A DNA stretch of 52,669 bases from Candidatus Adlerbacteria bacterium (GTDB taxonomy: Bacteria > Patescibacteriota > Minisyncoccia > Phycocordibacterales > SBAW01). The DNA lies in assembly GCA_963749085.1 (NCBI GenBank), contig CAVVLG010000004.1, positions 1 through 52,669 of the forward strand, written 5' to 3'. Made by a program: the position numbers and the translations under genes. Of the stretch, positions 1-52,669 are shown piece after piece. Every line of letters starts with the position of its first letter. Within the stretch, counting starts at the first letter, position 1. Below the pieces are notes generated by a model that was not told the origin of the DNA, did no database searches, and worked only from the letters and a program-made list of their open reading frames with translations.

Positions 1-72
1 GGTTGTGACGTCGAGGACCGGTACCGGCCCCCGTCAAGGTCAGTACGGTACCGCCCGTCGTCAGGGTCAGAA

Positions 73-114
73 GAAACACAAAAGCCGCCCACAAAGGGGT
101 GGTTTTTGTGTTTC
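73..114. other. Long hairpin / inverted repeat. Possibly a bidirectional terminator or an element-end structure
   Basis: GAAACACAAAA (73-83) pairs perfectly with TTTTGTGTTTC (104-114). An inner CCGCCC/GGGGTGG stem closes an ACAAA loop. It lies at the boundary between the GC-rich first 70 nt and the lower-GC DNA. No + strand stop codon precedes it, so a terminator role is unproven. Confidence 0.3.
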
Positions 115-148
115 TCAATATAAAGCCGCACGAGTATAGTGTTCATAC

Positions 149-1246
149 ATGACCGTAAACTCCACTTCCAAAATCTGCATTTATTGTGGTGAGGGTGAAG
201 GCTCTGCGACCTTCGGTAGCCGAGAGCACGTAATCCCGGAGTTGCTGGGGAGTTTTCAAAACAACCTCACGTTGCGGGGTTGGGTATGCGATCACTGCAA
301 CACATCCGTCTTCAATCCGCTTGAGGCGCGATTTAAGGAGGATACGGACGAAGGTATCCACTGCCAGATGCACAACTTTTCAGATAGTCACGAGATACGC
401 GTCAGGAATAAAGACTTCAAATTCTCTTTCGATCTTGGCATTCAGGAGAAGTTTTTCAATGACACTTTCCCGTTGCTCACCTTCAGGAATGGTCGCTGGC
501 AATTGCTCTTCGTGCCACAGATAAGAGTGCGCGGGTACGCGAAAGACGGCTTCATTACGCTGCTGATCGACAAGGTGAAGGCGCTCCCGCGCGACGGGAA
601 GAAATTCAAGAAGCTGAAGAAGCTGCTGCAGAACTTCCAGAGCAAAGACGTTTCCATCTTTGTTCACGGGGAGGAGGGCGACAAGAAGGATCTCGAGGAT
701 GCGATTGCTCTGGTTAGGGAATTGGGTATCGACTACAAGCCAGGAACGGAAAAATCGATCCCGTTCATCGGCGATGGGACCGACAAGCAGCGAGCGGTGG
801 TCGAGGGGGAGATAACCATCGGCTTCGACGTGGCGCGCATAGTCGCAAAAATTGCATTCAATTATTTCGCCTACTGCGCGGTTCAGTCCGGCATGGCGGA
901 CAATCTGTACCACGCGAACTTCTCGCGAATCAAAGATTACATACTTGGCAAGGTAGAACTGCCAATCAAGGAAGTCATCGTGGAGAAGCCGACATACGCA
1001 CCCGTTCTTTTTGAAGAACATAGTCACAGTGTTCGCCTTGTCGGCCACATCGTCACACTTGCTAACGAAAATGGGAATGCCGTTGCGGTGGTCAGTTTCG
1101 CCGGCCGTGCGGTCTACAAGATACTCTTGGGGAGGTTGCCCGATGAGATCAATAGGCAAGATTTCGGCAACGGGCACATCTTCAACATACGTCAAAGAGA
1201 GAATCTCTGGTCTGACGCAAAATCCGACGCGGCGCGGGACGAATGA
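149..1246 (+). CDS. HNH-type nuclease-domain protein with an uncharacterised C-terminal domain
   Basis: 365-aa ORF. The N-terminus reads CIYCGEG...REHVIPELLG...VCDHCN, i.e. CxxC ... EH ... CxxCN as in HNH/His-Me finger proteins. The 296-aa antisense ORF has no motifs and is taken as a shadow. Confidence 0.55.
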   Translation: MTVNSTSKICIYCGEGEGSATFGSREHVIPELLGSFQNNLTLRGWVCDHCNTSVFNPLEARFKEDTDEGIHCQMHNFSDSHEIRVRNKDFKFSFDLGIQEKFFNDTFPLLTFRNGRWQLLFVPQIRVRGYAKDGFITLLIDKVKALPRDGKKFKKLKKLLQNFQSKDVSIFVHGEEGDKKDLEDAIALVRELGIDYKPGTEKSIPFIGDGTDKQRAVVEGEITIGFDVARIVAKIAFNYFAYCAVQSGMADNLYHANFSRIKDYILGKVELPIKEVIVEKPTYAPVLFEEHSHSVRLVGHIVTLANENGNAVAVVSFAGRAVYKILLGRLPDEINRQDFGNGHIFNIRQRENLWSDAKSDAARDE

Positions 1247-1273
1247 AGCACTTAGCTTCAGTCTATTCAATAA

Positions 1274-2620
1274 CTACTGAAGGCACTTAAGACTAATTCT
1301 CTTATCTGTGAGTACAAGTTTTCCGCGCAGCTGCCCCAGCAACTCGCGCTTCTCCTCGGTCGTCCCTTCCTCGAGCAGGTACTTCGCATATCTCTTTATA
1401 TCCATGGCCGCTGCAGTATCTTTCTCTTTTACCCCGAGCACCGTCTTGCGTAGCTTGTTGAAGCGGGCGATTTCTCTATCTATAAGGTGCCGGGCTCCAA
1501 GTTGGTCTATCTCCACCTCGTCGATGATACCCACCAACTGTTCCATGAGAGCGTCCTCGCGGACGTATAGGCTCTTGCAGTGCCGGTCTTTCGACCTGCC
1601 GCAGGCGTAGTAGCGGTACACCTTTGTCTCGCCGGTTCCCTTGATGAGCTTTTCCTTCTCGAAGGCCGTGATGCCCGACCCGCAGTCCCCGCAGGTAATC
1701 AGTCGGACGAAGGCGAACTCGTTGGAACGCTTGCGCGGTTTTGTCTCGTCGACTACTTTCTGTCGTACCACCTCGTACAGCTCCCTGGTGATGAGCGCCT
1801 CGTGTTTGCCTACAAACCAATTACCGCTCTTGCGGGGGTACTCAAACACCCCGCAGTAGAAGGGATTTTTAAGCATCTCATAAAGGGTGCTGATGTTGAG
1901 GCTCTTGCCGCTTCGTGTTGTGAACCGGAGCTCGTCTTTTAACCAGTGATAGATCTTGAGCCCGCTCCAGCGCTCCTTGCCGACTTTCTCGAAGATCATC
2001 TTTATCACTGGCGCTCGCAACGGGTCTAGCAGATATTCGCACTTATGGTCCTTGCGCGTGTCGTTCAGGTATCCGATAGGTGCCCAGCCGGGTAACATCC
2101 CCATCTCTGCTCGCGTTTTGAGCCCGCGCTTTACGTTCAGGCTCTTGTTGTCATTCTCTAACTTCGCCTGACTGCATAGGATCATCAGCAGGAATTTCTC
2201 GTTCGGGTTATTCGAGAACTTCTGCCCATTCGTCTGAATGCCGTGCAGTAGCCCAGCATCCATCAGGTCTACTACCTTACCAAGGTCGCCCGCATTGCGG
2301 CTGATGCGATCCGCCGCCCAGGTGAGTATCCCGTTGTATTTGCCCGCGCGTATTTCCTCGGTCATTTCGTTAAAGACCGGCCGCTGGCCGGTCTCCTTCG
2401 CCGAGTGCGACTCGCGCTTAATCTCCACTATCTCCAACCCGTCCCGCGCAGCTAGCGCGGTCATCTCCTTTACCTGGCTCTCTATGGAGAGCGCCTGCAC
2501 CTCGTCCTGCTCGGTCGACTTCCGGGCATACAGGCAGTAGCGCACCTTGACCGCCTCCTTTGCCTCGGGCTTCGCCCCTAGCACCCCTACACCTGCGGTG
2601 CCCTCAAAAACCATGTTCAT
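1274..2620 (-). CDS. Large serine recombinase (resolvase domain + recombinase domain + zinc ribbon)
   Basis: 448 aa. N-terminal YCLYARKST...SIESQ resolvase catalytic-Ser region, ADRISRN motif, central recombinase domain, and CGDCGS...YYACG zinc-ribbon cysteines. Confidence 0.9.
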   Translation of the reverse strand: MNMVFEGTAGVGVLGAKPEAKEAVKVRYCLYARKSTEQDEVQALSIESQVKEMTALAARDGLEIVEIKRESHSAKETGQRPVFNEMTEEIRAGKYNGILTWAADRISRNAGDLGKVVDLMDAGLLHGIQTNGQKFSNNPNEKFLLMILCSQAKLENDNKSLNVKRGLKTRAEMGMLPGWAPIGYLNDTRKDHKCEYLLDPLRAPVIKMIFEKVGKERWSGLKIYHWLKDELRFTTRSGKSLNISTLYEMLKNPFYCGVFEYPRKSGNWFVGKHEALITRELYEVVRQKVVDETKPRKRSNEFAFVRLITCGDCGSGITAFEKEKLIKGTGETKVYRYYACGRSKDRHCKSLYVREDALMEQLVGIIDEVEIDQLGARHLIDREIARFNKLRKTVLGVKEKDTAAAMDIKRYAKYLLEEGTTEEKRELLGQLRGKLVLTDKRISLKCLQ

Positions 2621-2753
2621 ATCTCTTGTGGTTACTTGTTAATCTACAAGTACAAGGGATGACGCAACCCCCGCTGTGAGTCTAGAGCGTCCAAAACGCC
2701 CTGTTAGTAGCCATATTACCCTTATTCTTCAAGGTGAGTTAGGGTATAGACCT

Positions 2754-4499
2754 ATGAAAACCTATGAACACTTGACTTTGTATTTGAGACGCGATAGGAT
2801 AGCACTTAACGATATGCGCAAGGATATTCAAGCAAAATTGAAGGAAATGCCGGAGTTGCTCTCTATCAGCCAGGTAGCCGACATCTTCAATATTCACCCC
2901 GACACCCTCCGCAATTGGGAAAAGGAGGGCATTTTAGTGCCACTCCGGGCCGGGAAGCGCGGAGATCGCAAATATCGCCCACAGGATATCAAGGCGATTG
3001 TCGACAAGATGGGTAGCAAGCTTACTCTCCCGCAGCTCGAGCAATTTCTGTGGAAGAGCGCCGACATCCTTCGGGGCAAAATCGACAGCTCTGACTACAA
3101 AAAATATATCTTCGGCCTCCTCTTCTACAAACGCATCAGCGATGTCTGGGATGAGGAGTACGCGAAGGTGATGGACGAGTTCAAAGATGAGACGATTGCG
3201 CGTGCCGATTACAACCACCGCTTTCAGGTGCCGAAGGAATGTCGCTGGTCTGTCGTAGAAGAACGCGCAGAAAATATCGGCAAGAAGCTCAATGAAGTAT
3301 TTGAGAAGCTTGCGAATGCAAACAGCCCGAAGCTTGACAGGATTTTTGAGGACCTCGATTTCGCCAACAAGGATCGTTTCCCTAATGAAACAACCCAGCG
3401 GCTCGTCAACCACTTTTCCCAGTACAACTTCGGCGACACCTATATCAACTCCGACCTCTTGGGTGACGCATACGAATACCTCATCAAACAGTTCGCGGCG
3501 GATGCGGGCAAAAAAGGCGGCGAGTTCTATACCCCGCGCGAAGTCGAGCGAGTCATAATTCAAATACTCAAACCGCATAAAAAGGATCACATCTATGACC
3601 CGACCGTCGGCTCCGGCGGATTTCTTCTCGAAGCCTTCCACTACCTCAAAGAAAAAGAAAACGAGCAGGTTGCCCGGACACTTTATCTTTATGGTCAGGA
3701 AATAAACATCGGCACTTTTGCAATCGCCAAGATCAACATGTTCCTCCATGGACTCGACAGCGCGGATATACAGCGCGGCGACACGCTCGCCAATCCGCAA
3801 TTCCTCAATCCGAACGGCTCGCTCAAAACATTCGACATCTGCGTAGCAAATCCGCCCTACTCGATCAACGACTGGGAATATGAAATGTTCAAGTCCGACA
3901 AATACGGCCGGATAGATGGATACGAACTACCGCCCAATAAAAATGCGGACTACGCCTTCGTTCTCCACATCATCAAGTCGATGAACTCGAACGGTCGCGC
4001 CGGTATCGTGCTTCCACACGGCGTGCTCTTCCGTGGTGGCTCCGAGGGGCGCATCCGCGAGCAAATACTCAAGAACGACCTCATCGAAGCGGTTATAGCC
4101 CTCCCGCCAAAGCTTTTTTATGGCACGGGCATCCCGGCAGCGATTCTTATTTTCAACAAAAACAAACCAGAGAGTCACAAAAATAAAGTACTCATCATTG
4201 ACGCCGACAAAGATTTTTCTGAAGGCAAAAATCAGAACTCGCTCCGTGTACAGGACATCGCGAAGATTGTTAAGGCGTACGACAACTATGAGGATGTTGC
4301 GAACTATGCCCGTGTAGTTGATCTGCAGGAGGTCGAGGTGAAAGAGTTCAACCTTAACGTGCGGCGCTACATCGAGGGTGGTGATAAAAAAGAAGAGGTA
4401 GATGTGTCAGCTGTACGTAAAGAACTCACCACGTTGGAGAAAGAACGCGCAGATATAGACAAAAAGGTCGAGGGCTTTATGGAGGAACTCAAGTATTAA
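2754..4499 (+). CDS. hsdM: Type I restriction-modification methyltransferase subunit HsdM with an N-terminal MerR/excisionase-type HTH extension
   Basis: HsdM_N-like LEQFLWKSADILRG...FGLLFYKRISD, AdoMet motif DPTVGSGGFL, and catalytic NPPY (VANPPYS). An extra ~110 aa at the N-terminus contains ISQVADIFNIHPDTLRNWEKEGILVP. The start was chosen at ATG 2754; the ORF is open from 2676. Confidence 0.9.
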   Translation: MKTYEHLTLYLRRDRIALNDMRKDIQAKLKEMPELLSISQVADIFNIHPDTLRNWEKEGILVPLRAGKRGDRKYRPQDIKAIVDKMGSKLTLPQLEQFLWKSADILRGKIDSSDYKKYIFGLLFYKRISDVWDEEYAKVMDEFKDETIARADYNHRFQVPKECRWSVVEERAENIGKKLNEVFEKLANANSPKLDRIFEDLDFANKDRFPNETTQRLVNHFSQYNFGDTYINSDLLGDAYEYLIKQFAADAGKKGGEFYTPREVERVIIQILKPHKKDHIYDPTVGSGGFLLEAFHYLKEKENEQVARTLYLYGQEINIGTFAIAKINMFLHGLDSADIQRGDTLANPQFLNPNGSLKTFDICVANPPYSINDWEYEMFKSDKYGRIDGYELPPNKNADYAFVLHIIKSMNSNGRAGIVLPHGVLFRGGSEGRIREQILKNDLIEAVIALPPKLFYGTGIPAAILIFNKNKPESHKNKVLIIDADKDFSEGKNQNSLRVQDIAKIVKAYDNYEDVANYARVVDLQEVEVKEFNLNVRRYIEGGDKKEEVDVSAVRKELTTLEKERADIDKKVEGFMEELKY

Positions 4500-4500
4500 T

Positions 4501-5646
4501 ATGAAAACAGCACAGAAAACCCTTCCAAAAGGCTGGCATTTGGGCAAGTTTGGAGATCTATGTGATTTCGAGTTGGGATTAAAAGCAAACGAGGGAGATG
4601 GTGACTATCTGGAAATAGGCGATATTGACACATCTAGCAAGAAATACGACCTAAGCGAGAAAGAGAAGAAAACCATAAGAGGGGCAGTTAAGGTTCCGAA
4701 AGGCACTTTACTTATCTCAAAAGTGCGGCCTACCAGAGGAGCTGTAGTTATTACAGATAAGGAAATCAATGTTTCTCCTGCCTTTTGTCGATTAAAAATT
4801 CCCAATAAGTTTTTCTACTATATTGCAAATCAGGAGAAATTCCTGACGTATCTTGGGACGCAAGCTAGAGGGTCAACATATCCAACATGTAAAGATGAAG
4901 ACATTCTTGCGTATAGGATTTCTTACCCTGTGAATTCTACTGAGCAACAAAGAATTGCTGAGATTTTACTGACGGTTGATGCGGAGATTGAAAAAACCGA
5001 TCAGATTGTTGCTGCAACACGGAAATTGAAGAAAGGGGTATTGCAGCAACTATTCACTCGCGGTATTGGGCATACGAAATTCAAGAAGACAAAACTGGGC
5101 GCAATACCCGAGAAATGGGAGGTTAAGAAATTTGAGGACCTGATTCTATTCAAAACTGGAAAATTGAACTCGAATGCCGCGGTGGACGATGGTGAATATC
5201 CATTTTTCACCTGTTCTCAGGAAACCTTCAGAACTGATAGCTATGCCTTTGATCAGGAAGCTATATTACTCGCGGGAAATAATGCAGCCGGCAAATATTC
5301 TGTAAAACATTACATCGGTAAATTCAATGCATATCAGAGGACTTACGTGATAACCATTAAGGATAAAAAGATCCTCGATTATAGATACTTTGATGAGGTA
5401 TTGAAAGATAAACTTGAGGAGCTTAGGAATAGGTCTTTCGGATCAACTACGAAATTTCTCACTTTGAAACTGCTTGAATCTCTTGAGATGAAAGTTCCTC
5501 CTATTGAGGAACAGCGAGAGATTGCAGAGATTCTTTCCTCTATAGATGAAAAGATCTTAACCAATAAGAAATTAAAGGAAAAGCTCACACTTCTTAAAAA
5601 AGGTCTCATGCAGGATTTGTTGAGTGGAAAGAAAAGGACTGTATGA
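4501..5646 (+). CDS. hsdS: Type I R-M specificity subunit HsdS (two target-recognition domains)
   Basis: 381 aa. It starts 2 nt after the hsdM stop. Conserved central and C-terminal helices (EQQRIAEILLTVDAEIEKT; EQREIAEILSSIDEKI...LKKGLMQDLLSG) flank two variable halves. Confidence 0.85.
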   Translation: MKTAQKTLPKGWHLGKFGDLCDFELGLKANEGDGDYLEIGDIDTSSKKYDLSEKEKKTIRGAVKVPKGTLLISKVRPTRGAVVITDKEINVSPAFCRLKIPNKFFYYIANQEKFLTYLGTQARGSTYPTCKDEDILAYRISYPVNSTEQQRIAEILLTVDAEIEKTDQIVAATRKLKKGVLQQLFTRGIGHTKFKKTKLGAIPEKWEVKKFEDLILFKTGKLNSNAAVDDGEYPFFTCSQETFRTDSYAFDQEAILLAGNNAAGKYSVKHYIGKFNAYQRTYVITIKDKKILDYRYFDEVLKDKLEELRNRSFGSTTKFLTLKLLESLEMKVPPIEEQREIAEILSSIDEKILTNKKLKEKLTLLKKGLMQDLLSGKKRTV

Positions 5647-6922
5647 CTACAGAAATATCTAGACAGAAAACAAGAACGAAGGAAACGTACTACGCCGTGA
5701 ATACGGATCCTGTCTTTGATGTTAAGTCGCGCGAGGTGTACAAGGGCAAGCTTTACGAGGTCGTCTTTCCGTTTAATCGACAGGGCAAGCAAAAGTATTC
5801 TTTGGTTTCTGAAATCCACTTCGACGGTGTTAGCCGCCTCGACCTTAAAGGCATGCGTGGAATGACCCGTGGCTATGGGTTTACCCAGGACACAGTTCCG
5901 ATCGTATCTATTTTGAGTGAGAATTTTCCGGGACTCACTAAGGTAGTTATTTCCACAAAAGCATCAACTGTGAATTCTCGCAGAGGAGAATTTATTTTGA
6001 ATGTCGACGACTATAAAACGATTTATTCCACGCTTCGTCCCAAGAACCAGAAACATTCTAAGGATTTACGGATTACAATAAATAATATTCTTGCGCAAGC
6101 TGGAGGTCTCGGGCTGCGAGCGAAGAAGATACCTTATGTGGCCGGGTCCATCAAAGGTATTTTGAGAGAGGTGTCTTCATCAAATAGTAAACTGTCAGAC
6201 TCTGATTCTGCTGCTTTGCTCGATTTTGCCCAGAATCGAATTGAGAACTACGACGTAGATGCGGCAACGCTTATTCACACGAAAGAGAAGATAGATAAGG
6301 TCTACTTCGAGAAAGTTATCGCGCGTTTTGAGAAACTACTTGCTCTCAAAAAAGGTGTCGGCGCAAAGAAGATGGAGCAGAGGTGGCACAACTTCTTTAA
6401 AGATAACTCCTGGATCTTTTCGTACCTGTTTGCTGCACCCCACTTCCTTTTTCAGGACGAGTATTACGTTGGTGGGCAAAAAGGTACGGGCAAAGAAGCA
6501 CGATATGCCGATTTTATCTATAAAAATAAATTGACAGACAGTGCCACAATAATCGAGATTAAAACTCACAGAACGAAAATACTCCACAACACGGCCTATC
6601 GTTCTGCTGGGAAGGTATACCCGATTTCCTCAGATATCACCGGAGCAATAAACCAAGTTCTCGATCAGAAGAACACCCTTCTCAAGAATTACTCAACTGT
6701 GGCTCAGGGTGATTTTGAGATCTTGATCCTCGTTGCGTCATAGTGGTCGGAAACACCAAGGACATCCAAAAGGAGAGGGTAAAGAATTTTGACATGTTCC
6801 GCTCGAATCTGAGGAACATAGAAATCATCTGCTTCGATGAACTATTGGAAAAAGCAAAACTGCTTTTGAGCCACTTCATCAAGCCAAAGGTCTCCAAAAA
6901 GAAAAAGAAGAAGAGAAAGTAA
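5643..6922 (+). pseudogene. Shedu-like DUF4263 PD-(D/E)xK nuclease, interrupted by one frameshift near 6719
   Basis: ATGA overlap with the hsdS stop. Core motifs are ADFIYKN...TIIEIKTH...GAINQVLDQ. The family-typical C-terminus (LDPRCVIVVGNTKD...NIEIICFDELLEKA) continues in another frame from 6719 to stop 6920-6922, 1 nt before the hsdR ATG. Confidence 0.7.
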
Positions 6923-6923
6923 T

Positions 6924-9830
6924 ATGAAATTCAACGAACAATACACGGTAGAAAATCACGTCATCAAGTTTCTCAAGGAGAGGCTTGGTTATGAGTACAT
7001 CAAACCGCAGGAATTTGCGAAGCTCCGTGAGTTTGAGAATGAATATATTATTACCCCTCTCTTGCTTGAGGCGGTCAAAAAGATAAATGGTATAGACGAG
7101 GATGAGGCGCTCTCTGTCGTTCGTGAGGTGAAGAAAATAGATAACAACGAGGCGTTTCTTAAAGCGCTTCGCTATGGCGTAAATCTCAAGGATTCGCAGA
7201 CGGGTAAAATGCGGGACTACCTCATCGTCGACTTTGATAACTTTTCCAATAACCATTTCGTCGTCACAAACCAGTTCTACTTCGAGGGCAACTCCGAGAA
7301 CATTCGCCCCGATGTTTTGATGTTTTTGAACGGCCTTCCAATTGTTGATATTGAGGCCAAGAGTCCAACCGCTGCCAGCAACGTGGACTATTCGAAGGCC
7401 GTAGGGCAGATCAAACGCTACGAGCGCAATGCCTTTAAGCTCTTTTGGCCTAATTGCTTCAACATTGCGACTGATGGGCTCAAGACGGTATACGGCGCGA
7501 CCTATGCCCCGGCGCAGAACTTTCTACATTGGAAGGACGAGGAACTTGAGAAGGTCGAAGATGGCGAGTTGGAGATGACGCTTGTGGCCTTGCTTGAGAA
7601 GGGTCGTCTTTTGGACATTATTCAGAACTTTATTGTGTTTGAGAAAGAGAAGGAGCAGACGGTTAAGAAAATAGCTCGCTACCAACAACTCCGCGCGACA
7701 AACAAGATTGTCGAGCGAGTACTTGGTGGAGAAAAGAAGCGCGGGCTTATCTGGCACACCCAAGGGTCCGGCAAGTCGCTCACGATGTACTTTACTGCTT
7801 GGAAGCTTCGCTTCAACAAGGAACTCAAGAACCCCAAGGTGTTTATTCTCGTTGACCGGATCGACTTGGATGATCAAATTTACGAGACATTTATCAATTG
7901 TGGCGGGAAGAATGTGATACGCGTCGAATCACGTGCCGATTTGGAGCAGAAAATCCAATCTCCCGAGCGTGGGATATTCATCTCCACTATTCAGAAGTTC
8001 TCAGAGCTCGGTGATTCAGTAAAGAGCTTTGACGAGAATGTGATTGTGCTCTCAGACGAAGCGCACCGCGACAATGAAGGTATCTCCGCTATCAACCTAC
8101 GAAGCGCCATGGGCAACGCTTTTTTCTTCGGCTTTACGGGAACACCAATCGACCGTGTCACTCTCAATACGCACCGCAACTTCGGGCAGGAGGGTGAACG
8201 GTATCTGGACTACTACTCTATTCAACAGGCGGTTGATGACGGTGCAACACTTCCGGTGACATACGAGGCGCGGCTCTCAAAGTTCTTCATTGATGAGGAG
8301 AAGCTTGATAAGCAGTTTGAAGAGCTGACTCAGGGGCTCTCAGACAAAGAAAAAGATGCCGTGGCGAAGAAGTACGGCAAGAAGGAAGCAATCGTAAAGC
8401 TCGATAAGCGCATGGAAGCAATTGCCCGCGATATCACCGAACACTATCGGCTCTATGTTGAGCCGTCAGGTTTTAAGGCGCAGATCGTCTGCTATGACCG
8501 CGAGGCAGTAGCTAAGTACAAAAAGCTCCTAGACCAGCTCGTCCCCAAGGAGTGGTCGGAAGTAGTGTATTCGCCTGGCGATCCAAACACTGATACGGAA
8601 GATTTGCGTAAATACAATACGACTAAGGCCAAGCGGGAGAAGATCATCAATGAGTTCAAGGATCCGGCAAGCCCTCTCAAATTCTTGTTGGTCTGCGACA
8701 TGCTCCTCACTGGCTTTGATGCTCCAGTTGAGCAGATAATGTATCTTGATAAGCCGCTCTGGGATCACAATCTCCTGCAGGCAATCGCTCGTACGAACCG
8801 CGTCTACCCAAACAAAGGCGCAGGAAAGGTAATCGACTACTACGGTGTTACCAAAAGTCTTTACAAAGCACTCGACTTTGACGAGAGTGTGGTTGATTCG
8901 GCCATGATCAACATTGATAAGCTCAAGGAAGAGTTTGTCGAAGTGTTTGAGGAGATTATGAACATCTTCACGGGCATCAATATAGAAGATCCGTCCATCG
9001 ATAACTTGCGCCGCTGTCTGAAAATATTTGCCGAGAATCTCGACAAACAAAAGTTCCTCCGTGATAAATACGGCCGGCTCAAACTTTTGTTTGAAATACT
9101 CTCTCCTGACCCCTTCTTGAAGGAACATGTACGTGCCTTTGAGTGGCTCACCAGCGTGTATTTGGCCTTTGATAAGGAATACGGGGCAAATATGTCTGAT
9201 TCAGAACTCCTCGCTGAATATGGCGAGAAGGTAAAGATGCTTATCCAGCAGCGTGTTGACTACGAAGGCATCACCAAAAACTTCCGCGAACTCAACGTGA
9301 ACGATCTCTACGTGATGGAGCGGCTCAATAAGATGGATGATGAGGAGAAAGCGCTCAACCTCGAGAAGATGCTCAAACAGGAAATCTCCATAAACGTTGA
9401 TACCAATCCCGCATACAAAAAATTCAGCGAACGCCTTACCCTTATTCGCAAGGAGTTTGAACAGCACCAGATTGACCTCTCCGAGCGCATAAAACGATAT
9501 CAGCAACTTCTCGAGGACATAAAGAAAAAGGGAGACGAGGCGAAAGAGCTCGGATACTCGCTCAAGGAGTATGGACTCTATGTTATTTCTACTGAATTCA
9601 TTGAGGGAGACAAGGACGTTATTCGGGAGTTCATTAAGGAAATGACAAAGCGGCTTGAAAATATACTCGACGAGGGATGGCAGGAGTCGTCCAAGCGCGA
9701 AGAATTCCTAAAGGAAGTAAAGCGCATCGTCCAGGAGCTTGTGCTCAGGGAGTATAAGGACCGCGTAAAAGTCGCCGACTTCCAAAAATATCTCAACCGA
9801 CTGGTCGATATTGTGATCAAAAAATTCTAG
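6924..9830 (+). CDS. hsdR: Type I restriction enzyme R subunit HsdR
   Basis: 968 aa. N-terminal nuclease motif (PDVLMFLNGLPIVDIEAK), SF2 helicase motifs (HTQGSGKSLT, VLSDEAHR, FGFTGTP, QAIARTNR) and a C-terminal helical domain. Confidence 0.92.
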   Translation: MKFNEQYTVENHVIKFLKERLGYEYIKPQEFAKLREFENEYIITPLLLEAVKKINGIDEDEALSVVREVKKIDNNEAFLKALRYGVNLKDSQTGKMRDYLIVDFDNFSNNHFVVTNQFYFEGNSENIRPDVLMFLNGLPIVDIEAKSPTAASNVDYSKAVGQIKRYERNAFKLFWPNCFNIATDGLKTVYGATYAPAQNFLHWKDEELEKVEDGELEMTLVALLEKGRLLDIIQNFIVFEKEKEQTVKKIARYQQLRATNKIVERVLGGEKKRGLIWHTQGSGKSLTMYFTAWKLRFNKELKNPKVFILVDRIDLDDQIYETFINCGGKNVIRVESRADLEQKIQSPERGIFISTIQKFSELGDSVKSFDENVIVLSDEAHRDNEGISAINLRSAMGNAFFFGFTGTPIDRVTLNTHRNFGQEGERYLDYYSIQQAVDDGATLPVTYEARLSKFFIDEEKLDKQFEELTQGLSDKEKDAVAKKYGKKEAIVKLDKRMEAIARDITEHYRLYVEPSGFKAQIVCYDREAVAKYKKLLDQLVPKEWSEVVYSPGDPNTDTEDLRKYNTTKAKREKIINEFKDPASPLKFLLVCDMLLTGFDAPVEQIMYLDKPLWDHNLLQAIARTNRVYPNKGAGKVIDYYGVTKSLYKALDFDESVVDSAMINIDKLKEEFVEVFEEIMNIFTGINIEDPSIDNLRRCLKIFAENLDKQKFLRDKYGRLKLLFEILSPDPFLKEHVRAFEWLTSVYLAFDKEYGANMSDSELLAEYGEKVKMLIQQRVDYEGITKNFRELNVNDLYVMERLNKMDDEEKALNLEKMLKQEISINVDTNPAYKKFSERLTLIRKEFEQHQIDLSERIKRYQQLLEDIKKKGDEAKELGYSLKEYGLYVISTEFIEGDKDVIREFIKEMTKRLENILDEGWQESSKREEFLKEVKRIVQELVLREYKDRVKVADFQKYLNRLVDIVIKKF

Positions 9831-9832
9831 CT

Positions 9833-10402
9833 ATGAAAAGAGAAATTGCTCTCCAAAATAAAAAGGTCACCTACACCCTCCGGAAGAGCAAGCGAGCAAG
9901 GCGAATGCGCCTTGCAGTGTATTGTGACGGCACGATAGTTGTGACTACGCCATTTGATCTAAAAGAGATGGTTGCGGAGCGGTTTATCCGAGAAAAAAGC
10001 CATTGGCTTTTTTCAAAGATTGCCTTTTTCAAACAATTTAAAGGTCAGGCGATCGCGCGGTATAGCCAGAAGGATTATCTGAAATACAAAAATGATGCAT
10101 ATGAGCTTGCGGTTGAGCGAGTCAATCATTTCAACAAGCCGCACAAATTTAATTTCAATCGGATCAATATTAAAAATCAAAAGACACGCTGGGGCAGTTG
10201 CTCCAGAAAGGGCAACCTCAATTTCAACTATAAGATTGCCCTTTTGCCGCAACCCCTATCGGATTATATTATCGTCCACGAGCTTTGCCATCTAAGAGAA
10301 TTTAATCATTCTAAAAGCTTCTGGAAACTCGTCGCAAAAGTGATTCCGGAGTATGTTGAGATACGAAGCGAGCTTAAAAAGAGCGGGGTGAGTTTTTACT
10401 AG
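9833..10402 (+). CDS. YgjP-like (DUF45) zinc metallopeptidase-fold protein
   Basis: 189 aa. It starts 2 nt after the hsdR stop. HExxH motif in IIVHELCHLREFNHSKSFW, and RWGSCS upstream, as in the YgjP/SprT-like family. Confidence 0.8.
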   Translation: MKREIALQNKKVTYTLRKSKRARRMRLAVYCDGTIVVTTPFDLKEMVAERFIREKSHWLFSKIAFFKQFKGQAIARYSQKDYLKYKNDAYELAVERVNHFNKPHKFNFNRINIKNQKTRWGSCSRKGNLNFNYKIALLPQPLSDYIIVHELCHLREFNHSKSFWKLVAKVIPEYVEIRSELKKSGVSFY

Positions 10403-10411
10403 ACAAACTTT

Positions 10412-11110
10412 ATGAAAAACAAGGACGGATTATGGAAACTAAGCCCAAGCGGGCTGTATAAATACTCGGAATGCCAGTCGTGTTTTTGGGTTGATAATCA
10501 GTATAAGAAAGCGCCGATGTTGCCCCTGTTACTTAACTCAGCGATGGATTCCATTTTGAAGAGCCGCTATGACCAGTTTAGGGCTGAGGGCTTGTTTCCG
10601 CCCGAAGCGTCGGAACTTGTACAAGAAGAAATCAAACCCTTCGCCAATCTCGAGCTATTAAACGAATGGCGGAGTAGCTTGAACGCGTTAAAAGTCACTA
10701 ATAAAACTGCCGGATATGAACTGGTAGGAAAAATCGACGATGTATTAGTCGAGAAGGATGGGAAATTGGTTCCGGCAGACTATAAATCATCCGGCAACCC
10801 GCCTGCAGAGGACAAACAGAAATATTATCGCGACCAACTCGCCGCATATGGTTTTATGTTCCGGCACCACGGTCATAAAGTTTCAGACCGCGCATACCTC
10901 CTCCATTATTTTCCGAAAGATAAAAATGACCCGTCGCTTGCGGTCATGTTTAGTGCCCATGTTGATAAGGTGGATATCGGCTCGATAGATATAGAGCAAA
11001 AACTTATCGACATGGTAGCGCTTCTCGATAGTCCGTATCCGGGCCACAATCCGGATTGCAACACCTGCTCGTACCATGACGGAAGGAGAGGGGTTGCTGT
11101 GAGTGCATAG
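10412..11110 (+). CDS. Cas4-like PD-(D/E)xK nuclease family protein with N- and C-terminal CxxC pairs
   Basis: 232 aa. GKIDDVLVEKDGKLVPADYKSS (D...D-x-K) and YRDQLAAYGF (QxxxY). Cysteines at ECQSC and DCNTC could ligate a metal or Fe-S cluster. Confidence 0.6.
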   Translation: MKNKDGLWKLSPSGLYKYSECQSCFWVDNQYKKAPMLPLLLNSAMDSILKSRYDQFRAEGLFPPEASELVQEEIKPFANLELLNEWRSSLNALKVTNKTAGYELVGKIDDVLVEKDGKLVPADYKSSGNPPAEDKQKYYRDQLAAYGFMFRHHGHKVSDRAYLLHYFPKDKNDPSLAVMFSAHVDKVDIGSIDIEQKLIDMVALLDSPYPGHNPDCNTCSYHDGRRGVAVSA

Positions 11111-11132
11111 ATTTGGAGGTAAAATAATAGAT

Positions 11133-11264
11133 ATGGACGAAGAACTCTTCGAACTAGCAAAAGAGAACGACCTCACACTCGATGAGGCGCAGGAGGTTCA
11201 AGATCTTGCCGATGAGACGGGGCTGGATTTAGAAGAAGCCTTGGAGCTCTGGCAGGAACAATAA
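11133..11264 (+). CDS. Small, highly acidic 43-aa protein (paralogue of 32855-32989)
   Basis: GGAGGT lies 12 nt upstream of the ATG. It translates to MDEELFELAKENDLTLDEAQEVQDLADETGLDLEEALELWQEQ, with 17 of 43 residues D/E. It is below the ORF-track cutoff and was found by reading the sequence. Confidence 0.4.
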   Translation: MDEELFELAKENDLTLDEAQEVQDLADETGLDLEEALELWQEQ

Positions 11265-11316
11265 TCTACTTTAAAATTTGAATGACCGAGAGGCTTTAAT
11301 CGCGAGGGCTTTTATA

Positions 11317-11775
11317 TCAGAATTTTATTTTTGCCGCTTTCCACCGCGCTTCCGGTGATTTGTACAACTTTGAACGAGCAAGTCGTGCGTCTTCTTCATG
11401 CGTAATTACAGCGACCTTCCATTTCGTATCACAAAGCTTGTCCATCCAGGACTTGGTTAGTTTTCGGTGTACAAATGCCTCGAGAATGAGGCGAGCAAAT
11501 CCGCGTCTCGGTGTGCCATGTTCAATGCGCAGATAGTGGCCATATTTCAGCTTGGGGTTTGTCTTCTTTGCTTTTATGGCGGCTTTCGACCATAGTTTAA
11601 ATTGGTCTGCGTGGTCGGGATTGGTTGTACCCATAATCCGGTCTTTGGCATAAATGTTGGCACCAAGCTCCAAGGGACGAATAGCAATATTTTCTGTACA
11701 CCCTGCATCGCGGAGTTCATTCACGTGACGACACAGAATCTTTAACTGTTTGATCGTGATTGTGTTTTTGCTCAT
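11317..11775 (-). CDS. Hypothetical protein
   Basis: The ORF is open to 11808. The internal ATG at 11775 (MSKNTITIKQ...) is the likelier start. It is divergent from 11908-12660. No family was recognised; LRIEHGTPRR and VITHEEDARL are the only notable strings. Confidence 0.5.
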   Translation of the reverse strand: MSKNTITIKQLKILCRHVNELRDAGCTENIAIRPLELGANIYAKDRIMGTTNPDHADQFKLWSKAAIKAKKTNPKLKYGHYLRIEHGTPRRGFARLILEAFVHRKLTKSWMDKLCDTKWKVAVITHEEDARLARSKLYKSPEARWKAAKIKF

Positions 11776-11907
11776 ATGTGGGATTCCCTTCGTCCAGCTT
11801 ACCACCATTGGATTGAGAATGATCGGTCCTGGCTACAAGGACATTTGTCCCTCAAGACCGAGTGGATTCGGCAGCCCAGCATTTTTTATATATACTAGTG
11901 TCGACCT

Positions 11908-12660
11908 ATGAAAGATTTTGAGAACCACAAAATGCGTAAGCTTGAGCCGGGCGATTTGATAGATGATAATACCCCCGCAAAGAAATTGGAACTGCCGGGC
12001 TTCTTTCTCGTTCTGGCGTGTATCTTTAACGATCTCAAGGGTATGACGATGCTGCATCGCATGCGGACGGAAATATATAGAACGCCAGAGAAGGATGAAG
12101 TAAGTGAACATACCGGAGAATATAATGGCATCACACTTCAGCTACATAAAAATATCATAGGCATAATCCACGAGGCTTTGCGGTTTGTGAGCGAAAACGA
12201 GGCAATAATTCAGAGCCCAGAGTTTAAACAGTATGAAAATAAAATGTCCCAACAAAGCAAGGAGGTATGGGCGTTAGTAGTGAGTGTTGCAACGGGCAAA
12301 CAGACCCCTCCAAAATATGAAGTGTTGGGTAAAATTCTTTCGCAAATCAGAAGTAATGCATCATTCCATTACTACCACTCCGCAGCCCCTTTGATAACAG
12401 GATTTCGTGACCATTTCTATAAGGAGAAAGAGCACGGTGCTCACAAGATGGCATATTATTCTGCAACCCAAACTGATCCCACGGTGACCCGTTACTACTA
12501 CGCGGATGCTGCTCTCGAGGGTTACATACTGAAGTGTCTCAGCCCAGCGGGCAGTACTCCAAAAGAAGGTTTTGATGAGATTTTTAAATTATCTTCACTC
12601 ATTGGCAAAGCTATTGTTGAATTACTTAACCAGTATCATGCTTCAAAGCCGAACAGATAG
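11908..12660 (+). CDS. Hypothetical all-alpha protein with a HEPN-like R-x5-H motif
   Basis: 250 aa. LSQIRSNASFHYYH fits the loose Rx4-6H HEPN signature. No other family was recognised. Confidence 0.5.
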   Translation: MKDFENHKMRKLEPGDLIDDNTPAKKLELPGFFLVLACIFNDLKGMTMLHRMRTEIYRTPEKDEVSEHTGEYNGITLQLHKNIIGIIHEALRFVSENEAIIQSPEFKQYENKMSQQSKEVWALVVSVATGKQTPPKYEVLGKILSQIRSNASFHYYHSAAPLITGFRDHFYKEKEHGAHKMAYYSATQTDPTVTRYYYADAALEGYILKCLSPAGSTPKEGFDEIFKLSSLIGKAIVELLNQYHASKPNR

Positions 12661-12687
12661 TGGATATAAAATGAAATAATAATTTCT

Positions 12688-13779
12688 GTGAGCGAACTAC
12701 ATCTCAAACCCAACCAGTATTATTCAGACCTCTACGATAAACACACCGTTGAGCAATGCCGGTGGTGGGAAGACCATATACCCACTATCGAGGACTTAAA
12801 AAAGGATAGCAAACACAAGAAGCTAGATGAAAAGGAATTGCTCCGCACGTCTCATGCCTTCAACAACGTACACATGTATTTTATTAAGGGCGAACGATAC
12901 CTTAAAAAAGAGGAGACGATAAAGGAGTGGATGGAGAGAGACAGGAAGAGGGACGAACTTTTTGAAACCGCCGAAGCTCCTTCCAGTATCACTTGTCTTA
13001 CGTGTGGGCGATTAATGTTTGTGACTCATAAGCACCTTGAGTTTGGAGGAGTGGATGAGCATGAGCGCGCCCTATTCATGTATGACTGTCCGCTTGACCA
13101 TCTCCCGCGCCGCGCTTTTTATAACAACGGAGAAGAGTTCAGACACAAACCGCCCGCATGCTCGGAATGTGGGGCTTCCGTTGTCGAGAGTGACAAAAAG
13201 AAAGCTAAGAAATTGATCATAACGAGGAAGTGCACGCGGTGTGGCTACGTTGAGACAAGTGAGCTTGATTTGAGTCCCACGAAACTGAAGAAAGAGGAGG
13301 TTGACCCGAACTTTGATAGAGACCGGCAACGCTTCTGCCTTTCGGAAAAAGAGGGACAGGATTTTATCCAAGGCAAAGAAAATATCAAACGGATGTCCAA
13401 ATTAATGGATGATATCGAGGACAGGAAGAAAAATAAGAAGGTATACGATAAGGTGGAAAAACTGAAGAAACTCAAAATCACGGAGCTTGAGGCACTACTT
13501 GCCCCCGTGTTGGAGAAATCGGGGTACATAAAACTCCAATTCAAAAATCCTGAAATCACAAAAGACGTAATTCTGCCTTTTATCATCTATGACCAAAAAG
13601 CAGACCGGGAAGGCCGGGCCAGTACATACGAGCTGGAGAAGCTGCTTAGAAAAACTCTCAAAGATACTAATTGGCGACTCATGAGCGACGGCACCAATTA
13701 TCGCCTCGGCATGCTTGAGGGAAGACTACGAGGGTACGAGCGAGAAGAGGATTTGCTTAAACTCGTGCAAACGCCTTGA
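12688..13779 (+). CDS. Hypothetical multi-zinc-ribbon protein
   Basis: 363 aa with a GTG start, 27 nt after the previous stop. Three cysteine pairs (CLTCG, CSECG, CTRCG) and a Lys/Glu-rich coiled segment. Confidence 0.55.
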   Translation: MSELHLKPNQYYSDLYDKHTVEQCRWWEDHIPTIEDLKKDSKHKKLDEKELLRTSHAFNNVHMYFIKGERYLKKEETIKEWMERDRKRDELFETAEAPSSITCLTCGRLMFVTHKHLEFGGVDEHERALFMYDCPLDHLPRRAFYNNGEEFRHKPPACSECGASVVESDKKKAKKLIITRKCTRCGYVETSELDLSPTKLKKEEVDPNFDRDRQRFCLSEKEGQDFIQGKENIKRMSKLMDDIEDRKKNKKVYDKVEKLKKLKITELEALLAPVLEKSGYIKLQFKNPEITKDVILPFIIYDQKADREGRASTYELEKLLRKTLKDTNWRLMSDGTNYRLGMLEGRLRGYEREEDLLKLVQTP

Positions 13780-13867
13780 AATAGCCCCTGTTGGTAACCC
13801 CCTTCGCAACCCCTCATTTCTAAGTTAAGGTGCTGAGTGGTAGCTCTAAGGTGCTATCATAAAGTTC

Positions 13868-14068
13868 TACAATTGAATACCAAGCGAGTAGCCTAAACCG
13901 CCCAAAACGGCATGGTGAAAGTGAGACAAGCCCTGTGACGACAAGAGAACCCATCGTGGGGTAGTCGTCACAGGCCGTATCTGGAAACGGATACGCCAGC
14001 GCAAGCTGGAGCCCCGCGGTGGGCTCTCTCGTATCTGCCGCAGGGTATTACCCAATTTATCCGGCGGT
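13868..14068 (+). promoter_or_regulatory. Promoter-like TACAAT plus ~190-nt structured 5' leader (copy A of a three-member RNA family)
   Basis: TACAAT at 13868-13873. Then, in order: CCUAAAC-hairpin-CAUGG; an 11-bp hairpin (CCUGUGACGAC/GUCGUCACAGG) with apical GAACCC; an 8-bp hairpin capped by GAAA; a CCAGC-GCAA-GCUGG hairpin; GGGCUC. Copies at 26771-26981(-) and 46020-46207(+) have the same block order. Confidence 0.6.
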
Positions 14069-15007
14069 ATGGAAACTCAATATAAATCGTTTAATGGCAT
14101 CCGTAAGTCTTTTGAAAAGCATCCGGTCTGGGGCTCGGTCATCGTGGTCGGTATTTTAGTTTTGTTGGTAAGTATGTTCTCTGGCTCCGGCTCAAGCGGC
14201 AACCAAGGTTCTACCTACGCCGCCAGTGTTCCAACGAGTATCTGCGACACCGACGCGCAGACGCTCAAACAGCAGGCCCAAAAAGTCAGCTACAAACAGC
14301 TCGACAAAGACCCCGGTAGTTTTAGCGGCACCATTGCCACCTTCACAGGGCAGATAGTGCAAATTGAGCAAAGCGGTAACGAGGGCATCATGCGCCTCTC
14401 GGTTACCAAGGAGTCCTACGGCTGGAGCCTCAGCGATATTATCTACGTTACGTATCACCAAGCCACTAATGCCGTCGACGGCGACGTGGTCACCGTTACT
14501 GGTACGCTTACAGGTAGCCAGACCTACACTTCCCAAGCAAACTTCCAAATCACTATACCAAGCCTAGATGTCTGCTCTGTACAGATGGGAGTGGCAAAGT
14601 CGGTCCCTGCCGCGCCGGTCAAAAAGACCACCACCCCCACACCTGCGCCGCAACAAACCTACACCACTCCGAGCGGTGCGGTTGTAGGCAATAGTGGTAA
14701 CGTCGTGAGTCAGCCACCCGCGCCTCCGGCATCGTGGCATATCGTTGCGACCTATAGCGGCCAGACGCAGAAGAACACCTCCACGTTTGTCATACAAGGT
14801 TCGCAGTGGCGCATTACCTGGCAGGAGACGGGTGACGGCTACTTTGGCGCAGACGCTGAGAGTCCCGATGGGAGCGGCAGTTATTGCTCCATCGCAAACC
14901 TCGTCGGCGCAGGTTCCGACTCAACGTATTGCTACAAGCCAGGAACCTACTACCTCTCGGTCAATACCGCTAACCCTTGGACGATGACGGTTGAGGACTA
15001 CTACTAG
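14069..15007 (+). CDS. Membrane-anchored / exported protein (paralogue of 25778-26770)
   Basis: 312 aa. N-terminal TM/signal segment (VWGSVIVVGILVLLVSMF), Ser/Gly spacer, a globular domain, a Pro/Thr linker with TYTTPSGAVVGNSGNVVSQPPAPPASWH, and a C-terminal domain ending VEDYY. Confidence 0.8.
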   Translation: METQYKSFNGIRKSFEKHPVWGSVIVVGILVLLVSMFSGSGSSGNQGSTYAASVPTSICDTDAQTLKQQAQKVSYKQLDKDPGSFSGTIATFTGQIVQIEQSGNEGIMRLSVTKESYGWSLSDIIYVTYHQATNAVDGDVVTVTGTLTGSQTYTSQANFQITIPSLDVCSVQMGVAKSVPAAPVKKTTTPTPAPQQTYTTPSGAVVGNSGNVVSQPPAPPASWHIVATYSGQTQKNTSTFVIQGSQWRITWQETGDGYFGADAESPDGSGSYCSIANLVGAGSDSTYCYKPGTYYLSVNTANPWTMTVEDYY

Positions 15008-16935
15008 TATCCGCGGAAGCGGCGCCGCGCCTCCTCCTGGTTAAGCTGCTGCGCGTGGCGCTGAGACTGTTTATGCCAGGCCAACATATTTGCATCTTGT
15101 GGTTTCATGCCCTCCCGGATTGACTTCTGCTTAAGTTCTTCCAAATCAGGGTCCAGTTGCTTAGGCAGTTTGAATGGCTCCAGCGATTGATTCACGTCCT
15201 GCAGCATAACCAAAGCGGCGTGGCCACTGCGCGACAACTCTTGTTTTTTTCTGAGTACACCGTCTGCCTCAGCCTCCGTCGCCGGTCCTTGCGGGGGAGG
15301 AGGCAGGGACTTGTTTGGGATGGTGAACTTTCCCGTAAGACGGTCGCGGATTTCCGAGTACGCAAACCACAGAGCCATCAGGCTGTCTCCCGTGTGTCCG
15401 TCGGGGAACGCCCGCAACTCATTTACCAGCTGTGACACGAGGCGGCGAGTGCGCGGATCTTTGGCACTAAAGGGTAGTATTATTTTATGCTGTTCGAAGA
15501 GGATGGCAATCGCTGTGACGCCGATGGCGGAGTCGAACTTTTCCTTCCCTGTTTTGAAACTCGTCACCGGCACCCCCAGGTCCTTGAGTTCCTGATACAT
15601 CAACTCTTGCATGCCGTTCGTCTCGACCCGCACGGCCGTCAGGTTGATTCCAATACGGGCGGCTAGATTTCTCGTCTCGTTCGGCGAGAACTTGCCCCGG
15701 TGGATCTGGCGCAGCACGTAGTCGCCATCATTGGTACCAAGTGCTTTCGATCCGTGCCGCACGCGGTCGAGTACGAGGAGCGCCGAGTCATCGCCCCACG
15801 CCTCAAGCGACGCCGCAAGGTCGAGACCGCCTACCTCATAGTCCACGTCGAACTCAGGACGCTTCTCGTCTTGCAATACAAAGTCCTTGCCCTTACCAAG
15901 CGCTATCTCAATATCTTTCTCGGAGAACTTTTGGTTTGGCCTGATGGTAGGGTCGCACATGTACATCCGGGCGAACGAGAATGGATCGGAGATGCGTATG
16001 AGGTACAGATTCTCATACGAAAAGCGCTCGGGCCAGAGAACCTCGACGCCCCGATCCATCTCCGCGCGATGTTCCTCGCGGAATGCCATCGCTTTGTTTA
16101 CTCTCTCCTCTGGGGTCAGGGACTCATCAAGGTGGATATTAGACCACTGGTCCCACAGGTCGCGGCGCACCGATTCGTGCTGGATGGCCGCGAGGCGTTT
16201 TTTAACTTGGAACTGCGGGTCCTTGAGGAGTTCACTCATCAGGTCGTCCTCGTGCCACGGCGTGCCGATCACGATGACGCGGCCCCCCGGCGGCACCAGA
16301 GTCGGCAGAAGCGACTGGCGAAAAAAATCCTTGACCTTCTGGCGCTGTTCCTCACTGGCGCTATTTTCTTGCGTACATACATCATCGACAATGATGAGGT
16401 CGGAGCGCCGTGAAAGCACGGGGCCAAAGAGACCTGCGGCTTCAATGGTCGCATCGCGCATGGCGATAGTGTCACGCTCGATGGTAATAGAGTTTGCCGT
16501 CCAGTTCTCGTCGCGGTTCTGCCTTGCCCGGCGGCGCGGCCTCACGCCGATGCGCATCTCGTCGATTATTTTTGCCCACGCCCGATACCGGGGGTTGCGC
16601 TCAACAATATCAATAATGGCGCCGAGAGACTTTTGCGACAGTTCGCCCGTGCTCGAAACCAAGAGAATACGGATATTGTGATTAAGTGCCATCGCCCATG
16701 CGGGGAGTGCTATAGCCAAATGATTGGTCTTGCCGTGACCGCGCGAAACGGCGACCGCGATATTTTTCATGTACGGGTTCGACAAATACCCGTCAATTTC
16801 GTCGTGGAAGCCCGCGTTCTCCTGCTCAAAACTCATGATCTCGGAGGCGAAGACGGGCAGGCTCTCGGCTGCAAGCCCGCACAAGGCAAGCACTTCTTCG
16901 AACTGTTTGCGTTTTTTTGCGCTAATTTTAGCCAT
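15004..16935 (-). CDS. terL: Phage-type terminase large subunit
   Basis: 643 aa. Walker A SRGHGKT, Walker B LIIVDD, coupling motif GTPWHEDDL, and a C-terminal RNase-H-like nuclease region (GGLDLAAS...). Its stop overlaps the convergent gene stop in CTAG (15004-15007). Confidence 0.85.
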   Translation of the reverse strand: MAKISAKKRKQFEEVLALCGLAAESLPVFASEIMSFEQENAGFHDEIDGYLSNPYMKNIAVAVSRGHGKTNHLAIALPAWAMALNHNIRILLVSSTGELSQKSLGAIIDIVERNPRYRAWAKIIDEMRIGVRPRRRARQNRDENWTANSITIERDTIAMRDATIEAAGLFGPVLSRRSDLIIVDDVCTQENSASEEQRQKVKDFFRQSLLPTLVPPGGRVIVIGTPWHEDDLMSELLKDPQFQVKKRLAAIQHESVRRDLWDQWSNIHLDESLTPEERVNKAMAFREEHRAEMDRGVEVLWPERFSYENLYLIRISDPFSFARMYMCDPTIRPNQKFSEKDIEIALGKGKDFVLQDEKRPEFDVDYEVGGLDLAASLEAWGDDSALLVLDRVRHGSKALGTNDGDYVLRQIHRGKFSPNETRNLAARIGINLTAVRVETNGMQELMYQELKDLGVPVTSFKTGKEKFDSAIGVTAIAILFEQHKIILPFSAKDPRTRRLVSQLVNELRAFPDGHTGDSLMALWFAYSEIRDRLTGKFTIPNKSLPPPPQGPATEAEADGVLRKKQELSRSGHAALVMLQDVNQSLEPFKLPKQLDPDLEELKQKSIREGMKPQDANMLAWHKQSQRHAQQLNQEEARRRFRGY

Positions 16936-16939
16936 ATAG

Positions 16940-17353
16940 TTATGTCTTGCGTTTAGATTTCTTTACAAGGTACGGAGCGAGCATGGCGCGGGTCTTTGGC
17001 TTGAGCGTGGCAAAGAGCTGCAGGATTGTTTCGCCGTCCTCATCCTTCGCCAACGCCGCGCCCACCTGCATGAGGCGCGGGCTGAACGCGGGATGCCGGT
17101 GCGTGAGCCAGAACTTTGTCATCTCATCGTCGCGGTCTTTAACGCCCATAATCACGTTTGACTCCGCGGCGTCGTTTACGAGTTGCACGCCCTCATCTAC
17201 CGCGGCGTCGGCGGCCTTCGCAAATTTCTGATCGCCCTGCCGCCAGCGGTAGTAGCGGCTTTTGCTGATGCCGGTCTTGCGGCACGCCGCCAACACGATG
17301 TGGTTTTCTTTAAGGGCTTCGAGGAAGCGCTTTTTGTCTTTTGCAGTGGTCAT
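16940..17353 (-). CDS. Terminase small-subunit-like HTH protein
   Basis: 137 aa, immediately upstream of terL and overlapping the preceding gene by 4 nt. N-terminal HTH-like LAACRKTGISKSRYYRWRQ. Confidence 0.55.
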   Translation of the reverse strand: MTTAKDKKRFLEALKENHIVLAACRKTGISKSRYYRWRQGDQKFAKAADAAVDEGVQLVNDAAESNVIMGVKDRDDEMTKFWLTHRHPAFSPRLMQVGAALAKDEDGETILQLFATLKPKTRAMLAPYLVKKSKRKT

Positions 17354-18700
17354 ATTTTTTTCGGGGTGATGCCAGTCAGTTTAGTCAGGCGATTCAAAAT
17401 AACGGCCGTATACACGTCACTTTTTTCCATCAGCCGAAATCTGCGTTTGAGCAGATATGCGCTCGCGGCGGTGCTTCCACTCCCGCCGAATGGCTCTAAA
17501 ATTAGATCACCCCGGCGCGTCAGCACTTTGGCGTAGGGAATAAGTAGCTCGACGGGCTTGGTGCCGAAAATAATTCCTTGGCCGGAAGATTTCTGGTCGG
17601 CGGCGATGTGGGAAATAAAATCGGTTGGACAAATTTTCTTGCCTTTTTCATACGGCTCCCAGTGTGGTTTCCCGGCAGTGGCAAACAGGGCATTTTCGTA
17701 TTCGTTTTGCAGCAGTTCTTCTTCGGGCGCGAGATTGAGGCCGCGGAATTTAGCGCCGGTGCCGACCAACGCGATATCGGTTTTATTAAAGAACCGATAC
17801 TTCGCGCTAAAGCCCGAGACGCGGTTCGGCACGTGCCAGGTAATGGTGTTGCGATACCGCCAGTGTTTCTCGAGCTCGTTCCAGATGGTACGGAGATTCT
17901 TCGGGTTCTCGAAGATCAAGATGGAGAAGTCGGGCTTGGCCACACGCGCGACGTTCGCCATCCATTTTTCCGTGAAGTCGGGAGGCAGGACGGCGGTGCC
18001 GAGATATTGCCGGTTGCGCTTGAGGCCGAACCCTTCGGTCGTTTTGCCATGCTTCTTCTTGCCGTTTAAATAATCCAGAAGGTACGGGGGATCTGCTAAG
18101 ACGGAGATCGGCCTTCTCGCCGTCCATGAGTTTGAGCATGTCAGCCTCAACGGTCGAGTCTCCATTCATAACGCGCGAGCCGTCCGGCCACTCGAAAATG
18201 TCGCCATGTTTTATGTCGATGTTTTTGATGTTCAATTTTTGTAGCTCTTTTTGAAGGTCAAAAATCTCGGGGTGCTCCTCGACGGGGAAGATGTTGTCCA
18301 ACTCTTCGGAGGAAAATCCGATGCCGGAGAGCAGCGACTCATCATACTCGGCGAGGAGGCCGAGGTCCCAATCGCCCGTATTTTTATTGAGCCTAATTAT
18401 CAACTCAGCCTCTTTCTTGGCGTCGGGGATGTTGACGTGCACGATCGGCACCGTTTTGTACCCCATCTCTTTAAGCACCTCGAAGCGAAAGTTGCCGCCC
18501 ACAATAATACCGTTGCGCTTAGGCGCGGAGTTGACCACGAGCGGATCGACGACACCATGGCGCTCGATACTCTCACGTAGTTGCTGACGTGCTTCCTTCG
18601 ACCAGACGCGGGGATTTTTCTCAGGATGTCGCAACGAGGAGGGTGGAACATAGACGACGCGGAGATTTTCTTGTAACGACGAACGGTTCTTGATACTCAT
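17350..18700 (-). pseudogene. ParB-like nuclease domain fused to an N6/N4 DNA methyltransferase, split by a one-nt frameshift near 18103
   Basis: The N-terminal ORF has ParB-N motifs (VDPLVVN...IIVGGNFRFEVLKEMGY). The downstream ORF has DPPY and EPFGGSGST. Removing one C in CTCCGT restores ...EKADL-VLADPPY.... Confidence 0.8.
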
Positions 18701-18739
18701 ATGTTTTTTTTGAGTGCGTTAACTAATAGATAAACGAAA

Positions 18740-18789
18740 AACGCCCAGATAAGGGCTCGTGCGTTTGCACAAACCGATATCTGGGCGTT
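18740..18789 (-). terminator. Stem-loop followed by a T-rich tract on the minus strand. Probable terminator of 18818-19075
   Basis: A perfect 12-bp inverted repeat, AACGCCCAGATA / TATCTGGGCGTT, around a 26-nt loop. On the minus strand it is followed by TTTTCGTTTATC. Confidence 0.45.
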
Positions 18790-18817
18790 CCAGACGATGC
18801 TCGATTAAGTTGTAGAC

Positions 18818-19075
18818 CTATTGTACACCCCTGCGACTACCTTGTACATAGGTGGGGTGTCTAAGGGTGATGAAGTAGTTGGGCGTGAGGCCCGGGCACT
18901 TCTCGCACTCTATCGCTATGACCCCGCCCGCTGTATGCTGCACTCTGACCGTGACCTCTATCCGCTCGTTCCCCTGATTCTTGACGTAGTGGATTTTGTT
19001 GCCCTTTATCCGGGCAAGTGGCATGTCGCAACCTCGGCAGCGCACTAACTCATTAAATCCCCCTTTATCAAGCAT
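18818..19075 (-). CDS. Small zinc-ribbon protein, hypothetical
   Basis: 85 aa with CRGCD...CEKCPG cysteine pairs. An opposite-strand ORF of similar size exists, so coding status is uncertain. Confidence 0.4.
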   Translation of the reverse strand: MLDKGGFNELVRCRGCDMPLARIKGNKIHYVKNQGNERIEVTVRVQHTAGGVIAIECEKCPGLTPNYFITLRHPTYVQGSRRGVQ

Positions 19076-19363
19076 ACATTCATTATATCACCAGCAGGCC
19101 TATTACTTGCGTTTCTGTCGACGGTTTGATTTCGGGGACGGTTTCTGCGGGACGCTTTTCAGTCCCATGCATCCCACCCATCCCAACGTGGTACGGTACC
19201 GCTCCGCCCGCCGACTTCCCAAAACGCACCAAAAGTCGCTTGAATCTCTTTGAACTGACCCATACCTGTCCCCATCGCTCGGATGTACTATATAGAGGTA
19301 TAAAAACCTTTGTGGGGTCTACCGAGTAGGGTACGGTACCGCCATGGGCAACCAGGTAACGAT

Positions 19364-19984
19364 ATGGGATATTCTTTCTCCATAAGCGAATCGCTTCAGT
19401 TCGGCTGGAAGAAAACGCGCGCTCATAGTGGACTCCTTTTTCAAATACTATTGACGCTTTTTGCTCTGAACGTAGCGTTTCAAGTCGTGGTACGCGTTTT
19501 TGGTAATAGCCTTGAGGGAATTCTTGCGGCATTCGTACTTCTTCTCGTAAGCGTTATCGTAAGCGCAGGGTTCACAGTAGTGCTGCTTAAAATTGCCCGT
19601 GGCCAACGTACTTCATACAAAGACATTCTTCCGTCGACGCGCGTCGTCGTTGTATATACCGCTGCCTCTCTCTTGGCTGCAGTTGTCATAGTCGTCGGAC
19701 TCATTCTCCTTATCGTGCCGGGTATTTATCTGCTCTTGCGCTATTCAATGGTAAGGTTCTCTGCCGTAGACGGCAACGGTATCCTCGAGAGCTTGCGGAA
19801 AAGTGCTCTCATGACGCAGGGGGTTAAGTGGCACCTCCTCGGCTTTCTGCTGGTTATTCTCGTACTCAATATCATTGGTCTGCTTCTTTTCTTTGTGGGG
19901 CTTTTAGTCAGTATTCCGGTGACGATGCTCGCGTACGCAGATATTTATCAAAAACTGCAAAGTCGCGTTGAAGGGAAGGCTTAA
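19364..19984 (+). CDS. Polytopic membrane protein, hypothetical (likely host backbone)
   Basis: The ATG at 19364 gives MGYSFSISESLQFGWKK..., followed by several long hydrophobic segments. Confidence 0.7.
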   Translation: MGYSFSISESLQFGWKKTRAHSGLLFQILLTLFALNVAFQVVVRVFGNSLEGILAAFVLLLVSVIVSAGFTVVLLKIARGQRTSYKDILPSTRVVVVYTAASLLAAVVIVVGLILLIVPGIYLLLRYSMVRFSAVDGNGILESLRKSALMTQGVKWHLLGFLLVILVLNIIGLLLFFVGLLVSIPVTMLAYADIYQKLQSRVEGKA

Positions 19985-20004
19985 AAATGCTACTTTGACT
20001 TCAC

Positions 20005-20078
20005 GTCGGCGTAGCTCAGGTAGTTAGAGCATGGGACTCATAAACCCAAGGTCGAAGGTGCAAGTCCTTCCGCCGACA
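20005..20078 (+). tRNA. tRNA-Met(CAT): tRNA with CAT anticodon (elongator Met or Ile2)
   Basis: It was folded by hand into a 74-nt cloverleaf. Acceptor GTCGGCG/CGCCGAC with a G1-C72 pair, D arm GCTC/GAGC, anticodon loop CTCATAA, T arm GAAGG/CCTTC. Two oddities: an A31-A39 mismatch and T-loop TGCAAGT. Confidence 0.8.
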
Positions 20079-20080
20079 CC
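20059..20080 (+). repeat. attL-type direct repeat (3' end of tRNA-Met)
   Basis: TGCAAGTCCTTCCGCCGACACC is identical to 38716-38737. Confidence 0.7.
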
Positions 20081-20108
20081 TGTTTTGTTGCCAATTTTAC
20101 CTTGCAGA

Positions 20109-21230
20109 TTATGGGTTTTTTGTTTCTTGCTGCAATGCCTCAACCCATTGGTTGCCCACCGGTTGCCCAAAACTAGCTGAAACCATCGTTTTTGGGTTCA
20201 GCATGTCGATTGCTGACCGCAGTGTTGAGGGTGCCAAATGAGCGTATCGCATCGTCGTGGTGATGGTCGAGTGTCCCATGAGCGCCTGCACAGTGTTGAG
20301 AGGTACGCCCTTCATAGCCAAGTGTGATGCGAAGGTGTGCCGTAGCGTGTGCCAGCCAATCTTGCGTAACCCCACCACCTTGCACACTTTATGCAAGCGG
20401 CGCGTAAGGACTTTGCCACTGAAAGGTTTGCCATCCTCATCCAAGAATACATACCCCGTGTCTTTCTTTCGCTTAAAGAGCATTGTGTACACATCAATAT
20501 CTGTTGGAATGTGCCGCTCGCGATTGCTCTTTGGAGAGTCCAATTGTTTTGTGTAATCATTGAGCGAATGACGTACCGTGATGCTCTGATTTTGCCAATC
20601 AATTGAAGACCATTGGAGTCCCTTGAGTTCTCCTTGCCGCATGCCGGTGCGCAGAGCAGCAAACATCATCTCATGAATGACACCGTCGGCGTTAGTCAGC
20701 AACAGTGCACACTCGTCGGGCGATAGATGATCTGTTTGGGGCGGGGGATATTTGAGCCATGTGATCTTAGGTGGAGCTCCTTCGAGCCCCAGCCACTCAA
20801 ACGCTGTCGCCAGGCATCTCCTCAAGACCGTGAGTCGGTTATTTACGGTCTTACGTGAGATGCCCTTTTTTAGTATCGATGCTTTGTATTGTTCTATGTG
20901 GTGGGAGGTAATTTGCCTCACAGGTATTTTCCCGAAGAATGGGACGAGCGAAGCTCGCAGGACGTGTCTCTTATTTCGTTGTTCTGAAGGCTTGTTGTTG
21001 ACCCGGACATATTCATCGAACCACTGCCAAGCAAACTGCTCGAACAGTTGCTCTTGCTGGGGAACCTGCGCCACTTTGTCTATCGGCTCGCCGCGCGCTA
21101 ACTTTTGACGCAGGTTCGCTTCGTACTCTTCTGCTCCCGTCTTGGAGTTCAAAGGACTTCGTAATCTACATCGTTTGTGTTTGAATCTGATATCAACCCA
21201 CCACGATTTTTTTATAATCCGTACTGACAT
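20109..21230 (-). CDS. int: Tyrosine-type site-specific integrase
   Basis: 373 aa. C-terminal catalytic region WHTLRHTFASHL...LMGHSTITTTMRYAHL (R...HxxR...Y). Adjacent to the tRNA 3' end. Confidence 0.92.
   Translation of the reverse strand: MSVRIIKKSWWVDIRFKHKRCRLRSPLNSKTGAEEYEANLRQKLARGEPIDKVAQVPQQEQLFEQFAWQWFDEYVRVNNKPSEQRNKRHVLRASLVPFFGKIPVRQITSHHIEQYKASILKKGISRKTVNNRLTVLRRCLATAFEWLGLEGAPPKITWLKYPPPQTDHLSPDECALLLTNADGVIHEMMFAALRTGMRQGELKGLQWSSIDWQNQSITVRHSLNDYTKQLDSPKSNRERHIPTDIDVYTMLFKRKKDTGYVFLDEDGKPFSGKVLTRRLHKVCKVVGLRKIGWHTLRHTFASHLAMKGVPLNTVQALMGHSTITTTMRYAHLAPSTLRSAIDMLNPKTMVSASFGQPVGNQWVEALQQETKNP
20150..20169 (+). repeat. Tandem 9-mer GGTTGCCCA-CC-GGTTGCCCA (copy near attL)
   Basis: Near-identical to 38554-38573 (GGTTGCCCA-CG-GGTTGCCCA). 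It lies within the 3' end of int. Confidence 0.5.
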
Positions 21231-21233
21231 ATA

Positions 21234-21584
21234 TTATTTCGCGCTCAATTCCACCCGATTTTTCGAGAGATATGCCATGACGTCGCTTGGGAAGAAACGA
21301 ATACTGCCGCCAAGTTTTATGAAGGGAAGATGCCCTCCTTGGTACAGACGTCGCACTGTCGATGCGGATATTTTCAATCTCTCCGTAACTTCAGGGATGG
21401 TTAGCAGTTCGCCAATCGAACTGGAATCAATTGCTTTGTTGTCAAAGACCAGTACAGGTTCAGTCTTAACACCTACCGTCTTTCCGCGCTTTTGCCAAGT
21501 TCCTCCTCCGTATTGCTCCGCACCAGGGACGGCAGGCCGTCCGGGTGTCTCGGCACCGCCCCTATTTGGAGGGGTAGGGGTCAT
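21234..21584 (-). CDS. Excisionase/MerR-type HTH DNA-binding protein
   Basis: The C-terminal half reads LLTIPEVTERLKISASTVRRLYQGGHLPFIKLGGSIRFFPSDV, which is typical of excisionase-family HTH. The N-terminal half is Pro/Gly-rich, so the true start may be internal. Confidence 0.65.
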   Translation of the reverse strand: MTPTPPNRGGAETPGRPAVPGAEQYGGGTWQKRGKTVGVKTEPVLVFDNKAIDSSSIGELLTIPEVTERLKISASTVRRLYQGGHLPFIKLGGSIRFFPSDVMAYLSKNRVELSAK

Positions 21585-24049
21585 GTTTGTTTCCTACCGC
21601 ACCATTTGCACGGGGTTTTGACGCATTCATCGAGCGGGCGCTTGAGCTCCTCGGGAATGTAATCGTCCCCGTGCATGTGCGAATATGGAGTTGGGATTGC
21701 GGGCTCCGGCTCAACAATCGGCGGAGCGTCGAAACAGCCCTCCTGGGCCATGACCGCTTCAGTAAGCTCCTCCTCCCGGAGATAGTCTGTACCGCCTAAA
21801 TCGGGCTCTACTGTAGTAGGCGAGGGTTTTACCCCACCATCTGACTCACTATTGTTTTGGTCGTCAGATATAGTGAGGGGCTCGGTGGGGTAGACCAATA
21901 TCTTCCGTTTATCATCAGGGTCTTTCTCCTGTGATATGAGCCCGGCGTTGTCGAGCATCGGCAGGATCTGCTGCCGCATCATCCAGTCGGGCAGTGGTCT
22001 GCCATATACCTGGAAATGCCGCTGCGCGATTTCGCGCTTGTCCAAACCAAGTGGCGCTCTGCCTAAGCGCTTTGCCTTCTCCACTTTTTCCGCCCACGCA
22101 GGCAGGAGAATCTCCTTGAATACCTGATAAACGAACGGCGGGAGATCCAGCTCTTGGCTTTCGGATATGGCATCCCAGACCTTGAAAGCCTCCTCGATGT
22201 CGCCGTCATTGCAGTCCAGCGTCGCGCCTTCGCGATTTCTAAACCATAGATTGAGGAGCGCATGGAGCTTGATGATGTCCACGACCCGCCCAATATCCCT
22301 GCTGTGCCGGGGTCTGAGATGCTTGGCGCTTTCCAGAAACAGCCGCTCCACCTTTTCGGGATTTGTTATGCGTATATCGGTGATGCCCTCCTGCTTTATG
22401 GCAAGGATGCGCTTCTTGAGGAGAGAGCGTTCGGGATTTTCATCGAGCCACTGCTGGTAAGCAGCCCGGTTTGTCTCTTTGCGTACCTTTTCGTGTATGG
22501 CCTCGCGAATCTTTTCTTGATGCGTTTCCGGACTGAGGAGAATAAAGCGGGTGGATTCCTGTTCGTCCACCTGCAAGGTTGCAGTACAGAAGACGACGGC
22601 AGGAAAACCGCGAAGGAAAATAACTTTCGTCCGCAGTCCAGATTTCTGCGACTTGTCGGTAATTTCCAACCGGACCTCTTTCTTGTCGTGAGAGAGGAGC
22701 GGGCGTAAGTGTGCGAGGAGCTGCTGATGGGGCTGGTCAAGGAAAATATATATCTTCCGTTCCATGTCCACGATGTAGCCGTTCTTATCCTTGTCAAATT
22801 TTCCCGTAGCGTGAAAAAAGGACGTGGGGCTGCAATAACCAAGCTCCTTCACATCCTCCTCGGGAAACAGACGCGCTATCTCCGTTGGGATGTAGGATTT
22901 GCCGCTTGAGGATGGGGCGTTGAAGCTGACATTGAGTTGCGAATCCTCGGTATATGCCGAAAGCAGGCACAAAAAAGTGATGAGCTTGTTTTCGGCATCC
23001 CGCTTGATGGTAAGGCCGAGAATGTCGAGCAACGCTTCAGTCGTGATCGGCTTGAACTGAGAGGCATCGATTCTTTCTGGGTACTCTTTCGCATATTTTT
23101 CAAACAAATCATCGGGGCTTCCGTTAAGCTTCACGAAATAATCGGTGATGTCGCCCTTCTCGCCGACTTCTTGTGGCAGTGTAATTATGTATGTCTCATT
23201 GTCTTCACTTTCCACTATTTTTGCCACCCGCCCCGCTCCCTCCCTCCCAGCATCATCGTTGTCGAAACAAATATAGATTTTTCTATTTTTTCCGATCACT
23301 TCGCACCACTCCTCCTTGAATGTCATCGCCCCATGCGTTGAGGTGACGGCGGGAATACCCTTTGAAAGTAGCGCAAGCCTGTCTAGCTCTCCTTCGCAAA
23401 TTACAATTTTTTCAGAAGAAGTTTGTAACGTTTCCCAACCGTAAATCTGAGCCTCAATTCCAGAAGGGAACGTCATTTTATCGTCTCCGGTGCTCGGGTC
23501 CTGCCGCAGCTTAAAAAAGATGAAATCCCCGTCTATGTCCGGCACGGGTATCGTAATCCACCATTTGCCGTAGAACTTGCCCCAGCCAAGTCTTTTCTCA
23601 TCGATGACGGCGTCTGTAATACCTCTGGCGTTGAGATACTGACGGATGTCGATCGGAAGCGCCAAATGACAAGCCTCAACCATTTCTGCATCAAACTTTG
23701 CGGATTTTTTCCGCGAATTTTTCTTTGAGGATTTGCGAGCGGTATTCCGTATTTTGTCTCCAAAATGCTTGGCGAGAGTTACAAGATTTCCCTTCGCGCC
23801 GCATTTTTTGCACTCGTATTGTCCTGTCTCTGCACTAATATATAGATGAGCTTCCTTGCCTTTACTGTCTGCGTCGCAGTCGCTGAACAGACATTTGGTA
23901 ATAAGTTCGCCATTACTCTCGCGAAAAGAAATAGCTTTATCCCTGAGATACTCTCGAGGGTCAATAACAAAAAACGGCCCCCCGTCGAAGGTGGCGCCCG
24001 CGCGCGAGGAGCCGCTCTCTGCAATCGATTTTTGCGGGCGCCGTTCCAT
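21581..24049 (-). CDS. Primase-helicase-like replication protein (zinc ribbon + Toprim + P-loop NTPase)
   Basis: 822 aa. CLFSDCDAD...YECKKCG zinc ribbon; Toprim VICEGELDRL...CFDNDDAGREG; Walker A APSSSGKS. Paralogue at 41840-44003. Confidence 0.85.
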   Translation of the reverse strand: MERRPQKSIAESGSSRAGATFDGGPFFVIDPREYLRDKAISFRESNGELITKCLFSDCDADSKGKEAHLYISAETGQYECKKCGAKGNLVTLAKHFGDKIRNTARKSSKKNSRKKSAKFDAEMVEACHLALPIDIRQYLNARGITDAVIDEKRLGWGKFYGKWWITIPVPDIDGDFIFFKLRQDPSTGDDKMTFPSGIEAQIYGWETLQTSSEKIVICEGELDRLALLSKGIPAVTSTHGAMTFKEEWCEVIGKNRKIYICFDNDDAGREGAGRVAKIVESEDNETYIITLPQEVGEKGDITDYFVKLNGSPDDLFEKYAKEYPERIDASQFKPITTEALLDILGLTIKRDAENKLITFLCLLSAYTEDSQLNVSFNAPSSSGKSYIPTEIARLFPEEDVKELGYCSPTSFFHATGKFDKDKNGYIVDMERKIYIFLDQPHQQLLAHLRPLLSHDKKEVRLEITDKSQKSGLRTKVIFLRGFPAVVFCTATLQVDEQESTRFILLSPETHQEKIREAIHEKVRKETNRAAYQQWLDENPERSLLKKRILAIKQEGITDIRITNPEKVERLFLESAKHLRPRHSRDIGRVVDIIKLHALLNLWFRNREGATLDCNDGDIEEAFKVWDAISESQELDLPPFVYQVFKEILLPAWAEKVEKAKRLGRAPLGLDKREIAQRHFQVYGRPLPDWMMRQQILPMLDNAGLISQEKDPDDKRKILVYPTEPLTISDDQNNSESDGGVKPSPTTVEPDLGGTDYLREEELTEAVMAQEGCFDAPPIVEPEPAIPTPYSHMHGDDYIPEELKRPLDECVKTPCKWCGRKQT

Positions 24050-24088
24050 CCCTCAATCTAATCACAAACGCAATCCGGGGGCGTTAGG

Positions 24089-24976
24089 TTATTTTTTCAA
24101 TTTCTTGGAGATCAATTTCGCCGATCTTTTTTCGCTATAGAATCTCCGTTGTCTCAGACGATTCTGAGCTTCGATCCAATATGGTGCATCGTCATCGGGG
24201 TTGTACAGCTCAATTCTTGTGCGCCTGAACGTATTTTTTGCACTTTTGGAAAGAACTTCTTTCAGTTCCTTGCGCGCTTGTTTACGTTGTGCCGGCGTAA
24301 AATCGCTGCCAAAACGCTCGAGGTTATATCCCAGAGTTTCCTTAATTGCCTTTTTATCAGCTGCAGTGAGTCGGAAGTCGGCGATAGCATCCATGTGTTG
24401 CATGACCTCATATGCCAACATATGAGGATAGTACTGTCTCAGGCTCTTGTTATCATCCCGATACAGAACGAACCACTTCGTCCATTCAAACAGCAGCGGA
24501 GACAGCCCGCGCTTGCGGAGCAGTCGTTTTATAGCAGCATAAAACTCAGCACGCTCTTTCTTCTCCATCTGAACTAAATCAAAACCGTGGGGCTGCAGAT
24601 TCCTTTCGTCTTCAACATACTTATGGAGGTAGTCTAAGAAGTTTTTGTATACCGCATACACCCCCTTGCTATTGGGTTCTTGCTCTTTAATAAAGTACAC
24701 AGAATCATCGATAAAATTGGCGAGCCTTTCCGACTTCTCCTCATGTAGTATCGCAAGAGCGCTGAGGTCTTTTTTTGCAGTGAGATCTTTAGGAATGCCA
24801 CATTTGTCCCGAATATTTTTCGCTTCGATCAAAAAGGAATAATCCTTGAGTAGCGCTTCACAGGTATCGTCGAGGATTTGAGGGGTTGGCCCCGAATCCG
24901 GATTACCAGCTTGAAGTTGCATGAGCGCTCGCTCGAGCCGATTCTCTTCGCCACTCTCCGTTGCGGGTGCCACCAT
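24089..24976 (-). CDS. Hypothetical protein
   Basis: 295-aa ORF, same strand as the primase gene and upstream of it. No family recognised. Confidence 0.55.
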   Translation of the reverse strand: MVAPATESGEENRLERALMQLQAGNPDSGPTPQILDDTCEALLKDYSFLIEAKNIRDKCGIPKDLTAKKDLSALAILHEEKSERLANFIDDSVYFIKEQEPNSKGVYAVYKNFLDYLHKYVEDERNLQPHGFDLVQMEKKERAEFYAAIKRLLRKRGLSPLLFEWTKWFVLYRDDNKSLRQYYPHMLAYEVMQHMDAIADFRLTAADKKAIKETLGYNLERFGSDFTPAQRKQARKELKEVLSKSAKNTFRRTRIELYNPDDDAPYWIEAQNRLRQRRFYSEKRSAKLISKKLKK

Positions 24977-25015
24977 TGCGAGGCATTATACGCTCATGTG
25001 TGGCTACTCCCACGT

Positions 25016-25750
25016 CTACATGTTGCTTTTCACGCTTGCATTCAGCCCGGCCTTATAGACCTCCGCTGCTGCCTCCCGTGCCGCTTTCACGTCCTTCTTC
25101 CACTGCCAAATTCGCCATAATGGGTATGCAATAACGCCTGCTCCAAGTAGAACGAGCAAAACGGGATCCGAGCCTGATGAGTAAATCCCGGCTGAAACGA
25201 GTAGCATAATTGTGCCGGTAATGAACCAGCCGATTAACTGTTTTTCAGCAAATGATGGTACCGGTCCTAAAGGAACAAGCTGATTGGTATGAGTGTTCTT
25301 GATAAGGAATAGAGACCAATCATCCGCTCGAAAGTCTCCTTCTTTCGGCTTCGGCAGTCCTCCCTTGAGGTAGTACAAATCAACGGTGTCGCCGCGGTCA
25401 ATCGAGAGGGTGAGTGCAAGAGGCACCGAGTGGGCAAGGAAGATATGCTCGCCGTTGTCCGTAGCTTCAAGTCGCAACTGGATATCAGTCTGATGCATGT
25501 GGATGGTCTGCTGCTTGAGATTGATGCCGCCGATGCCGCCAAATACGTTCCACTGTCCCAGGCCGTGTCCCAATCCTCCACCCACAATGCTCCCCTTACC
25601 GCTCGTAGCTGAGCTGACCTGGAACGTTTGTATCTTCGGCTCGGCAACCACCTTACATTCCCGAGTGGCAAACGCCAGGCACTCGCGCTGCTCTTTACTC
25701 AATGCGTCAGTGATTGTCTTCGGCAGCCCGCTTGATGGAATGAGTTTCAT
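25016..25750 (-). CDS. Hypothetical membrane protein with a Gly-rich segment and two C-terminal TM helices
   Basis: 244 aa. GSIVGGGLGHGLGQWNVFGGIGG, then WFITGTIMLLVSAGIY and VLLVLLGAGVIAYPLW. Confidence 0.55.
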   Translation of the reverse strand: MKLIPSSGLPKTITDALSKEQRECLAFATRECKVVAEPKIQTFQVSSATSGKGSIVGGGLGHGLGQWNVFGGIGGINLKQQTIHMHQTDIQLRLEATDNGEHIFLAHSVPLALTLSIDRGDTVDLYYLKGGLPKPKEGDFRADDWSLFLIKNTHTNQLVPLGPVPSFAEKQLIGWFITGTIMLLVSAGIYSSGSDPVLLVLLGAGVIAYPLWRIWQWKKDVKAAREAAAEVYKAGLNASVKSNM

Positions 25751-25777
25751 ATATCAATTCTTATTCTTCATTTACTT

Positions 25778-26770
25778 TTAGTAATAATCCTCGATGGTCA
25801 CGGTGTAATTGAGATTGTCGGTGTTTGTGTTCAGGTAATACTGCCCGGCGGGCTGGGAATATATGTAGGAGACGTTTTGGGTCGGGCACGATATAGAGTT
25901 CACGAATTGCTGAGTGATGGAATTATCAGTCGAGTCGATGTAGCCGCCGAAGTAACCTGTGTTTTGCATGGACGGTTCGCTGAGTGTGCAGGTATAGCTC
26001 ACGCGCCACTGCGTTCCTTGCAAGGAGAACGGCTGGGTCGATGCGGAAGCCGTGTCGCTGTAGGTGAAGGCGGTGTGCCACGAAGCCGGAGGCGCGGGGG
26101 CCGGAGTGACGACGGTACCCGATGAATTTATTACCGCGCCGTTGGGCGTGGTGTAGGTGGTCTGCGTGGGAGTCGGCGCAGGGGTAGATGGTTGTGCGGG
26201 AGCCTGAGCGGCTGGCGCAGGCGCGGCTGCGCTTGCTTCCTTTATAGTGCACCCGTACATCAACGGTACGGTAATCTGATATCCCGCTTCGGACGTGTAG
26301 GTCTCCGTGCTTTCCAACACGCCGCTCACTTTCACCACGTCATCGTCGACAGCGGCGGTAGTGCCGTCGTATTGGACCAAGACAATGTCGCCGACATTCC
26401 AGTCGCCATACGCGTCTTTATCAACAGCCAAACGTATCTCTCCTTGGCCGTCCGATTCTTGAATCTGAACTACCTGACCGGTGTAGGTAGTGTTCTGGCC
26501 TTGGAATGATGTCGGATCTTTCTCCAGCTGCAAGTAGTTGACCGCCTGAGCGCTTGATGAGGAGTATCCTTGGCAGGCCGCCGCTATTGGATCGGCGGGA
26601 GTATTGGACGAGGCGGTTGACGGAGGAGAGTTTGAAACGCCATTGTTGTTGCTCCCAATTGCAGACGAGAGCACGAGCACTAAAACGATTCCCCCGGTCC
26701 AAAGGAGAAAGCCCTTGAACCCACCGCTCATCTTCTTTTTTTCCGGAGCACCGTCTGCGTTGTCCATCAT
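25778..26770 (-). CDS. Membrane-anchored / exported protein (paralogue of 14069-15007)
   Basis: 330 aa with the same architecture. It shares the linker TYTTPNGAVINSSGTVVTPAPAPPASWH and a C-terminus ending IEDYY. Confidence 0.8.
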   Translation of the reverse strand: MMDNADGAPEKKKMSGGFKGFLLWTGGIVLVLVLSSAIGSNNNGVSNSPPSTASSNTPADPIAAACQGYSSSSAQAVNYLQLEKDPTSFQGQNTTYTGQVVQIQESDGQGEIRLAVDKDAYGDWNVGDIVLVQYDGTTAAVDDDVVKVSGVLESTETYTSEAGYQITVPLMYGCTIKEASAAAPAPAAQAPAQPSTPAPTPTQTTYTTPNGAVINSSGTVVTPAPAPPASWHTAFTYSDTASASTQPFSLQGTQWRVSYTCTLSEPSMQNTGYFGGYIDSTDNSITQQFVNSISCPTQNVSYIYSQPAGQYYLNTNTDNLNYTVTIEDYY

Positions 26771-26981
26771 AAATAAAAAGTCACCGGATAATGTCCGGCG
26801 AAAGGCTGTATAGCACTGAGCCCTGCGCCAGCTGAGCCTTACGGCTCCATACCAGTTTCCCGATATGACCCAATGACGAGTTGCTGAACGCAGGGTTCAG
26901 TATCGTCATTGGGGTACTACGACCATGCCGCTCAAAGAAGTTGAACGGTTTAGGCTGTTGCCTTCCGGCTATTCAGTTGTC
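26771..26981 (-). promoter_or_regulatory. Structured 5' leader, copy B, ending in a terminator-like hairpin + U-tract
   Basis: The reverse complement shows, in order: GACAACTGAATAG; CCUAAACC-hairpin-GCAUGG; an 11-bp stem CCCAAUGACGA/UCGUCAUUGGG; GGUCAUAUCGGGAAACUGGUAUGG (identical to copy C); GAGCC-GUAA-GGCUC; GGGCUC. It ends with CGCCGGA-CAUUA-UCCGGUG followed by ACUUUUUAUUUAUG (the start codon). Confidence 0.6.
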
Positions 26982-27232
26982 CACCCCATCGTACCTCGAT
27001 TTATAAGTAATGCCACTAGCTTAATCCATGCTACTTTTTGCGCCCGAAATTTAAGACATCCCTGATGGTTCCCTGAAGTCCTTAGATGTAAGTTGATTAG
27101 CGAAGCATATACCCCGCTCCTCTGGGGCGGGGACTCCGCTAAGGAGAGTTTCAGAGAACCGTTGGTTCTCTGATAAAGACTTTGTGTGCGAAGCACTCCT
27201 AACGATACCCCGTGGGCTTGCCCCGGGGAGTT

Positions 27233-27598
27233 TCATTTACCGCCACCTTTGTCATCTAGTATTTCCGCCGCAAGTTTTTCCACCTTTTCGGATACCTCTA
27301 TCTCTTCTTGGAAGTTTATCTGCACGCCCACTTGCACCTGTCCAGTTCTGTCGATTACCTTGCCGTCGTTTCTGTCCCAGAGATATTTTATTAGTTGAAC
27401 GTCCCCGTTGGCGGCCATAGTGAGTGCTTTCTTTACTATGACTTCCGCTATTGGTAACTTCTCTCCTCCGGTAGTGGACACTAGGGTTTCGGCCGCTTCC
27501 TTAAGTGTTGTAGTCCAATGCCGGTGCCCCCGGTTGGCTCCCGTGCGGTTGATACGAGGGTCGCCTTTTACGAATGGTTTTAAGTTCTGTTCGTTCAT
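27233..27598 (-). CDS. Small phage/plasmid-type protein (possibly DUF5681-like)
   Basis: 121 aa. The N-terminal FVKGDPRINRTGANRG resembles the KGxSGNPxGRPKG-type motif of small phage proteins. The assignment is weak. Confidence 0.45.
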   Translation of the reverse strand: MNEQNLKPFVKGDPRINRTGANRGHRHWTTTLKEAAETLVSTTGGEKLPIAEVIVKKALTMAANGDVQLIKYLWDRNDGKVIDRTGQVQVGVQINFQEEIEVSEKVEKLAAEILDDKGGGK

Positions 27599-27813
27599 TG
27601 GTTCTCACTGCTTTCTCACTGCTTTTGAGAATAACTGTTGCTTAATACTTTACCACTGAATTGAGATTCTAGCCAGCCTACAGTATACATTGTGTACTTC
27701 AGCAGAGCCATATTTTACTGACATTCTAGCCCAAATGAGCCCCACATTTGCCCTAAATTGCCCCAACGTCGCGTTTTGGGGCCAAACTGGCTATAGCTCC
27801 CCATTAGGGCATT

Positions 27814-29109
27814 TCAGCTCGGTTTTACGACGACGATCGCGAATCGCTCTGGACGGAAGAACTCTTTGCGGATAGCCTCCACGTCCCGCAAGGATAGGGA
27901 GGTCAGGATCCGGTGTGCATCTGAATAGTGCCGTACAATGCTTCTGACCGGCTTGCCCTCGACGATCTTTTGCCAGATTTGGTCTTCGTACTCATTGAAG
28001 CCAGCATCGTCGAAGCCGACTGTCAGCTGGTCAAGCTTACGCTCTTTCGTTTCTTTGAAGTCACTCTGGCTTGTAAGCGGATTGAGGAGCGACCTGCACA
28101 TAAGCTTCTCAACTTTGGCTATGTGCTTGGGTGATGTTTCAGCGTAGACGACAACATATTTTGCGAGTCCTACGGAAGAGGAGACGTAGCCCCCGCACGT
28201 ATAAGCAAGCCCGCGCTTTTCCCTGACTTCCTTCCACAGCCGAGAGCCGTCGCCCGATGCCAGCAGCTGCATCAAGATGTTGTAAAAGCAGACCTTCGTC
28301 CTCTCCGGCATCGCAAGCGGCAGCTTGAACCCGAGCATGATAAGGGCTTTCTTGCGCCCCGGCTTCTTGATGACAACCCTTTGCTTCCGGGGAAGCTCAG
28401 AGTATTCGTCACTCCAAGTATTAAGCATCACCCTCTTGAACTTCAGAGGTATGCCTTTATTTATCTCCCGTACGAAGGACTTGTGATTAACCTTTCCGAT
28501 GGCTACAGCCACCGTGGCAGACGGGATGTGCCATTTCTTCTTTTCTCTCAGCAGATCTGCACGTGTAACCGACTGCACACCTTTGGTAGTGCCACCGGCT
28601 GGAAGGCGCAAAGGATTGTTCTTCCAAAGCTGTTTGCGGAGCGCCTCATCGGCGACGGCGAAGTCGTTGTCCTTGTTGCGTGCGATCTCAAGAAGAACGG
28701 GTCTCACTTCTTTTCTGAGTTCTTTTGTCGGAAAGATAGAGTTGCAATAAATATCGCAGAATAAGTCGCAGGTTTCTTTCAGTTTCGTGTAGACCGAGAT
28801 TCCATAATAGGTCGTTCCCAATTCGCCAGTCGTTGCATTTGTTCCGAGGATGTTTCTATTTGTGTATGACTGGATATCCTCCGCGCTGCGGCGTTTCGTT
28901 CCCTTGAATGCCAAATGCTCGAAGAAGTGGAACAGCCCAAGTTTGTTCGAGGGATCGTAGGCGGAACCGACACGAGCCACGAGCTCGACATACACCTTCC
29001 GTTTGTTAGGTACCGCTACGGTGATAATCCGCAGGCCGTCTTTTCGTATAGTTTCGTTTATTTTCACAGGGCTTAGACATAGTACCCTAAACGGGAGAAC
29101 AAAGCCCAC
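27814..29109 (-). CDS. M16 (pitrilysin/insulinase) family zinc peptidase
   Basis: 431 aa. Inverted zinc motif HxxEH in LFHFFEHLAFKGT, with a downstream Glu-containing region. Start codon uncertain. Confidence 0.8.
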   Translation of the reverse strand: MGFVLPFRVLCLSPVKINETIRKDGLRIITVAVPNKRKVYVELVARVGSAYDPSNKLGLFHFFEHLAFKGTKRRSAEDIQSYTNRNILGTNATTGELGTTYYGISVYTKLKETCDLFCDIYCNSIFPTKELRKEVRPVLLEIARNKDNDFAVADEALRKQLWKNNPLRLPAGGTTKGVQSVTRADLLREKKKWHIPSATVAVAIGKVNHKSFVREINKGIPLKFKRVMLNTWSDEYSELPRKQRVVIKKPGRKKALIMLGFKLPLAMPERTKVCFYNILMQLLASGDGSRLWKEVREKRGLAYTCGGYVSSSVGLAKYVVVYAETSPKHIAKVEKLMCRSLLNPLTSQSDFKETKERKLDQLTVGFDDAGFNEYEDQIWQKIVEGKPVRSIVRHYSDAHRILTSLSLRDVEAIRKEFFRPERFAIVVVKPS

Positions 29110-29159
29110 AAAGGCGGTTGGTTAGCTGGAAAGGTCGTTATAGGTGCTACAATATTTTT

Positions 29160-30239
29160 ATGAGCAAGGTGGTCCTCAACACTCTATCTGCGGAGAAAAT
29201 CGCAGGCAAGGACTTCAAAGTCGCATCGCCACTCCCTACAATTAACATAGAGAACAGGCGCTACGTCGGGAGCAAGGCTAAGCTCTTGGATTGGATTTTT
29301 GAGAACGTGAAGAAAGAATGCACTGGCAACAGTTTCGCAGATATCTTTGCGGGTACTGGGGTTGTTTCCGCAAGAGCCGCTCGGTTATACAGAAGGATTA
29401 TTTTAAACGACCTACTTCATTCAAATTATGCCGCATATCAGGGGTTTTTCTCTCATGGAAAATATAACCGACCGAAAGTTTATGCCTTGGTTGCTTACTA
29501 CAACTCACTGACACCAAATCAGGCAAGCCACACCTTCTTCTCCCGGCGATACGGAGGTAAGTATTTTACTATGGCGTCGGCAAAATTGATTGGATTCATC
29601 CGTAAGGATCTCAATGATCGACGGCAGGAGTTGAGTGATAAGGAATATTACATACTGCTGACTTCTCTCCTTTATTCGGCGGACAAGATTGCAAACACTG
29701 TTGGGCATTACGATGCATTTTTTACCAAAAGCGTTGCTGATAAGAAATTCAGCTTCCGCCTTATAGAGCCGCTCATCAGGGCAGGGAGCATTTCAATTCA
29801 TCGCGAGGATGCGAATACACTCGCCCGCAGAATGACCGCTGATATCGTCTATATAGACCCACCTTATAACTCTCGCCAATACAGCCGCTTCTATCACGTA
29901 CTTGAGACTCTGACCCTTTGGGATAATCCGAAAGTTGAAGGCGTCGCGTTAAAACGTCCAGAAGAGAATATGAGCGACTACTGCCGTAACAAAGCCCCAG
30001 TGGTATTTGAAGATTTGATACGGAAACTAAAGGCAAAGTATATCGTTGTCTCGTACAACAACACCTACAATTCCAAGAGCAGTTCATCGAGGAACAAAAT
30101 TGAGTTGGAAGCTATACGCCGCATCCTCGACACGAAGGGTAAAACAAAAGTGTTTAAGAAAAGCTACCAGTTTTTTAACGCGGGCAAGACTAGTTTTGAC
30201 AATCACCAAGAGTGGCTCTTTATTACAAGGGCAATATGA
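29160..30239 (+). CDS. Dam-like (D12-class) N6-adenine DNA methyltransferase 1
   Basis: RRYVGSKAKLLDWI...FADIFAGTGVVS (AdoMet motif) and VYIDPPYNSRQY (DPPY). ATG chosen at 29160. Confidence 0.85.
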   Translation: MSKVVLNTLSAEKIAGKDFKVASPLPTINIENRRYVGSKAKLLDWIFENVKKECTGNSFADIFAGTGVVSARAARLYRRIILNDLLHSNYAAYQGFFSHGKYNRPKVYALVAYYNSLTPNQASHTFFSRRYGGKYFTMASAKLIGFIRKDLNDRRQELSDKEYYILLTSLLYSADKIANTVGHYDAFFTKSVADKKFSFRLIEPLIRAGSISIHREDANTLARRMTADIVYIDPPYNSRQYSRFYHVLETLTLWDNPKVEGVALKRPEENMSDYCRNKAPVVFEDLIRKLKAKYIVVSYNNTYNSKSSSSRNKIELEAIRRILDTKGKTKVFKKSYQFFNAGKTSFDNHQEWLFITRAI

Positions 30240-31147
30240 GCCCAGAAGCCCCCCTGAAACGCTCGCCATTCTTTTACGTTGGCGACAAGTATAAACTCAT
30301 TGGAAAAATCAGAAGGCATTTTCCAAAGCGTATAAACACCTTCGTCGAGCCGTTTTTGGGCGGTGGTAGCGTCTTTCTGAACGTTGAGGCAAAGCACTAT
30401 ATCCTAAACGACATAGACCAAAATGTCATTTCTCTGCATAGGTTTTTGACGGGACAAGTGGCGAAGGAAAGGTCGCTCCTCAAACGGGTCAGGACGCTCG
30501 TTGAACACTACGACCTTTCCCGCTCTGTCTTCGAGGATGTCGTACCCGCCACGCTCAAAAGGAAATGGGTCAAAACCTATTACGCCAAGTTCAACCGCAA
30601 AGGGTACGAGTTGCTCAAATCTGATTACAACAAGGGGAAGAAAAAAGACTCGCTCCACCTCTATCTATTACTTATCTATGGCTTCAACAGAATGCTTCGT
30701 TTCAATAAGCGCGGCGAGTTCAATATTCCGGTCGGCAATGTTGATTTCAATCAAAACGTCTTGAAGGCTTTACGCGATTACTCCTCCGTCGTGAAAGAAA
30801 GGAACATAAAGTTCTATAGCCAAGATTTTAAAAAGTTCATTGGCAATCTAAAACTTAAAAAGGATGATTTTGTGTATGTGGATCCCCCTTACCTCATATC
30901 GGCAAGCGAGTATAACAAACTATGGAGCGAAAAAGAGGATGTGGAACTTATGTGTCTCCTGAACAGGCTCAACACCGCCGGGGTCAAGTTTGCCCTCTCC
31001 AATATCACCGCTTACAATGGCAGAAAAAACGAAAAACTGATAGCTTGGGCGAGGGCCTACAATGTTTACCCCATAGATAGTAACTACATCAGTTATCACG
31101 ACAACACCAAAAAGAGGATTACGGAGGTTCTCATAACCAACTATTGA
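30236..31147 (+). CDS. Dam-like (D12-class) N6-adenine DNA methyltransferase 2
   Basis: FYVGDKYKLIGKI...EPFLGGGSVFL and VYVDPPYLISASEY. ATGA overlap with the upstream methylase stop. Confidence 0.85.
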   Translation: MSPEAPLKRSPFFYVGDKYKLIGKIRRHFPKRINTFVEPFLGGGSVFLNVEAKHYILNDIDQNVISLHRFLTGQVAKERSLLKRVRTLVEHYDLSRSVFEDVVPATLKRKWVKTYYAKFNRKGYELLKSDYNKGKKKDSLHLYLLLIYGFNRMLRFNKRGEFNIPVGNVDFNQNVLKALRDYSSVVKERNIKFYSQDFKKFIGNLKLKKDDFVYVDPPYLISASEYNKLWSEKEDVELMCLLNRLNTAGVKFALSNITAYNGRKNEKLIAWARAYNVYPIDSNYISYHDNTKKRITEVLITNY

Positions 31148-31148
31148 T

Positions 31149-32744
31149 ATGACTGTGAGGCATCGAGCAAAATACAAACCCTTGTTATTTACAACGACGT
31201 TGCGTAACCCGGAGCGTTTGAAGAGACTTCTGCACATTCTTTTGCAATTTGATGGTCAAGTACTATCGAACGATTTAGCTAAAACTATAATGGGGGAGCT
31301 CATGCGTTGGGGACTATACCGACCCACCAGGGGGGTCACTTCATCGATTGAAAAGAAATGGGGCACGAAAAGAATCTCTGAAAGGTCACCAATCGGTGTT
31401 CAGCTACTAGATGATGAGGAAATACAGCATCTATATAAAACGAATCCTCAACAACATAAAGAAGCAGGTTTTGCTAAAGGTTGGCCCTCTCGCTTCGCCA
31501 CGGAATACGATTTGGCAAAGGAATTCGGCTTTGTTTATTATTGGCCGGGAGAGAAAATACTTTTCTCCGAGATCGGCTTGCAACTGACGCAGTCAGTAGA
31601 TATGAGTGTGAGAGAAGGGTACATTTTGTCGGCCGATGTAAAACCAGAACTTGAACAGCAAGCCTTCCTACATGCGCTAGCAAAATATCAACGCAATAAT
31701 CCTTTTGTTCGTGTTCTTAATGAGAACGCACCTCTTATACTATTACTCGAAGTCATTAAAAAACTTAATGCAGATCGAAGCTATAGGGGCGCGGGCATCT
31801 TAAAGCTGGAACTACCACTTGTGATCTATTGGAAGGATGCTGATGCTGAAGCTCTCTATCAACGAATAAAAAAGTTGCGAACCGATTTCGGTTACACTCC
31901 AAGTAAAGAGGTTATATCAGATATTTGTAGAAATGAAATAATGGGCGGCACAGATATTGTTCGAAATCCAAAATCCATAGCAATTGATTACCCAGATGAA
32001 TTCATAAGAAAAATGCGACTAACAGGACTCATTTCTCTGCGTGGCGGTGGGCGGTTTGTAGATATAAACAAGAAAGAGCAAGCAAAGGTGGATTATGTAT
32101 TGGACACCTATGCAAGGTATAAGAAGTACCCAGATGAAAAAAGCTACTTCGCCTATGTTTCAAGAATTGATCCCAAACTGTTATCGAAAGCGGTCGTCCC
32201 CACTAAGATAAGTGAAAAGATAAAGTCAGTAGAGAAGTGGGTAGGGATATATTCTTGGGATTCTATAAAGAAAGAACTAATGATATTGGGAAAAAAGACT
32301 CTCACTAGGGATGAAGTACTTAAGTATCTACCGGCTCCTGTCAGATTGGAATTTTTAACCAGTTTAGCGGTTAAATCTAAATTCTCCACAATGATAGTAG
32401 TGCCCAATTACCCGATAGATGATGAAGGTCTCCCCACAGCTACAGCTGGAGGTGCTAATGATACTGGCGATATTGAATGTAGCGAGAAAGAGGAAGGCGC
32501 ACTTATAGAGGTAACTATGGCGGAGGGCAGGGTCCAGACAGTTATGGAAGTTTGGCCAATCACTCGGCACTTGAAAGAGTTTCAAAAGAAATTTAAGGAA
32601 GCGCGGTGTCTTTTTATCGCGCCCAGCATATTTATAGATTCTCAACGCCAAATAAGTTATGTAATGAGCATAGAAGCTTTAACTATCACCGCCAAAACTG
32701 TCGAGGAATTTATTACTCATCTTGAGAGTAGCCCAACCTTGTAA
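31149..32744 (+). CDS. AlwI / Nt.BstNBI / PleI-family type IIS restriction endonuclease (or nickase)
   Basis: 531 aa. It starts 1 nt after the methylase-2 stop. N-terminal LFTTTLRNPERL. The C-terminal GDIEC...ALIEVTMAEGR...EVWPITRHL...CLFIAPSI matches, from memory, the Nt.BstNBI catalytic region (PDMEI...GEVTTSKG...ESEPVTRHY...CLFIAPEI). Confidence 0.7.
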   Translation: MTVRHRAKYKPLLFTTTLRNPERLKRLLHILLQFDGQVLSNDLAKTIMGELMRWGLYRPTRGVTSSIEKKWGTKRISERSPIGVQLLDDEEIQHLYKTNPQQHKEAGFAKGWPSRFATEYDLAKEFGFVYYWPGEKILFSEIGLQLTQSVDMSVREGYILSADVKPELEQQAFLHALAKYQRNNPFVRVLNENAPLILLLEVIKKLNADRSYRGAGILKLELPLVIYWKDADAEALYQRIKKLRTDFGYTPSKEVISDICRNEIMGGTDIVRNPKSIAIDYPDEFIRKMRLTGLISLRGGGRFVDINKKEQAKVDYVLDTYARYKKYPDEKSYFAYVSRIDPKLLSKAVVPTKISEKIKSVEKWVGIYSWDSIKKELMILGKKTLTRDEVLKYLPAPVRLEFLTSLAVKSKFSTMIVVPNYPIDDEGLPTATAGGANDTGDIECSEKEEGALIEVTMAEGRVQTVMEVWPITRHLKEFQKKFKEARCLFIAPSIFIDSQRQISYVMSIEALTITAKTVEEFITHLESSPTL

Positions 32745-32854
32745 GACGAGTCTACTATTTCGAGAAACCGCCACGCTTATAAAGGAAATTGATGACCCAT
32801 AAGACGATACGAAAAGGCGCTTTACTTCATTGAGTGGCTTACTATACTCCAATC

Positions 32855-32989
32855 ATGGACTACGAAGAGGTTGCCCGGCTCATGGAGGAATACGGGATAG
32901 ACAAAGAGACGGCAGAGAAAGCCCAGGAACTCATTGAAGATCAGGGGTTGGATGAGGATGATGCGATTGAGCTTGCGGATGAGATGTAA
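32855..32989 (+). CDS. Small, highly acidic 44-aa protein (paralogue of 11133-11264)
   Basis: MDYEEVARLMEEYGIDKETAEKAQELIEDQGLDEDDAIELADEM, with 18 of 44 residues D/E. It shares MD.EE, A.E.Q.L and GLD...A.EL positions with the other copy. Confidence 0.4.
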   Translation: MDYEEVARLMEEYGIDKETAEKAQELIEDQGLDEDDAIELADEM

Positions 32990-32995
32990 CCGGAA

Positions 32996-33451
32996 TTACG
33001 AGACATTAAAGTAACCGAATAAAACGAGGGTTATAATACCCGATACAGCACAAACGAGGGCCGCATAATTTGCAATATTTGTCATTTTATACCACCAATT
33101 TTCCACCATTTGTTTATATTCATCCTGTGAGATCTGCGGCATTGCATCTATTTTGCGCAGTAGATAGGACGCAAGAATGTCTGAAAACGCGTATGAGAGT
33201 AGCAAAGATACCAGGCTAATTGAAAGGAGCAACCACGCAAAACCGAGCACATGTCGATGATTGAATGAGCCGCCTTTGTTAATAAAAAGAGTGACTGAAG
33301 CGCCCAAAATTACTCCCACAACAGTCAATAGGATTTTTTCCAATTTCTCCCACTCGCTACCTTTGTGTTGTCGGATATAGTTTAGTAGCTGTACCTTATC
33401 GACGATATTTACCACACGGGAAAGATAGTACACGAGCACAGGCCTGTCCAC
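32996..33451 (-). CDS. Hypothetical membrane protein (about three TM helices)
   Basis: 151-aa ORF with hydrophobic stretches LLTVVGVILGASVTLFI, FAWLLLSISLVSLLLSYAF and AALVCAVSGIITLVLFGYF. Confidence 0.55.
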   Translation of the reverse strand: MDRPVLVYYLSRVVNIVDKVQLLNYIRQHKGSEWEKLEKILLTVVGVILGASVTLFINKGGSFNHRHVLGFAWLLLSISLVSLLLSYAFSDILASYLLRKIDAMPQISQDEYKQMVENWWYKMTNIANYAALVCAVSGIITLVLFGYFNVS

Positions 33452-33517
33452 TATGCCCAGTAATCAGAAATAGGGGACATTGAAACGGGGGAGAGATGTT
33501 TGGTAGCATACGTCCGC

Positions 33518-34189
33518 ATGGCGTACTCCAAGGAACTGGTACAGAAAATGAAAGACTTGATGGAAAAAGAGTCAGGCAAGGAGGTGTCGTTGCTTGAAGC
33601 TGAAGAAGCGGCTGATAATTTAGCAGATTTTGCACAACTACTATTCGAGATATATCAGAAAGAGAAACAGAGAGAAAAGAAGCTGGAGGAAAATCCCAAA
33701 GGATTTCAGCTCGAGGGCAGTTACTCCTGTCAGATTTGTGGGGAAGGTGGCACTCGCAATGGAGGCATCTGGTATGACAAATGGAGCATGAAGTGCATGA
33801 TCTGCCAGGCCGCGGTAGATAGGGGAGAAGTGCCCGGCTGGGTCGCTAAGCACCACGACAGTTGGTACTCAAAATATGACCTTGAATCGCGTTTTAAGAT
33901 CACGACGCCCACACTCAAGCGCTGGATAAAGGAAGGAATTATAAAGCCGAGGACGATTGTCCGAGAGAGTGGACGGGTGCATGTACAGATTTTCCTAGTA
34001 TATGACAACAGAGATTTCCTGCCACCCAAACGACTCACTAAAAGTGAATCGGTCAAAGAAGTGAAGAACGGGGAGACATGGTTTCGCTCCGAGCCGTGGT
34101 ATCGTTTTGTCGATCCGTTTGAGCATCTGAAAGGCTATCGGATTATGGAGTATATGCGAGCGATACCGCCGACTGAGGTAGTTGATTGA
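33518..34189 (+). CDS. Hypothetical zinc-finger + HTH protein
   Basis: CQICGEG...CMICQ cysteine pairs, followed by an HTH-like KITTPTLKRWIKEGIIKP. Start chosen at ATG 33518. Confidence 0.55.
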   Translation: MAYSKELVQKMKDLMEKESGKEVSLLEAEEAADNLADFAQLLFEIYQKEKQREKKLEENPKGFQLEGSYSCQICGEGGTRNGGIWYDKWSMKCMICQAAVDRGEVPGWVAKHHDSWYSKYDLESRFKITTPTLKRWIKEGIIKPRTIVRESGRVHVQIFLVYDNRDFLPPKRLTKSESVKEVKNGETWFRSEPWYRFVDPFEHLKGYRIMEYMRAIPPTEVVD

Positions 34190-34219
34190 AACTTGTATGA
34201 TTTGGTGTATTAATAAGCC

Positions 34220-35443
34220 ATGATTTACCTTGTCTTTTTAGCTTTGTTCGTCGGAGGGGGCCTCGGTTTTCTCGCTGCTTGGGTTATGAGAGGCAAGGAT
34301 GTGGAGGTTGAAAAGCAAGCTCGCGCTGCGGAGGCGCATGCCAACGAGGAATTGAAAAGCGAACTGAGCAAATTCGACGATCGTTTTAAGGCGATTGCTG
34401 GCGACGTGCTCCGTACTCATTCGAAGGATTTTTTAGATGAATTTGAGAAAGCTCGGAAACTCTATGATCAAGGTTTGGACAGCCGGGAAAAAAGTTTTCA
34501 GCAAACCGTCACAACACTCGGTCTATCAGTGGAATCAGTAAAAACCAAGGTATCAGAATTTGAAACGCAACGAGCTGAACAAATCGGAGCGTTGGGGGAA
34601 GGTATAAAGAATATATTGAAGGCGGGAGAGAAAATGAATGATACAGCATTTTCTTTAACAGCTGTTTTATCTTCAGCAAGCGGTGTGCGAGGAAGATGGG
34701 GGGAAACGGCTCTCAGAAACTTGCTTGAGGAGTCAGGCTTGAACGAGGGTGTCGATTTCCTTGTGCAAGAAACAATTGCCGGTGAAGCGGCAAGTTTGCG
34801 ACCCGATGTAATCATTAACCTACCCGGACATCTCCAGTTGGCGGTTGATTCCAAAGCGAGCCTTGAGGAGTACTTCAAGGCAGTAGAAGAGAAAGATCCT
34901 GAAGTGAAAAAAGAGCATATCATCCAACTCGGTCAGAATTTGAAGGCTCATATCCGCGCTCTTTCTTCTAAGGAATATCAGAAGCACCTCGATCAAAAAA
35001 TACCTTTTGTGATCATGTTCGTTCCAAGTGAGGCTGCAATCCGGGCCGCTTTTGAACAAGACGCCGAATTGTACCGCGATGCGCAATCAAAACGGGTTAT
35101 GCTCGCAAGTCCCGCCACCATCATGCCACTGATGATTTTAATCGCCCACGCATGGAAGCAACAGAAGTCTGCGGAGAATGCGGAGAAGTTGGTAAGTGAA
35201 ATATCAACCCTTGGAGACCGGCTCAGGACCTTTTTAGGGTATGTCACCGGAATCGGCTCCGCACTTCATACTGCCACCACGAAGTTTAATCAGGCGGCAT
35301 CTTCGTGGGATGCTCGTGTGTCTCCTCAATTAGACAGAATAAGCACTCTGGGCGGAAATCTGCAGATTGAATCTGAAATTCCTCAAATAGATATAGAGCC
35401 GCGCCTTCCAAGTAAAGCACTTCCTTCTAAAGAGATTGAATAG
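34220..35443 (+). CDS. rmuC: DNA recombination protein RmuC
   Basis: 407 aa. N-terminal TM helix, a coiled coil, then an RmuC nuclease-like core: RGRWGETALRNLLE...RPDVIINLPGHLQLAVDSKASL...FVIMFVPSE. Confidence 0.85.
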   Translation: MIYLVFLALFVGGGLGFLAAWVMRGKDVEVEKQARAAEAHANEELKSELSKFDDRFKAIAGDVLRTHSKDFLDEFEKARKLYDQGLDSREKSFQQTVTTLGLSVESVKTKVSEFETQRAEQIGALGEGIKNILKAGEKMNDTAFSLTAVLSSASGVRGRWGETALRNLLEESGLNEGVDFLVQETIAGEAASLRPDVIINLPGHLQLAVDSKASLEEYFKAVEEKDPEVKKEHIIQLGQNLKAHIRALSSKEYQKHLDQKIPFVIMFVPSEAAIRAAFEQDAELYRDAQSKRVMLASPATIMPLMILIAHAWKQQKSAENAEKLVSEISTLGDRLRTFLGYVTGIGSALHTATTKFNQAASSWDARVSPQLDRISTLGGNLQIESEIPQIDIEPRLPSKALPSKEIE

Positions 35444-35449
35444 CACACG

Positions 35450-36757
35450 TTAGCGGACATCGCCTAACATCGGGATTCCTATCCTCCGCCTCGCTCCTTC
35501 TCCTTTGAATAACTCGGTCTTCCGGCTAGCCAGGGTTGCCCGCTGATTGAGGTGCTGACGCCCTTTCATAGCTTCAAGGGAAGATCCGAGAAAGACGGTG
35601 TGTTTGCCGTATCTCTCTGATAGAGCATCCATCTGCTCATATATCCGACGAACTTTTTCCGCCTGCACTTCTTCGCCGAAGAGATCCGCCTGACGAGCGA
35701 CATCCTCTTGCAGATCTGCGAGAACGACGCCAGTCAGTCGATATTGTTTTTTTGGGTCAAAGATGAGGTCTAGATAATTGCCGATCAGGGTGACAATCTC
35801 ATTCGGGAGATTCGTCATGCGGGAGAGCCGTATCTCATAGCCGTAATGCCGGTAATCCTGCGTCCGAAGGAGAAAGAATATCCTCTTGGCGGCCAGCTTG
35901 TGGCGCCGCGCCTTGATGCACGCATTCTCCACGTTCTTACTGAGTTGGGACAATATAAAGGTACGGTTGGAGGAGGGAGGCGTAAAGGTCTTGGTCTTTG
36001 AAATACTTTGGTAGTTGTGCTTCTCCTCGGTTTCAAGCGGAAGCACCGCTTCGCCGCGCAATTCGTGCCAGATTTCTTGATGTGGCTTCGTGAACTTCTG
36101 CTTTACCCACTCAAAGTCACGCCGGGCGAAATCAAGCGCGGTCTTTATGCCGAAGTTAGCCATGTGCTTGGTGGTCTGCTCCCCGATGCCCCACACGTCC
36201 TGAATAGCGATCTTTGCGAGGAATAAGTGCAGATCCTTTCCGGGGATTGTCACCAGCCCCGACGGCTTGTTCCACTTTGAGGCTATCTTCGCGACAACCT
36301 TGCTCGGGGCAAGGCCTATGGAGAACGTCATTCCGAGTTCAAGCTCAAGGTCGCGTTTAATGGCCTTGGCGATCTCAAAGTAGCTCATCTTAAGGGGCCG
36401 GCGAAGACCGGAGATCTCCGCGAAGCACTCATCGATGGAGTACTCCTCAACGATGGCGGTATAGCGACGAACAATCTCGAACATTCTTTTTGAGTAGAGG
36501 GAGTATGTCTCGTAATCGGAAGGGAGATATATGATATTGGGGCACACCCGCTTGATCTCCCGGATGCTCATGCCGCGCTTGATACCCAGCTTTTTCGCCT
36601 CGATGGATACCGCTGAGGCGATGCCGCGCTCTTTGCCGGTGATTACCGGCTTGCCGCGCAACTCCGGGTGAAGAGACTGCTCAACCGAGGCGAAGAAGGA
36701 ATCCGCGTCGATGTGGATGATGGCACGGGGGAAGGAGCGTAGAGCGAGCGGTTCCAT
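35450..36757 (-). CDS. Y-family translesion DNA polymerase (DinB/UmuC-type)
   Basis: 435 aa. IHIDADSFFASVEQ catalytic motif, SIDECF, and a little-finger region. It starts 1 nt downstream of the lexA-like stop. Confidence 0.9.
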   Translation of the reverse strand: MEPLALRSFPRAIIHIDADSFFASVEQSLHPELRGKPVITGKERGIASAVSIEAKKLGIKRGMSIREIKRVCPNIIYLPSDYETYSLYSKRMFEIVRRYTAIVEEYSIDECFAEISGLRRPLKMSYFEIAKAIKRDLELELGMTFSIGLAPSKVVAKIASKWNKPSGLVTIPGKDLHLFLAKIAIQDVWGIGEQTTKHMANFGIKTALDFARRDFEWVKQKFTKPHQEIWHELRGEAVLPLETEEKHNYQSISKTKTFTPPSSNRTFILSQLSKNVENACIKARRHKLAAKRIFFLLRTQDYRHYGYEIRLSRMTNLPNEIVTLIGNYLDLIFDPKKQYRLTGVVLADLQEDVARQADLFGEEVQAEKVRRIYEQMDALSERYGKHTVFLGSSLEAMKGRQHLNQRATLASRKTELFKGEGARRRIGIPMLGDVR

Positions 36758-36758
36758 G

Positions 36759-37310
36759 TCAGTATTTTCGGATGACCGCTTTGACGACGGCTTCGATCTT
36801 GAGTTCGTTTTCCGGAACGATGGGCTTGAACTTGCGGTTGGCGGGTTCGAGATAGAATTTGCCGCTGCGCTGGCGCAGATATTTCATCGTGCGCTCCCCG
36901 TCCACTACCGCGATCACGATGGCACCGGGCTTCGCCTTGTCGGTGCGCTCAACTAGAAGCATGTCTCCGTCGCAGATACCCGCATCGATCATCGATTCTC
37001 CTTTTGCGCGCATGAGGTAGGTCGCCTCCTTATTCTCGACAAGGTATTCATCGAGACTCATGGTGTCGGAGAGCTCATCTTCCGCAGGAGAAGGGAAGCC
37101 CGCTTCGACCAGTCCCACAAACGGAATCTCATCATAGGTCCGGTGCGGAATCAGCTGCCCTTTTCTATCCTTCGAAAGCTGTCCCTCTTCGATGAGCTTC
37201 TCCACGAGCCGATAGGCGGCGTTCTTTGAGGCGTAGCCCATGAGTGTGCAGATTTCGCTGTAGCTGGGCATGCGCCGGTGCTTGCGGTAAAAACGATAGA
37301 TCCTGTCCAT
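36759..37310 (-). CDS. lexA: LexA-type repressor (winged-helix + S24 peptidase)
   Basis: 183 aa. N-terminal wHTH (PSYSEICTLMGYASKNAAYRLVEKL), an Ala-Gly site in VEAGFPSP, Ser in GESMIDAGI, and a downstream Lys (MKYL). Confidence 0.85.
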   Translation of the reverse strand: MDRIYRFYRKHRRMPSYSEICTLMGYASKNAAYRLVEKLIEEGQLSKDRKGQLIPHRTYDEIPFVGLVEAGFPSPAEDELSDTMSLDEYLVENKEATYLMRAKGESMIDAGICDGDMLLVERTDKAKPGAIVIAVVDGERTMKYLRQRSGKFYLEPANRKFKPIVPENELKIEAVVKAVIRKY

Positions 37311-37325
37311 ACTTCTTGAGTATAA

Positions 37326-37341
37326 GTGAACGAACGTTCAC
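37326..37341. promoter_or_regulatory. LexA (Cheo-type) SOS box GAAC-N4-GTTC
   Basis: GTGAACGAACGTTCAC lies in the 66-nt divergent intergenic region between lexA (start 37310) and the SRAP gene (start 37377). Confidence 0.6.
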
Positions 37342-37376
37342 CTGACAAGAGTACCGGTGGGGAAGATAATGAGCGC

Positions 37377-38006
37377 ATGTGTGGCAGATACACCCTCTAC
37401 ACCAAGAAAGAAGCCCTCGAAGAGCGCTTTCACGCCCATATGGGCAACTACAAAGAGAGCTATAACATAGCCCCCTCCCAGAAGGAGCCGGTCATTCTCA
37501 ATGAGAACCCCGAGGAGATTGTGCTGGCCAAATGGGGCTTCATGCCGCATTGGGCTAAGGGGAATAGCCTGAAGCCGCAGATCAACGCCAGGGCAGAGAC
37601 TGTTGCTCAGAAACCCATGTTCCGGGATTCATACCGCCACCGGCGCTGCTTGATACTCTCCGACGGCTTCTATGAATGGGATCGTAAGGGAGAAACGAAG
37701 ACACCTTACTTCACACACCTCAAATCAAGAGAGCCCTTTGCGATGGCCGGCATCTGGGATACATTCGCGGGTATTCCTACGTACGCCATTGTGACCACTG
37801 CCGCGAATAAGACTATGGCAAGGATTCACGACCGGATGCCGGTGATACTGAGCGAGAAAGATGAGCATGACTGGCTTGATTCATCCATCGATGAAAAGGA
37901 TCTACTCGCGCCTCTTCCGGATAAGGCGATGGAGATGTATCCCATTTCTAGGGCAGTCAATGCGCCGAAGAATAACTCGAAGGATCTCATTGCACCGAAC
38001 ACATAA
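37377..38006 (+). CDS. yedK: SOS-response-associated peptidase (SRAP/YedK family, abasic-site processing)
   Basis: It starts MCGRYTLY, with the catalytic Cys2. WGFMPHW, NARAET and PMPVIL-like motifs are present (RMPVILS). Confidence 0.88.
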   Translation: MCGRYTLYTKKEALEERFHAHMGNYKESYNIAPSQKEPVILNENPEEIVLAKWGFMPHWAKGNSLKPQINARAETVAQKPMFRDSYRHRRCLILSDGFYEWDRKGETKTPYFTHLKSREPFAMAGIWDTFAGIPTYAIVTTAANKTMARIHDRMPVILSEKDEHDWLDSSIDEKDLLAPLPDKAMEMYPISRAVNAPKNNSKDLIAPNT

Positions 38007-38161
38007 ATTATGTTTGCCTTCCTACTATTCGTCATATTTTGCATCATTGTCTGGGCTTTATTCCGTGATGGTCACTGGGGGATTGCTATATTCCTCATCA
38101 TCGCATTTCTCGTCTGGGCATTGTTCCAATTATCATGACCGTGGTATACTGAGCTTCTCGT

Positions 38162-38458
38162 ATGAAGAAAAGATGTCCTGAATGCGACACTGAGATGGTA
38201 GAAGTTCGCAAAGCAGAATATTCCCCAGGGTCGAATCGGTTCTCTAATGAATATCCGAAAGAATTGGGTGACTTTGTGCGGGGCAAAATGTATAACGAAT
38301 ATCGGTTTGCCTGCCCACGCTGCAAAAAGGAGTGGATATATGATAGCTTGTGGCGACGATTCGAGTATATAGATAAAAAATCTCAGTTTATATATTCTTG
38401 GGAGAAGGGTTATCTTGTAGTAAGATATCCCAAGAAGTGGCCGCAAGCACAGAAGTAA
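38162..38458 (+). CDS. Small zinc-ribbon protein, hypothetical
   Basis: 98 aa with CPECD...CPRCK. The antisense 124-aa ORF is judged a shadow. Confidence 0.45.
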   Translation: MKKRCPECDTEMVEVRKAEYSPGSNRFSNEYPKELGDFVRGKMYNEYRFACPRCKKEWIYDSLWRRFEYIDKKSQFIYSWEKGYLVVRYPKKWPQAQK

Positions 38459-38553
38459 GCCTCTTCGGTTCGCAGCACAAAACTACCACCCGTGCGGTAT
38501 CTTGCTGTCCTACGTTTATCACCCCCCTGTACTGCTCTTTCTTATAATTCCGC

Positions 38554-38573
38554 GGTTGCCCACGGGTTGCCCA
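38554..38573 (+). repeat. Tandem 9-mer GGTTGCCCA-CG-GGTTGCCCA (copy near attR)
   Basis: Matches 20150-20169 at 19 of 20 positions. It lies ~145 nt inside the right-hand att repeat. Confidence 0.5.
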
Positions 38574-38715
38574 TAAAGTGATAAAGGTTGGTTACGTTTG
38601 GATATTATTGAGTACGATTGGTCGTCTTACATTTTTTCAGTATTTCTTTTGTTTTAGCCATTAATCTTTATTCTTCTTGCTCGATTGGCGTTTCTCCGAA
38701 AACGTCTCATTCGGT

Positions 38716-38737
38716 TGCAAGTCCTTCCGCCGACACC
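38716..38737 (+). repeat. attR-type direct repeat (orphan 3' fragment of tRNA-Met)
   Basis: TGCAAGTCCTTCCGCCGACACC is identical to 20059-20080. The upstream sequence cannot form the rest of a tRNA. Confidence 0.7.
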
Positions 38738-38799
38738 CGTTAAAAAAACTGGAAAACCCTCTGTTTTTAAGCTAAAGTAGCCTTGTTTGTCGCATATAT

Positions 38800-38873
38800 G
38801 CGGGAGTAGCTCAACTGGTTAGAGCGCCGCCCTGTCACGGCGGAGGTTGCGGGTTCAAGTCCCGTCTCTCGCG
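38800..38873 (+). tRNA. tRNA-Asp(GTC): tRNA-Asp (GTC)
   Basis: It was folded by hand into a 74-nt cloverleaf. Acceptor GCGGGAG/CTCTCGC (one G-U pair), D arm GCTC/GAGC, anticodon stem CCGCC/GGCGG with loop CTGTCAC, T arm GCGGG-TTCAAGT-CCCGT. Confidence 0.9.
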
Positions 38874-40502
38874 CACTAAGGGACGAAGGGTGGCGAAAGC
38901 CGCCTTTTGTCTTGCTGGGCTTGAGTATTTTTTGGTTCTCACCGACTGATACTGTTTTTCAATGGCAGGATACTTTTCAATGATGGGAACAAGCCAATCA
39001 TTAGGCATTATCGTGAGTTTTTGGTCTTTCAGAGAAAAGTTCTGACCGAGACCAATCAATATCTCCCGTTGCGTCTGTAAGTCGCGCATTTGCGTCTCTG
39101 GGTTGCGGCGCAAGAACGAATTGTGTGCGTAGCACGCAAACTCAAAGGTTTTTTCGGTAAGCTCCAACCATTTATCTGCTCTACTCTCGGTCTCTTGCAG
39201 GTTCTTCTTCATTTTAGCGATTGTCGCCTTGAGCTCATCGCGCTCTTTGATAAAGGTAGCGTCATCAATAAGCTCGCGGTAGCGCATCTTGGTCAGGGTA
39301 TCTAGCTGGCGTTGAGCGTCATTCATCGCCACCTGCTGGGTCTCGTAGACTTTGGTGCGTTGCGCAATCTCGCTGTCATTCTGCTCGTTGAGGATTTCCA
39401 AAGCCCAATCCTTGAACTCGGGGAGGATGGTGAACTTCATTATCTCGCGCTCAATCTGCTCCTCCATATCGTCTACAGGTACATACTTCTTTTGGGTGCA
39501 ATTAGAGTCCTGCTTTCTGTGGGTGCAGTAGTAATACACGAAGGTTTTTATTTCACCTCCTTTCTTTTTTATTATTTTCTTTTTCTCTATCGCGGTGATG
39601 GCACTCCCGCACTCGCCGCAGGTGATGATGCCTGTAAAAGCGAACTCGTGCGTTTGAGGGCGCGGCTTGCCGTCCCTACCTAAAAGCATTTGCACACGGT
39701 CAAACTCGTCCAGTGTAATCATCGGGTCGTGCTTGCCCGCATAGGTCTTGCCGCGATATTGAAATAGCCCTGCATAAAAAGGGTCTGTGAAAATGCGGTA
39801 GATGGTGCTGCGCGAAAGTGGCTTTGAACCTTTGCGCTTCATTTTGCGCGTACGCAACCCCCACTCATTATTAGCCATAGCAAGTATCTGCGGGGGCGTG
39901 TAGTTGCCAGTAAGCATCAAATCCCACATCCTGCGGATAACATCAAAACGTTCGGGGTCTTTGGTGATGTAGTTCTCCACCACGCGTCTCTATTTTTGTG
40001 TTCAAATATCCGAGTGGTGCAAGAAATAGGAGCCAGTCCTTTCTCCAACTTGCTATCAATACCGCGCCGCACGCCTTTTTTGAGGTCAATGATGAACTGG
40101 TTGGCGGACCCGCTCTCTACGCTCAACAAAAGTGCATTGTCGTCGGGTTTGTACTCGCGGTTGATGGTACGGAACCGATTTGATGATGCCTTGCTGGAGC
40201 ATCCACTGTATCTTGCCGCTATCAACGGGGTTGCGAGAGAGACGATTTATTTCCCAGCAGAGTATGCCGTCGGCTTCGCCATTCTCAATACGCTCCAGCA
40301 TCTTCTCAAACACAGGGCGATTATTTGGGCTTTTTGCCGACTTTGCCTCCGACAATATCTCTACAATCGTCAAGTCCGCATCCTCGGCGAGCTTGATAAG
40401 GCGGTTGGTCTGGTCAGGGATTGATTGCACCTGTCGGTCCTCCCCCTCGGAGGATTTGCGAGCGTACAAAAAGTATTTGAGGTTGTTGTTTTTATCGGTC
40501 AT
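38835..40502 (-). pseudogene. Large serine recombinase with three frameshifts. Its 3' end reads antisense through tRNA-Asp
   Basis: Resolvase N-terminus YFLYARKSSEGEDRQVQSIPDQ...INRLSRN. The frame changes near 40174 (..IIKS/FRTINREY..), 40037 (..LEKG/WLLFLAPLGYLN..) and 39985 (..IETR/VVENYITKD..). The recombinase domain and CGECGS...YYCTH zinc ribbon follow. The last 13 codons overlap 38835-38873. Confidence 0.8.
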
Positions 40503-40516
40503 AAATCCCTACTAAA

Positions 40517-41173
40517 TTATAGCAATTTTTTGCGCTCAAGTTGCAGGTAGCGGCGGTAGCTTTGGCTGGTTTTGGAGTGCAAATGCTCCAGTTTTCGCTG
40601 TTTGCGTGTGGGTTTCCCAGCGTAATAGGGGCGTTTTATCTGCTCTTGTAGGTCCTCAATTTTCTTCTCGGTACCCAATACCTCAAACAGGGGTGCGTAT
40701 TTGTAGCGGCGATTTTGTTTTTTGCTCCCATAGGTGAGGTCGTAGCAGTGGCGACACGCAAAATAATCACCGTTTCCGAGGTACATCGTGCCCACTCTGC
40801 GCCCGCAGTATTTGCCGTCCCGAGAGAGTGGGCAAACAAACCAGTACCGCACGCCGCCGTAGTTGCAGGGGGTTGTGGCGAGCGGGATGTCATAGTCAAC
40901 CGTTTTTTTCTCTTCGTCTTGCTTGGTTATCACATAGTTCAGGTGTACTTTCTTTTCGCTGTCGTAAACAGAGCTGGAGACGCTGATACTGCTTTTCTTT
41001 TCGCCCCACATCCCACTTCGGGTCCAAGTAATGGTCTCGGAGTGGTAGCCGTGCTCAAAAAGGCCGTGCTTGTTCAAGAAAGACACATCCAGCTTAGTGA
41101 GATGGTCTGCTTCTTCCTTGCTTGAATAACTCCATCTACCCATAGTGTGTTTGAGATTTATTGCCGAAATCAT
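40517..41173 (-). CDS. Hypothetical cysteine-rich protein
   Basis: 218 aa. CNYGGVRYWFVCP...CGRRVGTMY...FACRHCYDLTY resembles a widespread uncharacterised zinc-binding family. Confidence 0.55.
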   Translation of the reverse strand: MISAINLKHTMGRWSYSSKEEADHLTKLDVSFLNKHGLFEHGYHSETITWTRSGMWGEKKSSISVSSSVYDSEKKVHLNYVITKQDEEKKTVDYDIPLATTPCNYGGVRYWFVCPLSRDGKYCGRRVGTMYLGNGDYFACRHCYDLTYGSKKQNRRYKYAPLFEVLGTEKKIEDLQEQIKRPYYAGKPTRKQRKLEHLHSKTSQSYRRYLQLERKKLL

Positions 41174-41203
41174 TAGACATTGTGAGGGCGACCAGTAGGA
41201 AAA

Positions 41204-41788
41204 CTACGCCTCACTTTGCGAAACGAACCCATTTTCTGCGCCCCCGCCCGACACGTTCACATCAATAGCGACAGGAGGAGGGACTCTCTCGCCATTTCTT
41301 GCCGACTGTATACGTTGGAGTTCGTGCAGTGCTTTGTACAACCTGTTTTCAACCGTAGTCTCATAGCGCAGGTAGGTCTCTGAAAGTTTTTCTACTGCTT
41401 CTTGCCCGACCGTTGGCGTATAGCCTTCGTTTTTTATAATGGGGTTTCCCAGCCCAAACTCTGCCATAGGGTCAATAATCACCCTCGGGTTGAGAGTTGA
41501 GCGCATAAACTCGTTTTCGGCTTTGGCGGCGCGATAGAGCTTGAGGTAGTACACGCCGATGCGGTCCACCAGCATTTTCTCCAACACACCTACTGGCTGA
41601 AACTGGTCCTCCAACCGCTCCACAATGTCATCGTAAAAACCCTGCTCATAGTCAGACACAACCTCTTTGAGGATGCCGTGCTTGAGTGCGTTGTATTTAC
41701 TGACCGCTTTGCCTTCTTCGGTTTTTACGCCGCCGAGCTTGCCGTTCTCGCGGTTCGCCTCTACTTGTTTTTGTGATGTTTCAGTCAT
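41204..41788 (-). CDS. Hypothetical protein
   Basis: 194 aa. The N-terminal NRENGKLGGVKTEEGKAVSKYNALKHG pattern recurs in plasmid/phage hypothetical proteins. No function known. Confidence 0.55.
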   Translation of the reverse strand: MTETSQKQVEANRENGKLGGVKTEEGKAVSKYNALKHGILKEVVSDYEQGFYDDIVERLEDQFQPVGVLEKMLVDRIGVYYLKLYRAAKAENEFMRSTLNPRVIIDPMAEFGLGNPIIKNEGYTPTVGQEAVEKLSETYLRYETTVENRLYKALHELQRIQSARNGERVPPPVAIDVNVSGGGAENGFVSQSEA

Positions 41789-41839
41789 AGGTTTTTAGGT
41801 TATATAACCAATTTTTGGTGTCAGAAAATTTCTTCACCG

Positions 41840-44003
41840 CTAAGAAATGTCGTCAATTTCTACCCCACCCTCCAACTCACTATTTCCCTCGACAGGTGCG
41901 ATTGAGATTTGTTGCAGGAGAGAGGGGTAAATCAACACCTTGCGCTTATCGCTCGCATCCTGCTCTTGCACGATGAGTCCTGCCGTCTCAAGCATCGGGA
42001 GTATCTGCTGGCGAAGTTGGTTATTGTCCAGCATCCTCCCGTAGACTGCGTAGTGTTTGGTGAGCACCTCCTGCCGCGTGAGCCCAAGCTTGCCCGTTGC
42101 TTCCTCCCATCCGTCGCCTCTGTTGGCGTTCTTTTCAGTCCAAGCGGCAAGGATTACTTCGTTGTAGAGGTTGAAGATGTAGGGCGGCAGGTTGAGCTCC
42201 TGCGAGACGGCTATTTTGTCCCAAAGCGCGAACGCCGCATCAATGTCCTCCTCGTTAGCTACAATCACGGACCCGTGCCTATCGCGCCACCACACGTTGA
42301 GGAGCGCAAACGCCTTTATTAGCGAGAGGAGACGCTTGATGTCGCGCTGGTGTCGCGGCTTGAGCGTTCTTGTTGCCACCCAAGAACTTTTCCATAATGC
42401 GTTCACTGTCGGTGATGTTAATTTCGGTGATACCTTCCAGCTTGATGGCGCGTATCCGCTCTTTGAGCAGTGCGCGTTCAGGGTTCTCGTTGAGCCAGCT
42501 CTTGAAATTATCACTATCGGCTTCTTTACGGATGGTAGCGGTTATGCCCTCGCGTATTTTTTGCTGGCTAACCTCGGGCGAGAGCAGGAGAAAGCGTGTC
42601 GCCTCTTGCTCGTCTATCTTCAACCCCGCAGTGCAGAAGATGACGGAAGGATAGCCCCGAAGGAGCACGGTTTTAGTGCGCAATCCTGCTTTTTGGCTCT
42701 TGTCGGTAATTTTTAGTTTTATCTCCTTTTTGTCGTGAGAAAGAAGTGGGCGAAGGTGCTCAAGAAGCATCGTATGCGGTTGGTCAAGAAATATAAGTAT
42801 TTTATGCGAGAGGTCTACGAGGTACTGGTTTTTATCTTTGTCATATTCGCCTGTGTCGTGGAAGAACGCCGTGGGAGAGCAGTACCCGATTTCCATTACA
42901 TCGTCTTCGGGAAAGAGCCTCGCAATTTCTGTGGGGATGTAGCTTTTGCCTGTTGAGGACGGCGCGTTGTAGCTGATGTTGAACTGTGCACTTTCGGTGT
43001 AAGCAGAGAGCTCGCAGAGGAAAGTGGAGAGCTTATTTTCTTCGTCATATTTGATGGTGAGCCCCAGTGTCTTCACAAGCATTTCTCTTGTGAGCGGTGA
43101 AAACTGCGCAGTATCAATACGCTCGGGGTAAGGCTTGGCATATTTGCCAAACAGGTCATCCACCGAGCCGTTGAGCCTCACGAAATAATCGGTGATGTCG
43201 CCACCCGCGCCAACTTCGTTAGGGAGAGTGATGATGTAGGTAGCTTTTCCACCAATTTCCACCATTTTTGCCACGCGCTCTGCGCCCTTGCGCCCCGCCT
43301 CGTCGTTATCAAAACAAATGTGCACCTCTTTGATTTCTTGATTTTTTATCAACTTTTCAGCCCATTCCTCTTTGAAGGTCCCTGCACCGTGCGTGCTGGT
43401 GATAGCAGGTATGCCGCGAGAGAGCAGGGTCAGACGGTCCAGCTCGCCTTCGCAGATAACCAGCCTAGTATTAGGTTTTGTTAGGTTTTCCCAGTCGTAG
43501 AGCTGGGCTTCAATGCCCTTTGGATAGGTGATTTTATCGTTGCCGTGGTCGGGGTCCTGCCGCAGTTTGAAAAAGGCATAGTTGCCGAAAATATCTTTGA
43601 TGGGGATGGTAATCCACGTTTTACGGTAAAACTGCCCGTAGCCAAGCTTGTACTCATCTATGACCGCATCGCTGATGCCCCGCGCATTTAGGTATTTGCG
43701 TATGTGCTCGGGGAGTGCAGCGTGGCATTTATCAACGAGGTCTGTGTTGAACTTTGCCCGCTTTGGCTTGTCGGTTGTGTCGCCGAGGTGCTTTGCGAGT
43801 GTTTGCAGGTTGCCCTTTGCACCGCATTTTTTGCAGTCGTATTGGCTTGTCTCGGTGTTGAAGTACAGGTGTGCTTCGTTGCCGCGGCTATCGGCATCGC
43901 AGTTGCTGAACAGACACTTGGTGATAAGCTCGCCGCCGTGCTCACGGTATTTGATGCCTTTTTCGGTGAGGTACTCTCGGATAGTAATGGTTTGTAGGTT
44001 CAT
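41840..44003 (-). pseudogene. Primase-helicase paralogue (zinc ribbon + Toprim + P-loop) with one frameshift near 42375
   Basis: The 574-aa and 224-aa ORFs overlap at 42279-42514. Aligning by eye to 21581-24049 joins ...ERIMEKFL to TLKPRHQRDIKRLL.... Motifs VICEGELDRL, CFDNDEAGRKG and APSSTGKS are present. Confidence 0.8.
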
Positions 44004-44016
44004 AATGGTGTTGTTT

Positions 44017-44220
44017 TTATTGAGTAATAGATGATTTGAGAACTGCTTGCCGCTCCTTCACGCGAGCGTGCTCCTCTTTAGTCATCGGCTTGTAGATGAG
44101 TTGCATAGTCCGCAGGAGCTTGATGCCTTGCGCGTGCGCATCCTCCTTGCTGATTTCCTTGCCGAAGCGGTCTTTGTAAAGCCGCTGGAACTTGGCTATG
44201 TGCTCATCGGTCAGCCTCAT
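44017..44220 (-). CDS. Hypothetical small protein
   Basis: 67-aa ORF packed between the primase start and the next gene. No family recognised. Confidence 0.45.
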   Translation of the reverse strand: MRLTDEHIAKFQRLYKDRFGKEISKEDAHAQGIKLLRTMQLIYKPMTKEEHARVKERQAVLKSSITQ

Positions 44221-44222
44221 AG

Positions 44223-44585
44223 CTATTCGCTGCTGTAGAGCCTGTTTTTGAGAGCCTTGAGCGCGTCAAAGAACGACCGAGCTTTGACTTCTAGTTGGTC
44301 GGTAAAGTATTGGTTGGCAAAATCCTCTATGCCGTCTTCGCGTTTGAACACGAACAGTGCTTTGCGCGGGTCCGCGCGGTCCACAGCCTGCAACTCAAAC
44401 CCGATGCACAGGAGTGCGGCACTCACGCCTAAATCAAAAGTGGTGAAAATGAGGGTGGGGTCGTCAACGGGTATGTAGCGATACTCCTCTGGGCTCTTTC
44501 TTTTTTGGGTCATTTTAATAATTTGGGTGGGTAATACGTTCTTGCCGACAACAAAAACGCCCCCAGTGTAGGAGGGCGAGCTCAT
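44223..44585 (-). CDS. Hypothetical protein, possibly DUF5659-like
   Basis: FTTFDLGVSAALLCIGFELQAVDRADPRKALFVFKRED resembles the DUF5659 pattern, from memory. The start may be the internal Met at 44513. Confidence 0.45.
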   Translation of the reverse strand: MSSPSYTGGVFVVGKNVLPTQIIKMTQKRKSPEEYRYIPVDDPTLIFTTFDLGVSAALLCIGFELQAVDRADPRKALFVFKREDGIEDFANQYFTDQLEVKARSFFDALKALKNRLYSSE

Positions 44586-44613
44586 TCATTTTTCTTTTTT
44601 GAACTAAAAATCC

Positions 44614-45915
44614 CTACATTTTTTTGGTACTAAAAACCCAACCGTCCTTATTTTGATTGGTAATAACGTCTCTGCCGAAATGAATTTTCAATACGCCGTG
44701 TAACTCGCTGACGTACTTGGCAATCGTGGTGTAGGGCGTTGCTCCTCTTTTCGTCGAGTCCACGATTGTATTGCGTATATCATCGTGAGTAAGCACCGTG
44801 CCTTGATTCCGCATAAACAACCGACAGAGGTCCTTCATTTGCGGACGCAGCTCAACCATTTTGTCTTTATAGCGTATTGAGCCATCGCTATAAGCCACAA
44901 GGTCCCCAGCCTCTATTTCGGGCTTGAGCTCCACAAGGGGCGGGGACGCTTTCGCTCCTTGCGCCGATGCGCTTGCGCCCGCAGGCGGCGTACCATTGAG
45001 AGAAAGAACCAGCTCACTTTTTCGTAGGTCGCTGATAACAAGCTCGCCGTCTTTTTCCAAAGAGAAAATACTTTCAAAAATTCTGTAGTGCCTTTCGTTT
45101 CCAAGCGGCCAGCCGCCATATTCGGCGATTCTCGCGGGAGTAACTTGTAAATTTTTTGTCCCGAAATTTGTTGTCATCGCTTTAATTGCTGTGAGCGTAT
45201 TATTTTTTTGCAGGCTTGGGTCGAAATACTGGACGCCATGAGGAGCGACGAGACTGCCCGCATCAAAATTTTTGAGGTATGCGTCCATTCGTGCCTGTAG
45301 CGCGGGCATATCAATTTTGAGTTCCAACACAAGATAGTCGTATGTGCGGTGGTGCGCGACACCAGCTAACTCTCTGAACTCGTCGGCGGTGAGCACCTGT
45401 CCTGTCTCGGCTTTTTTGTAGATAGTCTCACCGAGCCCGCAGAACGGGTCGCTCATATAATCAGGGTTCGGTTTGTAGGGCTTAAAAGTATTACCCATAC
45501 TACGACTCGCGAGGTGCTTACTATATTGTGTAGTTTCGTACTTTTTCTTTTCTGCACGATACCAAGCGATGTAGCGCTTATCCAACCGTGCCGTTACTGA
45601 AAGTATGCGCGGCTCACTATCCATTAACTCAACGAGAGCACCCATCGTATTTATTGGATGGCTACTGTAGTAGTTATCACCTATAGGCTGGTGTGCGCTA
45701 TCGGCTTGCACGGCTGCTCGCCGCGCCGCCGCAATACCTCGGGCCTGCTGGGTTGCGTTAATCGTCTTCTGCGTGCCCTGTACCATCAAGCCGTACTGCT
45801 CGTCGTCGCTAAAAAAGGTAAAATTGTGGGGCACAACGACCCCCTCATCAAAGTGCTCGGTGTTGAGGAGCAATTTTTTCCAAAGATAAATTTTCCACTC
45901 GGAGAGGTATTCCAT
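44614..45915 (-). CDS. Hypothetical protein with a C-terminal OmpR/PhoB-type winged-helix domain
   Basis: 433 aa. The last ~90 aa (VELRPQMKDLCRLFMRNQGTVLTHDDIRN...YVSELHGVLK...GWVF) look like a trans_reg_C wHTH. Confidence 0.6.
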   Translation of the reverse strand: MEYLSEWKIYLWKKLLLNTEHFDEGVVVPHNFTFFSDDEQYGLMVQGTQKTINATQQARGIAAARRAAVQADSAHQPIGDNYYSSHPINTMGALVELMDSEPRILSVTARLDKRYIAWYRAEKKKYETTQYSKHLASRSMGNTFKPYKPNPDYMSDPFCGLGETIYKKAETGQVLTADEFRELAGVAHHRTYDYLVLELKIDMPALQARMDAYLKNFDAGSLVAPHGVQYFDPSLQKNNTLTAIKAMTTNFGTKNLQVTPARIAEYGGWPLGNERHYRIFESIFSLEKDGELVISDLRKSELVLSLNGTPPAGASASAQGAKASPPLVELKPEIEAGDLVAYSDGSIRYKDKMVELRPQMKDLCRLFMRNQGTVLTHDDIRNTIVDSTKRGATPYTTIAKYVSELHGVLKIHFGRDVITNQNKDGWVFSTKKM

Positions 45916-46019
45916 AGTAATTGTAATAGTAATTTCACCTTTAATTTACGCCTTTTTGGGCTATTTTCATAGGGGAAAACACGCTGGTATAAACTGCCTG
46001 TTGTGCTATGGTATCGGTG

Positions 46020-46207
46020 TACAATTGAATAGTTCGGCCTAACCCCGCGGCAACGTGGATATGGCAAAACCAGTCAAGGATAGAGAACCCGTCGCGGGAC
46101 TGCCTTGACTGGTCATATCGGGAAACTGGTATGGGTGGCGCAAGCCTCCGCCCATGTGGCGGGCTCTTTGTTCCCACTTGGATTATTAGCAAGTCCGATC
46201 AAGATAT
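46020..46207 (+). promoter_or_regulatory. Promoter-like TACAAT plus structured 5' leader, copy C
   Basis: TACAATTGAATAG; CCUAAC-(CCGCG-GCAA-CGUGG)-AUAUGG; a 10-bp stem CCAGUCAAGG/CCUUGACUGG with apical GAACCC; GGUCAUAUCGGGAAACUGGUAUGG; GGUGGC-GCAA-GCCUCC; GGGCUC. Confidence 0.6.
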
Positions 46208-48598
46208 ATGAAAAAGATTTTAGTTTTTGTGATAGCGTTCTCGTTCGCAGTTCCCCTGTTTGCAAGCGCCTCCACGTTTTCAAACAATTTGTACTACGGC
46301 CTCACCGGCAACTCGGACGTAACCGCCTTGCAGGAATTCCTGACGCAGCAAGGTGTTTACTCCGGCCCCATCAGCGGCAATTTCTTTTCCCTTACCCTTG
46401 CGGGAGTAAAAAAGTTTCAATCCGCTGAAGGGCATCGTCCCGGTGTCGGGATATGTAGGCCCCATCACTCGGGGGGCGATAAATCAAATCCTCGCGGGGC
46501 AAGTCTCTGGCTCGGAAGGCAACGCCACCGCTACCAAGCCGTTTGTAGATCTGTCGCAACAAACGACAACGCCTTCTTCCAATACGACTTCACCCAGTAA
46601 CTATTCAACCTACAGCCCTCTCACTTTCTCGGAGTTTCAAAACAACCCCGCCAATTACATCGGCCAAAGCATCATTGTCACCGGCATGAACGACTCTTTC
46701 ATCCCAAGCACTGGATCAGCGGGGAGTACCAACTTCGTGGAAGTGGAAAATCCGTTCGATCTCTCACAGCCGAAGTTTGAGCTGGAGATACCGGGCAGCG
46801 GCGACTACGCCGCAGCAGTCAATGCACTTCAAAACAAGAGCGTGCCCGTGCATCTTTTTGTCAGAGCGTACGGCACAGGACTAGCGGATCAGTCGTTTAC
46901 TGAAACCTCTCTCCTCGGCAGCGCTAACGTCTCGCTACCCACCGTTCTTGTCACGCGTCTGGATCAGTGTCTGCAGGGGAGCATGAATACCACTGTGCTT
47001 ACCGGCACCAGCTTCGAGAGTAATTTCTCCTGCTCGCAATGGCAGACGATCTTTCCCGCGGGAGTTGTCCAACCGACACCAACGCAGTCGAACTCGCAAT
47101 CCACCGCACCCACGCCGACCTGCAATTTAAGTGCGTCTCCGTCTTCCATTACTTCTGGCCAATCGTCAGAAATATCATGGAGCTCAACGAATACGACTTC
47201 TGGGTATATATCGGGCATCGGATATCTTTCGTCCCTTAGTAGTTCAATGGAAATCTCGCCAAGCGTGTCAACTAACTACGTAGGCACCTTCTCAGGCTCT
47301 GGCGGCTCCGTGGAGTGTTCGGCCGCAGTGACGGTCTCACAGTCATCCCAAACGTCACAATCGACGTCAGTAACCCCGACCTTGTCAGTGACCAATTCGC
47401 CGCTTGTATATAACGGCTCCCCACAAACGGCAGTCATCAGCAGTTCCATCCCCGGCAACATCGTCAGCGTCGAGTATAACGGCTCTGCAACCGCGCCGAC
47501 CATGCCGGGCACCTATGCGGTCACTGCAGATTTCGCTCCATCAACTAACCCCAACGATTACAGCGCTCGACTATCGGCCGGTAACCTTGTCATCAACGCT
47601 GGAAGCTCTACCGTAACCCCGGCCAACCAAACCATTAGCTTCGGCTCCAGTAACAACGACGTTCTTCAAAACGTGACATATGGGATCGTCGGTTTCACCG
47701 TAGACGCACAGGCGAGTTCCGGATTAGGGGTAAGCTTCACCGCACAGGGAGCCTGCACTGTCACGAATGACGGGGCTACCATTGCCACGGGGCTTGGCAC
47801 GGGTAGCGTCTTAATCACTGGCACTGGAAGTTGCACCATCACGGCCAGCCAGGCGGGTAACGAGTATTATAATCCGGCGCCTAATGTCAGTCAGACCTTT
47901 ACCATTAATCCAGCTCCATCATCCGCACCCAGTTCAGATGCGAACTTAAGCGCTCTGGCATATAACGGAACGGCTGTCAGCGGATTCGACAGCACTACCT
48001 ATAAGTACGTCGTCGATCTGCCGGACGGGTCGACCGCAGTTGCGCCTTTGGCCGCCACGGCTGATAACGGAAGCGCTACGGTCGTCGTTACTCAGGCATC
48101 GCCGTGCCGGGGGAAGCGACCGTCTGCGTGACGGCGGGGGACGGCGTGACCCACCAGACCTATACCGCGTACTTCCTTGTTACCGGTTCGGGGCAATGCG
48201 ACTTCAACGGAGACGTCTTCTCCTGTGCGGCTAACCCTTGGATGACTATTAGCCTGACATCTCTGCCGAGCGGTACTGTCGGAGCGAATTACAGCGAGCC
48301 GCTGACGCTCACTGACCCGCTCACCTCATCGCAAATTGTCCAATGGAACATTATCAGTGGCCAAATGCCTCCGGGTATCGGTATCGCGTTCTCGCCGAAC
48401 TACGCGATTGAGTGCTCCGGCACCTATTGCTACTTCACGACACCGCCGAGTGAGAGATATTCGGCCACCAGCCCGGGTTCCTTCTTCGGGACGCCCACGG
48501 CAGCCGGGACTTATAGCTTCACGCTGCAGGCGATTGACGCCGTGAATGCCACTCTTCCGACATTCACTATCACGATCGCGAGTTCGACGACAAACTAG
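46208..48598 (+). pseudogene. Large exported surface protein with two frameshifts (signal peptide, peptidoglycan-binding domain, Ser/Thr-rich and Ig-like/cadherin-like repeats)
   Basis: MKKILVFVIAFSFAVPLFASA signal. PG_binding-like GNSDVTALQEFLTQQGVYSGPISGNF...KKFQSAEG continues as IVPVSGYVGPITRGAIN in another frame (~46432). The cadherin-like block SDANLSALAYNG...TYKYVVDLP...ATVVVTQAS continues as AVPGEATVCVTAGDGVTHQTYTAYF after a second shift (~48095). Confidence 0.7.
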
Positions 48599-48975
48599 CC
48601 GGAGCGGCCGCGATTGAACAGCCGCCGCGCCTCTTCTTGCATACGTTTCTTATTATGACGTTGCGATTGTTGGCACCACGCCCATTGTGTTGCTTTGCCG
48701 GGCGACATACCCCCTTTCATTTTTTCCTGCATTTTGCGTTCACGGTCATCGTCAAGTTTCTTCGGGCCTTCGAAAGGCTTCAGTGACTCCTGGACACTGT
48801 GCAGAAGTTGCACAGCTCGATCGTTGTTGCTACGAGCAATCTCTTGCTTTGCCCTGATTTCGTCGTCTGGATTCTTCGCGGGCATAGGCGGCGGCGTGTG
48901 CGGCCCCTCACAAAATTCGGCAAGTGGTTGTACTGAAACCCTAGACCAGTACGCGCTTTTTCCCCAGCCTTCCTA
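48595..48975 (-). pseudogene. 3' remnant of a second terminase large-subunit gene
   Basis: The 96-aa ORF tail ...LKPFEGPKKLDDD...WAWCQQSQRHNKKRMQEEARRLF aligns with the terL C-terminus ...LEPFKLPKQLDPD...LAWHKQSQRHAQQLNQEEARRRF. It has the same CTAG overlapping-stop junction with the convergent gene. No upstream ATPase or nuclease region remains. Confidence 0.65.
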
Positions 48976-49094
48976 ACTTAGGGTCGAGTGATTTTATTGC
49001 TCAAGCACAGGTTCTTATGAGCCAATAGTAGTCAGGGTAACTAGATATATAGTTACCCAATATAGTGAGCGGTGGCGTGGGGTAAGGCAAAATG

Positions 49095-49748
49095 CTAAAC
49101 TCCCACTGGTAGCGACAGAATGGGAACGTAGAGAGCCGTCATTTTTATGCTCAAATTTGGTTCTAACATCGTCCAGATCAGGGCGAGATTCCGTTGGCGG
49201 GCGTCGGCGCTCCAGCCGATAAAGCCGTCGCGATCACGGCACGTCCATGCGGCCGACCCGAAGACCAGGCCCGCCAGCGGCCGCCGGTGCGCGTCGGTCA
49301 CCAGATACTGCAGGTTCTCGCCCACGCTGCTGGAGTAGCTCAGGTAATGGAACTCGGCCAGCGCCGAGGCCAGCATCGCCCGCCCGGCGGCCTCGCCACT
49401 GACCTCCTGCACGTCGAGCGGCCCCAGGTCCGCCAGCGGTACGCGCAGCGGGGTGCGGTCCCACGATCGCCGGGCGATCACCCGCGCCCGCATGCGGTTG
49501 GTGGGAGCCCACCGACGCGGAGGCAGGTGAATCCATCCCCGCTGGTCGAGCTTCACCAACAAGCTGCGCGTGGCCATGTCTTTGAGTCGGCCGACCCCGT
49601 TGCGCCAGTTCCATTCCGCCGCCAGCACTTCCGAGAGTCGCCGCCGGCTCCACTCCGGATGCGCCGCGATCAACTCGCGAATCTGCGCCAGATCGACGGC
49701 CCGCACCACCCGGCCTTGCACCACCGGCGCTGAGCTCGCTTCCTCCAT
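49095..49748 (-). pseudogene. DUF4338-domain protein, truncated at its 3' end by the composition break
   Basis: From ATG 49748: ...IRELIAAHPEWSRRRLS...FHYLSYSSSVGENLQYLV...FGSAAWTCRDRDGFIGWS...RQRNLALI. After ~49176 the reading frame runs into unrelated lower-GC sequence. Confidence 0.6.
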
Positions 49749-49819
49749 GCGTCGAGTATGGCAGAAAGACGAAGTGGAGTCCAGAGGAAAATGGAGGGGG
49801 GAACAACCGGCAGAGAACT

Positions 49820-50155
49820 CTACCTGCGCAACCAGTGACGCCGCGGCGTTGCCTCCAGTCCGTGCAGCAACAAGGTGAACTCTTCGGGGCGCAAGCAACA
49901 GCTGGGACCTTCTCCGGTGGGCCAGCCGAATGTCCCCTTCTCCAGCCGCTTGGCCCAGACCCACAGCCCGGTGCCGTCCCAGAACACCACTTTGAGTCGG
50001 TTGCGACTGCGATTGGTGAACAAAAACAGGTGGCCCGACAGCGGGTCCTGCGCAAGCACGCTCTGGACGCGAGCCGACAGCCCGTTAAAACTCGCGCGCA
50101 GATCCACCGGCGCCACGGCCACGAAGATGCGTGTGGCGGGGGAGAAGCTTAACAC
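49820..50155 (-). CDS. tnpB: IS66-family accessory protein TnpB (orf2)
   Basis: IFVAVAPVDLRASFNGLSARVQSVL...SGHLFLFTNRSRNRLKVVFWDGTGLWVWAKRLEKGTFGWP matches the IS66 Orf2 pattern. A GTG start overlaps the orf1 stop. Confidence 0.75.
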   Translation of the reverse strand: MLSFSPATRIFVAVAPVDLRASFNGLSARVQSVLAQDPLSGHLFLFTNRSRNRLKVVFWDGTGLWVWAKRLEKGTFGWPTGEGPSCCLRPEEFTLLLHGLEATPRRHWLRR

Positions 50156-50588
50156 GTCTGGTTCATCGCCGCCAGCAGCGCCGCGATCCACCCGGCCTCG
50201 GCCCCCGCGCGTAAACGCACCCGGATGCCGCTCGGCCACGTGACCTCGGCCGCCCATCCCGCGCACGCAGGCCCGGCCCCCAGCGGCGGGACAGTGACCT
50301 CGCGAAACGTGGCCGTCGGTGCAGGCGGGGGCTGCCGGGGGAGAGAGCAGCCGTTCGGCCGCGTGGATGCGACGCATCCCGGCCGACGCTCACCCCCCAC
50401 GGCTGCCGCGTCAGCGCCAAACTCGGCCCACGCCCGTAGAGCCATTTCCGCAGTGTGGTCACCTTCAAACCGTGCTGCTGGGCGAACTGGGCCTGAGTCA
50501 CTCCGCTCGAGCGGAAGCGTGAAATCCATTGCGACCGCTCTTCCCGAGAGAACACGGGCCGATGTAGCGTGCTATTCGGTGGTCTCAT
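50149..50588 (-). pseudogene. IS66-family orf1 (HTH accessory protein), frameshifted
   Basis: The N-terminal FSREERSQWISRFRSSGVTQAQFAQQHGLKVTTLRKWL is in one frame. The family-typical C-terminus FREVTVPP...AEVTWPSGIRVRLRAGAEAGWIAALLAAM is in another. Confidence 0.6.
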
Positions 50589-50619
50589 GCCCCAAGCTTG
50601 CCAGAGCCTGAGGCCACGC

Positions 50620-50646
50620 GCCAGATGCGCCGCGCTTAACGCTTAC
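50620..50646 (-). repeat. Candidate IS66-type terminal inverted repeat
   Basis: The reverse complement reads GTAAGCGTTAAGCGCGGCGCATCTGGC. IS66-family ends typically start GTAAGCG. Confidence 0.45.
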
Positions 50647-51141
50647 CATCGAACGCGATGTACTCCATTTGCTGCGCCTCCTCTCGTACCCGGGATTGGC
50701 TGTCTCGGTACGAGGGTACCACCGTACCCCCGGAGGCGCAGCGTTCTCATACCATCACTCAATACCCGTTTGGGGCCATTTGTCCACTAAATCAACAGCT
50801 GCTGTCAACCCCACTGGGCCGTGCGAAAACTGACCAAAGAATTGACCCCCAGCTTCCACGGACCGCGGTGAGCCAGCCCGCCAACGTGTTCGTCTGTTCT
50901 TAATGGCGGGGTGCCGCGGCAGGGCGCGAACATAACAAGTAGCGCGCAGTCTGATCATTAATTGCCCGCATCACCACCGTCCGTGGCTTTGGGCGGGCCG
51001 GCGCTGTCCGATAGACGGCGATCGCGTGTATAACTGATGTCAGTCGAGCACGGACGGCGGCATCCCGGCGGGGCGGTGGTGGCGCGAGGTTCGGTCCGGT
51101 GCGATGCGACGCTCTGCAGCAGTCGGGGTTGGGAGGCAATC

Positions 51142-52560
51142 ATGGCGAACGAGTATGACCTCATAGTGATCGGTAGCGGTCCGGCCGGCCAGCGGGCCGG
51201 GATCGCGGCGGTCAGCTTCGGCCGGCGGACCGCGATCGTCGAGCGCAACATGGACGTGGGGGGCGGTTGCCTTCACCAGGTACGATTCCGAGCAAGACCC
51301 TCCGGGAGGCGGTCGCCTACCTGTCCGGGGTCCAGCAACGCCAGATATATGGGCACGCGTTCCGGGTAAAGGAGCGCATCGGGATGCAGGACCTCACCGT
51401 GCGGACGCAGCACGTGATCGCCGCAGAGACCAATATCGTTCGCGATCAGCTCATCCGGAACGGCGTCGATTTTCGCCGGCACCGGTCGTTTGCGGATCCT
51501 CATCACGTCGTCGTCTCGACCGAGAATGGATCACGCACGGTGACGGCTGACAAAGCCGTCATCGCGGTGGGCAGCCGGCCGTTGCGTCCCGAGCGTTCGA
51601 GTTCGACGACCGCACGGTCATTGACAGCGACAGCCTGTTCACCCTGTCCGAGATTCCCCGCACGATGGCGGTCGGTGGACGCCGGGATCTCCGGGACGGA
51701 GTACGCGACGATCTTCCAGACCGCGGGGGTCCAGGTGACGCTGATCGACGCCCGCGAGCGTCCGATGGAGGCCCTGGACGACGAGATCGAGGACGCGCTC
51801 TACTACCATATGCGCGACACGGGCATCGCGCTGCGGTTCGGCGAGACCGTCTCCACCGTGCGCCGGACCCCAGAGGGCCGCGTGCACGTCGGGTTGGCGA
51901 GCGGGAAGGCGCTGCTCACGGACGCGCTGATGGTGGCCGCGGGCCGCACTGGGGCGTCGGGCGGACCTCAAGCTGGATGCGGTGGGCATCGAGATGGACC
52001 AGAAAGGCCGCATCAAGGTGGATGACACGTACCGCACGAGCGTCCCGAACATTTATGCCGTCGGCGACATTATCGGGGGTTCGGCCTGGCGTCGACGTCC
52101 ATGGAGCAGGGCGCCTCGCCGCGCTGCAGCGTGCGGCGTCGAGGCGCTCCCGATGTCCACGCGGTTGGCGTATGGCATTTACACGATCCCGGAAGTGGCG
52201 ATGGTGGGCCCGACGGAGCAGCAGCTGACGCGCCTCGCGGTGCCGTACGAGGTCGGCGTGGTGCCATTTCGCGAGCTGTCGCGCGTGCAGATCAGCGGCG
52301 GCCGGGACGGCCTCCTGAAAGTGCTGTTCCACCGTGAGACGCTGAAGCTGCTGGCGGTGCACATCCTCGGGCAAGGCCGTGCCACCGAATTGATCCACAT
52401 CGGGCAGGCCGTCATCGACCACGGCGGCACGGTCAACTATTTGCGGGACGTGGTGTTCAACTACCCCACGCTCGCCGAGGGGTACAAGGCCGCGGCCCTG
52501 AACGGACTCGACGAGCTCGTGCCGAGCACCCCTGCGGATATAGCCGTGGGCGAGAGCTGA
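51142..52560 (+). pseudogene. sthA: Soluble pyridine nucleotide transhydrogenase (SthA-type flavoprotein disulfide reductase) with about six frameshifts
   Basis: GGGAGG RBS, then MANEYDLIVIGSGPAG...VGGGCLH. GTIPSKTLREAV is in the next frame. Further shifts lie near 51595, 51680, 51955, 52075 and 52110-52150. The C-terminal GIYTIPEVAMVG...FNYPTLAEGYKAAALNGL is intact. Confidence 0.75.
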
Positions 52561-52669
52561 CCGTCCCTTCAGGACTTCGAGCGGCCGTCCCGGCGGCAAC
52601 CGCCAGCGGCGCGGCGCGTTGACGTCGACGTATTCCGTGGGGGAAAGCGCAACTTCCCGCTACCCCGTG

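What the first reader, a model, noticed from the sequence alone, without database searches (positions are those of the whole stretch)
13868..14068. A conserved ~150-nt structured RNA leader occurs three times, each in front of an exported-protein gene (copy A)
The three 5' regions are 13868-14068 (+), 26771-26981 (-) and 46020-46207 (+). All three share the same ordered blocks:
- ACAAYTGAATAG, in which TACAAT would serve as a -10 box;
- CCUAA(A/C)-hairpin-(C/U)AUGG, which resembles the 11-nt GAAA-tetraloop receptor CCUAAG/UAUGG;
- a 10-11 bp hairpin whose stems differ in every copy but stay complementary (CCUGUGACGAC/GUCGUCACAGG; CCCAAUGACGA/UCGUCAUUGGG; CCAGUCAAGG/CCUUGACUGG), with a conserved apical GAACCC;
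- an 8-bp hairpin capped by GAAA;
- a short hairpin capped by GCAA or GUAA with covarying stems (CCAGC/GCUGG, GAGCC/GGCUC, GGUGGC/GCCUCC);
- a closing GGGCUC.

Compensatory changes plus a tetraloop/receptor pair argue for a folded, functional RNA, either a riboswitch-like element or a protein-binding leader. I could not match it to any riboswitch class I know. The three downstream genes all encode envelope or exported proteins, and each sits on a different mobile element.
Basis: seen in the sequence. Interest (0 to 1): 0.8.

Follow-up and report, generated by a model that had tools for sequence, protein, structure and literature searches.

The report
LOOT RNA leaders on prophage genes
The three repeats belong to a catalogued RNA family of unknown function (LOOT, Rfam RF03000) and sit as 5' leaders in front of membrane or secreted-protein genes on phage-like elements; about 120 relatives show two mutually exclusive conserved folds, which points to an on/off switch and not to a free-standing small RNA.

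Summary
All three regions share the described blocks and compensatory stems. The RNA is not unknown: all three copies match Rfam RF03000 (LOOT RNA) over the full model at 60-80 bits, above the 46.4-bit cut-off.

I compared about 120 further LOOT loci, nearly all from Patescibacteria (CPR) genomes. The results go beyond the 121-nt Rfam model:
- The ACAAYUKAAUA block lies at the predicted transcript 5' end. It is not the -10 box.
This helix cannot coexist with the long stem P2, and in 92% of loci a U-tract follows it.
- The 3' strand of that helix has a second partner downstream.
- In about a fifth of loci an exact copy of the P2 5' arm lies 1-8 nt before the start codon.
- A same-strand ORF follows in every evaluable locus, and 71% of these proteins have an N-terminal hydrophobic segment.

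Best reading: a cis-acting two-state leader (attenuator) for prophage cargo genes, with an unknown trigger. The family is known; the switch anatomy may be new.

The parts
13855..13860 (+). Copy A: -10-like hexamer TATCAT, preceded by TGC (13852-13854)
   Evidence: Sequence.
13869..13879 (+). Copy A: conserved 5' block ACAATTGAATA, the predicted first bases of the transcript
   Evidence: No pairing partner was found.
13890..14009 (+). Copy A: LOOT core (Rfam RF03000). P1 13891-13915; P2 13932-13942/13964-13974; P4 13976-13995 (GAAA loop); P5 13996-14009 (GCAA loop).
   Evidence: 60.0 bits, E 7.4e-9, model positions 1-121.
13945..13961 (+). Copy A: segment X (GAGAACCCAUCGUGGGG), the 5' strand of the long-range helix Px. 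It lies in the apical part of the P2 hairpin.
   Evidence: pairs verified base by base.
14012..14028 (+). Copy A: segment Y (CCCCGCGGUGGGCUCUC), the 3' strand of Px, followed by a weak U-rich run (UCGUAUCU). Y 14016-14023 can alternatively pair with Z 14034-14041.
14069..15007 (+). Gene A: 312 aa with an N-terminal membrane anchor; paralogue of gene B (39% identity)
26970..26980 (-). Copy B: 5' block ACAACTGAATA. A weak -10-like TACGAT lies at 26993-26988.
26834..26956 (-). Copy B: LOOT core. P2 26913-26903/26879-26869; P4 26867-26848; P5 26847-26834.
   Evidence: 80.1 bits, E 1.5e-13.
26883..26901 (-). Copy B: segment X (ACUGAACCCUGCGUUCAGC)
26815..26832 (-). Copy B: segment Y (GCUGGCGCAGGGCUCAGU). 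No U-tract follows it in this copy.
26771..26801 (-). Copy B: canonical terminator-like hairpin UCGCCGGA-CAUUA-UCCGGUGA plus CUUUUUAUUU, ending at the start codon. Its 3' arm (26787-26780) is complementary to the P2 3' arm.
25778..26770 (-). Gene B: 330 aa with an N-terminal membrane anchor. It heads a same-strand run of genes ending in primase, an HTH protein and a tyrosine integrase next to tRNA-Met.
46007..46012 (+). Copy C: -10-like TATGGT, preceded by TGC (46004-46006)
46021..46031 (+). Copy C: 5' block ACAATTGAATA
46036..46149 (+). Copy C: LOOT core. P2 46070-46079/46103-46112; P4 46114-46133; P5 46134-46149.
   Evidence: 74.5 bits, E 2.9e-12.
46083..46094 (+). Copy C: segment X (GAGAACCCGUCG)
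46157..46168 (+). Copy C: segment Y (UGGCGGGCUCUU), followed by UGUU. Y can also pair with 46170-46177.
46195..46203 (+). Copy C: a2 (CCGAUCAAG), a near-copy of the P2 5' arm 4 nt before the AUG. It is complementary to the P2 3' arm in 8 of 9 positions.
   Evidence: Sequence.
46208..48131 (+). Gene C: signal peptide plus PG_binding_1, then an MBG domain. A frameshift near 46440 splits it into two ORFs (46208-46600 and 46443-48131).

Best explanation
Each copy is a member of the LOOT RNA family (Rfam RF03000) and is used as a cis-acting 5' leader of a cargo gene on a phage-like element.

Transcription starts at the conserved ACAAYUKAAUA block, a few bases after a -10 box. The leader can adopt two mutually exclusive, evolutionarily maintained folds.

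- State A is the Rfam fold: receptor hairpin P1, long stem P2 with a small apical hairpin P3, GAAA hairpin P4, and GNRA or UUCG hairpin P5. In this state the segment after P5 (Y) is free or pairs with a downstream segment (Z), and the stretch just before the start codon is open.
- State B: the apical part of the long hairpin (X, the 'GAACCC' block) pairs over 17-20 bp with Y (the 'GGGCUC' block). This is sterically incompatible with P2. In most family members it makes a GC-rich helix directly followed by a U-tract, which resembles an intrinsic terminator with a structured loop of about 50-60 nt. The released P2 3' arm can then pair with a copy of the P2 5' arm (a2) that sits 1-8 nt before the AUG in a subset of loci.

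State A would therefore allow expression of the downstream membrane or secreted protein, and state B would end transcription early and/or mask the start site.

Shown here: family membership, the promoter position, the four covarying pairings, their mutual exclusivity, and the link to a downstream ORF. Inferred: that termination and masking really occur, which state is ON, and that something shifts the balance. Candidates for that something are tertiary docking of the GAAA loop into the receptor, Mg2+, a ligand or a protein.
For: Family membership and sampling:
- All three copies match RF03000 over the full model.
- 17 of 18 sampled relatives pass the Rfam cut-off.

Promoter:
- A -10-like hexamer ends 5-10 nt before the block in 87/95 loci, against 17-28/95 in controls.

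X:Y pairing (Px):
- RNAduplex gives a cognate mean of -28.8 kcal/mol, against -19.7 for non-cognate pairs and -16.2 for shuffled tails. The cognate tail is in the top 10% in 72% of 123 loci.
- The sense strand is stronger than the antisense strand in 110/123 loci, and 18% of pairs are G.U.
- On a sequence-only MAFFT alignment, 15 of 17 pairs show changes on both sides and 91% of cells are paired. The covariation score is 0.538 against 0.208 when shuffled (0/500) and at most 0.152 when slid.
- RNAalifold on the same alignment predicts Px by itself.

Exclusivity and energetics:
- X starts 0 nt after the P2 5' arm and ends 1-3 nt before the P2 3' arm.
- MFE folds split 43 with Px and 70 with P2.
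- In the window copies the two forced states differ by at most about 3 kcal/mol.

Expression platform:
- 92% of loci have at least 5 U in the 8 nt after the helix.
- Y:Z pairing has a cognate mean of -12.3 against -9.6; the cognate is in the top 10% in 48% of loci.
- An exact copy of at least 8 nt of the locus's own P2 5' arm occurs before the AUG in 22/105 loci, against 24/2086 for non-cognate pairs. It ends 1-8 nt before the AUG in 19 of those 22.

Downstream genes:
- 119 of 126 loci have a same-strand ORF, and the other 7 are cut by the end of the stored sequence. The ORF starts a median of 37 nt after the U-tract, and in 10% of loci at most 14 nt after it, which leaves no room for a separate promoter.
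- 71% of downstream proteins have an N-terminal hydrophobic segment, against 20% of background ORFs (p = 2e-29).
Against: - There are no experimental data. All structures and energies are predictions.
- Rfam types the family as 'Gene; sRNA'.
- The terminator-like helix has a loop of about 50-60 nt holding two hairpins, which is not the classical intrinsic-terminator form.
- In window copies A and B the U-tract is poor (CUCUCUCGU and CUCAGUGCU). Termination at that point is doubtful for them. Copy B instead has a separate canonical terminator whose logic I could not resolve.
- The a2 copy is seen in only about 21-35% of loci, and copy A has only a weak version.
- The downstream genes fall into 75 unrelated clusters. 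This does not fit a metabolite-specific riboswitch, and no ligand pocket is evident.
- The conserved 5' block has no explained role.
- The relatives were sampled with a sequence pattern that fixes part of P4, so the statements hold for that subset of the family.
Confidence: 0.6

Rival explanations
1. LOOT is a trans-acting small RNA, as Rfam types it. The functional product is the roughly 165-nt RNA that ends at the U-tract after the X:Y helix, and the ORF behind it is expressed incidentally by read-through. In a sharper form, it acts like the phage P4 CI or P1 c4 immunity RNAs: the exposed X hairpin of accumulated LOOT RNA pairs in trans with Y on nascent transcripts of the same or related elements and causes termination, with the variable X/Y sequence setting specificity.
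For: - Rfam type 'Gene; sRNA'.
- A strong promoter plus a helix and U-tract would yield a discrete small RNA.
- X/Y sequences differ between elements and covary.
- X of copy C pairs about as well with Y of copy A as with its own Y.
- The setting is prophages or satellites that carry primases.
Against: - Every evaluable locus has a same-strand ORF close behind, often with no room for its own promoter.
- Copies of the P2 5' arm sit right at the start codon and Y:Z pairing is maintained. Both make sense only in cis.
- No other strong sense-strand target of X exists in the 52-kb window.
Confidence: 0.18
2. LOOT is a constitutive structured leader without switching. The compact fold, or the long X:Y duplex, stabilises the mRNA 5' end, enhances translation of SD-less messages, or provides an RNase III processing site. 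The alternative pairings are steps of one folding pathway.
For: - The downstream genes are heterogeneous, as expected for a generic expression module for prophage cargo genes.
- A 17-20 bp duplex is long enough for RNase III (established knowledge, not tested here).
- SD-like motifs are rare before these ORFs, 10/119, but they are also rare in the background, 131/1018.
Against: - Two sterically exclusive helices (P2 and Px) are each maintained by covariation.
- They are near-isoenergetic in all three window copies.
- The U-tract is conserved as U's instead of covarying freely.
- The a2 and Z partners fit a two-state scheme.
Confidence: 0.14
3. LOOT is a classical metabolite-binding riboswitch, a special case of the best explanation. 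A small molecule such as an ion or a nucleotide second messenger binds the LOOT fold and stabilises state A.
For: - The RNA has an aptamer-like conserved fold with a tetraloop-receptor contact.
- It has an expression platform of mutually exclusive helices.
Against: - The downstream genes are 75 unrelated clusters of mostly uncharacterised surface proteins on mobile elements, not a pathway.
- The hairpins are strung in series without a closed multi-helix junction, and the conserved unpaired bases are mainly the receptor, the tetraloops and A-rich linkers.
Confidence: 0.15
4. The complementarity is a DNA-level feature, such as an inverted repeat that serves as a recombinase or repressor site, and not an RNA structure.
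For: - Large serine recombinase genes are the commonest upstream neighbour, 15-16 of 114.
- The 5' block is conserved as sequence without a pairing partner.
Against: - X:Y is stronger on the sense strand in 110/123 loci and uses 18% G.U pairs, which would be A.C mismatches on the other strand.
- Most loci have no recombinase next to them.
- The whole unit scores as a structured RNA in Rfam.
Confidence: 0.03

Closest known systems
LOOT RNA motif (Rfam RF03000; Weinberg et al. 2017, PMC5737381; shown as a 'metagenomic-based RNA' in the Rfam 14 paper, PMC7779021)
   Same: The match covers the full length of the model. It has the same five helices, the GAAA tetraloop, the receptor-like internal loop and GNRA caps. 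Relatives occur in uncultivated bacteria.
   Different: The Rfam model stops at P5 and types the RNA as an sRNA. Here and in about 120 relatives the conserved unit is longer. It adds a 5' block at the transcript start, a 3' segment that pairs with the apex of the long hairpin, a U-tract, further alternative partners, and an ORF. Whether the original supplement already noted any of this could not be checked, because the file is not held.
Transcription attenuators and terminator-type riboswitches (for example the four-segment trp-leader logic, or tetraloop-receptor aptamers such as c-di-GMP-I); from general knowledge
   Same: There are mutually exclusive helices. One is a GC-rich stem followed by a U-tract, and its 5' strand is buried in the conserved fold. 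A downstream 'locking' partner (Y:Z) and a start-site-masking partner (a':a2) are also present.
   Different: No ligand, leader peptide or binding protein is known. The terminator 5' strand lies in the middle of the fold, so two hairpins sit in the terminator loop. The regulated genes share no pathway.
Phage cis-acting antiterminator RNAs (HK022 put; the EAR element); from general knowledge
   Same: They are structured RNAs placed directly after a promoter on a phage or prophage, upstream of terminator-like signals, and they act on their own transcript.
   Different: There is no sequence or structure similarity, and nothing here tests for an interaction with RNA polymerase. LOOT carries its own alternative pairing, which put and EAR do not need.
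Phage immunity RNAs P4 CI and P1/P7 c4 (Rfam C4 family); from general knowledge
   Same: They are leader-derived RNAs of prophages or satellites. An exposed segment is complementary to sites on the same transcript, and pairing leads to premature termination or translational block. Specificity comes from variable complementary sequences.
   Different: Rfam found no C4-type match in the window. The LOOT targets found here lie in the same leader only. Processing into a stable RNA is not shown.
11-nt GAAA tetraloop receptor (CCUAAG...UAUGG); from general knowledge
   Same: CCUAA on one strand faces AUGG on the other in P1, and a GAAA-capped 8-bp hairpin (P4) lies in the same RNA.
   Different: The closing position differs. 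It is A opposite C in copies A and B (CCUAAA/CAUGG) and C opposite U in copy C (CCUAAC/UAUGG), where the canonical motif has G.U. Docking cannot be tested with these tools.

Membership tests
LOOT RNA (Rfam RF03000) | Covariance-model score at or above the curated gathering score (46.4 bits) over the whole model | tested here: met
   60.0, 80.1 and 74.5 bits, model positions 1-121 of 121, E-values 7e-9 to 1.5e-13.
LOOT RNA (Rfam RF03000) | Helices P1-P5 kept by compensatory changes | tested here: met
   for the three copies. In one search, P2 has 9 of 10, P4 has 4 of 8 and P5 has 5 of 5 pairs with changes on both sides across 119 distinct sequences. The local P3 hairpin forms in different registers in different subgroups.
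LOOT RNA (Rfam RF03000) | GAAA tetraloop on P4 and a receptor-like CCUAA / AUGG internal loop in P1 | tested here: met
   Both were also part of the search pattern used for relatives, so their conservation in that set is by construction.
LOOT RNA (Rfam RF03000) | Occurrence in uncultivated or metagenomic bacteria | tested here: inconclusive
   of 80 listed relatives, 62 are labelled as CPR/Patescibacteria lineages, 10 as unclassified bacteria and 8 otherwise. The organism of the window itself was not identified; one search gives only a Logan run accession.
Trans-acting sRNA gene (Rfam's type for LOOT) | An independent transcription unit that is not systematically joined to a downstream coding sequence | tested here: not met
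   a same-strand ORF is present in 119 of 126 loci (the other 7 are truncated). The median gap is 37 nt after the U-tract, and 10% of loci have a gap of at most 14 nt.
Riboswitch | A conserved structured domain plus an expression platform with mutually exclusive pairings | tested here: met
   (computational only).
Riboswitch | Direct binding of a small-molecule ligand | not testable with these tools
   This needs in-line probing, ITC or structure determination.
Riboswitch | Downstream genes share a function related to the ligand | tested here: not met
   75 clusters. The only shared feature is membrane or secreted location.
Intrinsic (Rho-independent) terminator | A GC-rich stem immediately followed by a U-rich tract | tested here: inconclusive
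   92% of 120 relatives have at least 5 U in 8 nt directly after the GGG of helix Px. The window copies are weaker: C is CUCUUUGUU, A is CUCUCUCGU and B is CUCAGUGCU. The loop of about 50-60 nt is not classical. Copy B has a separate canonical terminator at 26801-26771.
11-nt GAAA tetraloop receptor | CCUAAG paired with UAUGG, including the closing G.U | tested here: not met
   the copies have CCUAAA/CAUGG (A, B) and CCUAAC/UAUGG (C). This is a variant at the closing position, and function as a receptor remains possible.

The most novel reading that the evidence does not exclude
LOOT is not a trans-acting sRNA. It is a new class of cis-acting two-state leader with a combined transcriptional and translational platform. 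The catalogued fold is the ON state. A hidden 17-20 bp helix plus U-tract, together with masking of the start site by the released stem arm, is the OFF state. The leader gates expression of superinfection-exclusion-type surface proteins from prophages across the Candidate Phyla Radiation, in response to an as yet unknown ligand, ion or factor.
Probability: 0.45. Interest if true: 0.75.

Novelty: new member of a known kind. Interest (0 to 1): 0.55.

Why it matters
- LOOT is one of many 'orphan' structured RNAs found by comparative genomics whose function is unknown.
- It is widespread in Patescibacteria (CPR). This is a very large and mostly uncultivated part of bacterial diversity for which almost no regulatory RNAs are understood.
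- The data give a concrete and testable anatomy: a promoter, a transcript start, two exclusive folds, and partners at the terminator and at the start codon.
- They also give a biological setting: cargo genes for surface proteins next to recombinases on prophage-like elements. Some of these genes belong to families annotated as superinfection immunity or exclusion (Ltp, Imm).
- If confirmed, Rfam's typing of the family would change from sRNA to cis-regulatory, and a new kind of switch would be described.
- It would also supply a native promoter-leader module for the Saccharibacteria that can now be manipulated genetically (PMC10633639).

Tried and rejected
- **Partner for the 5' block:** I looked for a pairing partner of ACAAYUKAAUA in P1, the P2/P3 region, P5 plus Y, and the pre-AUG region. 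Observed duplex energies were no better than with a shuffled block. The block stays unexplained.
- **DNA-level inverted repeat:** rejected because of the sense/antisense asymmetry and the G.U content.
- **Trans targets of X in the window:** none beyond the cognate Y segments.
- **att sites of the elements:** direct-repeat searches found no clear duplication of a tRNA 3' end. The only candidate is a 15-nt match of the tRNA-Asp 5' end at 49328-49342, which is weak.
- **Simple terminator scan around copy A:** it finds nothing at the leader, as expected for a helix with a long loop.
- **First whole-leader MAFFT alignment:** it misaligned P2/P3. It was replaced by alignment A4, which covers a shorter region.
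- **Population-wide comparison with whole segments forced unpaired:** this was not a fair comparison of the two states and is not used (second half).
- **Literature:** no paper in the library discusses LOOT function. The supplement of the discovery paper is not held.
- **Public sequence collections:** no match in GenBank phage records or PLSDB plasmids.
- **Sign of regulation for copy B:** a relay between Y:Z and the downstream terminator is not supported thermodynamically.
Full report
**1. The observation.** I read the three regions directly and aligned them. These are the ACAAYTGAATA block, the CCUAA(A/C)-hairpin-(C/U)AUGG block, the long stem, GAACCC, the 8-bp GAAA hairpin, the short GNRA hairpin and GGGCUC.

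In copy A the ACAAYTGAATA block is followed by C, not G. The long stem differs in each copy but stays complementary. In copy A it reads CCUGUGACGAC/GUCGUCACAGG at 13932-13942 and 13964-13974, as predicted. The short GNRA hairpin covaries, with one U.U mismatch in copy C.

**2. What it is called.** An Rfam scan of the window at the curated thresholds finds RF03000, 'LOOT RNA', at 13890-14009 (+), 26956-26834 (-) and 46036-46149 (+). The scores are 60.0, 80.1 and 74.5 bits against a cut-off of 46.4, and each match covers model positions 1-121.

The family comes from Weinberg et al. 2017 (PMC5737381). The Rfam 14 paper shows it as a 'metagenomic-based RNA' (PMC7779021). The CaCoFold paper mentions it for an unusual number of 'cross-covariations' (PMC7657543). 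No paper in the library discusses a function. The supplement that describes the motif is not held. Rfam types it 'Gene; sRNA'.

**3. Relatives.** I searched with a pattern built from the receptor and P4: GCCTAANC..ATGG..GNCNTANCNNGAAANNGNTANG.

Of the 80 listed titles, 62 name CPR/Patescibacteria lineages (Saccharibacteria, Paceibacterota/Parcubacteria, Microgenomates and others). Ten are unclassified bacteria and 8 carry other labels. Of 18 sampled loci, 17 pass the Rfam LOOT cut-off. The exception is a Bathyarchaeota contig that is probably a chance match to the pattern.

Two caveats apply. The pattern fixes part of P4, so what follows holds for that subset of the family. A few loci are near-duplicates.

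**4. The 5' side.** I anchored on the ACAAYTKAATA block, which scores at least 9 of 11 in 97 of 126 loci against 17 of 126 after shuffling. A -10-like hexamer with A at position 2, T at position 6 and at least 4 of 6 matches ends 5-10 nt upstream of the block's first A in 87 of 95 loci, most often 6 nt upstream. The figures in two controls are 17 and 28 of 95. In 41 of those 87 loci the hexamer has a TGn extension.

In the window the -10 is TGC-TATCAT (13852-13860) for copy A and TGC-TATGGT (46004-46012) for copy C. Copy B has only a weak TACGAT. The block has no detectable pairing partner anywhere in the leader, and its role is unexplained.

**5. The 3' side: a hidden helix.** The sequence after P5 is not part of the Rfam model, but it is as conserved as the core: ACCYGUGGUGGGCUUUUUGU or GCUGGCGKGGRGCUUUGUGU. 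It is complementary over about 17-20 nt to the apical part of the long hairpin. That part is an A-rich run plus the small P3 hairpin, for example AUAAAGAACCCAUCAUGGGG.

In the window the pairs are:
- copy A: GAGAACCCAUCGUGGGG (13945-13961) with CCCCGCGGUGGGCUCUC (14012-14028);
- copy B: ACUGAACCCUGCG... (26901-26883) with ...CGCAGGGCUCAGU (26832-26815);
- copy C: GAGAACCCGUCG (46083-46094) with UGGCGGGCUCUU (46157-46168).

Each has the same A.C mismatch.

Evidence that Px is selected:
- Cognate X:Y duplexes average -28.8 kcal/mol, against -19.7 for non-cognate pairs and -16.2 for shuffled tails. The cognate tail ranks in the top 10% in 72% of 123 loci.
- The sense strand pairs better than the antisense strand in 110 of 123 loci, and 18% of pairs are G.U. 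This argues for RNA and not for a DNA inverted repeat.
- On a sequence-only MAFFT alignment (A4), 15 of the 17 Px pairs show changes on both sides and 91% of cells are paired. The same figure is 78-80% for P2 and 79% for P5. The whole-structure covariation score of 0.538 exceeds all 500 shuffles (mean 0.208) and all slid registers (at most 0.152).
- RNAalifold on that alignment predicts Px, P4 and P5 by itself.

**6. Two exclusive folds.** X begins directly after the P2 5' arm and ends 1-3 nt before the P2 3' arm. A helix of this length cannot be the loop of a closed P2 stem, so P2 and Px exclude each other. Both are maintained by covariation.

Predicted energies are balanced. For transcripts ending at the U-tract, the minimum-energy fold has Px in 43 loci and P2 in 70. 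For the three window copies, forcing P2 or forcing Px gives:
- to the U-tract: -66.1/-66.4 (A), -71.3/-73.2 (B), -64.6/-65.0 (C) kcal/mol;
- for the full leaders: -85.2/-88.3 (A), -88.3/-89.1 (B), -72.6/-71.6 (C) kcal/mol.

Directly after the GC-rich part of Px, 92% of 120 relatives have at least 5 U in 8 nt. An A-rich run, a GC-rich stem and a U-tract together make up the form of an intrinsic terminator, except that the loop is about 50-60 nt and holds the P2 3' arm, P4 and P5. In the window this U-tract is good only in copy C (CUCUUUGUU). It is weak in A (CUCUCUCGU) and absent in B (CUCAGUGCU). Copy B instead has a canonical hairpin plus CUUUUUAUUU at 26801-26771, ending at the start codon.

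**7. Two more alternative partners.** Y can also pair with a segment Z just downstream of the U-tract. The cognate mean is -12.3 against -9.6 for non-cognate pairs, and the cognate is in the top 10% in 48% of 105 loci.

In 22 of 105 loci an exact copy of the locus's own P2 5' arm, 8 to 17 nt long, lies between the U-tract and the AUG. I call it a2. It ends 1-8 nt before the AUG in 19 of the 22. Non-cognate pairs share that much in only 24 of 2086 comparisons.

The P2 3' arm pairs best with its own pre-AUG region. It is the top-ranked of 100 arms in 18 loci and in the top 10% in 35%. A control with the 5' arm gives 10%. Copy C has such a copy (CCGAUCAAG, 46195-46203, 4 nt before the AUG). Copy B has a wobble-rich one inside its terminator. 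Copy A has only a weak one.

**8. What lies downstream and around.** A same-strand ORF follows in 119 of 126 loci, and the other 7 are cut by the end of the stored sequence. It starts a median of 37 nt after the U-tract, and at most 14 nt after it in a tenth of loci, which leaves no room for a promoter of its own.

The proteins fall into 75 BLAST clusters. Even so, 71% have a strongly hydrophobic stretch within the first 90 residues, against 20% of 938 other ORFs in the same loci (odds ratio 10, p = 2e-29).

Pfam matches are scattered. They include DUF4352, tRNA_anti-like, zinc ribbons, PG_binding_1, the 'host cell surface-exposed lipoprotein' Ltp family and 'superinfection immunity protein'. 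The commonest upstream neighbour, usually divergent, is a large serine recombinase, in 15-16 of 114 loci. The IMG/VR contigs carry recombinases, ParB/methylase genes and terminase domains (GpA_ATPase, Terminase_6C).

In the window:
- Copy B heads a same-strand run of genes: gene B, two unknown genes, a primase, an HTH protein and a tyrosine integrase, next to tRNA-Met.
- Copy C is in a block with a serine recombinase (partial match) and a primase next to tRNA-Asp.
- Copy A abuts terminase large and small subunit genes and a ParB/methylase pair.
- Genes A and B are paralogues at 39% identity.

From general knowledge, small surface proteins next to the integrase and expressed from the prophage are typical superinfection-exclusion or lysogenic-conversion genes. 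That reading is an inference.

**9. The model.** The segments in order are a, X, a', P4, P5, Y, U-tract, Z, a2, AUG.
- State A has a:a' (P2), the local P3 hairpin and Y:Z. There is no terminator helix and the start site is open.
- State B has X:Y (Px with the U-tract) and a':a2. Transcription stops early or the start site is masked.

Each segment has a partner in one or both states, and the two sets of pairings exclude each other. The four pairings and their exclusivity are shown computationally. Inferred are that termination and masking really occur, that state A is the ON state, and that something shifts the balance. The GAAA loop and the receptor-like motif suggest that tertiary docking, and therefore Mg2+ or a bound factor, could stabilise state A.

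**10. Rivals.**
- *A purely trans-acting sRNA* does not fit the invariable ORF, or the a2 and Z partners. A terminated LOOT RNA could still act in trans as well, in the manner of phage P4 CI RNA; this is the most interesting variant.
- *A constitutive stabilising or processing leader* is possible, but it does not explain two exclusive helices kept in energetic balance.
- *A metabolite-specific riboswitch* is hard to reconcile with 75 unrelated gene clusters.
- *A DNA-level repeat* is rejected by the strand asymmetry.

**11. Verdict.** The family is known, so the finding is a new set of members of a known kind, not a new RNA class. What may be new is the extended anatomy and the cis-regulatory reading. 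I could not check this against the original supplement.

Noticed in passing
window 46208-48131: Gene C is split by a frameshift near 46440. The ORF at 46208-46600 and the ORF at 46443-48131 both align to consecutive parts of a single 549-aa protein downstream of the LOOT copy in IMG/VR locus L001. It is either a pseudogene or an assembly error.
   Followed up: partly
window 51267-52560 and 17350-18700: Two more apparent frameshifts. A pyridine-nucleotide disulphide oxidoreductase is split into 51267-52025 and 51982-52560. The ParB_N and N6_N4 methylase ORFs overlap at 17807-18165. Several broken frames in one window suggest sequencing errors rather than decay.
   Followed up: no
window 2676-11110: Defence island: type I restriction-modification (HsdM 2676-4499, HsdS 4501-5646, HsdR 6924-9830) with a Shedu SduA_C-domain gene inserted at 5643-6743. 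It is followed by a YgjP-like metallopeptidase and a PD-(D/E)XK nuclease. A large serine recombinase lies upstream at 1274-2620 (-).
   Followed up: no
window 29118-32744: Two D12-class (Dam-like) adenine methyltransferase genes followed by an AlwI-family restriction endonuclease gene.
   Followed up: no
window 34220-38006: DNA-damage cluster: RmuC, a Y-family polymerase (IMS), an S24 LexA-like peptidase and an SRAP protein. The same block occurs on a 15-kb Logan contig (run ERR12036785).
   Followed up: partly
window 15004-17353 (-): Terminase large subunit (phrog_38, E 3e-71) and small subunit genes lie convergent with gene A. No head or tail genes were recognised nearby. This could be a degraded prophage or a satellite-like element.
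   Followed up: partly
window 38799-38813 and 49328-49342: A 15-nt near-repeat of the 5' end of tRNA-Asp (TGCGGGAGTAGCTCA / TGCTGGAGTAGCTCA) lies 10.5 kb apart and brackets the recombinase-primase-LOOT-C block. These may be attachment-site remnants. The second copy lies inside a DruA-like ORF, so it may be chance.
   Followed up: partly
window 13869-13879, 26980-26970, 46021-46031 and about 100 related loci: The 11-nt block ACAAYUKAAUA at the predicted transcript start is among the most conserved parts of the unit, yet it has no detectable pairing partner. Its role is unexplained; it could be a protein site, a tertiary contact or an initially transcribed signal.
   Followed up: yes
alignment A4 columns 40 and 142 (window 13949/14024, 26896/26820, 46087/46164): A conserved A.C mismatch interrupts helix Px between the A/U-rich part and the GC-rich part in 82 of 119 sequences. 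In one subgroup it is a G-C pair.
   Followed up: partly
loci L006-L025: tRNA genes lie within a few kb of the LOOT copy in 7 of 18 sampled loci. This is consistent with tRNA-targeting integrative elements.
   Followed up: no
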